From Tubulanus polymorphus (Eukaryota > Animalia > Nemertea): a DNA stretch of 64,000 nucleotides. The notes below the pieces were generated by a model. It was not told where the DNA came from. It made no database searches and saw only the letters and a program-made list of their open reading frames with translations. Every line of letters starts with the position of its first letter. Within the stretch, counting starts at the first letter, position 1. The position numbers were made by a program, and so were the translations under genes. Of the stretch, positions 1 through 64,000 are shown in pieces. The DNA lies in assembly GCF_964204645.1 (NCBI RefSeq), contig NC_134025.1, positions 14,446,001-14,510,000 on the forward strand, read 5' to 3'.

Positions 1-2484
1 AGCGGATGAACTCAGAAATACGTTCTATTCACTAAACATCGATGAGGCTACAAGCCAATCCACAAAAAAAGTTCTGTCGATCCTTGTCAGTTACTTTAGT
101 GAGAAGGAGAGACAAGTTGTTGTCAGACATTTGGCCTCATGTAATCTTATTTCTACCACTAGCGCATCTGTTTATAGTGCTTTGGTTGAGGTTTTCCAGC
201 AGCGTGATTTAGATTATAACCGATTAATGTCTGTCCTCCTCGACAGCTGTAACGTCATGAGAGGTAGTAAAACTGGCTTGGAGAAGTTAATAAAGGATAA
301 TTTGGCCCAGCATTTGCTTGACATCGACGGTGATTCGATACATCACACTCACAACGCCGCGAAACATTTCACAAAAGAATTTGATGGATTCATAGAGAAA
401 TTGATAACCGATATTGCAAGTGATTTGCATTTTTCTAAGGACGTAGAAAACTGGCTCCAAATTATCCTTGATCTCTTAGGCATTGGGTTTTCGATGCCCG
501 AGCGGTACGTCGGAACCCGATGGCTATCGGTCCATGATGCGGCGTCAGACCTTATTCGCAAAATCGATGGATATACTCTGCTGTACTATGGATTTATACA
601 GAAAGACAAAATCGTGTATTTGGCTCTATGTGTTGACATATATCGCAAATTTAACTTGTCTGAACCCACGAAAGATGAGATCAAAAAAATCTATGTTGCT
701 GCTGCCGCCAAATGGAAAAATCTGACAGCGGAAGGAAAAGAAAGAAAGCTACGAATTATCGATAAACTCATCATTCAGCGTAAAAAGCTTAAGCTTTATG
801 TGCATTTTTACACGGCGGTATTGCCAGTTCTAAAAAGATATGTACTCTTATTCCAAACTGTTGAAGAGCCATGTGTCCACAAGCTCAATGATGAGCAATG
901 TCAATTATTCAGGGATTTCATTTCCCTTTGTGTTAAACCATCTGCAATTCCTGAATCGGATCGAAAGTTGTCTTCTCTGATAATCTCAGAAAACCTCCTG
1001 CCAACCACTGAGATGTTCATAGGCGAATCTGCATCCCAAATAATTGCGGGGGAAAATAAATCATCCCAGTTTGTCAAAGACTTTCATGATCGTGTCGAGA
1101 GGGCCTATCTCAATACCGCCCAGTACCTCGCTAAAAAAATGCCTATCGACAATAAACTTCTCCGGTATATCTCGGCAATAGACCCAAAATGCCAGCGACA
1201 TGAAACGGCACTGAAATATATGAAAAAACTCCCACAATTAGTCGTCAATGTTCTGGCTAATGAAACGGAGATCAACTGTTATAAATTAGAAGTGCATAAA
1301 TTCCACTCGGATTCCAGTCTGCCAGCAGCAGTTGATAAAGATGGAAAGCAAGTTAGAATCGATTCCTGGTGGGCTGCTGTACATGATTTGGGCAAATATC
1401 CATACCTCTGTCGCATGGTATTTGCTTTACTTAGCTGTTTCAGTTGCCCAGTTGTCGAGAGCTCGTTTAGCATTATGGGCGAAATTCTGAACAGCACAAC
1501 CAATAGACTTCATGTCAAATCTTTCAGCGCAATCCAGAGTGTGAAATACGGATTAGGCAAAACGTCAGCTGTAGACTTTTTCAAAAGAGAAGATATTCTT
1601 CATGACCCTGTGTGTCCAAATCTCGTTAAAAATATGAACACTGCAGCTAAACGATACAAGGATGAATTGCAGAGTGAAAAAGATAAGAAAGCGGCTCGTA
1701 TGGAGGAACTTCAGGCTAAAGAGGTTAAGAAAGTTTCAAAACGCAAAGCCCGCGAACAGTGCATCTCAGCTGCAAAGAAAGCCCGAGAGGCACATGTATC
1801 TGCTATGCGTGCAAAACAACGACAAGCTAAAAGACATAAGCAGATGGAACTTGTAAGACTATTAAAAAAGAAGTAATCTCTGGCTTGTCCACTATTGGAA
1901 AAACATTTATGTGTTTTGTTAAATAAAATGATGCCGACTGACTGTACTGACTATGTACATGTAGTATGTTTAGATTGGTAATGATGTGTACATGTGTTTT
2001 ATAGAATATTTTTCCAAACCTTACTTCGTTAGAAAATTCATAAGATAACCCACTGTTCTATTTAAGTTTTTTTTATGGAAATCTAGCTTGTTGTGATATC
2101 AGTTTATTAAAAATTAGTGCTTTAATGATGCATGCTGGAAAATAAAGTCTAATTCAATTATCTATTGCGTGGGCAAGTGATCGTCGCTTTCAAGAAGATT
2201 GATCAATGTGGGATTCGAACCTACTAGTTACATTATAGTTGTCTCTGCATCAATTATGTCCCTGCCGTCTTGGAACTAGCAGTGTGTTGTGTAAAACATG
2301 GACGATGTTGTTTGATTTTTTGGCTTTGCTGAGTGAAATTTCAATCGGAAAACTGCTGAAAAACGATCTGAGATGATGTGAAAATCAAAAATTTTCTGGG
2401 GGAGGGCCCCCGGACCCCCCGTAATTACTTCGCGCCTACGGCGCTCGTTTCCGCCTTTTCAATAATGGTCTGTTATCATCCCTG
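1..2484 (+). mobile_element. hAT-superfamily DNA transposon (right part), inserted into the pPolB gene of Polinton copy 1
   Basis: Carries a hAT transposase ORF. Ends in ...GTTATCATCCCTG (reverse complement CAGGGATGATAAC, Ac-like TIR). The next base starts GTTTATAAAATCTGAAG, identical to copy 2 pPolB at 27590. Confidence 0.85.
2..1876 (+). CDS. hAT family DDE transposase (5'-partial; frame open from window start)
   Basis: Frame 2 reads YSLNIDEATS (first catalytic D), LLDSCNVMRG (second D), TRWLS (RW motif), SWW and VVESSFS (dimerisation domain, catalytic E); basic C-terminal tail. Confidence 0.88.
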   Translation, partial: ADELRNTFYSLNIDEATSQSTKKVLSILVSYFSEKERQVVVRHLASCNLISTTSASVYSALVEVFQQRDLDYNRLMSVLLDSCNVMRGSKTGLEKLIKDNLAQHLLDIDGDSIHHTHNAAKHFTKEFDGFIEKLITDIASDLHFSKDVENWLQIILDLLGIGFSMPERYVGTRWLSVHDAASDLIRKIDGYTLLYYGFIQKDKIVYLALCVDIYRKFNLSEPTKDEIKKIYVAAAAKWKNLTAEGKERKLRIIDKLIIQRKKLKLYVHFYTAVLPVLKRYVLLFQTVEEPCVHKLNDEQCQLFRDFISLCVKPSAIPESDRKLSSLIISENLLPTTEMFIGESASQIIAGENKSSQFVKDFHDRVERAYLNTAQYLAKKMPIDNKLLRYISAIDPKCQRHETALKYMKKLPQLVVNVLANETEINCYKLEVHKFHSDSSLPAAVDKDGKQVRIDSWWAAVHDLGKYPYLCRMVFALLSCFSCPVVESSFSIMGEILNSTTNRLHVKSFSAIQSVKYGLGKTSAVDFFKREDILHDPVCPNLVKNMNTAAKRYKDELQSEKDKKAARMEELQAKEVKKVSKRKAREQCISAAKKAREAHVSAMRAKQRQAKRHKQMELVRLLKKK

Positions 2485-5400
2485 GTTTATAAAATCTGAA
2501 GATAAACCAATATATAATATAAATTCTCATTCACAACATATTATATATAAACAACATATAGATGATAAATTAGATAAATGTTATAATGAAGTAAAAACTA
2601 AAATAGAAGAGAAATATTTTGAAGGATCTGGTTTAATATTTGATGAAATAATATTTATGACTTTACATGTTTATAACACAAAATATAATAAGTTAACTAA
2701 ATCAAAACCAATTGATGAAAATAATGTATCATATTATAAAGAACGAGATATTGAAGCATCGAGTTATATTAAACTACCATTTAAAACTAATGCTGTTATA
2801 AATGTACAAAATGAAGATGATAAATGTTTTCTATGGGCTATAATAAGTTGTTTACATCCTGCAACTTATAATATTTGTAGATTAACTCATTATAAACCAT
2901 TTGAAAATAATTATAAGATAGATAAGTATCCTGTTATAATTAAAAACATCCCAAAAATAGAAAGAGATAATAATATAAAGATAAATGTATTTGATTTAAT
3001 CAAATTACCAAATACAAAAGGTAACAATATAAAACATTATACATTAGAACCTTTATATCTATCAAAAGATTATGATTCAAACGATGTTATAGATATACTA
3101 TATTATGAGAATCATTATATGTGGATTAAACAAATCGACTTATTTTTTAAATCAGAAAATGATCACCATAAAATATATCTTTGTAGAAAATGTTTACATA
3201 AATTCAGTAATGAAAGTACATTATTAAATCATAAACAATTATGTGAAAATCATGATTATTGTAAATTAGTTTTACCAAATGAAAAGGATAAAATATTAGA
3301 ATTCAAAAAATATGATTACAAAAATAAAGTACCATTTGTAATATATGGAGATTTTGAATCATTAAATAAAGAACTAACTGATCAAGATAGAAAAGAAATA
3401 TATTATAAGAGAAAGAAATTAAATTCTAATGAAAATGATTATTCTGAAGAACCACCAAAAACAAATACTATTAAAAAGATTCATCAATCAGCTGCTGCTT
3501 TCGGGTTATATATAAAATCTGATTATCCAGAACTAATTGAAAGTGAATATTATGATTATAGAAATGAAAATGTTATCAATCATTTTTGTGACTTATTAAT
3601 TGAATATGAAATAAGATTTAGTAAATTATTGAATACAAATATAGAAATTATAATGACAGAAGAAGATAAAGAAGCATTTGCGTTTGCAGATAAATGTTAT
3701 TATTGTGAAAAGATATTTAATTATAAAGATAAAAAAGTAAGAGACCATGATCATTTGAACGGAAAGTTTAGAGGCGCTGCACATGAGAATTGTAACTTAC
3801 AAGCTAAGAAAATTAATTTTGTACCAGTTATATTTCATAATCTATCAGGATATGATGCACATTTATTCATCAAACAGTTATGCCATAAAATAGAAGAAAT
3901 TAATAATGAAATAGAAAGATTAAATTCAAATAGATCAAAAGATAAAATACCAACTTATAAATTTAGAATGTTAGCTAAAACATCTGAGAATTATATATCA
4001 TTCCAATTTGGGTGTTTAAGATTTATAGATTCATATAGATTTTTAAATAGTTCATTAGATAACTTATCAAAATCATTAGTTGATGATGAATTAAAGATAT
4101 TAAAAGAATATTACCCAAATAATGATGATTTCCAATTAATGAGATATAAAGGCGCAATTCCATATTCTTTCTATAAAAATCATAATGATTTTAACATAAC
4201 TGAATTATTGAAAGATGATGAATTAAAAAATGAATATGTTAAAGATGAAGTATATAATAGAACATTGAATATTTGGAATCATTTCAAAATAGAAAATCAT
4301 GGGCAATTAGTAGATTTATATTTAAAATCAGATGTATTATTATTAACCGATATATTCGAAAGGTTTAGAGATGTAAACCTAAAATATTTCAATATTGATC
4401 CATGTCATTGTTATTCATCACCAGGATTAACATGGGATTGTGGATTAAAATTTACAGATATAAAAATGGATTTGTTAACAAATATAGATCAATTACTATT
4501 ATTTGAAAAGTCTATAAGAGGAGGTGTTTCAGGTGTATAAGGGGATAGATATTTCAATGTAAATGATAACCCTGGATATAAGTTATTATATATAGATGCA
4601 AATAATCTATATGGTTGGGCAATGATGGAACCACAACCTTATGGAGTATTTGAATTAACTGAAGTTTTACAGAATGAAAATAATGATAAATTTGATTGGA
4701 AGAAAAGAATTCTAGATATTGCAGATGATTCAGATACTGGTTACTTTTTTGTTGTAGATTTAGAATATCCTGAACACATTAAATTTAAATCTAGAAATCT
4801 AGCATACTGTCCAGAACATAAAACTGTAACACATGAAGAATTATCAAATTACCAAAAAAGAATTAAACCCGAAAATCATATTCATACAGAAAAGTTAATG
4901 GTAACTCAAGAAGATAAATATAATTATGTAGTACATTATAGAATGTTAAAGTTTTATTTGAATCAAGGAATGATTCTAAAAAAAGTACATAGATATATTT
5001 CATTCAGCCAATCTAAGTGGTTAGAAAAATATATAGATTTTAACACCAAACAGAGAACTGAAGCTAAAACTGATTTCGAGAAAGATTTCTTCAAGTTAAT
5101 GAACAATGCATTCTATGGTAAGACTTGTGAAAATATTAGAAATAGAAATGATATTGAGTTAGTTAGTAATGGTAAAAGAATTAGACATTTACAATCATAT
5201 CCTAAGTTCATTGGTAACAGAATATTTGATGAAAATTTAGCCGCAGTTAAAATGAGAAGAACATCAATGAAATTTAATAAACCAATCTATGTTGGCGCTT
5301 CAGTTTTAGAATTATCAAAATTACTAATGTATGAATTCTATTATAATGTATTACAACCACTTTTTGGAGAAAAACATATAGAAATATTATATTTTGATAC

Positions 5401-5929
5401 TGACAGTTACATATTAAAGATAAAAACTGATAACATAACTGATGATTTAAAAACATTAAAACATCATTTTGATTTCAGTAATTATCCTAAAAATCATGAA
5501 TTGTTTAGCAATGATAATAAAAAAGTTCCAGGGAAGTTTAAGGATGAATTAGGTGGTGAAGAAATGATTGAATTCATCGGTATTAGATCTAAAATGTATT
5601 CATATAAAACTAATGAACATGAAGCTAAAAAGTTAAAAGGAATAACCAAAAGTGTAGTAGAAAAGAATATTCATTTCAAAGATTACATCAATTGTATATT
5701 CAATGAAGAAGTTAGAAAACATAAAATGAGATGTTTAAGATCTGAAGATCGTGAAATGTTTATTGAAGAAATTGAAAAGATAAGTCTAAACCCATTTGAT
5801 GATAAAAGATATATTTTAGATGATGGAATTCATACAGTTGCTTATGGTTGCAATTTAGATGAATACTTAAAATTTAAAAGAGAAGAAACAAAAGAGAACG
5901 AGATAATGAAAAGAATTCTAACGTGTTAA
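2485..5929 (+). pseudogene. Protein-primed family B DNA polymerase (pPolB), 5'-truncated, premature stop at 4538-4540
   Basis: ExoI YGDFES, ExoII FHNLSGYD, ExoIII YLKSDV, motif A YIDANNLYG, motif B KLMNNAFYGK, motif C YFDTDS. TTA>TAA relative to copy 2. Confidence 0.93.
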
Positions 5930-5958
5930 TCAAATTTTGATAAAAATATGTATTATAA

Positions 5959-6363
5959 ATGGAGAGTAAACAAGCGCACAGTGAGAACAACAAATCATTT
6001 CTAGATAGAATAAAAGATACTACAAATGTAAAATCTGTAGATTATAAATTCAAAAAGTTAACAGAATTAACAATCCATAAGAAATATTTAATTACAAATA
6101 TTGATACAGTTACTAATAACTATAGAGATAAATTAGTTATACACTTAGAATATGAAGGATTAAAAGGAAATACATATAAATTCAGAACATATTTACCAGA
6201 TAGATTTCATAGATTATCAAGTGATGATCTAGAAGAATTATGTTCTGGTGATTTCTATTTCGTATACAAAGGTAAGAATGAAAAAGGGCACCATGAAATA
6301 GATTTCGAAAAGAAAATATGTAAAATAAATGGCGGAATTAAAAGAATACAGAATATTTGTTGA
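5959..6363 (+). CDS. Small conserved Polinton protein, possibly OB-fold ssDNA-binding (3' end frameshifted relative to copy 2)
   Basis: FKKLTEL...YLPDRF...FVYKGK pattern; homologues at 31075 and 22844. Function inferred from position next to pPolB. Confidence 0.55.
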   Translation: MESKQAHSENNKSFLDRIKDTTNVKSVDYKFKKLTELTIHKKYLITNIDTVTNNYRDKLVIHLEYEGLKGNTYKFRTYLPDRFHRLSSDDLEELCSGDFYFVYKGKNEKGHHEIDFEKKICKINGGIKRIQNIC

Positions 6364-8243
6364 TTCAAGAAAACTTACTAATTATAAATCTCATAATTTA
6401 CTAGTACAATTAGATAGAGAATTCAAGAATTGTGTAGATTTAAGTTTATGTAATTCTTTTTATAATATATCGAATAAAACTATTGAACATAGAGCCTTTT
6501 TAGTTTTTAATAGACACATAGATTCATGGGTCTATATATATTTAAAACCGGGGTTATATAATTTAGATACATTAGCACAAGAAATTAATAGAAAAGCGTG
6601 GCACAAATTAGGTAGTAGTTCTGGGTTTAGTATTAGATTTTTAAAAAGTGATAGTTCTGATAGAATAAAGATAAGGTTGTCTAATAGTGAAAAACATAAA
6701 TTTATGGTAAAAAAACCTATAGCTAAACTGTTAGGAATTCTTCCAGATAGATCTTTTACAAATATTGATGCTGCTACACCAAACTTAATACCTTACACGC
6801 ATTTTTTGACGCCTTATAAAACGTTACCATTATGAAACCTAAACAATGCTAACCATTCAGCGTCATTTTACAAACGACAGCCGTAAATCGATGTGCAAAT
6901 CGTCACAGGTTTAGCTATCTGGCAAGCTATCTGGCAAAATATTATTGACATAGATGTAGAATGGCTTCCTGTGATTATATAATGACCTATATTTGAACGT
7001 CGAAATGTTATATTGCATTGAATATCATTAGAAGACGTATTGTAATAGTAAAGGATGTATGATTATATCAGAAGCGGCAGGCATAAATAGAAATGATAAG
7101 TAAATCGGATTATTCGGTTAAATGGCGGATGTATTCACGATGCGGAAGTCTGATATAAAAGTCAGACCCTGACGTGGGCATGCCGGTGGAATGACGAAGC
7201 TATCTACGATGTGTGTAGGGCAAGCGTGAATTTCATCAGCGGCTACAAGCGGTCAATATGAAAACATATAATTTCAATATTCAAACGTTTTAGAAAATAT
7301 GTTTGATATTAGGAGTATGCAAGTTTCGTGAGATTAGCAATTTATAATAGCATAGCTGTCATATACGGCTCCGTGTCCTCTGATGGCATGTGTATTAGGT
7401 GACAATTCAATTCAATTCTTTATTGATCCTTATTACATTGAAATTCCGGGATAAAATGCCCAAATTCAATAAATACAAATTTTAAAATAAATTAATACAA
7501 CATACATGACACACGGGTAATTCATACAGAACAACATAAGCATGTTATTTTAAATGACAATGTCTACTTCAACCCACCCAGACTCAAGACTCTAGGATAT
7601 CGAGTGACAGCCAAACCCGTGGCCCGGGCCGGCTGGCTAGGCCACACGATATGCTCGAAGTCATGATGAAGCAGACATCAGAAGAGCTCTTTTTTCTTCA
7701 TCCATGGAGGCAATGAAGTTGCAGACCAGCTTAGAGGCATAAGTAAATGAAGTCGGTCGCAAGTTCGCGATCAATTATTGAGAATTTTCAATAAAAATAT
7801 TTAAACCACTACTAGAGTCGAAGACCTGTATCATCTACCCAATCGCCAAATCTCATCATTCCCCAAATTTCTTAAAACTTCGATTTCAAATTTGCAATTC
7901 CACATTAGCTTAGCCCAGAAATTCTACATTTTTCCCCAGGCGTCAAATAATTTTCTAAAATTAATTTTCTTGTTATATTTATTGCAATTTAATCGATCCT
8001 ACAAAAACATTCGAAGCAACTAAAGATATAACTTGTAATTCTGGTTTACTAAACATTTTACCATTGAAGAATGTTAAAGAATTTGGAACGCAAATAAATT
8101 ATAATTTAACAGAATGTGATTTCAAACCATGCATTCCTCGTTTTAATAATTTTAGATTAGAAATTAGAAATCACAATGGATATTTAATTGATTTGAATAA
8201 CTTTCCTGTAATTTATGAATTAGTTATAAGATGTAAAGAGTAA
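6329..8243 (+). pseudogene. Minor capsid protein (penton-like), split by a ~1.17-kb insertion
   Basis: N-terminal part 6329-6804. Frame resumes ~7974 as YIYCNLIDP...LLNILP...FNNFRLEIRNHNGYLIDLNNFPVIYELVI, the typical single-jelly-roll minor capsid C-terminus; contiguous in copy 3 (49156-49638). Confidence 0.75.
6805..7973. mobile_element. Non-autonomous insertion with Helentron/HINE-like structure, containing a probable LINE 3' tail fragment
   Basis: Absent from copies 2 and 3. Inserted in a T-run. Subterminal inverted repeats TTTGACGCCT (6805) / AGGCGTCAAA (7938), then hairpin TAATTTT-CT-AAAATTA and CTTGT end. (AATTC)3-TTTATT tail near 7404. Confidence 0.6.
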
Positions 8244-8263
8244 TTTTTTTCACTATATAAATG
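8242..8263 (+). promoter_or_regulatory. Poxvirus-late-like promoter motif AATTTTTTT-N6/7-TAAATG (first of seven consecutive copies; others before 8603, 8849, 9291, 9742, 11140, 12624)
   Basis: Same T-run, 6-7 nt spacer and TAAATG at each start codon; conserved in divergent copy 3. Confidence 0.65.
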
Positions 8264-8602
8264 AATATAACTGTTGGACCGAGTATATGTTTTGGGTTTG
8301 ATTTTAAACATGGTAAAGAAATGAGAATTAAACTAAATGATGTAATTACTGATATAAAAAGTAAATCACTTAACAATGCATCAATGATTAATAAAGAAAA
8401 TTATAATATAGAAAAAGTAATTGATTTAATTAAATCACCTTTAGAATATTATGAATTAAATGAAGATGGAATTATTGATGATATTAAAAACATATTAACC
8501 AAAATATATGATAATCATAAAAGTAGTAATGAAATAAATGTTGAAATAATCATAAATAAGTTAACTAAATATTTTGATGATAGTAATTTTTTTGATAAAT
8601 AA
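8261..8602 (+). CDS. Polinton hypothetical protein (113 aa)
   Basis: Intact ORF with promoter motif; decayed homologue at ~48785-49140 (-). Confidence 0.7.
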   Translation: MNITVGPSICFGFDFKHGKEMRIKLNDVITDIKSKSLNNASMINKENYNIEKVIDLIKSPLEYYELNEDGIIDDIKNILTKIYDNHKSSNEINVEIIINKLTKYFDDSNFFDK

Positions 8603-8824
8603 ATGAGTGATAATAAGTGGATAATAACTGGATTATATAATGGAGCATTACTATCAGTTGGAACTGTTGGTTATTCAATGGTATTAAAAAAAGTATTTAA
8701 AATGGGAAGTGTTAATGTTGATAGATTTGATATAAATGATATTTCAAAATTAACATTAGCAGTTACTTTATCTAATTTAACTATTGATTATTTGGAAAAA
8801 CAAAAATATATTCCTCCCATATAA
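8603..8824 (+). CDS. Small hydrophobic (putative membrane) protein, 73 aa
   Basis: Two hydrophobic/amphipathic segments; homologue at ~48563-48783 (-). Confidence 0.72.
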   Translation: MSDNKWIITGLYNGALLSVGTVGYSMVLKKVFKMGSVNVDRFDINDISKLTLAVTLSNLTIDYLEKQKYIPPI

Positions 8825-8848
8825 ATGCATAATTTTTTTGCTAAATAA

Positions 8849-9271
8849 ATGGCTTCTGCAATTATAACTATTATAGGATCGGCAATTGTTAACGCTTTAG
8901 CATTTACTGGTGGCGGTTATTTATTTAAGCATATTGATAAAAATAGTTCATTAGGAGAACAAAGAAGACATAACTTAGCATTAGAGAAATACAATAAAGC
9001 AGCAGAAGAATATAGAGAAAAAAGACAAAACTATATGGATTACATCAATAAAGAATTATATGATCAGAAGATTTCACATAGAGATTTTCAATCAGTTGAT
9101 GATGCAATGAGTTTATATAACGCAGTAACAAATAAAGAAAAATTACATCTATACAAACCTAAATTATCAGATTATTATACCCCAAGTAATGAACAACAGA
9201 AATATGAAATAATTTGGATTTTAGGTGGAACAGTTATTGTTATATTTGTGGCGTATAAGTTTACTAATTAG
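8849..9271 (+). CDS. Membrane protein with N-terminal Gly/Ala-rich hydrophobic helix, coiled coil and C-terminal TM, 140 aa
   Basis: MASAIITIIGSAIVNALAFTGGGYLF ... IIWILGGTVIVIFVAY; homologue at ~48117-48536 (-). Confidence 0.75.
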   Translation: MASAIITIIGSAIVNALAFTGGGYLFKHIDKNSSLGEQRRHNLALEKYNKAAEEYREKRQNYMDYINKELYDQKISHRDFQSVDDAMSLYNAVTNKEKLHLYKPKLSDYYTPSNEQQKYEIIWILGGTVIVIFVAYKFTN

Positions 9272-9290
9272 TAATTTTTTTGCTAAATAA

Positions 9291-9725
9291 ATGGAAGATA
9301 AAGTTGATAATATTGATATTATTCCTCATGATATAAATAAAACTAAATTAAAAACATATTTAGAAAAACAAATATTAGAATTTGAAAGTGACTTAAAAGT
9401 TAAAAAGAAAAAATATTTAAAAAGTAAAATTATATATTATCTTATTATCAGTGGTTCGGTTACAATTAGTTCTGTAATAACATTTCTAGCAATATTCAGT
9501 CCATAAAAACCTTTAGCTATATCAATTGGTGTATTAGGATTAAGTTCAAGTGTTTTAACTGGTATAAGTTCAAAATTAAATATAAAAAGTAATAAAGAAA
9601 AAATTAAAACTAATATAAAAGAAATTAATAAATTGAAGAAAACACTAGATTATATAATAAGTTTAAATGGTCATATAACAGTTGAAGAACAAGATAAATT
9701 ATTAAAAGAATTAATAAATTATTAA
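9291..9725 (+). pseudogene. Two-TM membrane protein with flanking coiled coils (premature stop at 9504-9506)
   Basis: TM1 IIYYLIISGSVTISSVITFLAIF; reading continues in frame after the stop as PLAISIGVLGLSSSVLTGIS. Copy 3 homologue has TTA at this codon. Confidence 0.65.
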
Positions 9726-9741
9726 TTTTTTAATTAAATAA

Positions 9742-11123
9742 ATGGTAGATAGTTTTCCAAAAGCTTTCCAATATAATAAATCAATTAAATATAATATTCC
9801 AGCAATAGATTTTAATAAAAATATTACATATAGAAATGAAGTTTTAGATTCATTAACTAATTTAGAAATTTATGTTACTGAAACTAATAATTTTAATGCA
9901 AAGATGGAAAATATATTTCATGTATATTTAATTAATTTTAAAAAATTGAAAGATGAAAAACAATGGTTATTAAAATCTAATATGAAGTATTGGCAGAACC
10001 AATTAAATTTTGCTGTTTATTGTGCAACAACAGGTTGTGGAATTAGTTGGAATGATCATTTGAATAATTCTAAATATAAATTAATTCAAAGGTTATTTAG
10101 ATTTCATACATACTTTCAAATCAGAATAATATTAAATGAATTAGAGTGCGCTTTACCAGGATCTAGGTATTTTAAAGAATTAGATAATAATATTAATTTA
10201 TCAAAGTTTTATAAAATTTGTAATGAATTAAATATAGATATAAATAATTCTGATTTTAGAACAAAAATTGGAACAATAAGATCACTTCCTTGCCCTAAAA
10301 AGATTGCAGAATATTGTGCACTTCCCATACCATCTAATAGTTTGTATAATATCTATAGTAATAAATTAGGTTATGGTAAAATAGAAACTAAGGATTTAGA
10401 AACATTAAATTTCAATAAATTACCGACATTTTATGATAATTTAAAACAAGAAAACAATAATGGTTGGGTTTATTTCATTTTAGAAAATAATGAAGGTTTT
10501 ACAAAATCAGGTATACAAAGAATAGATCAATCTATTAGAACTTATTTGATATGTATTTTAGGTGCGCAAGTTGAAACAAGATCCCCAATAATTGGAAATT
10601 GAAATACATCATTTGATACACAGAAACAATTCAAAGTATTATTTGAAGATTCAATTCATAATGATAAAAATAGATCGATTCCAGAAAACATTGTAAGATA
10701 TCAAAATTATTTAGATAAATCACATATTAGATTAAATTATTGTATAGGCCCTAATCTATTAATTATTTCTAATGATTTAGTACTAAAGATGGGAAATATA
10801 ATTGGTTATAATAATCTAATTAAAACTGCAACAATAAATAATTCATTTGGATTGAATGATATAAATAAAAAGATAATTAATGCTCCAAAATTAATGGAAG
10901 GTGAAAAAAATAAAAAACATATTCAATCAACAGAAACTAAAACTAAGAATATTAAATTAAATAATGATTCTAAAATAAAAGGTTACAATACATCAGAAGA
11001 TATAAAAACTGATAATATTCAACATGAAATAATTAAACTAAATGATGATAATAAATCCCATGAAAATTAGCTATAACTTGTATAGGAATTGTAATCGGAG
11101 GAATATTAAATTTTAAATTTTAA
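9742..11123 (+). pseudogene. Conserved Polinton protein (WQNQLNFAVYCATTGCGIS motif) with C-terminal hydrophobic anchor; nonsense/frameshift lesions
   Basis: ORFs 9742-10602 and 10789-11070 correspond to one gene in copy 2 (32097-33086 plus tail); tail IAITCIGIVIGGI. Confidence 0.7.
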
Positions 11124-11139
11124 TTTTTTTATTATGTAA

Positions 11140-12603
11140 ATGGATGTAGAAGGTGGAGAAGATAATGAAATGGACGGCATGGGAAATAATAATGAAGGAT
11201 ATATTGATGATGATTATAATGATGCAGAAACTAATATTGATAATGATGATGAATCAGCATATAATTCTAATTTAGCAGATAGTGGTTCTAAAGGTCAATC
11301 AACAGATGAATTTGATAGAAGAACTAGATCGAGAATAAATCCTGAAAATGAAAATCAAGGTTTATCGAGACGAGATTTAGAAAATAAAGAATTTATATAT
11401 AAGTTCCAACGTGCATTTGAAAGATCTGTATATAATATAAATTACAGAGGTGCCAGATTTTTAGTAGAAGATTTAAAATATTTAGATGGTGAATATTATT
11501 ATAAATTGAAAGATGATTATTATATTAATATCACTAATCAAAGGACAAGACTAATTAAAATATTAGCAAAATCAACTTTGAGTGATTTAGAACCAGATAA
11601 AATTAAGAGAATAAGTAATAGTAATGAAATAACTGATGTTACACAAGAAGAAAGAGATGATAATATAAGAGTATTTAGTCAAAGAATTGATGACTTATTT
11701 AAAATAATCGATGATAATCCAGAAACAGAAACAACTTCTGAACAGAATAAAACTTCCAAAACTAGTAAACTTAAATCAAATAAAGTTCCAATTGAAAAAC
11801 TTTTACCGAATGGATTAATTGATGCAACAGATCAACAATTAGAAGATTTGAATAATATATTTTCTGATGAAGCAATTAGAGAAATTAAAAGTATAAGACT
11901 TGCATCTGATAAAATTGCGCATGATAAAAGTATAAGAGATTTAAAAATTAGAACTTTAGAAGATGAATTATTTAAATCAAGAAAAGAATCGGAACCACTA
12001 AAATTAGATAGAGATAATAAAGTTATTGAAGAAATCGAATTTAAAAAAAGAAATGCGTATTTAGAAAAAGAAAAAGATGATTTAGTATATAACATAGAAT
12101 TATAAAAAGAAGAAATTAAATTGTTATTTAAATCATATGATTATAATATTAATAGATTAAAAGTTATTTTTAAAGATTTGTTGATAAAACCAGATTCTAA
12201 AATATCATTGAAGGATAGAATAAAATTATTATTAAAGTTAGAAGGAATAACAATTCTTTCAATTCTAACAGCTGTAACTATGTTATTTACAACAATTGGT
12301 TTAGCAATATCAAATGCTTTGAAATCTACTCCTACTCCCAATAAACCGGATAAACCCCCGAATGATAATAATTCTATACAAGATAAAGTTAAAGATGGTT
12401 TAAAGAAATTAGCAAAATATTTATGGGAACTATCTAAAAAATCTGCTGCAGCATTGCCAGGAGTTATTGCATCAATTGTTGGTTTTATATTGAAATCTGC
12501 AGGAAACATTATTAACTTTGCTGCTGAAAATATTATTTTATTTTTAATTACAGTTGTAAGTGCAATTATTTTTGGGTTAGTAAACATGATAAAAAATAAA
12601 TAA
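11140..12603 (+). pseudogene. Acidic N-terminus / long coiled-coil protein with C-terminal hydrophobic helices (in-frame stop at 12103-12105)
   Basis: ORFs 11140-12105 and 12121-12603 are in the same frame and are contiguous in copy 2 (33432-34742). Confidence 0.72.
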
Positions 12604-12623
12604 TTAATTTTTTTGTTAAATAA

Positions 12624-13871
12624 ATGAGTGGGAGTTATATCAATCCTTCTAAGAATCATAGAATATCTAATGCTATTAAAGCAGAAAGATCACATCATAT
12701 AATTACTCATAACCCTTCTAATATTAATCCCGATGAAACTTTATATGTTAGAATTCCTCGATTAACACAAAATACTTTTTATGTTCCATATAGTATTTAT
12801 TTATCAGCCGATATAAAAGTAATCGGTAATAATAATAATTATGTTGTTGATAATGTTGGAAGATATTTGATTAAAAAATTAACAATAAAGATTGGTCCAG
12901 AAACAGTTTTCTCATCAGAAGATTATAATTTATTTATGCATTATAAAGATTTATGGTTAACTAAAGAAAATAGAAATAATATGATATTTCAAGGAATCAA
13001 ATCAGAAAACAAAAATAAATTAAGATCAGAAGCACATAATGCAATATTAACTAATTCTGTAGATAAATTGATAAAAAGTATATATGGAAGCAAATATAAA
13101 ATTCCATTAGACTTTGAATTGATAAATAACAATGCACCTTTATATAAATACGCAATTCAAGAAGATGTTATATTCGAAATAACATTTGCTCCTGTAAATG
13201 AAATTGTATTATCTAGCGTTAATAAAGATATGAGTTATAAATTATCGAATATATGTTTAGAATATGATACAGTAACTGATGAAAATATTGCAAGTATAAT
13301 TCAAACTCAATACAATCAAGGATTTTCATTATTATATGATTATATTGATAAATTTAAAACTGTAACTATTAATGCAAATGATGAAATTATCAATGAGAAT
13401 ATTAACTTCCCAAGAAGATCTATTAAAGGTATATTAATATTTTTTACCATTGCAACATATACTTATGGCGCAATAAATGTTGATAATTATTATAATCCTG
13501 AAATAACAAAAGTAGAAATAACTATCGAAGGAATAGCAAATAAAATATTTTGTCAAGGAATGAGAATGATTGATCAATGGCCAGAAATTAGAAAACATTT
13601 TATGAATGAAAAAGTGAAATCATCTGAAAATTGTAACATTAATCAAATTGATTATTATACCGGTAATAAATATGCATTATGGTTAGATTTTAGAACAACA
13701 GAGGATAATTCATTACATGGTTCTGGAAAAAAATTACAAAACACTAAAGATGGAATACAATTATTCATGACAAAGAATAAAGGAATCAAAAATTTTTAAA
13801 TGCACATTTATATTATATCTGACGCGCAATTAAATATTGTAAATTCTCAATTAAATAGTGTTATGTATTAA
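12624..13871 (+). CDS. Major capsid protein (double jelly-roll type), frameshift near the C-terminus
   Basis: ~415-aa beta-rich ORF conserved in all three copies (ITHNPSNINPDETLYVRIP, NICLEYD, INENINFPRRSIKGIL, ALWLDFR); position and size fit a Polinton MCP. Confidence 0.8.
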
Positions 13872-13903
13872 AATTTTAACTTTAATAAAAATTTATATAA
13901 TAA

Positions 13904-14788
13904 ATGGAAGGAGGTAAAGTATATAAACATATTCCATACATCGATACACATGAAAATAATGATGGTTTATATTATGTAATACCTTGTAATATAGCTTTGA
14001 TATTTGATCCTATTTTCAAAATTTATAAAACTAAACTAATAGAAATCGATAATAATAAAAGTGAAGTTGTTGATAATTTAAGTAATGTAATACCTTCTAC
14101 ATCTAATAATGTAATACCTTCTACATCTAATAATGTAATACCTACTACATCTAATAATGTAATACCTACTACATCTAATAATGTAATACCTTCTACATCT
14201 AATAATGTAATACCTTCTACATCTAATAATGTAATACCTTCTACATCTAATAATGAAATAATATTAAATGTTAGTGAAAATAGAAATTATTGTGGATATT
14301 GTAAAAGTGAATTTTCAAACGCTACATCAAATTGGAATAAACATATGAATACAAGGGTACATATAAATAATGTTATAGAACGTGTTGGTTTAAAAGAATT
14401 TATAGAACACCCATTTAGATATGTTACAAAGTTTGTTTCAAATCAAAAAGTAAATGGTGAAAAAATATATGAAGATTTATTATTAGCAACACCTAATAAA
14501 GATGAATTAGATCTAACCGATGCTAATGAAATATTAGGATCAAACACTGTAAATGAAATATTAGGAGCAAACACTAATAAAGATTCTATGAAACATAAAG
14601 TAGAAAATAATGATAAATTTGATTGGATGAATAAGCATAACAATGAAACAACTATTGATGATGCGGTAAAAAAGGTGAAGAATAAGTATAAAAATAATAG
14701 AGAATTTGAAGAAGAAAATTCGGTAGAGAATTTAAATAAATTGTTAGGGTCTGATAGTGAATTGGAGAGTGATGATAAAAGTGATTAA
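13904..14788 (+). CDS. Zinc-finger protein with VIPSTSNN repeats and acidic tail
   Basis: CGYC...HMNTRVH C2H2/U1-like finger; seven 8-aa repeats. Confidence 0.7.
   Translation: MEGGKVYKHIPYIDTHENNDGLYYVIPCNIALIFDPIFKIYKTKLIEIDNNKSEVVDNLSNVIPSTSNNVIPSTSNNVIPTTSNNVIPTTSNNVIPSTSNNVIPSTSNNVIPSTSNNEIILNVSENRNYCGYCKSEFSNATSNWNKHMNTRVHINNVIERVGLKEFIEHPFRYVTKFVSNQKVNGEKIYEDLLLATPNKDELDLTDANEILGSNTVNEILGANTNKDSMKHKVENNDKFDWMNKHNNETTIDDAVKKVKNKYKNNREFEEENSVENLNKLLGSDSELESDDKSD
14087..14254 (+). repeat. 24-bp coding minisatellite x7 (GTAATACCTWCTACATCTAATAAT)
   Basis: Directly visible; x5 in copy 2 (36241-36360). Confidence 0.95.
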
Positions 14789-15187
14789 GATATCAATTAT
14801 ATTTAACACAAATAATAATATTAGTTGAAAATTGTATAAAATAATAGTAAATAAAAAAGGGGGTTTTAAGTATTTAAGGCATCTAATAGGGTATCTAATA
14901 AATATCTAATACATATCTAATACATATTATTTGAAAATACCTTAAATTATATTTCTTTTTTAAATTTATATTGAAACCTCAGTAATTATAAATAACCTTT
15001 ATTATTTTCAAACTTATTCATATATTAGTTGAAAAAATAAAAATAAATTGGTTGAAAATTGTATAAATAATATTTATTTTAAAAAAGGGGGTTTTAAGTA
15101 TTTAAGGTATCTAATAGGTTATCAGGTATTAGGGTATCTAATGGGGTATCAGGTATTAGGGTATCTAATACATAGGTATACAAATAG

Positions 15188-15758
15188 TTATTTTATAAAT
15201 TTATATTCATAGGGAAATTGTAATCTCAGTAATAATTTTGAACCTTTATTATTCTTTAATTTATTCATATATTCATCATGTAATTCAGTAGGTATAATTT
15301 GATTTTCTTCCAATGATTGTTGCATAGATTTTTTATCTTTGTTATAAAATAAAACTAGAAATCTTATATTCTCCCTAAAGTCTTTAACAATTGAATTATA
15401 TTTTTGATTTAAAACCCATGTTGTTATCCCAAAATGTCTTCCAGAGAAAGCTAAATAACATAACTCACTTTCTCTCACTTTTGAGTCATGTAAATTAGCG
15501 CAATCATCTACAATGAATAATGTATTTGATCCTTTATAAGTATCAATTGCTATTTTAATACAATTATCTAAATTTCGTTTTACTATTTTAGGATCTAATA
15601 TAATTCATTTCATAAGTAGGACAAAATAATATTATATTATCAAAATGATTCTTATAAATAGTTTCTAACAAATCTAATATGAAATGTGTTTTACCACAAT
15701 TGGTTACACCAGTAACTAACATATTATGCGGTTCGAATATAAATAAATCTTTATTCAT
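15188..15758 (-). pseudogene. A32-like (FtsK-HerA) packaging ATPase with internal deletion
   Basis: Walker A GVTNCGKT, Walker B FIVDD, GRH motif; intact in copy 2. Confidence 0.88.
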
Positions 15759-16802
15759 TTATTCTTTTAATTTTACTAGATAAAATCCATTCATTAAATT
15801 TATCATCATATCCTTTATATTTCACCAAAGAATACTTTTTTCCTTTAAGAGTTTTTGTTTTCAATACTTTTTCTATTTTGTATTTCATCTGGATTTGGTA
15901 CAAGTGATAATTCTTGTTCATAGAAATAACCTAATATTTCTTCATCTTTTAAATCTTCTAGTTTATATACAAATGGTTTAGTTAATATTATCTTTTTAAT
16001 CTTGAATATTTCTTCAGTAAAATTTGGAGTATAACCTTTATAAAATGTTTTTCTATATTTAGATATTCTAACGTGTTGTCCTATTTTAAATTTAGGTTCG
16101 CCGAAATCATGTGTAACAAATGCTCCATATAAATTATTCCAAACTATTTCCGAATTATCTTCTTTTCTAGCTTGTATAGGTTTCATATTTATAGAACTAT
16201 GTTTAGAATTATTATAACCTTTCACTAAATCATCTAACACATCGATATATTTATATGTTTCATTAGCAGTAAAATATTTCCACATTCTAGTTTTCAATGT
16301 TTTATTAAATCTTTCTATTATAGATGCTTTTTCATCTGAGTGTGTTGAAAAATAGTCTACATCGTTATCAGATAATAGTTTTTTAAAATGTTTGTTATAA
16401 AATTCCTTACCTTCATCAAATTGTATCTTATCTGGAATAGCTTCTTTAAATATTGATTTAAAAGCATTTGTCACTTCTGTATCGACTGAATATGTCTATA
16501 ACATTCAGTATCCAGAAATATCCTTTGTTGTATTCCTCTAAGTTCTTCATGTCAATTAAATCTGCTTGCCATTGTTGATCGATATATGAAACCATAACTT
16601 TTCTTATTAAATAAGTTTTATCCATTTTCTTGTGGATTTGATATGTTGGTTGATTTTGTAACCATGATTTCAATTCACTATATTTTACATTGCCATTTTC
16701 CTTATCAGATTTAATTTTACCCCATAATTCTGTAACGTTAGAATATGATACTTCACTTTCTGGGTTATAATATAAATCTCTTAAATATTGTTCTTTTTTC
16801 AT
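15751..16802 (-). pseudogene. Retroviral-like (rve) integrase with C-terminal chromodomain, frameshifted
   Basis: QWQADLID, IQFDEGKEF, IERFNKTLK (DDE); C-terminus KIEKVLK...LVKYKGYDDKFNEWI. Confidence 0.9.
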
Positions 16803-16808
16803 CTTATT

Positions 16809-17133
16809 TTAATCCATTAATAATAATTTAGATTTAGTTTCAATGGCTTTATGATTTGATTTATTTTCTGGTATAATAGGTTTATTGTCATTGGAATCAT
16901 CTTTATCATCATATTTGAATTTTGAATGTAATATATAATTTATAATTAATTCCAGCATTGGAAGAATCAGATGGATTATTACTTGAATCAATATCAGATA
17001 AAGTCTGTGATTCATTTATATTAGTTAATTCCTTTTTCTTAGCTTTTTTTAATTCTGAAGATCTTTTACCTAATTCTCTTGCCCATTTAATTTGTTTCTC
17101 GGATCTAGCCTTTTTCTTAACTCCATCACTCAT
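16809..17133 (-). pseudogene. Small basic protein (TM segment deleted relative to copy 2)
   Basis: MSDGVKKKARSEKQIKWARELGK; copy 2 version (39038-39328) has TM YITIGLVTVIILSGVIY. Confidence 0.6.
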
Positions 17134-17728
17134 TTATTTTAGTTAATTTTTGTTCTGATTCATTTTCTGTTTCGCTGTTTGGTTGTAGTACATCTGTTTC
17201 GTTCTTACCTGATTTATATTCCATAGGCTTGATATTCGAAAATGTTATGACGCCAGTAGAAATTAATGTCATAACAGATCCTAATTGAAATGAAGCATAA
17301 CCAACCCATTTTTGTAATTCAGTCATAACTAAGTAGTCATTTTTCAAATCACTATATAATTTATTTTCATCATCAATTGGTATTAACTGGTTACATAACT
17401 TAGAATAACATTTGACAATACCATCTGAAATAGAATCATTTATTCGGGCTAATCTTGCCTCTTCATAAATCTTAAAATATTTTATTACTTTATCCGGTTT
17501 CATAGAGTCTAGTTCTTGAAAAGTAATGGTCTTAGTTAAAAATTGTTTAGATTTGCCGCCAGCAATTAGTAACTCAAGATGGTGTTTACAATATAAATAG
17601 TATTCATAATCAATATTGTTATTAACTTGAATAGAATTAGAAACAACTGGATCCTTATTATCACTTATACCTAAATCATCTAATGTTTTTTCAATATCAA
17701 TACTATTCTTATTAGATTTCTTTGACAT
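17126..17728 (-). CDS. Polinton hypothetical protein (200 aa) with a hydrophobic segment
   Basis: Intact ORF with TAAATG start; disrupted homologue at 39321-39922. Confidence 0.7.
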   Translation of the reverse strand: MSKKSNKNSIDIEKTLDDLGISDNKDPVVSNSIQVNNNIDYEYYLYCKHHLELLIAGGKSKQFLTKTITFQELDSMKPDKVIKYFKIYEEARLARINDSISDGIVKCYSKLCNQLIPIDDENKLYSDLKNDYLVMTELQKWVGYASFQLGSVMTLISTGVITFSNIKPMEYKSGKNETDVLQPNSETENESEQKLTKINE

Positions 17729-18030
17729 TTATATTAGAGAAATTTAATAAGAAAAATATTATAAGTATTATAAAATGATACTAGATAGTTAAAGTTAAAG
17801 AATTCTAGTATTGACTACTGATACTAGCTATTTGAATTTAAAGAATTTCTATTTGAATCTATTCAAAATATAAAGTATTCTCTTTTTGAAAAGAAAATAT
17901 TAAAAATATAATAGAATTCACTTGCTAGTTGAAGTTATTGTTTTTTTAATATATTTTATTTGAATTCTATTTGATATCTCACTACTTTTGTTTATCTATT
18001 AGGAGCAGTAATCATAACTGTCCAGATAAG

Positions 18031-18711
18031 TCATTTCGGATCCTTGATATCAAATTCCTCAACGTATTGTTCATTATTTGGATCATTGTTCCATTGATCA
18101 ATAAATTTCTTTGCCTTTGTTAACTGTTCTGAATATAACTGTAAATCTAGTTTATTAGATTTAATTATGTTTTCCTTCTTTTCTAAAGGTCTTAAATTTT
18201 TCCAGTTCCATATTAGCTTCTTATTATAATCATCACTCATGTCAAATTTAGAAATCGGCAACACATAATCAATATGAAAGTATTCACCATAATTATCTAT
18301 ATTCATTTTATCATCGAATTGATATATTATCCATGATTTAAGAAATTTATCTGAACAACCCAATAAATTAGATAGTGTTTCTGAATGTGTTTCTTTGTTG
18401 AATAATTGTGTTAATCTAGATCTTAAGCATTGTTTCAATCTAAAATTAAGATCTGTTTGATATCTTTCTCTCATATATTCTGTCATATAATCATTATAAG
18501 CTTCTCTATTATCTTCTCGATATTGTTTGGTATATAGTTTAAAACAAGTTTTACAACAATATTGAAAACCATCTTTGCTAATCTTACGCTTATTAAATTC
18601 TGTTATAGCTAATTTATCTAATTCACATTTAGAACACTTCTTGTAGTATATATTTATAACACCACCAGTGTTATTTGTAATATTGATAATTTGTGGTTGT
18701 TCTGGTTCCAT
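18031..18711 (-). CDS. HNH endonuclease of the type common in large DNA viruses (first His changed to Tyr in this copy)
   Basis: CSKC...CKTC zinc ribbon; HID(Y)VLP...NWKNLRPLEKKENIIKSNK. Confidence 0.8.
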   Translation of the reverse strand: MEPEQPQIINITNNTGGVINIYYKKCSKCELDKLAITEFNKRKISKDGFQYCCKTCFKLYTKQYREDNREAYNDYMTEYMRERYQTDLNFRLKQCLRSRLTQLFNKETHSETLSNLLGCSDKFLKSWIIYQFDDKMNIDNYGEYFHIDYVLPISKFDMSDDYNKKLIWNWKNLRPLEKKENIIKSNKLDLQLYSEQLTKAKKFIDQWNNDPNNEQYVEEFDIKDPK

Positions 18712-18854
18712 TTATTATATGTATTTTTTACTAAATTGGTTAATATTTTAGAATCCTCTTCCATTTCTTCGACCAACGTCGTCCTTTTTCATTCCTCGTT
18801 GCTTTTGATAAGTTGTTTCGATTCCTTGATATTTAAATAATACCACTGGGAAAA

Positions 18855-19300
18855 AGCGCGCATTCATGCGCGCTTTTGCTTAATGCGCATGCGCTAATCA
18901 TAATTATATATTCATTATGTAAATTCTGTAAAATAGGAACAACCGAACACAGAAAATATCAAAACGTGTTCGCATTAAGCAAAACCGCGCATTCGTGGGC
19001 GCTTTTGATCAATGAGCATGCGCTAATCATAATTATATATAATTATGTAAATAGAAACAACCGACATGAAATATCTAAACTTGTTCGCATTAGGCAAACC
19101 GCGCATTCATGCGCGCTTTTGCTTAATGCGCATGCGTTAATCATAATTATATATTCATTATGTAAATTCTGTAAAATAGAAACAACCGACATGAAATATC
19201 TAAATCATACCACTGAGCAAACCGCGCATTCGTGCGCGCTTTTGATCAATGCGCATGCGCTAATCCTAATTATATATTCATTCTGAATAGAAACGACCGA
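18855..19300. repeat. Four ~114-129-bp tandem units with GCGC-rich cores (TGCGCATGCG)
   Basis: Units start near 18857, 18986, 19100 and 19223; absent from copy 2. Confidence 0.9.
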
Positions 19301-20019
19301 ACATAAAAATTCACCAATCAGATTTACACAATACATTATACAAGTTGTTCGGCCATTTCTTCCAATACATCATTTGATTTCTATAAATACAATTAATAAT
19401 TACAAACATTTTTTCAATTGCTGGTAAATATTTAACTACATCAACAAATGTTAAACTTAATCATTGGAGTCTTAATGTTTTTGAAATTCTTATATAGTTT
19501 CTTCGTCGATCTTTTGGCGATTCTTGTGTTTCTTGTGCTAATTTCTATTGGTTCGATATCCATTGCTGTTGATTCCTCAGTCAGAAAGAGTATCTTGAGT
19601 TTCTCTATCACTTCTTGATGCGTATGGCGTTTTATTAATCTAAAAGATATTAGCGGCAACTCTAGCCATCTAAAATATATACTAAATACACTTAAATATA
19701 TCTAAAGGTTTCATATTTAATAGCCCTAATAACTACAAAAAACAGTACTTACATTTAGATTTAGAATTGTAAACTATAAACTCCTAATTTCGTTTCGAGA
19801 GATAGAATATCCTGAGCGTAATGTTACAGCGCCTGTTCATTTCTTGCCACGTCATCTGGTTCCGGTTCTAGAGTGTTCTACACGTTTGCAATATTATGAC
19901 TCATATGTCTCGGCGTCATAGTAACAGCTGTAACAGCTGTGAATTTTAGATTTATTCAATAGTTCATTACATGAAATGTATATAGGCTCAAATAAAATCA
20001 TGTTCTAGTTTAAACAGCT

Positions 20020-20581
20020 ATGCATTATTTCAATCACACTTAACTAACACTTTTAATGTTTAAAAATCTAACTCACACAAATATGAATATTGAAATAATG
20101 TTGTAAATATATACTTTTATATTGAATAATCTGTCAATTTAAATGTTATTCATTTATATGATTATTTTAAGAGTAATAGGGGTAATGGGCTTTCAGGTTA
20201 AAGGTTGAACGGTCGAGCTCATTAAAAACAAAACATTAAAAGTAATTTAAAACTATAATATATTTTCATAACCGTGTGTATTTCAGTTGAATAATAGAAT
20301 AATTATCATTATTAAAATATATTTGATTATATGAATTTGTGTATTGTAAATAAATCAATTGGTCGCGGAGCGGAGCGGCAGCGAAGTGGAGCGACCAATT
20401 GATTTAATACAATATGCTTTTAAAATTAAAATTATTAATATCTTAGAATAAATATTTAGTTATAATATAAAATACACACGGTTATGAAAATATATTATAG
20501 TTTTAAATTACTTTTAATGTTTTGTTTTTAATGAGCTCGACCGTTCGACCTTTGATTTGAAAGCCCATTACCCCTATTACT
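20020..20581. repeat. Right terminal inverted repeat of copy 1, including ~410-bp fold-back hairpin (20172-20581)
   Basis: Matches 42400-42960 directly and 26580-26960 inverted; arms 20172-20283 and 20470-20581 are reverse complements with 4 mismatches. Confidence 0.92.
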
Positions 20582-21757
20582 GATGTTACCTCACAACGAC
20601 CTTGTACATATATTGAAACCGGACGGCAAGCCTTCTCATTCTACTGATGTTGCCAATTTGAATCATGTACGAAAAGCCTTCTAATGGCTTCAGATTCATA
20701 ATCATCTTTGTGAAAAAATTACTATCGCATCTAATTGTCATTCATTGCCATCGAATATGTCTGTAAACATTGATGGATTTCTCCATTATAGTTCTATTTC
20801 CACCAATCGCACTATCCCACAAAATTTAACTGCCGCGTCTATCAAAACCGACAGATATTGAAACATCCCCTTTGGAGAGGGAATGGCTTTCCCATGGCTA
20901 TTCCCAGATGGTAAATATGGTATATCCACATTACCTAGTCAACCGCTTATTGAAGTACTACCACCAGCGATTATACAATATTGACCCCCGCGTCACAACA
21001 TTTCCTACATTTTCAATGCGGTCAGTACTTCTGAAAAATCTCTTCTTTTTAACACAGTTAGTGTTTATGCACAGATGAAGCCAGAACAACCTACTGATTA
21101 CAATAATGATAATAATTTTCCATGCCCTGAGATGAGTAATACATACATGTTCACAAAAACTATTTGAGGAACAGCAGCCTATTTCAGAAATTCACTATAC
21201 AATCTACTAGCGATGATGAAATGCCTAGGCCCACCAACATTGCTTGTAACCTCGTCTGCTAATGATCACCATTGGCCTGAGCTATATGATTTCATTATAG
21301 CTAACCTTAGTAACATGGAAAATGATATTTCCCACATAAAAGATCTTTCAGCCAAATCTGGTTCGGCAAAACCCTCTCATAACAGCTTTACACTTTGAAC
21401 GACGTTGGAAAGCTTTACTCAACCACATTTTGAAAGGACCACTGAAACCTCTGGGAGACATAGCTGATTATTTTGCGCACACTGAATTTCAGCTGGGGTG
21501 TCTAGTCATCTTCATATATTCTTCTGGTTAAAGAATCCGCCGAATTTTCAAACTGATCCTTATGAAGACATCGTCTCTCTTATCAATTCTATTATATCAA
21601 CTCAAATACCATCTGACTGATATTGAACTTCAGAATTTAGTAACATCGTTACAAAAGCACTCACATTCACATAACTGCAATAAACGGGGTAAACAATGCA
21701 GGTATGGATTCCCACAACGATTGTGTCTTCAAACAAAACTCATATCACATGTTGACC

Positions 21758-21805
<48 letters not shown>

Positions 21806-22760
21806 GTCTTTATTTCGTACAAAAAGTACAGACTATAAGAGGAAAGATAAGAATACAAAAATACAAAAATTCACATGAAGAACATTTTTACAGACTGAAT
21901 AATTAAAGGACATAGATTCAAATATAAATGTAGGCTACATGACTTAATAGATACAGTAATAATTGATTAGGTCTTTTATCTCATTTTGGCTGAATAGAAA
22001 GTTAGGGGATGGATAGAACAGTACATAAACTAAGTCAAAAATATGCTGGGCTGCTTCAATATATTCAACAGTGGATGGTGAGAACTGAATATCAGGAATA
22101 CTGGTTTGGAATAGAAATCTGTTAAATTTGTATCTATTAGAAATATGATTTAAACTGCTACTGAGAGGCGAATTACTACCATAAAAAGCAAGGTTGCCAC
22201 AAAAACTTAATACTGGGTTATCGGAGTTAATAGATGATTGAAGAAATTTCCAAAATCTACGATGCAATTTAACTTCAATGGTTTCATCATTACACAAAAG
22301 AGGAAGAATGTCATTATGGGTTCGAGGATGTAAGTTGAACATTTTTCTAATACATTGTCTTGCTGCACAAAATAGTTTATGAGAAGTAACATCAGAAAAG
22401 TCAATACGTACCGACCCGTATAGGGATGAGCAGTAAGTACGAAAAATAAAGTATCTGATATGGGGATCGATATCAGAAATGCATTTACTACTGCTATTAA
22501 ATTTTACATATAAATCATTTACTATATGATCAACATTGATGACACAATTACCATGACTATTAACCGCCAACAAATGGCCTAGAATCTTGTAATAAATTAT
22601 CTTTTATGAAACCGCTAGCAATAGAGGGATGGATGAATGCCATTTTGCGTTTATGGCAAGCTAACATGGACATACAGATAATAGGCAATAACGCCCTTAC
22701 TTGTGCAAATCAGAAACCCAGGAATTGCAAACAGCACTCTCCCAATGTTATTCAAGAGCT
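20582..22760 (+). pseudogene. Degenerate Helitron/Helentron Rep-helicase fragment (Rep region), interrupted by a LINE
   Basis: GTAAYFRNSLYNLLAMMKCLGPPTL...WPEL; DYFAHTEFQ...HLHIFFW (HUH motif); QKHSHSHNC...CRYGFP; LWQANMDIQ. Confidence 0.82.
21758..22573 (-). mobile_element. 5'-truncated non-LTR retrotransposon (RT C-terminal region) with (TTA)n tail
   Basis: ORF 21944-22573 (FRTYCSSLYG...IRKMFNLHPRTHN); AATAAA followed by a ~46-bp (TTA)n tail at 21758-21804. Confidence 0.8.
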
Positions 22761-22843
22761 AGCAGTAATTGGAATATGGCGTTTTCATACCAGAGGTCGA
22801 GAGGTCATCATTCATCATCACTTCTAATTTTTTCCCCTAATTA

Positions 22844-23164
22844 ATGGCTGAGAGAAAAGTTTCCTAGCGTCAAAAAATAATAAAATAGAACCAGCAAAAA
22901 ACCGAAGTAAGAAAGTTAGTCGATGTTACAAAAGAAATTGAACGTAAAATATTAAAACTAGAAAAGATAAAAACTAAATGCGGAGAAAAAATATCAGCAA
23001 ATTTGAGTTACTGTATTGTTAGTACAACGCGAGAATTTAAAGTATTTTTACCTGATGAATGGGTTTCATTGAGTAAAGAGGAATTAAAAGATTTAGAAGG
23101 ATTTAGAATAATTTATCATGGAAAAAATGAAGACGGTCATCATGATTTGGAAATTGTTGAATAA
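22844..23164 (+). pseudogene. Divergent homologue of the Polinton 117/134-aa protein (fragment of a fourth related element)
   Basis: Translates as ...FKVFLPDEWVSLSKEELKDLEGFRIIYHGKNEDGHHDLEIVE*, versus FRTYLPDRFHRLSSEDLEELCSGDFYFVYKGKNEKGHHEIDFE in copy 2; frameshift near the start. Confidence 0.72.
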
Positions 23165-23403
23165 ATAAAAAATAAGATAATTAAGAAAATAAAATGATAA
23201 AAATAATAAAATCAATTAAATATCAAGAATCCGAAATGACTTATCTGGACAATTTAATTGCTCCTCATAGATAGACATAAGTAGTGAGATATTTAATTGA
23301 TTCAAAATAGAAATTTTGTTTAATGAATTAAATCTATTTTTTGCTTTTTTTCTAAAATATTAATCCATTTTTTTATAGTGAACTTTGGAATTTCCGAAGT
23401 TTT

Positions 23404-23697
23404 TTAATTTTTAACAGTAGTAGTTTCAGAATTATTAACATCATTAATTTTATCAAAATTTATATACCAACTACATCCAATCAAAATTAATACAATTACA
23501 AGACCAGTTGAATAATAAAAAATGTGTATTAAATGAATAAGAAGGAGTAGAAATAACATTATTAACATTGTCATTATTAGGGTTTTCGGACTTTCGTCGA
23601 AAACCCTCTTGGAATTCTGTGGATTATCATTATTATTATTATTAATATTATTCCACTTTTTTCGAACATAAAATGTATCTCGTCTCAGATCCGACAA
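23404..23697 (-). CDS. Small TM-containing ORF, probably part of the Polinton-like fragment
   Basis: Hydrophobic segments; AT-rich composition like the Polinton genes; non-ATG start. Confidence 0.3.
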   Translation of the reverse strand: MSDLRRDTFYVRKKWNNINNNNNDNPQNSKRVFDESPKTLIMTMLIMLFLLLLIHLIHIFYYSTGLVIVLILIGCSWYINFDKINDVNNSETTTVKN

Positions 23698-25159
23698 CTA
23701 ATCAATAATACATGCTCTAATAAACGTTGAGGGAGATGAAGCGCTCTGAAAGCATTGGGTAGAATCCTTTGAAATGTTTGACGTACCTTAAAATCCGGCT
23801 TAATAACTGAACCCAGCCTGATTTTGATACAGAGCTGGTATATGTAATATCCGATCACCTCTCCCGTCGGTTAGAATCATGGTGCATTGAATTAGCGTTG
23901 TCCTGTCAGGCGCAAGGTCGCGGGTTCGAGGCTAGCCATATCCGTATTTTCTAATTTTTAAAAAAAGGAAAATCTCCGTTTTTATAAGTTGAAAGTCATT
24001 TGATGCAATCATAATATTTCATTAATAACATCAAATAAAACCCAAAGCGCCTATAAGTCGTTAAAACCTACTACTAAATTTAGTCGCTTTAATATTTTCG
24101 CCAACTATGCGCCGCCTATCGTAATAAACGGTTGTTGTTTGCGAGTACGAGTGCGTTACCGTTTTTGAGGGGTCTGACTATTTCAGATGGCTGGGAGTCA
24201 CCTTCATTTCGGTCTGCAAATTATACATTTAGACTTTGCCTACGTACCTTAAATGGCGGACGATTCAACTTCATCTTCCGATCCGTCTTATTCTTGTCAT
24301 GATTGTCATGATTTTATGGCGGTGTCAGCACTCATCAATGAACACGAATTGAAGTCAAGAACTAAGTGGTGCGTCTGGTGGAAGGAAAAGTTCTCTGAAT
24401 ATAGTGGTGGTATGTTTATCTTTTACCGTAATTTTAATGTCTCTCTGACTCTAGACTTGTTAATTGTTTTCTGTTCTATCTATCTAGGCCTATAGTACAG
24501 TATAATAACTTATAAGCTGATGAGTGTTGTGTTAAGAAAGCACTTGTCGTGTTGACATATGGCCTCGCAAAAAGCATATATACACCAGTACGAATAAGCC
24601 TTCCTGTACTGTTTTTCGATATGATCGTATGCCTATAGGCTATTACATGCAGGCGCGCGTCACCGGAATTACAGATATTATTGGGGCAAACCACTTCATT
24701 TCATTTCAGCGAAATCACAATATAATGGTGATCATTACAAAGATTTGGTCGTAACCAAAATTAAGGGGGACAGATGCTTCATCGCCCCTCCCCCCCATGA
24801 TGCCGCTTTGACAAGCTGCCAGTTTTGCCTGGCCTAGCCTACTTAAACTATAATTTTCTGGTTATAATTTTAATTTTATAAATGCTTGACTTGAATGGAC
24901 TTAATACCAAAACATATTTTTGGTGGAGGTGCAACATGCTTATTTCTCTTTCACTTACTGCTTTTTGACTTAATGTTTTTGTCTAATACTCCATATAACA
25001 TTTATATGATGTATTTTTGATAAAGGTTATTGGGATCATTACACAGCACAAATGTGGTGTCGATTAGTTCACATAAAAAATATGCTAATTATTTGAATAT
25101 AGGAACATTTAACGTTTGTCCATTGTTAATGTGTGGACTCATTGGCATATATATATACC

Positions 25160-25161
<2 letters not shown>

Positions 25162-25231
<70 letters not shown>
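25162..25231. repeat. (TA)n microsatellite
   Basis: Directly visible. Confidence 0.97.
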
Positions 25232-25239
<8 letters not shown>

Positions 25240-26579
25240 TAGTATATGATAATGGAGGTAGGTAATTTGAAAGTTAGTTACCTAATCGTTGGTGGTAAGC
25301 TTTTTATAATCGGATGGGCTTATACCAACGTTAGGGATGACAAGGACCAAAACAAGGTTGAAAAAAGTAGCACTTCAAAAATATACTTTCTATTCACTTC
25401 AGTCCACAATTAATGGCTTAATTCACAAACTAACACAGGTACCTTTCGAAATAATCCAATTTTATGTATGTTTCGAGTGATTTATCATCATTATTTTGAG
25501 AAATTAATTAATTTCTCCACAAATTTCGCCATTGGTCACCATTTCTCTGTATTGCACATGTGGCATGATAAGACAAGGGGACCTACAAGGATTTATATAA
25601 AACTTTCAAGACGAAACGACAATTTTTATTTTTGATGGTTTTCCAACTTATATTTCAAATCTTCGTGTTTTCCATAATAGATAATGAAATAATAAATTCT
25701 GGTAAATGAAAAATGTGAATAAGTGTTGATTTCTCAGTTTTTTTCAATTTCGTCGTTTCGCTTCGTTTGTTTGTGCTGTTGTCCTGGCCTCAGTCCACAG
25801 GTGCCAGCACCTCCAGTAATTTTCAAAATGGTAGCTGTTGACTCGACGGAAATTTACTCTCACTTTACGGCCGATTTGCACATGGATTAAGATCGTCAGG
25901 TGAGGTGTTATAGGTATCAGACAAACTACGAATCTGTTGTGCGTCGATTACAACAAAAATTAGACGGATATCTTAAGAGACAATGAAATGCAAGGCAAAT
26001 TACTCGTCAGTCAAATTGGCTGACGAAGATTTCATACAAAAATGACCTTCCCATTCCTGACTGTGGTTTGTGAAAATATCCGATCGTGAAACTAAACCAC
26101 AGACAGGTTACTGACTAGTAATTTGATAACATTTATTTTCTGCACACTTCGGCAACAGGTGAGCTAATTTGGCCATTTTGGTTTGCTTTTTAACTTTTTA
26201 CACATAATAATTTAGTAACCCGATCGTTGTAGAGAAATGTTTGACAATCACCATATTTGTATATCAATGACTTGTAATATTCACCATATTGTACTCATTG
26301 TCACCTAACATCATCTGCACCGTATGCACTATTAAAATGCTGTAAGGCCGTGTTGTAATCCAATTTTTTATTTTTTATTTTATAAAGTCAATCAGAACAA
26401 TGTACATGTATATTCAAATTTTAAAATTGTGGAAGTTGATCAGAACAATGTGGTGTTTATTCAAATTAAGAAATTTGTGAAATAAAAAAGTTTGTATGGT
26501 ACATATATGTTCATGGTTTTAGTTTATATTTTTCTTCAAGTTGAATGTAATTTGGGAGGACTTTTTAAGGAATTTCCTT

Positions 26580-26989
26580 TTGGTCGCTCCACTTCGCTAC
26601 CGCTCCGCTCCGCGACCAATTGATTTATTTACAATACACAAATTCATATAATCAAATATATTTTAATAATAATTATTATTCTATTATTCAACTGAAATAC
26701 ACACGGTTATGAAAATATATTATAGTTTTAAATTACTTTTAATATTTGTTTTTAATGAACTCGACCGTTCAACCTTTAACCTGAAAGCCCATTACCCCTA
26801 TTACTCTTAAAATAATCATATACATGAATAACATTTAAATTGACAGATTATTCAATATAAAAGTATATATTTACAACATTATTTCAATATTTATATTTGT
26901 ATGAGTTAGATTTTTAAACATTAAAAGTGTAAGTAAAGTGTGATTGAAATAATACATGATATAAATCATTGAACTTCTAAAATCAATTT
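26580..26989. repeat. Left TIR of copy 2 (outer hairpin arm missing)
   Basis: Reverse complement of ~42378-42775; begins at TTGGTCGCTCCACTTCGC. Confidence 0.9.
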
Positions 26990-27011
26990 TAATAAGAAAT
27001 TTAGTATTAAA

Positions 27012-30000
27012 ATGGAAGCAAATAAGTACTACTGCCCAACATGTAATATCAATATAGATAGATCCCAAAAAGCAAGACACAATAAAACTAAAGCGCATTT
27101 AGAGAATAAATTGAAACTAGAATATAAAGATGATATATTAGAAACTAAATTAGATGAATTAAAGAATGAAAAAGAAACATACAAATGTGATACATGTAAT
27201 CAATCATTCAGTGATAAAAGATATTATAATGAACATTTAAAATCTAAAAGTCATATTAGAAATAAGAATAATGATATCTTAGGTGAGGATTATTTTGATG
27301 AAGATAATGATAAGAAACAGAAGACAATTAAAAGCATAACAAATAAATTAAACAATAAAAGACCATACATGGAAGATGTAAGAAATTATATTAATTCATT
27401 AGATAATAAAAAAGATATAGAGATAACCGAAGCATTTAAAAGTGATATTGGTCCAGCAGCTATCGAGTTTAAATTTCATAAAGGTAAAACATTAGAAGAA
27501 AATAAAAAACATTTAGAAAATATGAAAGAAATAATAAAAATAATAACTGATGTTGAATATCCTAAAATTAGTATATCAGTTAAAGTAAAGTTTATAAAAT
27601 CTGAAGATAAACCAATATATAATATAAATTCTCATTCACAACATATTATATATAAACAACATATAGATGATAAATTAGATAAATGTTATAATGAAGTAAA
27701 AACTAAAATAGAAGAGAAATATTTTGAAGGATCTGGTTTAATATTTGATGAAATAATATTTATGACTTTACATGTTTATAACACAAAATATAATAAGTTA
27801 ACTAAATCAAAACCAATTGATGAAAATAATGTATCATATTATAAAGAACGAGATATTGAAGCATCGAGTTATATTAAACTACCATTTAAAACTAATGCTG
27901 TTATAAATGTACAAAATGAAGATGATAAATGTTTTCTATGGGCTATAATAAGTTGTTTACATCCTGCAACTTATAATATTTGTAGATTAACTCATTATAA
28001 ACCATTTGAAAATAATTATAAGATAGATAAGTATCCTGTTATAATTAAAAACATCCCAAAAATAGAAAGAGATAATAATATAAAGATAAATGTATTTGAT
28101 TTAATCAAATTACCAAATACAAAAGGTAACAATATAAAACATTATACATTAGAACCTTTATATCTATCAAAAGATTATGATTCAAACGATGTTATAGATA
28201 TACTATATTATGAGAATCATTATATGTGGATTAAACAAATCGACTTATTTTTTAAATCAGAAAATGATCACCATAAAATATATCTTTGTAGAAAATGTTT
28301 ACATAAATTCAGTAATGAAAGTACATTATTAAATCATAAACAATTATGTGAAAATCATGATTATTGTAAATTAGTTTTACCAAATGAAAAGGATAAAATA
28401 TTAGAATTCAAAAAATATGATTACAAAAATAAAGTACCATTTGTAATATATGGAGATTTTGAATCATTAAATAAAGAACTAACTGATCAAGATAGAAAAG
28501 AAATATATTATAAGAGAAAGAAATTAAATTCTAATGAAAATGATTATTCTGAAGAACCACCAAAAACAAATACTATTAAAAAGATTCATCAATCAGCTGC
28601 TGCTTTCGGGTTATATATAAAATCTGATTATCCAGAACTAATTGAAAGTGAATATTCTGATTATAGAAATGAAAATGTTATCAATCATTTTTGTGACTTA
28701 TTAATTGAATATGAAATAAGATTTAGTAAATTACTGAATACAAATATAGAATATAGAAATTATAATGACAGAAGAAGATAAAGAAGCATTTGCGTTTGCA
28801 GATAAATGTTATTATTGTGAAAAGATATTTAATTATAAAGATAAAAAAGTAAGAGACCATGATAATTTGAACGGAAAGTTTAGAGGCGCTGCACATGAGA
28901 ATTGTAACTTACAAGCTAAGAAAATTAATTTTGTACCAGTTATATTTCATAATCTATCAGGATATGATGCACATTTATTCATCAAACAGTTATGCCATAA
29001 AATAGAAGAAATTAATAATGAAATAGAAAGATTAAATTCAAATAGATCAAAAGATAAAATACCAACTTATAAATTTAGAATGTTAGCTAAAACATCTGAG
29101 AATTATATATCATTCCAATTTGGGTGTTTAAGATTTATAGATTCATATAGATTTTTAAATAGTTCATTAGATAACTTATCAAAATCATTAGTTGATGATG
29201 AATTGAAAATATTAAAACAACACTACCCAAATAATGATGATTTCCAATTAATGAGATATAAAGGAGCAATTCCATATTCTTTCTATAAAAATCATAATGA
29301 TTTCAATATAACTGAATTATTAAAAGAACAATTCTATGATGAATTAAAAAATGAATATGTTAGAGATGAAGTATATAATAGAACATTGAATATTTGGAAT
29401 CATTTCAAAATAGAAAATCATGGGCAATTAGTAGATTTATATCTAAAATCTGATGTATTATTATTAACTGATATATTCGAAAGGTTTAGAGATGTAAACC
29501 TAAAATATTTCAATATTGATCCTTGTCATTGTTATTCAGGTTTAACATGGGATTGTGGATTAAAATTTACAGATATAAAAATGGATTTGTTAACAAATAT
29601 AGATCAATTACTATTATTTGAAAAATCTATAAGAGGAGGAGTTTCAGGTGTATTAGGGGATAGATATTTCAATGTAAATGATAACCCTGGATATAAGTTA
29701 TTATATATAGATGCAAATAATTTGTATGGTTGGGCAATGATGGAACCACAACCTTATGGAGTATTTGAATTAACTGAAGTTTTACAGAATGAAAATAATG
29801 ATAAATTTGATTGGAAGAAAAGAATTCTAGATATAGCAGATGATTCAGATACTGGTTACTTCTTTGTTGTAGGTTTAGAATATCCTGAATATAAAAAATT
29901 TAAATCTAGAAATCTAGCTTACTGTCCCGAACATAAAACTGTAACACATGAAGAATTATCAAATTATCAAAAAAGAATTAAACCCGGAAATCATATTCAT

Positions 30001-31045
30001 ACAGAAAAGTTAATGGTAACTCTAGAAGATAAATATAATTATGTAGTACATTACAGAATGTTAAAGTTTTATTTGAATCAAGGAATGATTATAAAAAAAG
30101 TACATAGATATATTTCATTTAGTCAATCTAAATGGTTAGGAGAAATATATAGATTTTGACACCAAACAGAGAACTGAAGCTAAAACTGATTTCGAGAAAG
30201 ATTTCTTCAAGTTAATGAATAATGCATTCTATAGTAAGACTTGTGAAAATATTAGAAATAGAAATGATATTGAGTTAGTTAGTAATGGTAAAAGGATAAG
30301 GCATTTACAATCATATCCTAAGTTCATTGGTAACAGAATATTTGATGAAAATTTAGCTGCAGTTAAGATGAGAAGAACATCAATGAAATTTAATAAACCA
30401 ATCTATGTTGGCGCTTCAGTTTTAGAATTATCAAAATTACTGATGTATGAATTCTATTATAATGTATTACAATCACTTTTTGGAGAAAAACATATAGAAA
30501 TACTATATTTTGATACTGACAGTTACATATTAAAGATAAAAACTGATAACATAACAGATGATTTAAAAACATTAAAACATCATTTTGATTTTAGTAACTA
30601 TCCTAAAGATCATGAATTGTTTAGCAATAATAATAAAAAAGTTCCAGGGAAGTTTAAGGATGAATTAGGCGGTGAAGAAATGATAGAGTTCATAGGTATT
30701 AGATCTAAAATGTATTCATATAAAACTAAAGAACATGAAGCTAAAAAGTTAAAAGGAATAACCAAAAGTGTAGTAGAAAAGAATATTCATTTCAAAGATT
30801 ACATCAATTGTATATTCAATGAAGAAGTTAGAAAACATAAGATGAGATGTTTAAGATCTGAAGATCGTGAAATGTTTATTGAAGAAATTGAAAAGATAAG
30901 TCTAAACCCATTTGATGATAAAAGATATATTTTAGATGATGGAATTCATACAGTTGCTTATGGTTGTAGTTTAGATGAATACTTAAAATTTAAAAGAGAA
31001 GAAACAAAAGAGAACGAGATAATGAAAAGAATTCTAACGTGTTAA
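27012..31045 (+). pseudogene. Full-length pPolB (~1340 codons) with two frameshifts: N-terminal zinc fingers, terminal-protein region, vOTU-like domain, exonuclease with endonuclease-VII-like insert, polymerase
   Basis: ORFs 27012-28781, 28765-30159 and 30215-31045; 7-bp duplication AATATAG near 28750 and +1 near 30140; all PolB motifs present (motif B G>S). Confidence 0.94.
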
Positions 31046-31074
31046 TCAAATTTTAATAAAAATATGTTATTAAA

Positions 31075-31428
31075 ATGGAGAGTAAACAAGCGCACAGTGA
31101 GAACCACAAATTATTTCTAGATAGAATTAAAGATATCACAAATGTAAAATCTGTAGATTATAAATTCAAAAAGTTAACAGAATTAACAATTCATAAGAAA
31201 TATCTAATTACAAATATTGATACAGTTACTAATAACTATGGAGATAAATTAGTTATACACTTAGAATATGAAGGATTAAAAGGAAATACATATAAATTCA
31301 GAACATATTTACCAGATAGATTTCATAGATTATCAAGTGAAGATTTAGAAGAATTATGTTCTGGAGATTTCTATTTCGTATACAAAGGTAAGAATGAAAA
31401 AGGGCACCATGAAATAGATTTCGAATAA
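31075..31428 (+). CDS. Small conserved Polinton protein, possibly OB-fold ssDNA-binding (117 aa)
   Basis: Intact orthologue of 5959-6363. Confidence 0.6.
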   Translation: MESKQAHSENHKLFLDRIKDITNVKSVDYKFKKLTELTIHKKYLITNIDTVTNNYGDKLVIHLEYEGLKGNTYKFRTYLPDRFHRLSSEDLEELCSGDFYFVYKGKNEKGHHEIDFE

Positions 31429-31445
31429 GAAAATATGTAAAATAA

Positions 31446-31985
31446 ATGGCGGAATTAAAAGAATACAGAATATTTGTTGATTCAAGAAAACTTACTAATT
31501 ATAAATCTCATAATTTACTAGTTCAATTAGATAGAGAATTTAAGAATTGTGTAGATTTAAAATTAGTTAATATAAGTTTATGTAATTCTTTTTATAACAT
31601 ATCAGATAAAACTTTTGAACATAGAGGGTTTATGATTTATATGAGAAATAAAGATAAATGGTTTCATATATTTTTAAAACCAGGATTATATAATTTAGAA
31701 TCATTAGCGCAGGAAATTAATAGAAGAGCTCGGTTGAAAATCGGGGGCACTTCTGTATTTGAAATTAAATTTAATAAAATTGATAGTACTTATAAAAAAA
31801 GAATAAAGATATCTAATGAACAACATAAATTTATGGTAAACAAACCACTGGCTAAAATGTTAGGAATTAAACCTCTTACAGTTACTGGAAACGCAGAAGG
31901 CAGCTCAAATATAATACCTTTTACACACTTTTATATTTATTGAAATTTAATCGAGCCTACAAAAACTTTCGAAGCAACTAAAAAA
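31446..31985 (+). pseudogene. Minor capsid protein, nonsense mutation and 3' deletion
   Basis: Orthologue of 6329; TGC>TGA at 31941, then deletion junction near 31985. Confidence 0.72.
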
Positions 31986-33276
31986 AAGCTTTCCAATATA
32001 ATAAATCAATCAAATATAATATTCCTGCAATAGATTTTAAAAAAAATATTACAAATAAAAATGTAGTTTTAAATTCATTAACTAATTTAGAAATTTATGT
32101 TACTGAATCACAGTTTTTTTATTTCTAAAATGGAAAATATATTTAATACATATGAAGTTACTTTTACTCGAGATGAATATCATATATATAAAGTAAAATC
32201 TAATATGAAATATTGGCAGAACCAATTAGATTTTGCTGTTTATTGTGCAACAACAGGATGTGGAATAAGTTGGAATGATCATTTAAATAACTTAGATAAA
32301 AATTTGAAGTATTCTGATTTAAAATTAATTCACACAATATTTAGATTTCACACATATTTTCAAATCAGAATAATATTAAATGAATTAGAATGTCCTTTAC
32401 CCGGGTCTAAATATTTTAAAGAATTGGATAATAATATTAATCCATCTAAGTTTTATAAAATATGTAATGAATTTAATATAAATATTAATTCCGATTTTAG
32501 AGCGCATGGTAAATTGCAAGGTGTTGGTGAAGAGTATGAAATAAAAAGAATTGATTATATGCATAGAATTTCAGCTTATCATAATTATAAAATTGATAAT
32601 AATAATGGTTGGGTTAATTTCATTTTAGAAAATGGTGAAGGTTTTACTAAAGCTGGAATACAAAGAATAAATCAATCTATTAGAACTTATTTGATATGTA
32701 TTTTAGGTGCGCAAGTTGAAACAAGATCCCCAATAATTGGAAATGATAACACTTCATTCGATGCGCAGAAACAGTTTAATGTATTATTTGAAGATTCCAT
32801 TCATAATGATAAAAATAGATCGATTCCAGAAAACATTGTAAGATATCAAAATTATTTAGATAAATCACATATTAGATTAAATTATTGTATAGGCCCTAAT
32901 CTATTTATTATTTCTAATGATTTAGTATTAAAGATGGGAAATATAATTGGTTATAATAATCTAATTAAAACTGCAACAATAAATAATTCATTTGGATTGA
33001 ATGATATAAATAAAAAGATTATTACTGCTCCAAAATTAATGGAAGGCGAAAAAAATAACAAAACATATTCAATCAACAGAAACTAAAACTAAGAATATTA
33101 AATTAAATAATGATTCTAAAATAAAAGATTACAATACATCAGAAAATATAAAAACTGATAATATTCAACATGATATAATTAAACTAAATGATGATAATAA
33201 ATCCCATGAAAATACTAATATAGCTTTAACTTGTATAGGAATTGTAATCGGAGGAATATCATATTTTAAATTTTAA
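31986..33276 (+). pseudogene. WQNQL/CATTGCG-motif protein (5' start deleted, frameshifts)
   Basis: ORF 32097-33086 is homologous to 9742-11070. Confidence 0.7.
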
Positions 33277-33292
33277 TATTTTTATTATGTAA

Positions 33293-34742
33293 ATGGCAGA
33301 AGGTGGAGAAGATTATGAAATGGAAGGCATGGGAAATAATAATGAAGGATATATTGATGATGATTATAATGATGCAGAAACTAATATTGATGATGGAAAT
33401 GAATCAGCATATAATTCCAATTTAGCAGATAGTGGTTCTAAAGGCCCATCAACAGATGAATTTGATAGAAGAACTAGATCGATTGAATCCTGAAAATGAA
33501 AATCCAGATTTAGTAAAACAAAATTTAGAATATAATGAATATATTTATAATTTCAAACCTATATTTGAAAGATCAGGATATAATATCGATGATAGAGGTG
33601 CTAGATATTTAGTAAGAGAATTAAAATCATTAGATGGTGAACATTATTATCATTTGAAAGATGATTATTATATTGATATCTCTTATAAAAAACAAAACAA
33701 AATATTAGCAGAATCAACTTTGCTTAAGTTAGACCTATCTAGAATTAAAAGAATAAGAAATAGTAATGAAATAGAAGATGTAACACAAGAAGAAATTATT
33801 AAAAATGAAAGAGTATTTAAACAAAGAATTAATGAATTATTTGAAACAATCGATAATAATTTAGAAACAGAAACAACTTCTGAACAGAATATAACTTCCA
33901 AAACTAGTAAACCTAATTCAAGAGGAGTTCAAACTGAAAAACTTTTACCAAATGGATTACTTGATGCAACAAAACAAGAATTAGAAGATTTAAATATATT
34001 TTCTGATAAAGCAATTAGAGAAATTATTAGTATACAAAATAAAGCTGATAAATTTGCGCATGATAAAAGTATAAGAGATTTTAAAATTAGAACTTTAGAA
34101 GATGAATTATTTAAATCAAGAAAAGAATCAGAACAATTAAAATTAGATAGAGATAATAAAATTATTGAAGAAATTGAATTTAAAAAAAGAAATGCATATT
34201 TAGAAAAAGAAATTGACAATTTAGAATATAACATAGAATTTCAGAAAGAAGAAATTAAATTATTAAAAAAATCATATGATTATTGTATTAATAGATTAAA
34301 AGTTGTTGTTAAAGATTTAATAATTAAACCAAATTCTGAAATATCATTGAAAGATAGAATAAAATTATTATTTAAGTTTGAAGGAATCACAATTCTTTCA
34401 ATTCTAACAGCAGTAACTATGGTATTTACAACAATAGGTTTAGCTATATCAAATTCACTGAAATCTACTCCTACTCCCAATAAACCGGATAAACCCCCGA
34501 ATGATAATAATTCTATACAAGATAAAGTTAAGGATGGTTTAAAGAAATTAGCAAAATATTTATGGGAACTATCTAAAAAATCTGCTGCAGCATTGCCAGG
34601 AATTATTGCATCAATTGTTGGTTTTATATTGAAATCTGCAGGAAACATTATTAACTTTGCTGCTGAACATATTATTTTATTTTTAATCACAGTTGTAAGT
34701 GCTATTCTTTTTGGGTTAGTAAACATGATAAAAAATAAATAA
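33293..34742 (+). pseudogene. Coiled-coil protein with C-terminal hydrophobic helices (frameshift near 33480)
   Basis: ORFs 33293-33493 and 33432-34742; orthologue of 11140-12603. Confidence 0.72.
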
Positions 34743-34763
34743 TTAATTTTATTTGTTAAATAA

Positions 34764-36010
34764 ATGAGTGGGAGTTATATCAATCCTTCTAAGAATCATA
34801 GAATATCTAATGCTATTAAAGCAGAAAGATCACATCATATAATTACTCATAACCCTTCAAATATTAATCCTGATGAAACTTTATATGTTAGAATTCCTCG
34901 ATTAACACAAAATACTTTTTACGTTCCAAATAGTATTTATTTATCAGCCGATATAAAAGTAATCGGTAATAATAATAATTATGTTGTTGATAATGTTGGG
35001 AGATATTTGATTAAAAAATTAACTATAAAGATTGGTCCAGAAACAGTTTTCTCATTAGATGAATATAATTTATTTATGCATTATAAAGATTTATGGTTAA
35101 CTAAAGAAAATAGAAATAATATGATATTTCAAGGCATCCAATCAGAAAACCAAAATAAATTAAGATCAGAAGCACATAATGCAATATTAACTAATGCTGT
35201 AGATAAATTGATAAAAAGTATATATGGAAGCAAATATAAAATTCCATTAGACTTTGAATTGATAAATAACAATGCACCTTTATATAAATACGCAATTCAA
35301 GAAGATGTTATATTCGAAATAACATTTGCTCCTGTTAATGAAATTGTAATATCTAGCGTTAATAAAGATATGAGTTATAAATTATCGAATATATGTTTAG
35401 AATATGACACAGTAACTGATGAAAATATTTCAAGTATAATTCAAACTAAATACAATCAAGGATTTTCATTATTATATGATTATATTGATAAATTTAAAAC
35501 CGTAACTATTAATGCAAATGATGAAATAATTAATGAGAATATTAACTTCCCAAGAAGATCTATTAAAGGTATATTAATATTTTTTACCATTGCAACATAT
35601 ACTAATAGCGCAATAAATGTTGATAATTATTATAATCCTGAAATAACAAAAGTGGAAATAACTATCGAAGGAATAGCAAATAAAATATTTTGTCAAGGAA
35701 TGAGAATGATTGATCAATGGCCAGAAATTAGAAAACATCTTATGAATGAAAAAGTGAAATCATCTGAAAATTGTAATATTAATCAAATTGATTATTATAC
35801 CGGTAATAAATATGCATTATGGTTAGATTTTAGAACAACAGAGGATAATTCATTACATGGTTCTGGGAAAAATTACAAAACAATAAAGATGGAATACAAT
35901 TATTCATGACAAAGAATAAAGGAATCAAAAATTTTAAAATGCACATTTATATTATATCTGACGCGCAATTAAATATTGTAAATTCTCAATTGAATAGTGT
36001 TATGTATTAG
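34764..36010 (+). CDS. Major capsid protein, frameshifted near the C-terminus
   Basis: Near-identical to 12624-13871. Confidence 0.8.
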
Positions 36011-36042
36011 AATTTTAACTTTAATAAAAATTTATATAATAA

Positions 36043-36879
36043 ATGGAAGGAGGTAAAGTATATAAACATATTCCATACATCGATACACATGAAAATAATG
36101 ATGGTTTATATTATGTAATACCTTGTAATATAGCTTTGATATTTGATCCTATTTTCAAAATTTATAAAACTAAACTAATAGAAATCGATAATAATAAAAG
36201 TGAAGTTGTTGATAATTTAAGTAATGTAATTGATAATAATGTAATACCTTCTACATCTAATAATGTAATACCTTCTACATCTAATAATGTAATACCTTCT
36301 ACATCTAATAATGTAATACCTTCTACATCTAATAATGTAATACCTTCTACATCTAATAATGAAATAATATTAAATGTTAGTGAAAATAGAAATTATTGTG
36401 GATATTGTAAAAGTGAATTTTCAAACGCTAAATCAAATTGGAATAAACATATGAATACAAGGGTACATATAAATAATGTTATAGAACGTGTTGGTTTAAA
36501 AGAATTTATAGAACACTCATTTAGATATGTTACAAAGTTTGTTTCAAATCAAAAAGTAAATGGTGAAAAAATATATGAAGATTTATTATTAGCAACACCT
36601 AATAAAGATGAATTAGATCTAACCGATGCTAATGAGATATTAGGATCAAACACTGTAAATGAAATATTAGGAGCAAACACTAATAAAGATTCTATGAAAC
36701 ATAAAGTAGAAAATAATGATAAATTTGATTGGATGAATAAGCATAACAATGAAACAACTATTGATGATGCGGTAAAAAAGGTGAAAAATAAGTATAAAAA
36801 TAATAGAGAATTTGAAGAAGAAAATTCGGTAAAGAATTGGAATAAATTGTTAGGGGGGTCTGATAGTGAAAGTGATTAA
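36043..36879 (+). CDS. Zinc-finger protein with five VIPSTSNN repeats
   Basis: Orthologue of 13904-14788. Confidence 0.7.
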   Translation: MEGGKVYKHIPYIDTHENNDGLYYVIPCNIALIFDPIFKIYKTKLIEIDNNKSEVVDNLSNVIDNNVIPSTSNNVIPSTSNNVIPSTSNNVIPSTSNNVIPSTSNNEIILNVSENRNYCGYCKSEFSNAKSNWNKHMNTRVHINNVIERVGLKEFIEHSFRYVTKFVSNQKVNGEKIYEDLLLATPNKDELDLTDANEILGSNTVNEILGANTNKDSMKHKVENNDKFDWMNKHNNETTIDDAVKKVKNKYKNNREFEEENSVKNWNKLLGGSDSESD

Positions 36880-37275
36880 GATATTGATTATATTTAACTC
36901 AAATTATAATATTAGTTGAAAATTGTATAAAATAATAGTAAATAAAAAAGGGGTTTTAAGTATTTAAGGTATCTAATAGGGTATCTAATACATATCTAAT
37001 ACATATCTAATACATATTATTTGAAAATGCCTTAAATTATATTTCTTTTTTAAATTCATATTAAAACCTCAGTAATAATAAATAACCTTTATTATTTTCA
37101 AACTTATTCATATATTAGTTGAAAAATAAAAATAAATTGGTTGAAAATTGTATAATAATATTTATTTTAAAAAAGGGGGTTTTAAGTATTTAAGGTATCT
37201 AATAGGGTATCAGGTATTAGGGTATCTAATGGGGTATCATGTATTAGGGTATCTAATACATAGGTATACAAATAG

Positions 37276-37887
37276 TTATTTTATAAATTTATATTCATAG
37301 GGAAATTGTAATCTCAGTAATAATTTTGAACCTTTATTATTCTTTAATTTATTCATATATTCATCATGTAATTCAGTAGGTATAATTTGATTTTCTTCCA
37401 ATGATTGTTGCATAGATTTTTTATCTTTGTTATAAAATAAAACTAGAAATCTTATATTCTCCCTAAAGTCTTTAACAATTGAATTATATTTTTGATTTAA
37501 AACCCATGTTGTTATCCCAAAATGTCTCCCAGAGAAAGCTAGATAACATAACTCACTTTCTCTAACTTTTGAATCATGTAAATTTGCGCAATCATCTATA
37601 ATGAATAATGTATTTGATCCTTTATAAGTATCAATTGCTATTTTAATACAATTATCTAAATTTTCTTTTACTGTTTTAGGATCTAATATAATAAACTTTT
37701 TCATCTTAACTATATCTCTATTATATGTTTTATTTATTTCATAAGTAGGACAGAATAATATTATATTATCAAAATGATTCTTATAAATAGTTTCTAACAA
37801 ATCTAATATGAAATGTGTTTTACCACAATTGGTTACTCCAGTGACTAACATATTATGCGGTTCAAATATAAATAAATCTTTATTCAT
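37276..37887 (-). CDS. A32-like (FtsK-HerA) genome packaging ATPase, intact
   Basis: GVTNCGKT (Walker A), LFIIDD (Walker B), SGRHFGI, LNQKY. Confidence 0.92.
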   Translation of the reverse strand: MNKDLFIFEPHNMLVTGVTNCGKTHFILDLLETIYKNHFDNIILFCPTYEINKTYNRDIVKMKKFIILDPKTVKENLDNCIKIAIDTYKGSNTLFIIDDCANLHDSKVRESELCYLAFSGRHFGITTWVLNQKYNSIVKDFRENIRFLVLFYNKDKKSMQQSLEENQIIPTELHDEYMNKLKNNKGSKLLLRLQFPYEYKFIK

Positions 37888-38952
37888 TTATTCTTTTAAT
37901 TATACTAGATAAAATCCATTCATTAAATTTATCATCGTATCCTTTATATTTCACCAAAGAATACTTTTTTCCTTTAAGAGTTTTTGTTTTCAATACTTTT
38001 TCTATTTTGTATTCTATTTCGTCTGGGTTTGGTACAAGTGATAATTCTTGTTCATAGAAATAACCTAATATTTCTTCATCTTTTAGATCTTCTAATTTAT
38101 AAACAAAAGGTTTAGTTAATATTATCTTTTTAATCTTGAATATTTCGTCTGTAAAATTTGGGGTATAACCTTTATAAAAGGTTTATCTATATTTAGATAT
38201 TCTAACGTGTTGTCCTATTTTAAATTTAGGTTCGCCGAAATTATGTGTAACAAATGCTCCATATAAATTATTCCAAACTATTTCCGAATTATCTTCTTTT
38301 CTAGCTTGTATAGGTTTCATATTTATAGAACTATGTTTAGAATTACTATAACCTTTCACTAAATCATCTAATACATCGATATATTTATATGTTTCATTAG
38401 CAGTAAAATATTTCCACGTTCTAGATTTCAATGTTTTATTAAACCTTTCTATAATAGATGCTTTTTTATCTGAATGTGTTGAAAAATATTCTACATCGCT
38501 TTCAGATAACAATTTTTTGAAATTTTTATTATAAAATTCCTTACCTTCATCAAATTGTATCTTATCTGGAATAGCTTCTTTGAATATATTTTTAAAAGCA
38601 TTAGTAACTTCTATACCAGTTTTATTTCTGATTGGAATTGACCATGCGTATCTACTGAATATGTCTATAACATTTAATATCCAGAAATATCCTTTGTTGT
38701 ATTCCTCTAAGTTCTTCATGTCAATTAAATCAGCTTGCCATTGTTGATCGATATATGAAACCATAACTTTTCTTGTTAAATAAGTTTTATCCATTTTCTT
38801 GTGGATTTGATATGTTGGTTGATTTTGTAACCATGATTTCAATTCACTATATTTTATATTGCCATTTTCCTTATCAGATTTAATTTTACCCCATATGATA
38901 CTTCACTTTCTGGGTTATAATATAACTCTCTTAAATATTGTTCTTTTTTCAT
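37880..38952 (-). pseudogene. rve integrase with chromodomain (nonsense near 38183, deletion near 38895)
   Basis: WQADLID, QFDEGKEF, IERFNKTLK; chromodomain-like C-terminus. Confidence 0.9.
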
Positions 38953-38959
38953 CTTATTT

Positions 38960-39328
38960 TAATCCATTAATAATAATTTAGATTTAGTTTCAATGGCTTT
39001 ATGATTTGATTTATTTTCTGGTATGATAGGTTTATTATCATTTGGAATCATCTTTATCATCAGATTTGAATTTTGATTTATATATTACACCGGATAATAT
39101 AATAACTGTTACTAATCCAATTGTAATATATAATTTATAATTACTTCCAGCATTAGAAGAATCAGACGGATTATTATTTGAATTAATATCAGATAATTTC
39201 TGTGATTCATTTATATCAGTTAATTTCTTTTTCTTAGCTTTTTTTAATTCTGAAGATCTTTTACCTAATTCTCTTGCCCATTTAATTTGTTTTTCAGATC
39301 TAGCCTTTTTCTTAACATCATCACTCAT
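38960..39328 (-). pseudogene. Small basic single-TM protein (premature stop near 39038)
   Basis: Orthologue of 16809-17133 with the TM retained. Confidence 0.62.
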
Positions 39329-39922
39329 TTATTTTAGTTAATTTTTGTTCTGATTCATTTTCTGTTTCGACGTTTGGTTGTAGTACATCTGTTTCGTTCT
39401 TACCTGATTTATATTCCATAGGTTTGATATTCGAAAATGTTATGACGCCAGTAGAAATTAATGTCATAACCGATCCTAATTGAAATGAAGCATAACCAAC
39501 CCATTTTTGTAATTCAGTCATAACTAAGTAGTCATTTTTCAAATCACTATATAATTCATTTCATCATCAATTGGTATTAACTGGTTACATAACTTAGAAT
39601 AACATTTGACAATACCATCTGAAATTGAATCATTTATTTGGGCCAATCTTGCCGCTTCATAAATCTTAAAATATTTTATTACTTAATCTGGTTTCATAGC
39701 ATCTAATTCTTGAAAAGTTATTATTTTCCCAATAAACTGATTACATTTACCACTAGCAATTAATAATTCTAGATGGTGCTTACAATATAAGTAGTATTCA
39801 TAATCAATATTGTTATTAACTTGAATAGAATTAGAAACAACTGGATCCGTATTATCACTTATGCCCAAATCATCTAATGTCTTTTCAATATCAATACTAT
39901 TCTTACTCGATTTCTTTGACAT
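39321..39922 (-). pseudogene. Disrupted orthologue of the 200-aa protein
   Basis: ORF pieces 39683-39922 and 39321-39542. Confidence 0.7.
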
Positions 39923-40549
39923 TTATATTGGAGAAATTTAATAAGAAAAATATTATAAGTATTATAAAATGATACTAGATAGTTAAAGCTAAAGAATTCT
40001 AGTATTGACTACTGATACTAGCTATTTGAATTTAAAGAATTTCTATTCGAATCTATTCAAAATATAAAGTATTCTCTTTTGAAAAGAAAGTATTGAAAAT
40101 ATAATAGAATTCACTAGCTAGTTGAAGTTATTGTTTTTTAAATACTTTTTATTTAAATTAGGATTTAGATTATCTCACTACTATTGTGTACCTATAGGAG
40201 CAGTAATTATAACTGTCCAGATAAGTCATTTCGGATTCTTGATAATAAATCCTTAAACTGAAAATAAATTCTAAGAAACGACTGGTGGAAATACTATTTC
40301 ATAAACACATATATTTCATTCTACAATCATTATCGATTTCCACATTCCAAGCCGCTCGGCAGCCGAGCGGTAAGGTATGCGTGGAATGCAGGAATAAAGT
40401 ATAATACAACATCTGTCACTGTGCGACATTAACAACAGCTGAATATAGAATAATAGACAATGCAATTAGGGTAACTATAATACAAATACAAAAAATCTAT
40501 ATAGTATGAAAAATTGTTAACTAAACAAACAAATCATCTTTAGGATTTT

Positions 40550-41258
40550 ATAATTCCGACCAAAATTCTTTGATTTCGGGGTAATTTTCAAACATTTTTT
40601 CGATTTCTGTCAAATGATTAATAACTGTATCAAATGGTAATACCAATAATTGAAATTTTTTAAATGAATATAATTTCCCAATCCCTCTAAGTTTTCTTTC
40701 ATACCCGACACTAATATGTATATCTTCTTTAACCCAATTAGCCCATGAAATATTTATAGTTGAGTCGAATGAAAAAGAACAAACCCTTTATTCAAGGAAT
40801 TCCCAAAAATTATAAAATCCCAAAGATGATTTGTTTGTTTAGTTAACAACTTTTCATACTCGCTTATCAGTAATCCACTAATTTCCGAAAATAAATGCAC
40901 GTCTATTTCACTAAAGTTCGATAAATCTCTATGATCCAATAATTTTGATTTTAAATATTCGTGTAGTTCATAACCGCTCAATTTGATTCTATTTTCTTTA
41001 AGTCCTAATAATGTTTTTAAACTTGGCGTTGGTATTTTTGGTAATTCTTGTATCTTTGATTGTTTGGTTGTAATTACTTCGTCCAAAATTGACACTAATT
41101 GTTTATAATAATCCATATGTTTCCTGAGTTTTTCGATATTTTTTTCTTCCTATTACAGTTTCTTGTGATGATGGCGTGTTGACATCCATACATTCTGGCT
41201 CATCACTTTCTTGCGTTAGATTTGGAGTAGATGGTGGAGTTCTTGATCTGTATGACAT
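40550..41258 (-). pseudogene. Accessory helical protein of copy 2 (frameshifted)
   Basis: ATG at 41258 (MSYRSRTPP...), ORF 40754-41116, continuing as ISWANWVKEDIHISVGYEKKLR...IEKMFENYPEIKEFW; weak remnant at ~19330-19660 in copy 1. Confidence 0.55.
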
Positions 41259-41701
41259 TTTTTACTAAATATCTAGAATGTAGAATAAAACTAACTTGAA
41301 GTTGTAGTTGTCAAATATCAATTACAGCACTTAAACATGTTTAACGTTTCCCTGCGTCTTAATAACAACAAAAACAGTACTTACATTTATAACTGTAAAC
41401 TCCTAATTGTGTTTCTAGAGAGAAATCTTATACGTTCTATATATTGCGTCTTTTCAGTTCGTATGTTGTAATGCGACTGCGCTCAATATACCAGGCACTG
41501 TCTGTCTAAGCAACAGATGTTCCTTTGTAATATAATTGATTAATCCTTTTCAACTGGAATAGCACATTCGATCAATATTCAAATGAGGTGCGCCCCATTC
41601 AACTGAATATGAAATACGGCACAGATGTTTTTGTAAACAACCTAATACAATTACATATAGGCGGTTTGACATAGATCGAGAGTAACCGGTTTTCTAAGCG
41701 C

Positions 41702-42355
41702 TCAAGCTTCAACGTATTTTTCAGTATGTGTTGAGTTCCATAATTCAACAAATGTCCTTGCTTTATCCAGTTGGTCTAAATATAACTGTATATCTAGTTT
41801 ATTAGATTTAATTATGTTTTCCTTCTTTTCTAAAGGTCTTAAATTTTTCCAACTCCAAATAAGTTTTTTATTGTATTCATCATTCATGTTAAATTTAGAA
41901 ATCGGCAACACATGATCAATATGGTAATAATCCCCATAATTATCTATATTCATTTTATCATCGAATTGAAATATAATCCATAATTTGAGAAATTCATCTG
42001 AACAACCCAATAAATTAGATAGTGTTTCTGAATGTGTTTCTTTGGTGAATAATTGTGTTAATCTAGATCTTAAACATTGTTTTAATCTAAAATTAAGATC
42101 TGTTTGATATCTTACTCTCATATATTCTGTCATATAATCATTGTAAGCTTCTCTATTATCTTCTCGATATTGTTTGGTATATAGTTTAGTACATGTTTTA
42201 CAGCAATATTGAAAACCATCATTGTTTATCTTACGCTTACTTAATTCTGTTAAAGCTAATTTATCTAATTCACACTTAGAACACTTCTTGTAGTATATAT
42301 TTATGACGCCAGTGTTATTTGTAATATTGATAATTTGTGGTTGTTCCGGTTCCAT
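41702..42355 (-). CDS. HNH endonuclease, intact motif
   Basis: HIDHVLP...WKNLRPLEKKENIIKSNK; N-terminal CxxC pairs. Confidence 0.85.
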   Translation of the reverse strand: MEPEQPQIINITNNTGVINIYYKKCSKCELDKLALTELSKRKINNDGFQYCCKTCTKLYTKQYREDNREAYNDYMTEYMRVRYQTDLNFRLKQCLRSRLTQLFTKETHSETLSNLLGCSDEFLKLWIIFQFDDKMNIDNYGDYYHIDHVLPISKFNMNDEYNKKLIWSWKNLRPLEKKENIIKSNKLDIQLYLDQLDKARTFVELWNSTHTEKYVEA

Positions 42356-42377
42356 TTATTATACGTATTTTTTTACT

Positions 42378-42960
42378 AAATTGATTTTAGAAGTTCAATA
42401 TCATGTATTATTTCAATCACACTTTACTAACACTTTTAATGTTTAAAAATCTAACTCATACAAATATAAATATTGAAATAATGTTTTAAATATATACTTT
42501 TATATTGAATAATCTGACAATTTAAATGTTATTCATGTATATGATTATTTTAAGAGTAATAGGGGTAATGGGCTTTCAGGTTAAAGGTTGAATGGTCGAG
42601 TTCATTAAAAACAAAACATTAAAAGTAATTTAGAACTGTAATATATTTTCATAACCGTGTGTATTTCAGTAGAATAATAGAATAATTATTATTATTAAAA
42701 TATATTTGATTATATGAATTTGTGTATTGTAAATAAATCAATTGGTCGCGGAGCGGTAGCGAAGTGGAGCGACCAATTGATTTAATACAATATGCTTTTT
42801 AAATTTAAATTATTGATATCTTAGAATAAATATTTAGTTATAATATAAAATACACACGGTTGTGAAAATATATTATAGTTTTAAATTACTTTTAATGTTT
42901 TGTTTTTTAATGAGCTCGACCGTTCGACCTTTGGCTTGAAAGCCCATTACCCCTATTACT
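42378..42960. repeat. Right TIR of copy 2 with ~406-bp fold-back hairpin (42555-42960)
   Basis: AGTAATAGGGGTAATGGGCTTTCA ... TGAAAGCCCATTACCCCTATTACT. Confidence 0.92.
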
Positions 42961-43357
42961 TCGGACTAAAGGTTAATAATGATCAGGAATTTTTGGAAGA
43001 AGCCCTGAAAGACAAAACGTTCAAAGCATGTGTCAAAAAAGCGGAAGACTTTACGCCGTTCAACTTTGTTGTATTCTGCAGAGATCAGGATTCTTTTGAT
43101 CTATTGAAGAATCACCAACTGCAAATTAAAGATGTATCCGTAACGATGCACCCTCCAAAAGAAACTCCGACAGTTTTACGAGCAGAGGGTGTTCCTTCGA
43201 ACTGCCCCCATTCGGTCATCGACGAAATTTTGTGCAACTACGGTAATATCCTTACCAAAACGTATCATCCTAAATACCCGAAAACGGATATCGAAAATGC
43301 GAGTAAACGAGTAATAGAAATGTCGCTAGATAAACCGATACCGAGAAATATCGCGAT
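42961..43357 (+). pseudogene. Fragment of L1/Tx1-like ORF1 (RRM-type) protein
   Basis: VLRAEGVPSNCPHSVIDEILCNYGNI...ENASKRVIEMSLDKPIPRNI pattern; higher GC than flanks. Confidence 0.6.
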
Positions 43358-43359
43358 GA

Positions 43360-44330
43360 GATCAACATATAAATGATTCCAAACAATTTCATCATTTTCT
43401 GGTTTTCTAGCATCGATAGGTTTCATTCCAATAGAAGAATGATAAGAATTATTATAACCTTCTATCAATTTTGGTAAAACATCAATCCATTTAAAAGTAT
43501 TATTTGCTGTAAAATATTTCCACATTCTTGTTCTTAATGTTCTATTAAATCGTTCAACAACTGCTGCTTTTTTATCCGATTTTGTTGAAAAATATTTAAT
43601 ATTATGATAATCCAAGAGTTCATGAACAGATGAATTATCAAATTCTTTTCCATCATCAAATTGTATTTTTTCTGGCTTTTCTTAAAATTTTATTTTCTTA
43701 AAACATTTGATGTTTGTACAGCATCTTTTCTATAAAGTGGGAAGCTCCATACATAACGACTAAAAATATCAATTATATTCAATATACACCATTAATCATC
43801 ATTATCTTTCGTAACATTTTTCATATCAATTAAATCTCCTTGCCACTTTGGTTTCCATAGACAAGTGGCTGTCCAATATCAATAGTAGACAAAAACCCAC
43901 AATAAAAAGAAATCTGGTATATACTAACAGCTATAGGGATCACTTAGTTACCTTGTTGCTATATTTTGTATTGTTATAACTGTACAATAAATCAGTTTTT
44001 TGAAAATGGCTCATAGAATTGAGTTGAAACGTTAAACTACCAGATAGTTTTTCTTTTTATTGTGGGTTTTTGTCTACTCCTTGCCTCTGTTGATCTACAT
44101 AACTTACCATAGTTTTACGAGTTTTATATTTTCTAACATTTTTTTTATGCGTTGTATATGTTGGGTGTTCTAACATTAAATCATTTATATCTTTATATTT
44201 AACTAAGTTTTGTGGGATTATCTTATCTAATTTATCTTGTTTTACTTGATGCCATATATTTTTGGTAGAAGAATAAGCAACCGAAATCCCAGGGTTATAA
44301 TATAAATTTCTTAACTATTTTTCTTAAGTA
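43360..44330 (-). pseudogene. rve integrase of copy 3, interrupted by a small insertion
   Basis: LYYNP...; WQGDLIDMK; IQFDDGKEF; VVERFNRTLRTRMWKYF. Confidence 0.85.
43850..44085. mobile_element. ~235-bp insertion with 28-bp inverted repeats (Penelope-like end fragment or MITE)
   Basis: AGTAGACAAAAACCCACAATAAAAAGAAA (43884) and its reverse complement (44050-44078); interrupts the integrase between YVDQ and WQGD. Confidence 0.6.
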
Positions 44331-44383
44331 TTTCGAGTTTTTTTATCCCCTATTTTTATATCGTTAATTTCAACTTAATATTT

Positions 44384-45498
44384 TTAATATTGAATACTAT
44401 GTAATTGAGAATTTATGATATTAAATTGCGCATCAGATATAAAATAAATGTGCATTTTGAAATTTAAACTTGCTTTTTCCTTTTTCATGAAAAATTGTAT
44501 TCCATCTTTAGTGTTCTGTAATTTTTTCCCAGAACCATGTAATGAATTATCCTCTGTTGTTCTAAAATCTAACCATAATGCATATTTATTGCCGGTATAA
44601 TAATCAATTTGATTAATATTACAATTTTCAGAAGATTTAACTTTTTCATTCATAAAATATTTTCTAATTTCTACCCACTTATCTATCATTCTCATTCCTT
44701 GACAAAATATTTTATTTGCTATACCTTCAATAGTTATTTCTACCTTTGATATTTCAGGATTATAATAATTATCAACATTTATTGCACCATTAGAATATGT
44801 TGCAATGGTAAAAATATTAATATACCTTTAATAGATCTTCTTGGGAAGTTAATATTCTCATTAATTATTTCATCATTTGTATTAATAGTTACAGTCTTAA
44901 ATTTATCAATATAATCATATAATAATGAAAATCCTTGATTGTATTGAGTTTGAATTATGCTTGAAATATTTTCATCAGTTACTGTATCATATTCTAAACA
45001 TATATTCGATAATTTATATCCCATATCTTTAACAACGCTAGATAATACAATTTCATTAACAGGGGCAAATGTTATCTCGAATATAATATCTTCTTGAATT
45101 GCGTATTTATATAAAGGTGCATTATTATTTATCAATTCAAAGTCTAATGGAATTTTATATTTGCTTCCATAAATCTTTTTTATCAAATTATCTGTAGCAT
45201 TAGTTATTATTGCATTATTGGCTTCTGTTCTTAATTTGTTATGGTTTTCTGATTGGATGCCTTGAAATATGATAATATTTCTATTTCCTTTTGTTAACCA
45301 TAAATCTTTATTATGCATAGATAAATTATAATCATCTAATGAAAAAACTGGTCCAATCTTTATAGTTAATTTTTTAATCAAATATCTCCCAACATTATCT
45401 ACAACAAATTATTATTATTACCAGTTACATTTATATAGCTGACAAATAAACACTATTTGGAACATAAAAAGTATTTTGATTTAATCTTGGGATATATA
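44384..45498 (-). pseudogene. Major capsid protein of copy 3
   Basis: ORFs 44779-45381 and 44384-44695 are highly similar to the MCPs of copies 1 and 2. Confidence 0.8.
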
Positions 45499-48400
45499 TC
45501 ATCTCATATTCACTAACCCAAAAATAATAGCACTAACAATTGTAATTAAAAATGAAATAATATGTTCAGCAGCAAAACTAAGAATATTCCCAGCAGATTT
45601 TAAAACAAAACTAACAATCGATGCAATAATTCCGGGTAAAGCTGCAGCAGATTTTTTAGATAGTTCCCATAGATATTTTGCTAATTCCTTTAATCCATCT
45701 TTCACTTTATCTTGTATATCAATATTTATTTTTTTTGTAACATTTTCTATTTCATTACTGTTACTTATTCTTTTAATTCTAGATGGTTCTCAATTACTCA
45801 AAGTTGATTCTGCTAATATTTTGTTTTGATTTTTTTAAGTGATATTAATATAATAATCATCTTTCAAATGATAGTAATATTCACCATCTAAAGATTTTAA
45901 TTCTTGTACTAAATATCTGGCACCTCTATCATTTATATTATATCCAGATTTTTCAAATATAGGTTTAAAATTATTTATATATTCATTATATTATATTCTG
46001 TCTTACTAAATCTGGATTTTCATTTTCAATATTTATTCTCCGTCCAGCTCTTCTATCAAAATCGCCTGTTGATATTATATGATCATTAAAACCACTATCT
46101 GCTAAATTATTATTATATTCTGGCTCATTACCGTCATTAAAACTTGTTTCATTAAAATCAGGCGGTTGTTCTTCAGTTATGCCGGGTTCATTAAAAGTAT
46201 CCATTCCAATATCTTCTCCACCTTCTACATCCATTTATATAATAAAAAAATTAAAATTAAAAATAAAATATTCCTCCTATTACAATTCCTATACAAGTAA
46301 TAGCTAATTCAGTATTTCCATGTGATTTATCATTATTACTTATAATTATTTCGTGTTGAATATTATCAGTTTTTATATTTTCTGTCATATTGTAATCTTT
46401 TATTTTAGAATCAATATCCAATTTGATATTTTTAGTTTTAGTTTCTGTTGATTGAATATGTTTTTTAATTTTTTAACGTCCATTACTTTTAGAGCAGTAA
46501 TAATCTTTTTATTCATATCATTTAATCCAAACTTATTATTTACTGTTGCAGTTTTAATTAGATTATTATAACCAATTATATTTCCCATCTTTAATATTAA
46601 ATCATCAGAAATAATAATCAATAAATTAGGTCCTATACAATAATTTAATCTTACATGAGATTTATCTAAATAATTTTGGTACCTGACTATATTTTCTGGG
46701 ATCGATCTATTTTTATCATTACGAATTGAATCTTCAAATAAAACTTTTAATTGTTTTTGTGTATAAATTGATGTATTTAAATTTCCAATTATTGGGAATC
46801 TTGTTTCAACTTGTGCGCCTAGTATGCAAATTAAATAAGTTCTAATTGATTGATTTATACTTTGTATACCAGCATTAGTAAAACCTTTACTATTTTCTAA
46901 AATAAAATAAACCCAACCATTATTGTTTTCTTGTTTTGAATTATCATAAAATTTCGGTAATTGATTGAAATTTAATGTTTCTAAATCCAAAGTTTCTATT
47001 TTACCGTAACCTAATTTATTATTTTAGATATCATAAAAACTATTAGATGCTACGGGAAGTGCACAATATTCTACAATTTTTTTTAGGGAAAGGAAGTGAT
47101 CTTATTGTTCCAATTTTTGTTCTAAAATCAGAATTATTTATACCTATATTAAATTCATTACAAATTTTATAAAACTTTGATAAATTAATATTATTATCTA
47201 ATTCTTTAAAATACCTAGATCCTTGTAAAGGGGTCTCTAATTCATTTATTATTAATCTTATTTGAAAGTATGTGTGGAATCTAAATAAACTTTGAATTAA
47301 TTTACATTTAGAATTACTCAAATGATCATTCCAACTAATTCCACAACCTTGTTGTTGAACAATAAACTGCAAAATTTAATTGGTTCTGCCAATATTTCAT
47401 ATTAGATTTTAATAACCATTGCTTTTCATCTTTCAATTTTTTAAAATTAATTAGATATACATGAAATATATTTTCCATCTTTGCATTAAAATTATTAGTT
47501 TCATCATTAGTAACATAAATATCTAAATTAATTAATGAATTTAAAACTTATTTCTATATGAAATATCTTTATTAAAATCTATTGCAGGAATATTATATTT
47601 AATTTATTTATTATATTGGAAAGCTTTTGGAAAACTATCTACCATTTATATAATAAAAAAATTAATAATCTATTAATTCTTTTAACAATTTATTTTGTTC
47701 TTCAACTGTTATATTACCATTTAAACGTATTATATAATCCAATGTATTTTTTAATTTATTAATTTCTTTTATATTAGATTTTATTTTTTCTTTATAACTT
47801 GTTATATTTAATTTTGAACTTATGCCGGTTAATACACTTGAACTTAAACCTAAAGCTCCAATTGAGATAGCTAAAGGTGTTAATGGTGAGAATAATGCTA
47901 GAAATGTTTTTATAGAACTAATTGTAACTGAACTACTAATAATAAAGTAATATATAATTTTACTTTTTAAATATTTTTTCTTTTTAATTTTTAAATCATT
48001 TTCAAATTCTAATATGTTTTTCCAAATATAATTTTTATTTAGTTTTATCTATATCATGAGGAATAATATCAATATTGTCAACTTTATCATTCATTTATTT
48101 AAAAAAGAAATTACTAATTAGTAAATTTATATAAGCAACAAATAATACAATAACTGTTCCACCTAAAATCCAAATTATTACATATTTCCGTTGTTCACTA
48201 CTTGGTGTATAATAATCTGATAATTTAGGTTTATATAGATGTAATTTTTCTTTATTTGTTACTGCGTTATATGAACTCATAGCTTCATCGACTGATTGAA
48301 AATCTCTATGTGTAATTTTCTGATTATATAATTCTTTATTAATGTAATCCATGTAATTTTGTCTCTTTTCTCTGTATTCTCTGCAGCTTTATTGTATTTC

Positions 48401-49140
48401 TCTTATGCTAAGTTATGTCTTCTTTGTTCTGCTAATGAACTATTTTTATCAATATGCTTAAATAAATACCCACCACCAGTAAATGCTGAAGCGTTAACAA
48501 TTGCTGATCCTATAATAGTTATAATTGCAGATGCCATTTATTTAGTAAAAACATTACGCATTTATATAGGAGGAATATATTTTTGTTTTTCCAAATAATC
48601 AATTGTTTAATTAGATAAAGTTACTGCTAATGTAAATTTCAAAATATCATTTATATCAAATTTATCGACATTAATACTTCCCATTTTAAATACTTTTTTT
48701 AGTACCATTGTATAACCAACAGTTCCAACTGATAGTAATGCTCCATTATATAAACCAGTTATTATCCACTTCTGATCCGCCATTTATTTAGAAAAAAAAT
48801 TACTATCTTCAAAATATTTAGTTATCTTATTTATAATTATTTCAACATTGATAATATTATTAGTTTCATTTTCATATATTTCAGTTATTATTTTTTAAAT
48901 ATCATTAATAATAAAATCTTCATCTAATTCATAAAATCTTAAAGACTCTCTAATTAAATCAGTAATCTTTTCTACATTAAAAGTTTCTTTATTTATTGTT
49001 GTTTCATATTCAAATGTCGTTTCATTAGTAAATGCAATATTTTTATATGAGTTATTACATCATTAATATCAAATTTCATTTCTTTCTCACGTTTAAAATC
49101 AAATCCAAAACATATACTCTGTCCAACAGTTATATTCATT
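45499..49140 (-). pseudogene. Decayed structural/membrane gene block of copy 3 (six genes, same order as copy 1)
   Basis: ORF fragments 45499-45705, 45986-46234, 46400-46990, 47043-47372 and 48095-48352 match copy 1 genes. Confidence 0.8.
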
Positions 49141-49155
49141 TATATAATGAAAAAA

Positions 49156-49923
49156 TTACTCTCTACATCTTGTAACTAATTCATGAATTACAGGAAAACT
49201 ATTCAAATCAATTAAGTATCCATTATGATTTCTAATTTCTAACTTATTTCTAACTAAATTATTAAATTGTGAAATACAGGGCTTAAAATCACATTCAGCT
49301 AAATTATGATTTAATTGTGTTCCAAATTGCTTAACATTTTTTAATGGTAAAATATTCAATAAACTAAAATTACATGTTATATCTTTAGTTGCTTCGAATG
49401 TTTTAGTAGCATCAATTAAATTGCAATAAATATAAAAGTGTGTGTAAGGTATTAAGTTTGGTGTAGCATCAACATCTGAATAAATTTTATCTGGTGTAAT
49501 TCCTAATAGTTTAGCTATAGGTTTTTTAACTAAAAATTGATATTTTTCGTCATTAGTTAACCTTATTTTTATTTTATCAGAACTATCACTTTTTGAAAAT
49601 CTAATATTAAATCCGGAATCACTACCTAATTTTTCCAAGGCTTTTCTATTAATTTCTTGAGATAATGTATCTAAATCATATAACCCTGGTTTTAGAAATA
49701 GAGGATACCATTTACTTTAATTTTTGTTAATAACTGCTAAACCTCTATGATCAATAGTTTTATCTGATATATTATAACAAGAATTACATAAACTAATATT
49801 TACTAATTTTAAATCTACACAGTTCTTAAATTCTCTATCTAATTGTACTAGTAAATTATGTGATTCATAATTTAACAGTTTTCTAGAATCAACAAATATT
49901 CTATATTCTTTTAATTCAACCAT
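49156..49923 (-). pseudogene. Minor capsid protein of copy 3 (frameshifted)
   Basis: MVELKEYRIFVDSRK...HFYIYCNLID...LEIRNHNGYLIDLNSFPVIHELV. Confidence 0.78.
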
Positions 49924-49991
49924 TATTTATAACACAAAAAAATTACCTCGAACCATTAAAAATTGATCTTAATAAAATTTTTCCTAAATCA

Positions 49992-51290
49992 ATGGATGAG
50001 AAGATAGGATGTGAAATTTGTGGTGAACTTCAAAGAAATAGTAATATGGCTCGACATATGAAAAAACATGATGAAAACTATAAACCCCCTAAAATAAACT
50101 GCCCAAATTGTAATAAATTATTCTCAAGGAATCATGTTAAAAAACATTCAGAGAAGTGTAAATTTAATGACTCAACTGTTAATGTTGATAGTAACGAAAG
50201 TAATAATAATTCTGTTGAAACTGAACCTGAAATTATTTGGAAACCTATTATTCTATGATAAGAATAATATAAAAGATAATTTCTGTGAGCATTGTCGAAC
50301 AAAATATAGCCCTGAAAATATAGAAGATTAGGAAAATCATCAATTTCGTAAAGCACATATAGATAAAATTTCTAATAAATTTGAAGCAGAATTCAATGAA
50401 AGAAAAAATAGTATATTAGAAAGCATAAAATATGAGAAAACGTTACCACATAATGAAGAAACACTTGAAAAGTTGGAAAAACAATATAATGAATTAGTAA
50501 GAAAAACATATTATTGCAAATATTGTAAATTGATTATTACAACAAGTAATTCAAATCTACATAATAAAACAATAAAACATAAAGAAAACGTAAAAAAATA
50601 CCAAGAACTTAATGAAGATCTATTGCCAAGATATGATAGAAAAACATTTATTTATGTGTACTTAAGACTAGAAGATTCTGTGATATTTTGTAATGATTGT
50701 GGATGGCAAAGAAATTAATGGGGTGATGAACAAACTAGAGATATTCTTATAGAACCAAAATTAAAATATCTAGATGAAGTTTTTAAGATATTTTCTATGG
50801 AAGATCATACACCAGAATATAAGCAATGGCTTGAAAAAATGAAAATGATAGAACATAAAAATGGTGAAATAACTAAAAAAGATATAATGAAAACAATTAT
50901 TCCATCAACATTTAACACAAAAGAAAAGAAAATGTATTTATATTTATTATTTAACGATTATTATAAAAAACCTAAATTAACAGAAGAAGATATGGAAAAT
51001 ATAAAAGAAACATTCACAAACATATTAAATTATTATGTGGATAATAAAATAACAGATTCAATTAATTATGAATTCTGTTTAAATAAGATTGTAAATTTTT
51101 TAAACATCGATATTATAATTCCATTTGATGGAATAATGAACAATTAGAAACAAAGAGAGCGAGATGAAATGTGGAATAATATAGAATTTTATTTAAAAGA
51201 GAAAAATGAAATGGAAGAACCTGAACAATTGAATAAAAATGATGAAACCAGTAGTGATTTCGAGTATGATGATATTGATTTTCTTTTTTA
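49992..51290 (+). pseudogene. Multi-zinc-finger accessory protein of copy 3 (several stops)
   Basis: CEIC..HMKKH, CPNC..HSEKC, CEHC.., CKYC..HNKTIKH across ORFs 49992, 50473 and 50797. Confidence 0.6.
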
Positions 51291-53789
51291 ATGGCAATAA
51301 GGTAATGATTTTATTTCATCACCCAAAATATATCTTTTATCATCGAACGGATTTAAACTAGTTTTTTCAACTTCATTAATGTACATCTCGTGATCTTCTG
51401 ATCTTAAACAATTCATTTTATGTTTCATTACAATTGAGTTATATAAACACTTTATATAATCTTCAAATTCTATGTGTTTATCAACCACATGTTTTGGTAT
51501 TCCTTTTAACTTTTTAGCTTCATGATCTTTTGTTCGATACCTATACATTTTACTTCTTATCCCAACAAATTTTCAATCATTTCATCGCCCCCTAATCACC
51601 ATATAGATTATTTGCATCAATATACAATAATTTATATTCATCATTTGCTTTAAAATGTCTATCTCCCATAACACCACTAATTCCACCTCTAATTGATTTT
51701 TCAAATAATAAAACCATGTCTGGTTCTTTTAATAAATCCAATTCTACATTTGTATATTATAAACCACATTGCCAGGTTAAACCAGGACTTGAATAACAAT
51801 AACAAGGATTAACATTAAAATGATTTAAATTAACTTCTCTAAATTTTTCAAATATGTCAGCCAATATCATAACATCTGATTTTAAGTATAAATCTACTAA
51901 TTCACCATGATTTTTTATCTTAAAATGATTCCAAATATTTAATGTTCTATTAAACATCTTTCACATACTCCTCTTTTAATTGATCATGAAATTGTTCTTT
52001 TGATAATTCTGTTACATAAAAATCATCATGTGTTTTATAAAATGAATAAGGAATTGCACCTTTAAATCTCAATAATTTAAAATCTTGTTCATTTGGATAA
52101 TAATGTCGAGTTATCATAAAATCATTATCAACTAAACTTTTTGCTAAATTATCTAATGAACTTGCTACAAATCTATAAGAATCTAAAAATCTAATGCAAC
52201 CAAATTGAAATGAAATATAATTTTCAGATGTCTTAGCTAATAGTTTAAAATCATATTTTCTTACATTTGCACCATTCATAGCATTATATTCGTCTATTTC
52301 TTGATTAATTGCGCCCAATTTTCCTGATAATTGTTTTATAAATAGATGGGTATCATAGCCTGATAAATTATGAAATAATATTGGTACGAAAATAACTATC
52401 TTAGCTTGTAAATCGCAATCTTCATGAGCAGCTCCACGATATTTTGAATTTAAATGATCACGATCTCTTAACCTTTTTATCAAATGAATAAAAACGTTTT
52501 TCACAGTAACAACAATGAGTTGCATAATTAAAATCAATTTCATCTTCTTTAGTCATAACTATTCTTTCATTTTTGTTTAATAATTGCGCAAAATCACTTT
52601 CTAATTCTATAATTTTATTACAAAATTCATTTACAACATTTCCACCACTAAAAGAAATATATTGACTTTGATATAATTCAGGATAATTTGATTTTATATA
52701 AATTCCATAAGCAGCAGCTCTTTGATGAACTTTTTTAATTGTGTTTATAATTGGTGGGTCTTGAATTATGTCTTCATTTAATTCATTTCCTTTATCCATT
52801 GATTTTGAAAATTGCTTTTTATTGTATATTTCTTTTCTATCTTGATCAGTTAATTCTTTATTCAACGATACAAAATCCCCATAAATTAAAATGGAACAAT
52901 ATTTTTAAATTCATGATTAGTAAATTTCAACTTACAATCTTTTTTTGTTGGCATTATTAATTTGTAAAAATCTTTATTATCACATAATACTAAATATTCA
53001 AATCTAAAAATATAATTTCGTTCAATGTTAAACCAGAACCCTCAAAATATATTTCCTCAATATGACGTTTAAATTCATTAAATATTTTTTCTAACTTCTC
53101 TTTTATTTGTGTTTTTGAAATTATTTCTTCAGAGTGTGTTTGAATATTATAATCCATGTTTTCTTCTGATTTCATAAAACTTACTTCCCAGAAATACTAA
53201 TTTTTGGATATTCAACATCTGTAATAAAGTCCATTATTTTTTCCATTATTTCAATAAATTTACTATAATCTTCTATTGTTGTACCTTTAAATAATCTAAA
53301 TATAATAGCTGCAGGACCAATTTTACCACGTAATGTTTCTAAAATTTCAATTGTATCTTTTATTTCTAGTGAATCGATATAATTTCTAACATTTTCCATG
53401 TAAGGTTTATTTGAAATAGATTTAGTTTTTGAAGCTGGTTTTTTTACTTGTTGATGTTTATCATCAAAATAATCTGTTCCTAAAACATTATTACTTGAAT
53501 TTTGTTTGTGTTTTTGTGATTCGAGATGTCTTTTATAATTCATTTTTGCTATAAATTCATTACAAATTTTATTTCATCCACATTCATATTTTCTAATCGT
53601 TCTTTTCTTTCATTGGAATTTTCTGGAGTTTCAAAATCTATAACATTTTTTTATGATTTGCAGATTTTTCATGATGAGATTTATTAAATTTATCAATGTA
53701 TTTTTTACAATATGTACAATGATATTGATTTTCATTAACATCATCTTTAATTCTTGACTAACGTTATTCAAACTTAGTATGGGGGACAT
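51288..53789 (-). pseudogene. pPolB of copy 3, divergent, with large internal deletions
   Basis: FHNLSGYD, YLKSDV, YIDANNLYG, LNPFDDKRY; motifs B/C and the vOTU region are deleted. Confidence 0.9.
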
Positions 53790-55960
53790 TCTTTTAGCAA
53801 GTTCCAGATGTGGCCACCAGGGGGTCTCCGTAAATTGATTCCGAGCGATTTCTTTATAAACAGCCACCAGGGGGCTTTGTTGAAAAATCACGTAAGCGTG
53901 ATAGAGCCTTGCATTATTCTCTACAAGATTCGTCAACCTCTCTCTCTTGAATTAAATTCCTTGCCGTTGCTGGCTAGATATACATCTGCTATGTTGTTAT
54001 TCATTTTTCCTCAAATGCTGTTCACTCATCAGAGTGGGGGCATTGTACCACCTCATGTATGTATGAATGTATGTATGTATGTATGTATATATAAATATAT
54101 ATATATATACACGTACTTGAGTGAAGATTGTAACTCGTAAGTCGCAAGCCACACTTTTGTTGCCTCACGTATAAAAACATAAAACATATATGTATTTATA
54201 AAATTTCACGTACTTTTCCATAACGGAATAAAAATTAATAAAAAAGCATCATAAAAAATTACGTAATCCACATAAGTGAGAACTCAAACCCAAAGATTTC
54301 GAAGCGTCATGCTAAGGTTTAGGAAATCATCAAATCTTTGATCATAATCGCAGTTTTGAAAAACTAAACCATATCCATAACCCAGATGTTACTCCCCAAT
54401 ATTTTAACGATGCGTTAAAACGAAAAACATTTAACATGCGTTAAAACGAAAAAATGGTTTTAACGTAGCATTAAAACGAAAAACTGGTTTTAACGCATCG
54501 TTAAAACCAAAATTTCGTTTTAACGATGCGTTAAAACGAAAAACTGGTTTTAACGATGCGTTAAAACCAAAATTTCGTTTTAACGATGCGTTAAAACGAA
54601 AAACTGGTTTTAACGATGCGTTAAAACGAAAAACCGGTTTTAACGTAGCGTTAAAACCAAAATTTCGTTTTAACGATGCGTTAAAACGAAAAAATGTGGC
54701 CCGAATCAGCCACCATAGATATGGGAACTCTGAAACTATTATTACTCTTATATGCTGATGACACGGTAGTGCTGGCAGATTCTCCTGACTCGATAATGTT
54801 TATATCTATTGTGAAACCAAACATATTAGGTAAATTATGATAAAACAAAAATAGTTATATTTAGGAAATCTGCTAACACTCGGTTATATAAATGGACAAT
54901 CAACAGTCGAGTACTTGAATGTGTGAGTCATTTCAAATACCTAGGCTTGGTATTTAATTTTAATGGAAAATTTACTCCTTACTTTCTTTTAGCAAGTTCC
55001 AGATGTGGCCACCAGGGGTTCTCCGTAAATTGATTCCGAGCGATTTCTTTATAAACGGCCACCAGGGGCTTTGTTGAAAAATCACGTAAGCGTGATAGAG
55101 CCTTGCATTATTCTCTACAAGATTCGTCAACCTCTCTCTCTTGAATTAAATTCCTTGCCGTTGCTGGCTAGATATACATCTGCTATGTTGTTATTCATTT
55201 TTCCTCAAATGCTGTTCACTCATCAGAGTGGGGGCATTGTACCACCTCATGTATGTATGAATGTATGTATGTATGTATGTATGTATGTATATATAAATGT
55301 ATATATATATATATACACGTACTTGAGTGAAGATTGTAACTTGTAAGTCGCAAGCCACACTTTTGTTGCCTCACTTATAAAAACATAAAACATATATGTA
55401 TTTATAAAATTTCACGTACTTTTCCATAACGGAATAAAATTAATAAAAAAGCATCATAAAAAATTACGTAATCCACATAAGTGAGAACGTAGCGTTAAAA
55501 CCAAAATTTCGTTTTAACGATGCGTTAAAACGAAAAACTGGTTTTAACGTAGCGTTAAAACCAAAATTTCGTTTTAACGATGCGTTAAAACGAAAAAATG
55601 GTTTTAACGATGCGTTAAAACGAAAAATGTAGAATTAGAAAAAAATTGGTGGAGACTGAGTGTCATCTTAATTTTTTTTTAATGTGGCCCGAATCAGCCA
55701 CCATAGATATGGGAACTCTGAAACTATTATTACTCTTATATGCTGATGACACGGTAGTGCTGGCAGATTCTCCTGACTCGATAATGTTTATATCTATTGT
55801 GAAACCAAACATATTAAGATAAATTATGATAAAACAAAAATAGTTATATTTAGGAAATCTGCTAACACTCGGCTATATAAATTGACAATCAACAGTCGAG
55901 TACTTGTGTGAGTCATTTCAAATACCTAGGCTTGGTATTTAATTTTAATGGAAAATTTAC
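53790..55960. repeat. Tandem segmental duplication (~53790-54975 and ~54985-55960) of a composite of non-autonomous repeats plus a LINE RT fragment
   Basis: Near-identical blocks starting TCTTTTAGCAAGTTCCAGATG, each followed by the palindromic minisatellite and the YADD fragment. Confidence 0.9.
54402..54693. repeat. ~30-bp palindromic minisatellite (GTTTTAACG-ATG-CGTTAAAAC); second array at ~55487-55628
   Basis: Directly visible; ~10 units and ~5 units. Confidence 0.93.
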
Positions 55961-57017
55961 TAAAACTATAGACTCGCTAGCAAATAATGGACTAGCAGCG
56001 TATTTCACATTTTGCAAATATCTTTTACGCTACCCAAACATAACAACACCCTTAGCACTCAAGTTCTTTAACGCCATTGTTGTACCGCTCTTTAACTATG
56101 GATGTCAAATATGGGGGTTTCAGGTAGAGAAGAAATTGGAGCGCATTGTTCTTAAATTCTATAAATCTCTACTGGGTGTAAAACAGACCACATCGGACTT
56201 TTTTGTCTATGGGGAATTAGGTGAATATCCACTGTTTATTAACCAGCGACTACAGGTACTGAAATACTGGCTAAAGATCACTAAATCAAAACCTGAAAAA
56301 TTTTCAAAAAGAGTTTATGATTTCATGTTCACCGAATGTCAAGGTTCACTTCACATAGTAAATTGGGCATCAAAAGTTAGGGATCTGTTGAATAGCATGG
56401 GATACGGCGAATTCTGGATTAATCAGAGGGTTGAAAACGAATTGTGGTTTATCCGTTCAGTCGAACAACGTATGAAAGATATTTATTGTCAAAATTGGTT
56501 TAATGCAATATCTACGTCTAATAAAGCGTTATACTATCGGGACTATAAAATGACTATCATGTATGAGCCATATCTGGACATGTCAAAATTTATTAGAACT
56601 ACTATAGCAAGATTTAGGTGTTCAAGTCATGATTTATAAGTGGAGACTGGTAGATGGACGAGACCCCCATTACCGTATGCTCACCGCACATGCTCCCGGT
56701 GTAATATTAATGCAGTTGAAGACGAATATCATATCGTTTTGATATGTCCCTTTTATGATAACCTTAGGTTAGAATATATCAACTCGAGATACTGGAACAA
56801 CCCAAATACAGCGAAATTTTCTATTCTAATGCGTAATAACAATGATTTTTCAAACCTTTCGAAATTCCTTAAGAAAGTTTATATACTCAGGCAACCTTAA
56901 CTTATTATGTAATCCACAATCATATGTATCAATGATTGTTCTATGTTATATTGTTTCCCGCCATTTATGCTTGTATATCGATTTTTGTCATAAAAGTTTA
57001 TAACTTTGGCAATAAAT
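55708..57017 (+). mobile_element. 5'-truncated non-LTR retrotransposon (RT C-terminal half and Cys/His tail)
   Basis: LLLYADDTVVLA, KTKIVIF, FKYLG, YGCQIWG, ARFRCSSH, CSRC...EDEYHIVLICP; AATAAA plus microsatellite tail. Confidence 0.88.
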
Positions 57018-57023
57018 ACATAC

Positions 57024-57027
<4 letters not shown>

Positions 57028-57055
<28 letters not shown>

Positions 57056-57060
57056 GTGTG

Positions 57061-57092
<32 letters not shown>

Positions 57093-57314
57093 TGCGTGCG
57101 TAAGTATGTATGTATGCGTGCGTGCGTGCGTGCGTGCGTAAGTATGTATGTATGTATGTATGTATATGTATATATGTATATATGTATATATGTATATATA
57201 TATATACATACATACATGCATACATACACATGCATACATACGCATGCATGCAATCATGCATGCATACATACATGCATACATACATGCATACATACACACA
57301 TATATATATATATA
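57028..57314. repeat. Compound microsatellite (GTAT/GT/GCGT/TA/CATA/GCAT)
   Basis: Directly visible. Confidence 0.96.
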
Positions 57315-57572
57315 ATGGTACATTTAGTCTTCCGACATTTAGTCTTTGTACATTTACTTTCCATCCAATTAGTCTTCCAAATTGGGACATTTAGTCTTCC
57401 TTCTAGGGAGGTACAGTTAGTGGAAGCCTGAAACCTGGGGTTTATTATCTTAAAATACTGATAATATGGCTGAATTCTCTTCACAATTTTCTTGTTACCA
57501 AAAATATATCTGAGGACAACAACAGATTAGTTGCTCTTTAGGAACTGCATAATTTGATAAGCTAGTGGGAAC

Positions 57573-57940
57573 TAATGATTTCAGTTCACAATCATGTAGG
57601 GTTATTGTTAAAAGAGGCTAGATTAAAGGGAACTAATTAATTAATTGATTAGTTATTCTTTAATCTAAGGAAACAATACATATACCCTAAACAGGCCAAT
57701 GAGTACTAATGATTTCAGTTCACATGTAGGGTTATTGTTAAAAGAGGCTAGATTAAAGGGAACTAATTAATTAATTAATTAGTTATTCCTTAATCTAAGG
57801 AAACAATACATATAGCCTAAACAGGCCAATGAGTACTAATGATTTCAGTTCACATGTAGGGTTATTGTTAAAAGAGGCTAGATTAAAGGGAACTAATTAA
57901 TTATTAATTAGTTATTCTTTAATCTAATGAAACAATACGT
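57573..57940. repeat. ~120-130-bp tandem repeat x3 inside the MULE
   Basis: ACTAATGATTTCAGTTCAC...GGGTTATTGTTAAAAGAGGCTAG repeated at 57573, 57705 and 57835. Confidence 0.9.
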
Positions 57941-58939
57941 ATGAATATCACATTTTTATCAATGTGGAAATTACTGAGAAAAACTTATTTAGATAACTCG
58001 AGTATGGATAACTAATCTCAAAAGTCTTTCTCTAGAAAACTATTAGAACTTAATAACTATATATAGATAACTTTATTATTTTAACTAAAATCTAAACCTG
58101 AAATGATAGATTATTGATATCAATATTTTAAACTAGTCATGGTTATGTTATATGTTTACTTGGCAACCATTCTAACTGATCTTAAGAACATTTAACGCCC
58201 ATCTTTAAGATGGGTAGGTGCAAATCAAACCATGGCTACATGAGAAACATTTTTAACCCTGTCACCTAAACTAATATTAATCACCAAACGAACCAGACAC
58301 CAATAGGCCTCAACAGGCCTCCATTCGTCCGTGATATTGATGATGATGATGATGACGATTTAATCTAAGGAAACATTAATAAATTTATTGATAAATAGAT
58401 CTTTAATCTAAAGGAAGAGTTAAATAGCTAGCAAGTGCAAATCATATTTAGCAAATATCCCCTTTAGAATATCCATATCCAAAATAACAAAAGCTTGTCT
58501 TCAAACTCTATTTTGAAGACTTTGGGATGATACGTGCGTGGAGGAACTACAGCAAGGATTTACAAAGAAGATTTTAATTCTGGAACCCCCAAAAAATAAA
58601 CTTAGGAAAACTCAATTTCATTTCTTATTTTTTCCCTTTTGCTTTTTAAAAATTTACTTTACATGTTATTGCTTCGCGGATAATAGCACAATATGCAAGC
58701 GCAAAGACTGTTCATGCATTATAATCAATTGATCGATTAATTAACTATTGGATAGGCTTAAATAAATAAATGTGATAAGATGTTCACGTACCTAATTGAT
58801 AACTAATGAAGTGACGATAACTCAGACAATTTTCTTGCTTTTGATCATCATTCAATCAGTAATTTATCAGCAATTAGGCCCTACTGAATCATATATAAGG
58901 GGCTATTTTCAAGTTTCATTTAGTCCAATATTAAACTCC

Positions 58940-60393
58940 ATGCTTAAAGGACAGCTCTCAGAAGATGGAAATAATTGAAAGTACCCGAGGTGGCCAGAAG
59001 TTGTGTTACAGTGGTTACATGTATACAAAGCAATACACCAAAAAAGTATTCGCTGGGTGAGTGTAAAAAGAAATGATGGCTGTAAAGGAAGCTTAATGAC
59101 GAGTAAAGAAATCACTGGATCTAGAGAAACCGCAGAACATAGTCATCGTAGAGATATGACAGAAATTGAAGTAAATAAAGCAAGATTTCAAATGAAGAAA
59201 CGAGCTGAAAATACGAGAGAAATTCCAATTCAAATACATTCAGAAATAATTTCAAGATTTAACAACCCAGATGTACAAAGCCGATTACCTCACGCTGATA
59301 CATGCAAGAAAGTAATGCAAAGAGTTCGACGAGAGAAATATCCAAAAGATCCTGCAACCCATGACGAGCTGTTCATTACAGATACATGGTCTCTAACCCG
59401 AGAGGATGGAGAAGAATTCCTGATGTACGATAACGCGAGCACAACATCAAGAACCTAGATTTTTGCAACAGACATATGTTTGAAAAAACTCTGTGAAGCT
59501 GATACGTGGTTCATGGACCGAAATTTCCAGATGGCACCAACTTTGTTCGAACAGTTGTATATGTAATCCATGTCCCTCTGGCTGATTCTGCTATTTCAAC
59601 CGTTTATGCATTCCTTCAAAGGAAAACTCAGGAAACTTATGAAGAATTTCTCACCGTATTATGTGAAAAGTGCGATGAGAAGGGACTATTTCTCTCGCCG
59701 AAAACTGTTGTGATAGATTTTGAGTTGGCAGTTCTCAATGCAACAAAATCTGTGTTTGGTGATATTGAAATAAGAGGATGCTTCTATCATTTATCCCAGT
59801 GTATATATCGTAAGATTCAAAACCTTGGACTTGCTACTATGTACAGGGACGACAAAGATTTTCAGTTATTCTGTGGAAAGTTAAATGGACTGGCCTTCTT
59901 GCCTGTGGATGATGTTGAATCCGGATACAATCATATACGCGAGACTGCTCCAGAAGAGGCAACTGAGCCTGTTGATTACTTCGGCAGTAACTTTGTTTCA
60001 ACGTACCGTAAAATCCGTGCTCCAGGTGGACTGTTCCGTTTAAAGCGTGTTCCCCCACAGTATCCTCCAAAGACCTGGAACATGCATACTGTTACCATAA
60101 ATTCTGAGGACAGAACAAACAATTTGTCAGAGGCTTGGAACAATAAATTCCGTATATTGGTCGGAACAAAACATCCATCTATCTGGCGTGCTATCGAATG
60201 CTTGCAGCAGGAAAATTGCGTTGTTGAAACTGTTCTGGCACAAATAGAAGCTGGGAATCCACCGAAAAAACGTGTCAAACGAAATTACGTTCAGCTACAA
60301 AATCGGCTGAAAAACCTCTGTGAGCAACATCGCGATGGTAAATCAAGTATAGTTGACTTTTTGCGTCGTGTTGGACGCAACCTGCGAAATTAG
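58940..60393 (+). pseudogene. FLYWCH + MULE DDE transposase (disrupted)
   Basis: RWVSVKRNDGCKGSL...EHSH; WFMD; VVIDFELAV; RGCFYHLSQ; RTNNLSEAWNNKF. Confidence 0.9.
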
Positions 60394-61871
60394 TGGACAA
60401 ATGAATAATGATAACTGTGCTGAAGATTGTGCTTTCTTGTATTATTGTGAATATGTTGCTGCAATATTTTAAATATCTTGTAAATATTGGTTCTTGTAGA
60501 TATGCAACTAAATAAATCATTTAAAAGTGAAGTGAATTTAATTGTTTTTCAATCAAAGTTAGTACTATACCATACAACCATATCAACACTTAGTACAATA
60601 CATACATTAAACAATCTTAACCCATAGACTGAGTCCTATGAGCAGGTAATTAGTTATATCAGGAAGACTAATTGTCTTGGGTTGGTGATATCAAAGAGGA
60701 CTAATTGTCAGAAGACCAAGTGGAAAAGACTTAATGTCCGGGAGACTAAATGTCAGAAGACTAAATGGGTTGATACCGATTCTAGCGTATACGCGGATTT
60801 GTGCGATATGTAATAAGTATCGTAGCGAATAATCAATGAGAAAAGTGTCTACCGTAGCTAGATATGACAATTAAAAATCCCCCAGAATATCTCCTTCAAA
60901 ATACCTTCATCCGTTCAAAAAAGATCCCCTGGTAAAGATTTCCTATGTAGAAATCTAAAAAATCTAAACCCTAAGTAAACATGGTAAACATACCCAGGGT
61001 AAAATCCCCCAAATATTCATACTTGGTGATTGTCAAGAACATTTCAAAGCACGATGTTTCTTGAATTTGCAATGAGACTGAAATATGTTTGAACTTTTAA
61101 ATGAAATTTTTCGTTGCGATAAATTCTTACGGATAGAATAAATTGTAAGAATTAATAAGAGTAAGAAACTTTTATTTGTAATATCTTAAGATTCGAACTG
61201 GAATATTTTTGAACTGCGGACTCTTGTTAACTTGCGGTATATTTCAGCTGTGCGATGCCATGAACTATTAGAAATAACGTACTTTTGATATTAAATATTT
61301 TAGATTCAAGCTAGTGTAATATATTTGAAATGTGCGATGAACCCCTTTACTAAGCTGTGCAATAACTACATGTATATGTACTGATTTAGTAACAATGAAA
61401 CGTTTATTTGTAGTATGTTTTAATTTAAATAGCATAGTTTGTATGAGCATATTGATATCCTTATGGTGTTCGACAGTAAAATATGAATAAATTGGATATA
61501 CGTATCAATAATACGAATTAATTGTCCTTAAGATTGTATCTACTTATAATCCCTTCAAAGGGAGGGGATTACCTACTTTGAAGAATTGGGGATTTTTACC
61601 TAGGGGATTTTTACTCGCTTACTTAGATGTTTTGAATTATTGACTTAGTTATTTTATTAAGTTTAAGTTCATCACTAGTTAGTTTATTCATTGACCACTT
61701 GCATGATAGTTCTTGATATATTCATTATATGCAATGAAATGAAATATAAGTTCATCACATTTCTGGACTCATTAATACCGATTTTAATTGTTTTAAGCCC
61801 CATGAAAAATATGTGATGTCATTAAATTGAAAGCTTAATGTTTTATTAACATTGGCAGTAGTTCTCATAAA

Positions 61872-61991
61872 TTTTCCTTGGCCTTTTTTCCGTGGCCATT
61901 TTTTTCTTGGCCATTTTTTCCTTGGCCATTCTTTTCTGGCCATTTTTTCCTTGGCCATTTTTCCAACATTCTGGGGTTTTTACCGCTAACC
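61872..61991. repeat. 15-bp tandem repeat (TTTTTTCCTTGGCCA) and terminal-like ...TTTTTACCGCTAACC, probable end of a MULE/foldback-type non-autonomous element
   Basis: About six units visible; AAAATCCCC / GGGGATTTT motifs upstream (60870-61615). Confidence 0.55.
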
Positions 61992-62295
61992 CTTAGCAAT
62001 GCACTGTAATGAACAATTTACTTTGTTTTGCTAAATTAACTACTTGTAATCAATTCACTATAGAACTGTGGTCGATCCTAACAAAGAGTCCGGCGTACTA
62101 TTCTAAACTTCAGTGGACAAAAATCTCTTTCTAAAAATTATATTGCTAAGATATTCCTAGTCTTCATCCTTCAGCATGAACTCTAGGCCTGGATATATTT
62201 CGGATTCATTAAATGGTATCATGTGTGATTAGTTACATGTTGTCACTATGGTACCGCAGTGGAGTGAGGAGGGAGGAGTGAGGAGGGAGGAGGGA

Positions 62296-62386
62296 TGACG
62301 TCATACCGGAAGTGACGTCATCCAAGATGGCGGCCGGAAGTGGCGGTTAAAATTCAAATTTCAAATTTTGGCGGGAAAATTCAAAA
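62296..62386 (+). promoter_or_regulatory. Dense Pol II promoter/enhancer: 2x CRE (TGACGTCA), 2x ETS (CCGGAAGT), YY1 (CAAGATGGCGGC), E2F (TTTTGGCGGGAAAA)
   Basis: Exact consensus matches within ~90 bp. Confidence 0.75.
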
Positions 62387-62830
62387 TTTTTCCGTTAAAT
62401 CCAAATCAAATTATTGACAACAAATCCAAATCAATTTATTGATGATGTTAAATCCAATTTTATTTATTGACAACAAATCCAAATTTATTTATTGGGTACG
62501 ACATCCTATGCGTGTGTGTGAGAGGAGGGGGAGGAGTAAATCCTAGATGGCGCTTTTCCAAGGAATCCCGAGTACGGGTGAAACGAAGTAAACCAAAAAT
62601 TCCAAAAACAAATGTAAAACAAATTAATGTCAACAATTAAAAAACATTTATTAACAATAAATACGCAATAAATAGAATAAATAAATAAATAGGTAACTAT
62701 ATTTTTGTCTTTTCACTCTGTTACGTGTTCGGGCAAGTCATTTTCTGACAATAAAAACGTCATGTAAATCCATAAACTAATCATTCTGCTCAGAAACTTT
62801 GAACCGTCAACATCGACCTGTATCGCCCAG

Positions 62831-63647
62831 ATGGATTCGACTAGTGGACAAACTACCTTAGAAATGTCAAGCACACCGATTCGAGCAAAGTCCTCTCTTC
62901 AATCTAGAAAAAGAAAACACCCCTCGCTGAAACTCGACTTAAGTAAGTTTTATAACTATTCCGGTATTCGAAACCGTCAAATATTAAGTCATACGTATAC
63001 TGATATAGAATATTCTTTATTGTTTTATAGGTTCAATCGTTAATGACAACGCTGTTCCGTCGAAAGTTCAACGGAATACCTGGAACAATGACCCCGAGCC
63101 TCATTATCTAGGATCGCTTGTGTACGCGAGTGCGAAAACGTGGCAGGGGTTAAAACGTATAGATTTACGATCTTATGAGTGTTGCGAGCGTAGAAAACAA
63201 CTGTATCCCACAAAGAACGGTATTTCGCTAGATCTCCAAGAGTGGGTACATATAGATTATTGTAAAGCCGATATCGAACACGAAATTGCGCGCGTTAAAG
63301 AAGATATCGATTACGTAGGCGTGATGACCGTTGGTCGTTCGAACTTTATCAAAATCTATAGATCTAGTCACGATCATCGTATTTACGTAAATATCCGAAA
63401 ATATGATCTACACGATGAGCTTTTCGACGTAACTCCGACTAGATGCGGTGTAAAACTAACATTGGAATTATGGAAAAAGTTGAAAGACATTAATTTTAAC
63501 GACGATATACCCGAACTAGCCAACATGACGCCCTGTTGGTATGATTCGAGTCACTCGAATCAGGAATACAGGTGTCCGTACTGCGCAAAAGAAACTTCTG
63601 GAGTACGAAAAACACCTGAATACGGTGTAATGATCACCCAAGTATAA
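62831..63647 (+). CDS. Spliced gene (62831-62942 + 63031-63647, 242 aa) encoding tandem PC4/Sub1-like ssDNA-binding domains
   Basis: GTAAGT donor at 62943 and TTTTATAG acceptor at 63030 join in frame; two PC4 repeats RIDLRSY...PTKNGISL..QEW and VNIRKY...PTRCGVKL..ELW; RKRK NLS; C-terminal Cys/His cluster. Confidence 0.75.
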
Positions 63648-64000
63648 TTAAAGTAGTTTAAAAGATATTAATTAGATAATATCTATATCATAACCGATTA
63701 ACAAAATGTGTAAAAAACATCAATTTATATACGTTAGTTTGCGTTAAACTCTCAGATAGAAATAAGTATCCGAAATAACTAATCCAGGACTTCATTAAGA
63801 TCCGCTCTAACCAAAGAGGATTAACTAAAGTAGTGAGTTTCTATCTTTTATGAATTTTATCGTTTTCTGTGTAGGTATATGGCCTATGTTTATCTATAAT
63901 ATTTATAAAAATATTTATGTTTTTTAGGACTAAATAAAACATTTATTGAATAAAAGATTTCATTTTTGACTCATTCTGATTTAACAATACGTTAATCTAG

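Follow-up and report, generated by a model that had tools for sequence, protein, structure and literature searches.

The 64-kb window, meaning the whole stretch of DNA analyzed here, contains three copies of a Polinton, all of which are decayed relics. Copy 1 opens on the plus strand with an interrupted PolB gene of the protein-primed type with an endonuclease VII domain (2465..5929), of which the 5' part is missing; a copy 2 piece of PolB matched DNA_pol_B_2 (E = 3e-10), and tblastn gave a match to the PolB of locus L025. At 5959..6835 (+) lie a 134-aa gene and the 5' portion of a probable penton gene, each starting at TAAATG with an A-rich core. The latter gene is split by non-element DNA (~6836-7945); it had no match in PDB or Pfam, and the penton label is one that we infer.

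Seven consecutive genes follow on the plus strand, each headed by a T-run, a short spacer and TAAATG. The motif at 8242..8263 (AA-T7, a 7-nt spacer and TAAATG) heads gene 8261-8602 (ATG at 8261), that at 8585..8605 a 73-aa conserved Polinton gene (8603-8824) and that at 8831..8851 a 140-aa conserved gene (8849-9271), whilst those at 9273..9293, 9724..9744 and 11122..11142 head genes 9291-9722, 9742-11070 (a ~440-aa family) and 11140-12603, each with a premature stop. The long gaps between the seven genes are only apparent, because of the premature stops in these three. A 442-aa conserved protein was modelled with a pLDDT of 60.6 and gave no fold match. The seventh motif (12606..12626) heads the major capsid protein (MCP) gene (12624..13868, +), the ORF of which stops early at 13799. 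On the strength of its structural model (AF2 pLDDT 85.5; Foldseek match to PBCV-1 Vp54, E = 1.5e-10), its product is a double-jelly-roll capsid protein.

A clade-restricted gene (13904..14788, +) again starts at TAAATG with an A-rich core. On the minus strand are an A32-type packaging ATPase with a TAAATG start (15191..15758; Pox_A32, E = 5.3e-12) and an rve integrase starting at TAAGATG (15757..16802; PF00665, E = 1.8e-9); both are frameshifted, and the ATPase frame is open in copy 2 (37276-37887). Three further minus-strand genes (16909..18711; ATGs at 17133, 17728 and 18711) all have TAAATG, the one at 18711 being HNH/endonuclease VII-like. Copy 1 ends in its right terminal inverted repeat (20020..20581), past which (from 20581) depth across contigs falls; within it 20172-20581 form an imperfect palindrome of 410 bp with ACT as its last bases. 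Copy 2 (26580..42960, +) has both terminal inverted repeats (26580-27017 versus 42350-42776, 93%), the left one truncated in the middle of the palindrome; genes 8261-9291 have been lost from it by internal deletion, and its PolB starts at TAAAATG (27012). Across the motif genes, copy 3 (44369..53543, -) has ~87% identity to copy 1. A check for the 6-bp target-site duplication found that the true ends are never both kept in any window copy, and from the partial copies we put the full-length Polinton at roughly 19-20 kb. A hAT transposase flanks the element; its named relatives are from animals, mostly aquatic invertebrates, and it is from this gene that the support for an animal host comes.

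Having PolB, an rve integrase, an A32 ATPase, a double-jelly-roll MCP and terminal inverted repeats, the element is a Polinton, and its gene content points to this group rather than to the Lavidaviridae, the capsid trees having been built without virophage capsids. Its conserved genes of unassigned function are common to most of the 80 relatives fetched, and the family is multi-copy in the host. No match to a cysteine protease was detected among the ORFs scanned.

The preliminary description of this locus reported the motif ahead of the seven copy 1 genes, and exact matches to AAT{6,7}N{6,7}TAAATG were confirmed at all seven ATGs (8261, 8603, 8849, 9291, 9742, 11140 and 12624). On the minus strand, where five copy 3 positions had been listed, the pattern is present at 46234, 47645, 48783 and 49139 (given as '~49140'), but 49923 reads T7-N6-TAAAT-A-ATG and lacks TAAATG; there is no further match in the window. 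The enrichment over background is clear, with seven matches in copy 1 (7946-20400) compared to a mean of 0.023 and a maximum of 1 in 300 block-wise dinucleotide shuffles of the same interval. Across the element copies, a looser T-run pattern was found at 13/28 TAAATG at gene starts versus 0/87 elsewhere. TAA precedes 115 of the 1733 ATGs in the element (6.6%). Comparison of the three window copies gave no useful difference between motif and spacer divergence, as expected of decaying copies.

Use of the motif proved broader than the virion genes to which it had earlier been assigned, covering nearly all genes of the Polinton. TAAATG stands at 14 of its 16 gene starts, the exceptions being PolB (TAAAATG) and the integrase (TAAGATG), and among the seven consecutive genes only the MCP has an identified virion role. 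A virion-only program is thus without support. The packaging ATPase starts with an A-rich variant of the motif, the integrase of the relative L002 has a T-rich core, and core type switches between copies within a single gene: in the probable penton gene, the A-run of copies 1 and 2 gives way to a T-run in copy 3. A two-stage intermediate/late program likewise found no support, as the A-core genes are no closer to the poxvirus intermediate profile (r = 0.21) than to the late profile (r = 0.26; n = 7) and form no stable functional class.

Among related elements, TAAATG starts are concentrated in one capsid clade (43/46 starts, versus 4/261 outside it), although related loci do not yield independent counts. 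Support for the clade was SH-aLRT 93-97 in quick trees, with MCP identities within it down to 50%. Base composition could be suspected here: the element has a GC content of 22-25%, and an in-frame TAA turns the next ATG into the first one. An artefact of very AT-rich DNA or of ORF calling is nevertheless extremely improbable given the shuffles, the non-start controls and an AT-matched comparison, in which clade members at GC ≥ 0.30 had 20/22 TAAATG starts and the AT-rich outgroup 3/47; clade members with the motif include some at 36-44% GC. Viral contigs selected from IMG/VR by the same pattern had at most two TAAATG starts each, among at least 120 matching loci listed. A second, unrelated-looking lineage also has the motif (L054, 4/4 starts; L060, 1/1), which fits repeated adaptation but also convergence that is easily reached. 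IMG/VR scans for the MCP yielded no relative, and a GTDB search one fragment only.

Vaccinia late promoters place TAAAT(G) over the start codon with a T ~10 nt upstream, as described in the portion of the source available (PMC11980589). We analyzed poxvirus loci in the same way as the clade starts. A T lies 9-10 bases upstream of the start in 52/52 clade starts, and at -9 in 48/52, compared to 35/113 non-start TAAATG. The T profile of the clade correlated with that of 36 poxvirus loci from 12 gene families (chordopoxvirus loci only) at r = 0.83, best at zero offset (0.52 at -1 and 0.58 at +1), and within each subclade at r = 0.62-0.74 (permutation p ≤ 0.003). AT-rich outgroup starts also gave r = 0.63 to the late-only profile, with T at -9/-10 in 34/44; a T-rich core alone is therefore unspecific, and the specificity of the clade comes from TAAATG together with the near-invariant T. 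Like poxvirus late promoters, the clade starts combine a TAAAT(G/A) initiator over the start codon with a T-containing A/T core ~10 nt upstream and a free spacer. No early terminator signal was evident in clade coding strands; depletion of T5NT (9 versus 33 expected) was discarded as such a signal, as T5NV is equally depleted.

The start codon context was altered as well. Base -3 is T in 40/43 clade starts, whereas it is a purine in 183/233 outgroup starts; this T breaks the Kozak context, and the +4 G is kept in 30/43 clade starts. Three divergent gene pairs lie only 19-30 bp apart with TAAATG on both genes. The reading of the motif as poxvirus-late-type, put forward in the preliminary description, is in part borne out by its clade specificity, the AT-matched controls, the poxvirus register, the T at -3 and the divergent pairs. 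The fixed spacing, the restriction to one clade and the register with poxvirus late/intermediate genes are observed; that TAAATG, together with a core made up solely of A and T around a central T 9-10 bases upstream, is a poxvirus-type post-replicative promoter, served by a helper polymerase in trans, we consider probable.

Could the signal act after transcription instead, through stop-start reinitiation along a polycistronic transcript, polyadenylation of the preceding gene or trans-splicing? The motif and AATAAA overlap at 28/57 starts, the T-run is often just past the end of the upstream gene, and at 8602/8603 a stop is immediately ahead of a start. Against this, the T at -3 and the motif on tight divergent pairs fit poorly with all three devices, the upstream stop is the TAA of the motif in only 1/24 tandem cases, AATAAA is missing in 29/57 starts while TAAATG is fixed, and AG is found within the last 12 nt in only 5/57, making a post-transcriptional role very unlikely. 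Within genes, AATAAA was as frequent as in synonymous shuffles in every group. A lineage-specific nuclear promoter has somewhat more to recommend it, yet is still unlikely: the A/T tract would be read by host Pol II/TBP or by a factor that the element encodes, with initiation at or just before TAAATG, the likeness to poxviruses arising by convergence with no helper. A/T tracts are natural TBP sites, some outgroup elements have TATA or TAAAA adjoining the ATG, and several proteins of the element are functionally unassigned. Coral Polinton genes are expressed in ordinary samples, and no helper is named in the available portion of that report (PMC11131425). However, ATGs 19-30 bp apart are too tight for two TATA-to-start-to-UTR layouts, and a scanning ribosome would be poorly served by the invariant T at -3 if that base were part of the mRNA, most outgroup elements having kept the Kozak-like purine.

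Improbable, too, is that the same promoter chemistry serves a polymerase from a non-poxvirus cytoplasmic element (a relative of egoviruses or asfuviruses, or a virus-like linear DNA), or is the relic of a vanished helper. The accessible accounts of yeast linear elements describe a TAAAN initiator with slippage, and that of egoviruses makes them sister to poxviruses and partners of polintons in gene exchange (10.1101/2024.03.23.586382). In the same direction, three RNA-polymerase scans of IMG/VR (two by motif, one by alignment) returned 36, 0 and 37 loci, none of them from a pox-like virus of invertebrates or of environmental origin; the loci found either had genes ordered as in chordopoxviruses or matched the query at 63-100% identity. 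On the other hand, the complete TAAATG overlapping the start codon and the T at -9/-10 are in the register of the Poxviridae, and asfarvirus late promoters use a TATA initiator, according to the part of PMC5294985 consulted.

Returning to a pox-like helper, the poxvirus-late signature on nearly every gene makes a borrowed pox-like RNA polymerase likely, and we favor the window Polinton being a virophage-like provirus of a co-infecting cytoplasmic pox-like virus. Poxvirus late promoter activity depends on the viral polymerase, late factors and a replicated template. The polymerase of the co-infecting virus would read the Polinton promoters, the T-run and A-run being taken here as variants of a single one, start inside the AAA of TAAATG and slip, giving the mRNA a 5' poly(A) leader in place of the T at -3 and so a good context for the adjacent AUG. 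Slippage at TAAAT yielding such leaders is described in the portion of PMC6211774 available. The Polinton DNA would reach the helper's factory, be copied there by its own PolB, be packaged into its own capsid and then be re-integrated by rve, as for Mavirus with CroV. Judged by sequence, the promoter appears to be shared with the Poxviridae as a family and singles out no one helper. RNA polymerase or capping genes were not detectable in the element, where several small genes have no assigned function, and tblastn with poxvirus proteins, the large RNA polymerase subunit among them, found no match in the window or in L001-L081. Counting against a helper, PolB and the integrase, the two that would have to act first, do not carry the exact motif in the window family, and multiple copies in the host would require many successful integrations. 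The deoxynucleoside kinase of L001 was dismissed as a poxvirus link, its relatives beyond its own group being only generic large-virus-like ones (27-38%).

We know of no animal Polinton with a demonstrated life cycle, and with a poxvirus-type promoter that is clade-wide and exact in position it becomes testable whether these elements live autonomously in the nucleus or depend on a helper. If a helper is involved, the Mavirus type of endogenous virophage would extend from protists to animals, and pox-like viruses would be predicted in hosts where few are known. The chances seem evenly balanced for a broader proposal. On this view, a widespread animal Polinton clade would have given up host nuclear transcription in favor of poxvirus-type promoters on essentially every gene, and would persist as integrated virophages of pox-like viruses, as yet undescribed, that infect aquatic invertebrates; it might serve as an inducible antiviral defence. 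Promoter type would predict the helper of each lineage, and the switch would have been made more than once (L054/L060). Gene starts would then offer a simple computational screen for inferring each Polinton's helper.

The logic of a shared promoter is already known from Mavirus/CroV; for animal Polintons, no earlier account of it came to light. Mavirus and the EMALEs of Cafeteria likewise combine integrated rve, PolB and capsid genes with a late promoter common to a cytoplasmic large virus, as set out in the accessible part of PMC8547959, but they have a protist host, a Lavidaviridae capsid and a mimivirid helper, CroV (late promoter TCTA), with reactivation shown, whereas the window Polinton has an animal host, a Polinton-type capsid, a poxvirus-type promoter and a helper that is only inferred. 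AHEV_PLV1/2 and CBEV_PLV1 (Barth et al., 2024; PMC11296320) are also Polinton-related and proposed poxvirus hyperparasites in animals; they differ by description in being co-sequenced from occlusion bodies, lacking rve and encoding an adenain protease, and the words 'promoter' and 'TAAAT' are absent from the main text of that report. Yeast pGKL1/2 are PolB-type linear DNAs with, in the excerpts available, a TAAAN initiator yielding 5' poly(A) leaders, but they encode an RNA polymerase and a capping enzyme themselves, with no integration and no capsid. With vaccinia late/intermediate promoters the clade shares TAAAT(G) over the start codon, a T 9-10 nt upstream within a core that is free of G and C, a variable spacer and use of both orientations in tight divergent pairs; it differs in that the promoters are in a ~19-20 kb Polinton with no polymerase detected, cover nearly all genes and come with no evident early class or early terminator. 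Other Polintons/Mavericks (adintoviruses, Polintoviricetes) have the same PolB, rve, A32 ATPase, double-jelly-roll capsid and terminal inverted repeats, and the window Polinton is set apart from them by the lack of a detected protease, its clade-wide TAAATG starts and its 410-bp palindromic end.

The host DNA of the window contains three decayed copies of a single Polinton family: copy 1 (2465-20581), without a left end and interrupted at about 6836-7945; copy 2 (26580-42960), which has an internal deletion; and copy 3 (about 44369-53543), on the minus strand. Among the family's products are a protein-primed-type family B polymerase (PolB), an rve integrase and an A32 ATPase, and the gene at 12624 encodes a double-jelly-roll capsid protein (AlphaFold2 pLDDT 85.5; Foldseek match to the PBCV-1 capsid, E=1.5e-10). 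Premature stops or frameshifts disrupt most genes in one copy or more. Many variants of the element were found in contigs of public runs, whose depth falls sharply past 20581. An animal host is supported by a hAT transposase at 227-1876, whose named relatives (30-47% identity) come from sea urchins, molluscs, a ribbon worm, sea spiders, spiders and fish.

The preliminary description placed a T-run, a short spacer and TAAATG at seven consecutive genes of copy 1, and this was confirmed. Across the 64 kb the strict pattern AAT{6,7}N{6,7}TAAATG occurred only at these seven ATGs (8261, 8603, 8849, 9291, 9742, 11140 and 12624) and at 46234, 47645, 48783 and 49139 in copy 3, with a mean of 0.023 matches (maximum 1) in 300 shuffles of copy 1. 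A further minus-strand site claimed for copy 3, at 49923, instead reads TAAAT-A-ATG. Within the element a T-run lay upstream of 13/28 start sites vs 0/87 non-start TAAATG sites. TAAATG forms 14 of the 16 gene starts listed for the family (the exceptions are PolB, TAAAATG, and integrase, TAAGATG), and TAA precedes just 6.6% of the element's ATGs overall.

Relatives were taken from a capsid alignment as the best 80 of 194 metagenomic matches. Quick trees of relatives from this set joined loci with capsid identity of at least 50% and the window in one clade (SH-aLRT 93-97). For start counts, ORFs were clustered, truncated ORFs were dropped, and the genes used were near-full-length members of 15 families that had 30 or more bases upstream, to which 70 of the best 80 loci contributed. 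TAAATG was present at 43/46 starts in the clade vs 4/261 in the outgroup loci of this set, counts that overstate the statistical weight because related loci are not independent. Base composition was ruled out as the cause, because clade loci of 30-44% GC had TAAATG at 20/22 starts vs 3/47 in outgroup loci at or below 38% GC. Two fetched loci, L054 and L060, supplied three of the four outgroup matches; L054, whose long branch falls outside the clade without a resolved position, has the motif at 4/4 long ORFs.

In the L054 and L060 lineage (33% capsid identity, long branch), TAAATG with T at -9/-10 was seen in 5/5 of the long ORFs checked, which may reflect an independent switch or the ancestral state. 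Other start signatures, above shuffles, were seen in three outgroup sets (L022, L023, L026; L017, L018, L020, L030; L015, L016, L076), as TAAAA-ATG (9/11 and 6/12) or as a TATA no more than 25 nt from the ATG (8/12); these are perhaps other helper-type initiators, or simply A-rich Kozak context. A deoxynucleoside kinase gene in a clade member (L001:10340-10981, minus strand) has the same T-run/TAAATG start, and in one outgroup Polinton a gene of AAA_30/AAA_19 helicase-like type takes the usual place of PolB (L024:9967-13596, minus strand).

The base at -3 was T in 40/43 clade starts and a purine in 183/233 outgroup starts, and G at +4 was retained in 30/43 clade starts. For a scanning ribosome a pyrimidine at -3 is unfavourable. 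This T would, however, be missing from the mRNA if transcripts started in the AAA and slippage gave them a poly(A) leader. Such leaders are described for vaccinia and yeast linear elements in the available text of PMC6211774. Stop-start reinitiation is argued against because the TAA was the upstream gene's stop in 1/24 tandem cases, and because three divergent pairs (19, 28 and 30 bp apart) carry TAAATG at both starts, the T-run of one gene being the A-run of its partner. Similarly, AATAAA overlapped only 28/57 starts, against a poly(A) signal, and AG lay within 12 nt of only 5/57, against trans-splicing.

Late promoters of vaccinia place TAAAT(G) over the start codon and a conserved T some 10 nt upstream, with 5-7 bp of spacer following the T-rich core (available portions of PMC11980589 and PMC5294985). 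For comparison, 36 poxvirus loci around the large RNA polymerase gene were passed through the Polinton pipeline, and their families were named from gene order and size against the accessible table of PMC11980589. By this positional assignment, TAAATG starts numbered 0/26, 0/20, 4/33, 0/36 and 0/35 in families at early-gene positions and were common in most late and intermediate families, with one late-position family at only 1/36. The mean profile of 12 poxvirus families showed a T peak at -10/-9 from the T of TAAAT, an A peak just upstream of it, a core nearly free of G/C and a free spacer. The clade shows a poxvirus-like profile, with T at -9 in 48/52 unique starts vs 35/113 non-start TAAATG sites and T at -9 or -10 in 52/52. 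The two profiles correlated at 0.83 with zero offset vs 0.52 and 0.58 one base off, and at 0.62-0.74 for the window and three subclades each (permutation p<=0.003). AT-rich outgroup starts gave 0.37 (p=0.075) against the full profile and 0.63 against the late-only profile, with T at -9/-10 in 34/44. Because this outgroup shares the core, the core alone is weak evidence, and the case for a poxvirus-type promoter is carried by core and TAAATG combined.

The suggested link between the T-run and virion genes is not supported: the packaging ATPase start has an A-rich core, and the run before the probable penton gene differs between copies, being of A in copies 1 and 2 but of T in copy 3. Of the window starts, the seven with an A-rich core matched the late profile at least as well as the intermediate one. 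Analysis of clade genes did not establish poxvirus early terminators.

The feature is real and lineage-wide. With the restriction to virion genes removed, the motif, its spacing, its clade limit and the poxvirus register, together with the Polinton gene set, find their best reading in a poxvirus-type promoter carried by a Polinton. A pox-like helper virus probably supplies the polymerase for these putative promoters, judging from sequence. Polymerase and late factors would come from this virus in a cytoplasmic factory, every gene would be transcribed separately and leaderless but for an A leader made by slippage, and the element would replicate by PolB, package itself and integrate by rve. This mechanism leaves unexplained the first activation of a nuclear provirus, and also the deviation of PolB and integrase in the window family (unlike that family, the clade relative L002 has the motif at its integrase start).

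A nuclear promoter that converged on this form in place of a pox-like helper is unlikely. Less probable still is a different cytoplasmic helper, or one that has vanished. Searches with RNA polymerase and other poxvirus proteins from the fetched loci gave no match in the window or the relatives L001-L081, where several small genes lack an assignment. Dependence on a pox-like helper would parallel Mavirus and EMALEs, which carry the late motif of CroV (PMC8547959, available text), except that here we infer the helper. Polinton-like viruses with entomopoxvirus occlusion bodies were termed the first poxvirus hyperparasites in the accessible text of PMC11296320, whose main text lacks the term 'promoter' (its supplements could bear on the point). 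The term was likewise absent from the searchable text of the adintovirus paper, the coral polintovirus paper (PMC11131425) and a 2026 polisuvirus preprint, and a literature search, thin on subscription journals, found no report of poxvirus-type promoters in animal Polintons.

The element ends in a 410-bp imperfect palindrome (20172-20581 and 42555-42960), with about 114 bp of near-perfect pairing followed by a mismatched AT-rich segment and an apex rich in GC, shared by two copies whose flanks differ. It could fold into a self-priming hairpin and recalls poxvirus or parvovirus ends. Terminal palindromes are reported for Halocafeteria virophages and PLVs, mostly without pPolB (10.64898/2026.07.28.741278, available text). 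Between the last gene of copy 1 and the terminal repeat, imperfect tandem repeats of about 120-130 bp with GC-rich palindromic cores occupy 18850-19290. Hairpins, possible terminators, lie between convergent genes in clade relatives (L002:3720-3837, L004:3163-3275), with only weak equivalents in the window. The region adjoining the right terminal repeat varies between copies around a common block of about 70 bp (19700-19800 and 41350-41430, both minus strand), where TAAATG is followed by an immediate stop overlapping a splice-donor-like GTAAGT. No TAAATG heads the ORFs further downstream, and the arrangement may be a transcription unit that is nuclear and spliced.

Follow-up and report, generated by a model that had tools for sequence, protein, structure and literature searches.

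Gene layout of the element copies

The window analysed here, a 64,000-nt stretch of the Tubulanus polymorphus genome (NC_134025.1), contains three decayed copies of an element that encodes a protein-primed PolB (pPolB), an integrase, an A32-type ATPase and a double-jelly-roll capsid protein (Table 1). The polymerase (PF03175, E 3e-10) and the rve integrase (PF00665, E 1.8e-9, with an additional chromodomain match) were identified by profile; together with the A32 ATPase, the double-jelly-roll MCP and terminal inverted repeats, represented by the arms of copy 2 with the left terminus incomplete, they give the element operational hallmarks of Polintons/Mavericks, the single-jelly-roll penton having a weak candidate in the mCP gene.

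Table 1. Features of the element copies in the 64,000-nt window
Feature	Position	Strand	Remarks
pPolB, copy 1	2465..5929	+	truncated at the left; single in-frame stop; carries an endonuclease VII insert and a vOTU-like Cys/His segment
Putative minor capsid (penton) gene (mCP)	6329..8240	+	~1.17-kb foreign repeat inside, about 6805-7973
Seven T6-N6/7-TAAATG start motifs	8245..12626	+	one ahead of every gene, from the 113-aa gene through MCP
113-aa gene	8261..8602	+	start motif of the block; clade-specific, 3 related loci
73-aa protein F9	8603..8824	+	ORF intact; amphipathic two-helix protein; core gene, paired with F10; dN/dS 0.11-0.31
140-aa protein F10	8849..9271	+	ORF intact; N-terminal segment hydrophobic, middle part helical and charged, TM at the C-terminus; core gene
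~144-aa protein F24	9291..9725	+	two-TM hairpin; accessory; in-frame stop 9504-9506 in copy 1
~440-aa protein F0	9742..~11120	+	~350-aa globular domain, then a low-complexity stalk and a TM at the C-terminus; signal peptide absent; disrupted in copy 1 (stop at 10600-10602, frame break just upstream of the tail anchor)
~485-aa protein F1	11140..12603	+	N-terminus acidic; coiled coil; hydrophobic plus amphipathic helices at the C-terminus; stop 12103-12105 in copy 1
Double-jelly-roll MCP	12624..13871	+	Polinton-3_NV lineage (by-eye assignment); frame break near 3' end
A32-type packaging ATPase, copy 1	15191..15758	-	split
rve integrase + chromodomain, copy 1	15751..16802	-	split
Single-TM gene adjoining integrase	16809..17133	-	basic N-terminus; split in copy 1, intact in copy 2 at 39038-39328; core gene
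200-aa protein F7	17126..17728	-	conserved helical protein with moderately hydrophobic stretch; core gene
Copy 1 right terminal repeat	20020..20581
Copy 2	26580..42960	+	inverted arms 26580-26957 and 42403-42776; internal deletion removes the 113/73/140/144-aa genes
Copy 3	43268..53573	-	greater divergence and fragmentation; block order as in copy 1

The first-pass annotation had described five genes between mCP and MCP that keep their order in copy 3 and lie under one promoter motif. The genes are real and under purifying selection (dN/dS 0.11-0.56 in 16 pairs), and their order indeed recurs in copy 3, there on the minus strand; the contiguous block is a trait of the window's clade and is split up in other relatives. 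The 113-aa gene and the conserved 200-aa gene F7 are additions to the previously described gene set. The mCP label remains tentative, the only PDB match of the candidate being a weak one to PBCV-1 P1v1 (E 0.73).

The shared motif, too, is borne out as a start motif. It occurs in the window at 11 distinct sites (16 overlapping matches), every one at the start of a block gene, compared with an expectation of 0.54 in shuffled sequence, and none of 100 shuffles reached the observed number; copy 1 has seven sites, against 0.155 in Markov controls. The pattern was derived from these same starts, so that the informative part of these counts is that off-target sites are missing. Within the family, TAAATG starts recur in part of the members. 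Base composition alone is unlikely to account for TAAATG: loci of 38-39% GC have it at 7/7 and 6/6 starts, and L028 (33% GC) at 0/11.

Capsid lineage and maturation protease

The structure model of the MCP (pLDDT 86.5) best matches the capsid proteins of the iridovirus SGIV and of PBCV-1 (E about 1e-16). Resemblance to PBCV-1 is general among Polintons and PLVs (PMC4028283; PMC10120064) and is uninformative about lipid. Compared by eye, the printed P3_NV MCP is identical to the MCP of the related locus L067 at 42 of its first 50 residues. The L067 and window MCPs share one alignment and tree, and the L067 protein is 35% identical to that of L001, the window's close relative. By this route, the MCP is assigned to the Polinton-3_NV lineage of Nematostella vectensis, in which the window MCP appears as a subclade distant from L067. 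Published placements put the Polinton-3_NV MCP beside PgVV and not within the Mavpol clade (PMC11296320, PMC10120064); canonical Polintons, with which the element had initially been compared, are thus a misplaced reference for a capsid of this type. The literature consulted on Polinton-3_NV mentions neither a membrane gene set nor a start motif.

The initial reading of the window had also failed to find an adenain-like protease ORF in any copy. A custom profile that covers Polinton- and virophage-type proteases supports this observation and extends it to the family, with a best E of 2.7 for the window and of 0.42 for 80 related loci (379 kb); three control proteases score 1e-31 or better, and 13 of 14 held-out half-proteases are detected. 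In the search for adenain, Pfam was likewise blank for 234 window ORFs and for 150 of 168 selected locus ORFs, but is too weak as a test, recognizing one of the three controls, and the custom profile was used in its place. It is very improbable that a maturation protease exists nonetheless, whether too diverged to be recognized, located in unsampled parts of the elements, or provided in the same host by a helper virus or a canonical Polinton. The blank custom profile speaks against it, as do fold searches in which the F0 model matched no papain-like fold and the published listing of Polinton-3_NV and of N1, N1A and N1B (N1/N1A/N1B_NV) as protease-negative, Polinton-3_NV being MCP- and ATPase-positive as is our element (PMC4028283 Table S1), even if real proteases are easily missed by Pfam, F0 has conserved Cys94, Cys99 and His122, and end-to-end completeness has been established for none of the related loci.

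The element is nevertheless not free of protease-like domains, judging from the vOTU-like segment in pPolB, which retains its Cys and His. The vOTU has been proposed to cleave the terminal protein from pPolB (PMC11161782).

By itself, the missing protease is not new: it was listed for the Polinton-3_NV lineage in 2014 and is the published norm near the PgVV-group PLVs (PMC4028283 Table S1; PMC4642659). As in the PLVs (Aquintoviricetes, PgVV/Gezel-14T group), a minimal MCP-mCP-ATPase module is found without a maturation protease (PMC4642659), and the replicase is swapped within the family, pPolB for an SF1 helicase. Unlike the PLVs, the element is animal-associated, combines rve integrase with pPolB, and encodes six conserved membrane-type genes; PLV entry is ascribed to lipases, whereas no lipase was found in the element with Pfam. 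Entomopoxvirus-associated PLVs were rejected as the identity of the family since they encode the protease.

Membrane-type proteins across the family

All five block genes had been called membrane-type; four have clear hydrophobic anchors, and the 73-aa protein F9 is amphipathic only (moment 0.33-0.45), with no clear TM segment. Hydropathy of at least 1.6 was reached by 31/31 F1, 12/12 F10, 3/3 F24, 12/13 single-TM and 14/18 F7 proteins and by 48/57 F0 C-termini, but by only 1/14 relatives of F9; among controls, it was reached by 0/21 ATPases, 0/7 integrases and 2/20 MCPs, although the cut-off is crude and is also passed by 19 of 54 mCP-cluster ORFs. F10, with 3,786 homologs, is hydrophobic at the N end in 116 and at the C end in 110 of 120. 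The further TM gene reported beside the integrase is confirmed.

F0 is abundant as well (3,346 clusters at 50% identity; the tree is a quick-method one). A hydrophobic segment is present at the C-terminus in 67 of 87 members and at the N-terminus in none; a median of one residue follows the anchor, the short end being neutral to basic, and sequons number 183, with 198.5 expected. Myristoylation was rejected, with only 3/87 members beginning MG. The confident structure model retrieved nothing at E <0.001 in Foldseek searches of PDB and BFVD, no herpes gB match in fold searches, and no usable match in the ESM Atlas. VIA-align over 48,161 chains gave a best Z of 4.2, with rows dominated by the C-terminal helix; the model exceeds the advised 400 residues, so that a domain-level match might escape. 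The modelled F0 domain is possibly a new fold.

No known virion membrane protein was matched by the membrane proteins in Pfam, PHROGs or PDB, and PHROGs gave only weak tape-measure and spanin matches (E 0.001-0.03). PDB sequence searches with F0, MCP, F1, F7, F9 and F10 yielded one coiled-coil match and otherwise nothing, and ESM Atlas scores for F1 were all <0.8.

The 80 related loci were retrieved via F0, which is therefore present by construction. Sixteen are at least 7 kb long; eight of these span the capsid genes to the integrase, and the other eight stop short of the missing genes. All eight spanning loci encode F0, F1, F7, F9, F10 and the single-TM protein along with MCP, mCP and ATPase, even though the loci show three different gene orders and two types of replicase. 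F24 is present in only four of the 80 loci and hence is accessory. In the viral_contigs collection, MCP, F0 and integrase had no relatives. In the literature searched, we found no report of this six-gene membrane set; the capsid lineage and its lack of a protease are published.

These proteins might be non-structural and accompany a naked capsid, remodelling host membranes at a replication site or mediating lytic exit in the manner of holins, viroporins or SLATT proteins, with F0 perhaps an organelle-anchored host modulator. We regard this as a serious but fairly unlikely explanation. Holin-like and SLATT genes have been reported throughout Polisuviricotina (10.64898/2026.10.13.758929), one F10 weakly matches a spanin (E 0.0014), and both the short, neutral-to-basic end of the F0 anchor and the accessory hairpin F24 would fit. 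The two-TM topology of F24 resembles that of SLATT effectors; its members in L001 and L041 had no SLATT match in Pfam. Yet the six genes stay with the capsid module despite rearrangement and replicase exchange, which would seem to exceed the usual needs of exit, and the membrane genes carry the MCP start motif.

Less probable still is that they are membrane-penetration proteins in or on a naked capsid, comparable to adenovirus protein VI or to adintovirus PLA2X, GasderminX and Cupiennin, the last two belonging to Beta adintoviruses and considered as counterparts of F1 and F9. They would be freed when the virus enters, perhaps after cleavage by a host protease or by the vOTU domain of pPolB. 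The amphipathic F9, the helical hydrophobic bundle at the C-terminal end of F1, and the retained vOTU-like Cys and His are compatible with such a role, and comparable genes have been described in adintoviruses (PMC8502044). Against it, a bilayer is required by the ordinary TM anchors seen in F0, F10 and the single-TM protein, Pfam matched neither gasdermin (24 F1 members included) nor PLA2, and the role proposed for vOTU is the severing of the terminal protein (PMC11161782).

Proposed particle architecture and late expression

With moderate confidence, we lean towards a virion that contains lipid, is built on cytoplasm-facing membranes and has no need of adenain. The first-pass annotation had suggested a membrane-containing virion or a penetration/egress module; at the level of genes, this still is the best inference. 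The membrane character of four of the five block genes, the family-wide conservation, and the missing adenain are upheld. The element would be an integrated virus whose capsid is of the protease-less Polinton-3_NV lineage and whose particle is built by the six conserved membrane-type proteins; assembly and entry would then fall to the membrane instead of to an adenain-activated capsid protein. Free of a signal peptide, F0 would be tail-inserted, leaving its 350-aa domain on the cytosolic side; the C-terminal helices of F1 may bend, break or penetrate membranes; and capsid and A32 ATPase would be connected to the membrane through F9, F10, F7 and the single-TM protein. The shared start motif would drive the membrane genes together with MCP, late. 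A point against this picture is that the cytosol-facing F0 domain would lie inside a budded envelope. Jelly-roll viruses with an inner membrane, such as PRD1 and iridoviruses, are the closest working models; poxviruses, whose mature-virion membrane proteins likewise lack signal peptides, are another.

A Polinton virion is reported never to have been seen (10.64898/2026.06.19.733378). The earlier statement that canonical Polintons are presumed non-enveloped is too strong: nematode Mavericks encode the gB-like fusogen MFUS-1 and have been proposed to make enveloped particles (10.1101/2022.07.12.499685), and adintoviruses have predicted membrane-active accessory genes (PMC8502044). Unlike F0, which is half its size and has no signal peptide, MFUS-1 is a single captured class III fusogen with one. 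With adintoviruses and Mavpol1-2 Polintons, the element shares a pPolB with a vOTU-like segment, rve integrase with chromodomain, A32, a jelly-roll MCP and terminal repeats, but it lacks adenain and any PLA2 or gasdermin match and, on the by-eye assignment, belongs to another MCP lineage.

In the vaccinia late promoter, a T-rich tract and a short spacer precede a TAAATG that overlaps the start codon (PMC11423596 Table 1). The start motif of the element has the same arrangement, except that TAAATG starts are confined to part of the family; neither a sequence nor a fold link to poxvirus proteins was found. An extended, rather unlikely version of the lipid-containing particle is that a widespread integrating lineage of invertebrates employs pox-like envelopment on open cytoplasmic membranes, with biogenesis and entry proteins of its own that include a new fold, and that part of the lineage are satellites that depend, for reading their late genes, on the polymerase of a pox-like helper yet to be discovered. 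If true, such a satellite would be the first animal counterpart of the protist virophages with a matched promoter.

For the maturation and cell entry of protease-less relatives, this abundant lineage supplies candidate virion membrane proteins as a defined set, and possibly a new fold. Poly(A)-leader transcripts starting in TAAAT are predicted and would link animal Polinton-like elements to cytoplasmic helper viruses.

The membrane-type gene block and its copies

The window DNA is AT-rich and contains microsatellites together with three related segments, the decayed copies of a Polinton-type element, in which Pfam recognised a protein-primed polymerase (pPolB), an rve integrase with a chromodomain and a Pox_A32 ATPase. 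Taken together, copies 1 and 2 cover everything between a point inside the left repeat and the element's right end. The element is multi-copy: in one genomic read set its depth is, on a rough estimate, 500-600 reads, whereas the bin of the left flank has about 40. Judged by integrase position, copy 3 is a second subfamily within the same genome.

Coordinates of the element copies, nearby features and features of related loci (L-prefixed)
Feature	Position	Strand	Remarks
Copy 1	about 2465-20581	+	
Copy 2	26580-42960	+	90-96% identity to copy 1
Copy 3	about 43268-53573	-	74-91% identity
Copy 3 integrase	43268-44400		Directly after MCP, as in L001; copies 1 and 2 differ
hAT transposase-like ORF	227-1876		Intact-looking, 549 aa; immediately left of copy 1's truncated end
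Separate ~1.17-kb repeat	6805-7973		Inside putative penton gene; read depth about 4x element's; loose ends at both borders
294/278-aa ORF	13904-14788; 36043-36879		Between MCP and ATPase; 8-residue tandem repeats, zinc-finger-like motif; different small ORF here in L001
HNH-like ORF	18031-18711; 41702-42355		Close to right terminal repeat; weak Pfam match
Lone fragment	22904-23161		Between copies 1 and 2; 67% identity to L001 homolog of 134-aa gene
Deoxynucleoside kinase gene	L001:10343-10981		L001 is the closest intact relative
Fiber-like genes	L011:58-900; L022:1745-2683; L013:680-1435		Between duplicated penton candidates, GC-rich clade; two match phage tail-fiber profiles
Protease-integrase fusion	L083:2740-4248		Adenain-type protease in frame at N-terminus of rve integrase

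The first-pass annotation described a block of five membrane-type genes, in the same order in copy 3. All five are present and the order holds, but three are broken in copy 1; copy 2 has lost four small genes through deletion. The 11.5-kb locus L001 has the block intact and identically ordered; for most genes amino-acid identity is about 70-89%, and dN/dS is 0.11-0.56 across all 16 pairs tried. The proposed membrane character stood in part: hydropathy supports anchors for the 140-aa (F10), 144-aa, 440-aa (F0) and 485-aa (F1) proteins and is not clear for the 73-aa one (F9), by a crude cut-off that 19 of 54 ORFs of the minor capsid (mCP) cluster also pass.

Conservation and predicted structures

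Searching metagenomes with an F0 profile gave 411 confirmed stretches, and the analysis continued with the best 80. Among these best 80 of 411, which were retrieved through F0 itself, F0, F1, mCP and the major capsid protein (MCP) occur in 16 of 16 loci of at least 7 kb. The 200-aa F7, F9, F10 and the single-TM gene beside the integrase are found in all eight loci reaching the integrase, the remaining loci of at least 7 kb ending earlier. Gene order varies among clades; F9 lies directly 5' of F10 wherever clustering detected both (11/11). The accessory 144-aa gene is present in 4 of the best 80 of 411 loci. The replicase is pPolB in L067, L028 and the window, and an SF1 helicase in L013, L026 and L042. 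F0 forms 3,346 clusters at 50% identity and F10 has 3,786 homologs, one of which is assigned to the sea slug Elysia marginata. Such relatives, together with the DNA itself, suggest an animal host. Five other F10 homologs (P0490, P0518, P0527, P0528, P0572), which carry labels of bacterial symbiont MAGs (Candidatus Thiodiazotropha), are probably host DNA in the bins. The six-gene membrane set is a real, conserved feature.

The F0 model, from an intact relative (pLDDT 82, pTM 0.77), is confident over about 350 residues, followed by disorder at 371-416 and a single C-terminal helix. Neither Foldseek (PDB, BFVD) nor VIA-align (48,161 chains) returned a match, which is not proof of a new fold. Because hydrophobic segments occur at the N-terminus in 0 and at the C-terminus in 67 of 87 diverse members, and glycosylation sequons are not enriched, F0 would be a tail-anchored protein facing the cytosol. 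For the L001 MCP, the model (pLDDT 86.5) is a double jelly roll, and its best matches are in iridovirus SGIV and PBCV-1.

Protease absence

Pfam detected no peptidase among 234 window ORFs (at least 45 aa), nor among 150 of the 168 locus ORFs selected. Since it also overlooked two of three real proteases from control loci L081-L083, a custom profile was built on 120 of their homologs and searched in six frames. After removal of near copies, the controls reached E 1e-31 or better, and 13 of 14 half-proteases were recovered. The profile's best E was 2.7 for the window; over the 80 loci, which are not proven complete, it was 0.42. These values bear out the earlier claim that an adenain-type maturation protease is missing; that one is hidden or borrowed seems very improbable. 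One control locus, L082, combines a Sputnik-type MCP, a Polinton-like pPolB and a protease, and is a hybrid virophage. The window's pPolB retains a Cys...His segment aligning with control polymerases and consistent, by motif only, with a vOTU domain, proposed to release the terminal protein (PMC11161782).

A lack of protease was already on record for the Polinton-3_NV capsid lineage, and here it is an inherited trait. By eye, 42 of the first 50 residues of the printed Polinton-3_NV MCP match L067. Polinton-3_NV and N1/N1A/N1B_NV are listed without a protease (PMC4028283); they do not fall within the Mavpol clade and sit close to PgVV (PMC11296320, PMC10120064). PLVs, too, lack the protease (PMC4642659, PMC5499653).

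The start motif and a possible lipid-containing particle

The suggested shared motif, a putative promoter, was confirmed: T6-N6/7-TAAATG precedes every one of the seven copy 1 genes that run from 8261 to the MCP, as well as four genes of copy 3, with no other site anywhere in the window. Eukaryotic start codons do not usually have T at -3; among poxviruses a slipped poly(A) leader stands in for the usual context. The motif fits the vaccinia late consensus as given in Table 1 of PMC11423596. It may instead be a core promoter of the nuclear kind or reflect coupling of stop and start codons. TAAATG marks starts in L001 (10/11), L041 (7/7), L038 (6/6), L044 (5/5) and L014 (4/4), and TAAATG-type loci carry head-to-head CATTTA...TAAATG pairs between divergent genes; such starts are absent from the GC-rich clade, L028 and L060. 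The T-tract is mostly restricted to the window's clade, and quick trees need 2-3 changes of the TAAATG label. Other contexts, TATA-like runs or A-runs, precede ATG in L028, L060, L067 and L037 and are perhaps distinct promoter types.

We lean somewhat towards a lipid-containing particle, formed if MCP, ATPase and the six membrane-type proteins were expressed together, late. F1 would shape or breach the membrane, the small proteins would link membrane to shell, and F0 would be a stalked surface or matrix protein; a particle so built would not need adenain processing. A non-structural role in membrane remodelling or exit is a less probable account of the same proteins, and penetration proteins within a naked capsid a rather unlikely one.

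Membrane-active genes are described in adintoviruses (PMC8502044), holin-like and SLATT groups in polisuviruses (10.64898/2026.10.13.758929), a fusogen in nematode Mavericks (10.1101/2022.07.12.499685), pox-like virion genes in Meld23486 (10.1101/2024.03.25.586562), animal ATPases close to Aquintoviruses (10.64898/2026.06.19.733378), and frequent unknown proteins in a coral survey whose accessible part does not use the word 'membrane' (PMC11131425). The literature searched holds no description of the six-gene set or start motif; bioRxiv supplements, Repbase and subscription journals lay beyond it and may annotate some genes. The new parts are the six-gene membrane set, the unmatched F0 fold and the pox-like start motif, for which we infer the functions.

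Follow-up and report, generated by a model that had tools for sequence, protein, structure and literature searches.

A family-wide terminal fold-back in a Maverick/Polinton element and its proposed role in replication

The 64-kb stretch of DNA analysed here (the window) is eukaryotic and carries microsatellites, a hAT transposase gene, decayed repeats and three copies of a Maverick element. Copy A (2485–20581, plus strand) has no left end and adjoins the hAT transposase gene (ORF 227–1876, within 1–2484), the apparent end of which abuts the copy; the left terminal inverted repeat (TIR) of copy A and the left portion of its polymerase gene are missing at this junction. Copy B (26580–42960, plus strand) is 16,381 bp long, and several of its genes are broken. 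Copy C (43366–53406) is inverted (minus strand), is 70–91% identical to A and B and has no terminus in the window. None of the three retains both outer ends. The copies lie within 52 kb with gaps of about 6 kb and 0.4 kb between them, forming either a local cluster or an insertion hotspot. Small Maverick-like fragments are also present between A and B, at 22889–23306, including a 91-aa frame resembling the ORF that follows the polymerase gene and an inverted 90-bp piece matching 17959–18056.

In copy B, the structural and integration genes encode a double-jelly-roll major capsid protein (34764–35909, plus strand), an A32-like packaging ATPase (37276–37887, minus strand; Pox_A32, E = 5e-12) and a retroviral-type integrase core (38183–38794, minus strand; rve, E = 2e-9). 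The capsid protein is shorter than its relatives, which include a bivalve protein at 40%, and its model matches vaccinia D13 and the PBCV-1 capsid protein in Foldseek (E = 4e-7). The bivalve relative suggests that the host is an animal and probably a marine invertebrate. The same set of genes, with a pPolB polymerase carrying a terminal-protein (TP) domain and a vOTU domain, and with TIRs, is found in Mavericks, Polintons and "adintoviruses"; the TIR of about 610 bp and its 5′-AG end are also of the Maverick/Polinton type. The family is thus a Maverick/Polinton, as defined by pPolB, the rve integrase, the A32 ATPase, the double-jelly-roll capsid and long AG-ended TIRs. An adenain-like protease is a usual Maverick core gene; none was detected in the three decayed copies by Pfam or by tblastn with the proteases of two relatives (best E = 0.87). 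No HUH/Rep initiator nuclease was present among the 39 ORFs scanned, and an HNH/EndoVII domain was.

The pPolB gene of copy B (27012–31045, plus strand) is split into three ORF pieces, and the gene is fragmented in all three copies (DNA_pol_B_2, E = 3e-10). The pieces comprise zinc fingers, a predicted terminal-protein domain (approximately 27417–27782), vOTU, exonuclease and palm. The HNH/EndoVII insertion sits in the exonuclease, and in copy A the Endonuclease_7 domain exceeds the Pfam cut-off. The model of the in-frame N-terminal piece (pLDDT 72) has a beta-alpha-beta-beta-alpha-beta order, and Gly-Ser-Gly precedes the final strand. Of the 46 fold matches listed for the TP-type domain, every one is a Y-family polymerase, one of them an isolated little-finger domain, the best E-value (4e-3) lying above 0.001. 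In the available text of PMC11071308, such features are taken to mark the terminal protein of Polintons. Both vOTU residues, Cys and His, are the same in 10/10 aligned sequences. Since pPolB keeps both the predicted TP domain and these residues, protein priming is probably retained by this family. HNH insertions are known in the pPolB2 of nematodes and oomycetes, in a preprint the accessible part of which does not mention hairpins (10.1101/2023.08.22.554363); the insertion is, by itself, no pointer to hairpin resolution.

The right TIR of copy A is composed of an inner, non-palindromic part (20020–20171) and an outer part (20172–20581), which is an imperfect palindrome of 410 bp. All segments are given on the plus strand, which is the strand ending 3′ at the terminus. 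The inner arm (20172–20283) begins with an outward-facing AGT end and is followed by an inner AT-rich zone (20284–20350), the stem and tip (20351–20406), an outer AT-rich zone (20407–20469) and the outer arm (20470–20581), the last base of which is the element–host junction. The arms are 112 bp long with 4 mismatches; the arm alignment confirms these values, which had been proposed by the sequence-only reading. The same reading described a perfect 15-bp stem; the pairing is indeed perfect, but extends one pair further, to 16 bp (20351–20366/20391–20406). The AT-rich zones, of about 65 nt on each side of the stem, pair poorly; the inner one is nevertheless conserved between the copies. The tip is purine-rich and 24 nt long. 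Folded as DNA, the palindrome reaches −141.3 kcal/mol (z = −27.8), and none of 100 shuffled sequences folded as well. In the predicted fold, the partner of the element's last base is the first base of the inner arm; the 3′ end lies flush, and the element body is available as template. The inner AGT had been described as a second, internal end. It is present, but since it faces away from the element body it cannot be an alternative terminus of that body and could mark the left end of the 410-bp unit alone.

The same structure, likewise noticed from the sequence alone, forms the right end of copy B (42555–42960, plus strand), where the arms contain 9 mismatches, 3 of them common to copy A, and a 1-nt bulge. 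This copy has a 5-nt deletion in the tip, which is not among the 12 family indels listed from the reads. The inner part of its right TIR occupies 42350–42554 (plus strand). A truncated third fold-back, which the earlier reading did not contain, was found in the left TIR of copy B (26580–27017, minus strand): the tip and inner arm are kept (26580–26805), the outer arm is lost and the sequence ends 8–9 bp beyond the tip. The two TIRs of copy B (26580–27017 and 42350–42776) are 93% identical. The AG terminus occurs at both 20581 and 42960, and the terminal 18-mer is found five times in the 64-kb window, against 0.01 occurrences expected.

Four read runs were compared with 19701–20900, and the figures below are from a single raw-read run (X7), of which about 12% was read; it bears the same species label and stems from another study. 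The mean depth was 4.7 on the host flank, 420 on the element body, 720 on the inner TIR and 1263 on the hairpin middle. From these depths, the element may number in the region of a hundred copies, provided that the host flank is single-copy. The right flank of copy A (20582–21906) yields translated pieces resembling what we take to be a decayed Helitron Rep gene, so the copy-number estimate is rough. At 20581, 1422 reads leave the element into unlike flanks (agreement 0.34); the outer AGT is thus the terminus of many insertions, and the fold-back lies at the element end, as had been claimed. Short reads and contigs from an independent source span the passage from flank to arm and the tip. Independent reads of the hairpin middle (depth about 1260) and the arm-specific differences between copies bear out the view that the structure is a family feature.

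The suggestion that the 410-bp unit is a solo miniature element (MITE) does not agree with these data. No target duplication surrounds either of the two complete units, which have the same left flank and different right flanks. The TIR bases adjoining the hairpin middle have depths of 1367–1492, giving a ratio of 0.85–0.92; the middle being no deeper than its surroundings, solo units are not abundant, while a small minority would fit. Solo units or flop ends are expected to pile loose reads at 20172, and no such pile occurs among the six listed for this run, the smallest of 266 reads. If the listed piles are the largest, the upper bound for flop or solo ends is about 16%. The tip has one orientation in 3/3 window copies, two of them from one element. 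Of the flip and flop forms envisaged earlier, then, a single one is seen in the window and no second one among the read rows listed, which is a weak bound. Reads also part from the reference in large piles at 19727, 19775, 20137, 20217 and 20525; these point to subfamilies that either have a shorter inner TIR or share just the last 46–57 bp. Those at 20217 and 20525 may hint at a sister subfamily whose arms co-vary separately, which was not counted as evidence.

The mismatches between the arms are distributed in a strongly one-sided manner. Each mismatch position being counted once over the three window copies, 11/11 distinct positions are G.T on the 3′-ending strand, with no A.C or transversion mismatch among them. 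The partner arm of the left TIR of copy B was borrowed from the other copies; when this TIR is left out, the count is 10/10. For comparison, copies A and B were examined over 4279 columns of the element body and their substitutions polarised by C; this control gave 50 C>T/A>G, 51 G>A/T>C and 118 transversions. The class making G.T pairs accounts for 50/219 substitutions (23%) in the body and for 1/11 in the TIR parts outside the arms. At the body rate, the chance of 11/11 is 0.228^11, or about 9e-8, a figure that is overstated, the copies being related and the positions not fully independent. As the body counts are 50 and 51, there is no strand bias of mutation there, and strand-biased mutation as the source of the G.T excess is unsupported.

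Variation in the reads has the same direction. Among the arm variants listed, 7/8 yield G.T or restore G-C, and six of these seven positions coincide with the 11 mismatch positions of the window. The eighth produces T.T; it borders a run of T that is one T longer in 852 reads. The 3′-ending strand also folds better than its complement, at −141.3 versus −133.7 kcal/mol in copy A and −123.9 versus −108.9 kcal/mol in copy B. To judge from these sequence features, the fold is likely restricted to the strand ending 3′ at the terminus, and this strand-specificity is new here. Alternatively, the G.T bias could come from biased repair or deamination in a strand that folds but serves no purpose.

The tip shows a comparable asymmetry. 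Across it, all the non-Watson–Crick oppositions on the 3′-ending strand are purine–purine except one G.T; on the other strand they are pyrimidine–pyrimidine and A.C. Past the stem, the 3′-ending strand presents G.A, G.G and A.G, then G.T and C-G, then G.A, G.A and A.G, then two G-C pairs and a loop closed by G.A. The loops are GGTA and GGCA. Motifs of the form GCG(N1-2)AGC occur ten times in the 64-kb window, and eight of them sit in the three tips, all on the 3′-ending strand; the tip of copy A has three, on the plus strand. Motifs of the GCGAAG type are also found at the ends of other invertebrate transposons, so the motif alone is not diagnostic. GCG(N1-2)AGC is the consensus of very stable DNA mini-hairpins at the ssDNA origins of phages, which resist exonucleases and bind SSB poorly, according to the available sections of PMC13037366. 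Hairpins of Streptomyces telomeres are closed by sheared G.A pairs and, in the portion of PMC4513846 at hand, are likened to parvovirus 3′ ends. By analogy of sequence, the purine–purine pairs of the present tip may well form.

Taken together, there is a real, family-wide terminal fold-back in this Maverick; the sequence argues well for folding of one particular strand, and a role in replication is proposed. Several known systems offer partial parallels. The outer 410 bp of the TIR form a palindrome with a one-strand fold, which sets the family apart from the Mavericks described in the literature searched. That literature yielded neither a long fold-back nor a strand-biased one for an animal Maverick, and no terminal palindrome for Polintons, though Repbase entries may already describe palindromic TIRs; the word "hairpin" is absent from the accessible text of the adintovirus paper and of the nematode Polinton preprint (10.1101/2023.08.22.554363). 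A palindrome inside the TIR at the insertion site, with hairpin priming proposed, is described for Halocafeteria virophages and PLVs in the available part of a 2026 preprint (10.64898/2026.07.28.741278). The earlier statement that long terminal hairpins are foreign to this group was, in view of the passages available from that preprint, too strong. The Halocafeteria palindrome measures 52 nt in the subtype illustrated there, against 410 nt here, and, as far as that text goes, such palindromes occur in a protist host, mostly in elements without pPolB and without evidence of strand bias.

Among more distant systems, the 3′ single-stranded end of Streptomyces telomeres folds on palindromes with sheared G.A pairs and is copied with TP priming; those telomeres differ in having several short palindromes, separate Tap and Tpg proteins and an internal bidirectional origin, and the likeness is one of description (PMC4513846, in part). 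Parvovirus 3′ hairpins and poxvirus telomeres are likewise imperfect terminal palindromes with a flush 3′ end as a possible primer. In contrast to them, no HUH/Rep gene was found in the present element, no flip and flop forms were seen among the copies and read rows listed, and the ends are integrated with an open AG terminus. Casposons are also pPolB elements, and the TIRs of some contain internal palindromes, but they are prokaryotic, use a Cas1 integrase and have short internal palindromes (PMC4046053, available sections).

The reading that we tentatively favour, its chance falling somewhat below even, is that the palindrome on a single-stranded 3′ end acts as a local duplex origin for protein-primed synthesis, on one strand only. 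The 3′-ending strand would become single by displacement in replication or by release from the chromosome, and its last 112 nt would pair with the inner arm. The resulting local duplex end could then serve the terminal protein–polymerase, with no need for a panhandle between the two ends, which lie 16 kb apart. Synthesis starting at the outer AGT would copy through the whole hairpin, so that one orientation is kept, and the purine-paired tip would make the fold more stable and protect it from nucleases or from single-strand binding proteins. We prefer this local-origin reading because of the G.T bias, the read variants, the tip, the fold energies, the TP-type domain and the single orientation. 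The flush-paired 3′ end is also a ready primer, and on this reading protein priming would need to outcompete its direct extension. Neither of the two related viral contigs with both TIRs (L032 and L037, the ends of which may be clipped) has a terminal palindrome, so pPolB elements do not need one.

That same primer is the basis of the main rival, a self-priming scheme, which we regard as somewhat unlikely. Here, as in parvoviruses, DNA synthesis would proceed straight from the folded 3′ end, and the hairpin junction so formed would be nicked by the polymerase's HNH/EndoVII domain. The terminal base flush with the inner arm, the body available as template and the Endonuclease_7 domain above the cut-off in copy A are all in its favour, the strand-bias evidence fits it equally well, and the model is the one proposed for protist virophages and PLVs (10.64898/2026.07.28.741278, accessible part). 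Simple terminal resolution, however, predicts both flip and flop, of which no sign was seen (a weak bound), although a single orientation would also result if the nick fell at the old 3′ end and the 410-nt overhang were then patched by TP. The retained TP domain also argues against self-priming, as do the occurrence of HNH insertions in nematode and oomycete pPolB2 in a paper whose available text is without hairpins (10.1101/2023.08.22.554363) and the fact that the protist palindromes are mainly in elements other than pPolB ones, as far as described in 10.64898/2026.07.28.741278. Hence the part of the sequence-only reading that placed a single-strand fold at the end is likely right, whereas its self-priming is possible and, given the TP domain and the lack of flip and flop, not favoured. 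A hybrid is unlikely in our estimation; in it, the 3′ end would self-prime via the 410-nt fold-back with its purine-zipper tip, the junction would be opened by the polymerase's HNH domain, and patching of the end would fall to the terminal protein. Summed over the readings, a functional single-stranded DNA fold is quite probable. Extrusion of a cruciform from duplex DNA, also suggested before, leaves the G.T and purine–purine pairs on just one strand unexplained.

The remaining explanations deny the fold-back a role as origin or place it elsewhere. It might have no function now and derive from a former snap-back (template switch) or from a nested mini-element, its symmetry maintained by occasional rounds of fold-back and repair that leave G.T pairs. 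The unit is shaped like a mini-element with 112-bp TIRs, its AT-rich zone now pairs poorly, one copy has the 5-nt tip deletion and another has no outer arm; furthermore, hairpin deletion derivatives of protein-primed plasmids exist (kalilo, according to the source text available). Yet there is no target duplication around the unit and no excess of solo units in the depth, the tip deletion is outside the 12 family indels listed, and a plain snap-back would not yield a symmetric purine-paired tip on the very strand that is G.T-biased, which makes a relic distinctly unlikely. We consider quite improbable an end cap or recognition structure on a single-stranded intermediate, for nuclease protection, packaging or integrase loading instead of an origin: the exonuclease resistance and poor SSB binding of mini-hairpins (PMC13037366, in part) and the service of poxvirus hairpin mismatches in virion maturation (PMC8956199, in the text available) are compatible with it, but duplication of 112 bp including the entire terminal sequence is left unexplained. 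An RNA hairpin with G.U pairs, made by an outward-running transcript, would also confine the bias to one strand, a G.U bias being typical of RNA stems. Nevertheless, the GGTA and GGCA loops fit the DNA mini-hairpin consensus and not the GNRA rule of RNA, the fold-back region has no Rfam match (and no phage match), a 112-bp dsRNA would be expected to invite silencing and the arms begin exactly at the DNA terminus; this explanation is highly improbable. Palindromes at repeat ends are a known type of assembly or long-read fold-back artefact. Here that origin is next to impossible: two copies share positions at which their arms differ, and independent reads and contigs, which span flank to arm and the tip, refute it.

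These results touch on the question of how an integrated Maverick, whose ends carry no terminal protein, begins copying. A single-stranded "racket" model exists as a cited suggestion in the literature (10.64898/2026.07.28.741278 among it, in the part available). In the present family, the sequence itself marks which single strand folds and offers a short, defined DNA substrate with clear predictions on orientation, on the chemistry of the ends and on how each strand should respond to probing. It also indicates that terminal palindromes can accompany a TP-bearing pPolB, contrary to the protist trend. If the hybrid scheme were true, parvovirus-type hairpin priming and protein priming would be joined in one element, and the fold-back would be the first sequence evidence for a single-stranded Polinton intermediate.

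Searches for relatives of the fold-back covered metagenomes and viral contigs. The terminal 18-mer was present at 11 metagenomic loci, none of which matched the TIR past 21 bp. The terminal 16-mer and tip motif were found at 82 loci in viral contigs, with one weak AT-rich match and no fold-back of at least 60 bp. A capsid-based search gave no viral loci and one uninformative MAG contig. Relatives of pPolB were found at 29 loci in viral contigs, few of them with ends and two (those named above) with both TIRs. A further contig (L014) contains at 4657–4840 an imperfect palindrome of 184 bp, which lies between the integrase and pPolB genes, upstream of pPolB, and is not AG-ended.

The window also holds other repeats and palindromes. 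In copy A, before the right TIR, the non-coding region 18829–19308 comprises about four tandem GC-richer units of 115–130 bp, each with short GCGCAT-type palindromes, which are unmatched in copy B. About 1.4 kb of copy B (40260–41700) does not align to copy A and includes a 53-bp inverted repeat at 40503–40860. Arrays of a near-palindromic 30-bp unit occur at 54402–54696 and 55486–55627, inside a duplicated block (53786–54976/54981–55961).
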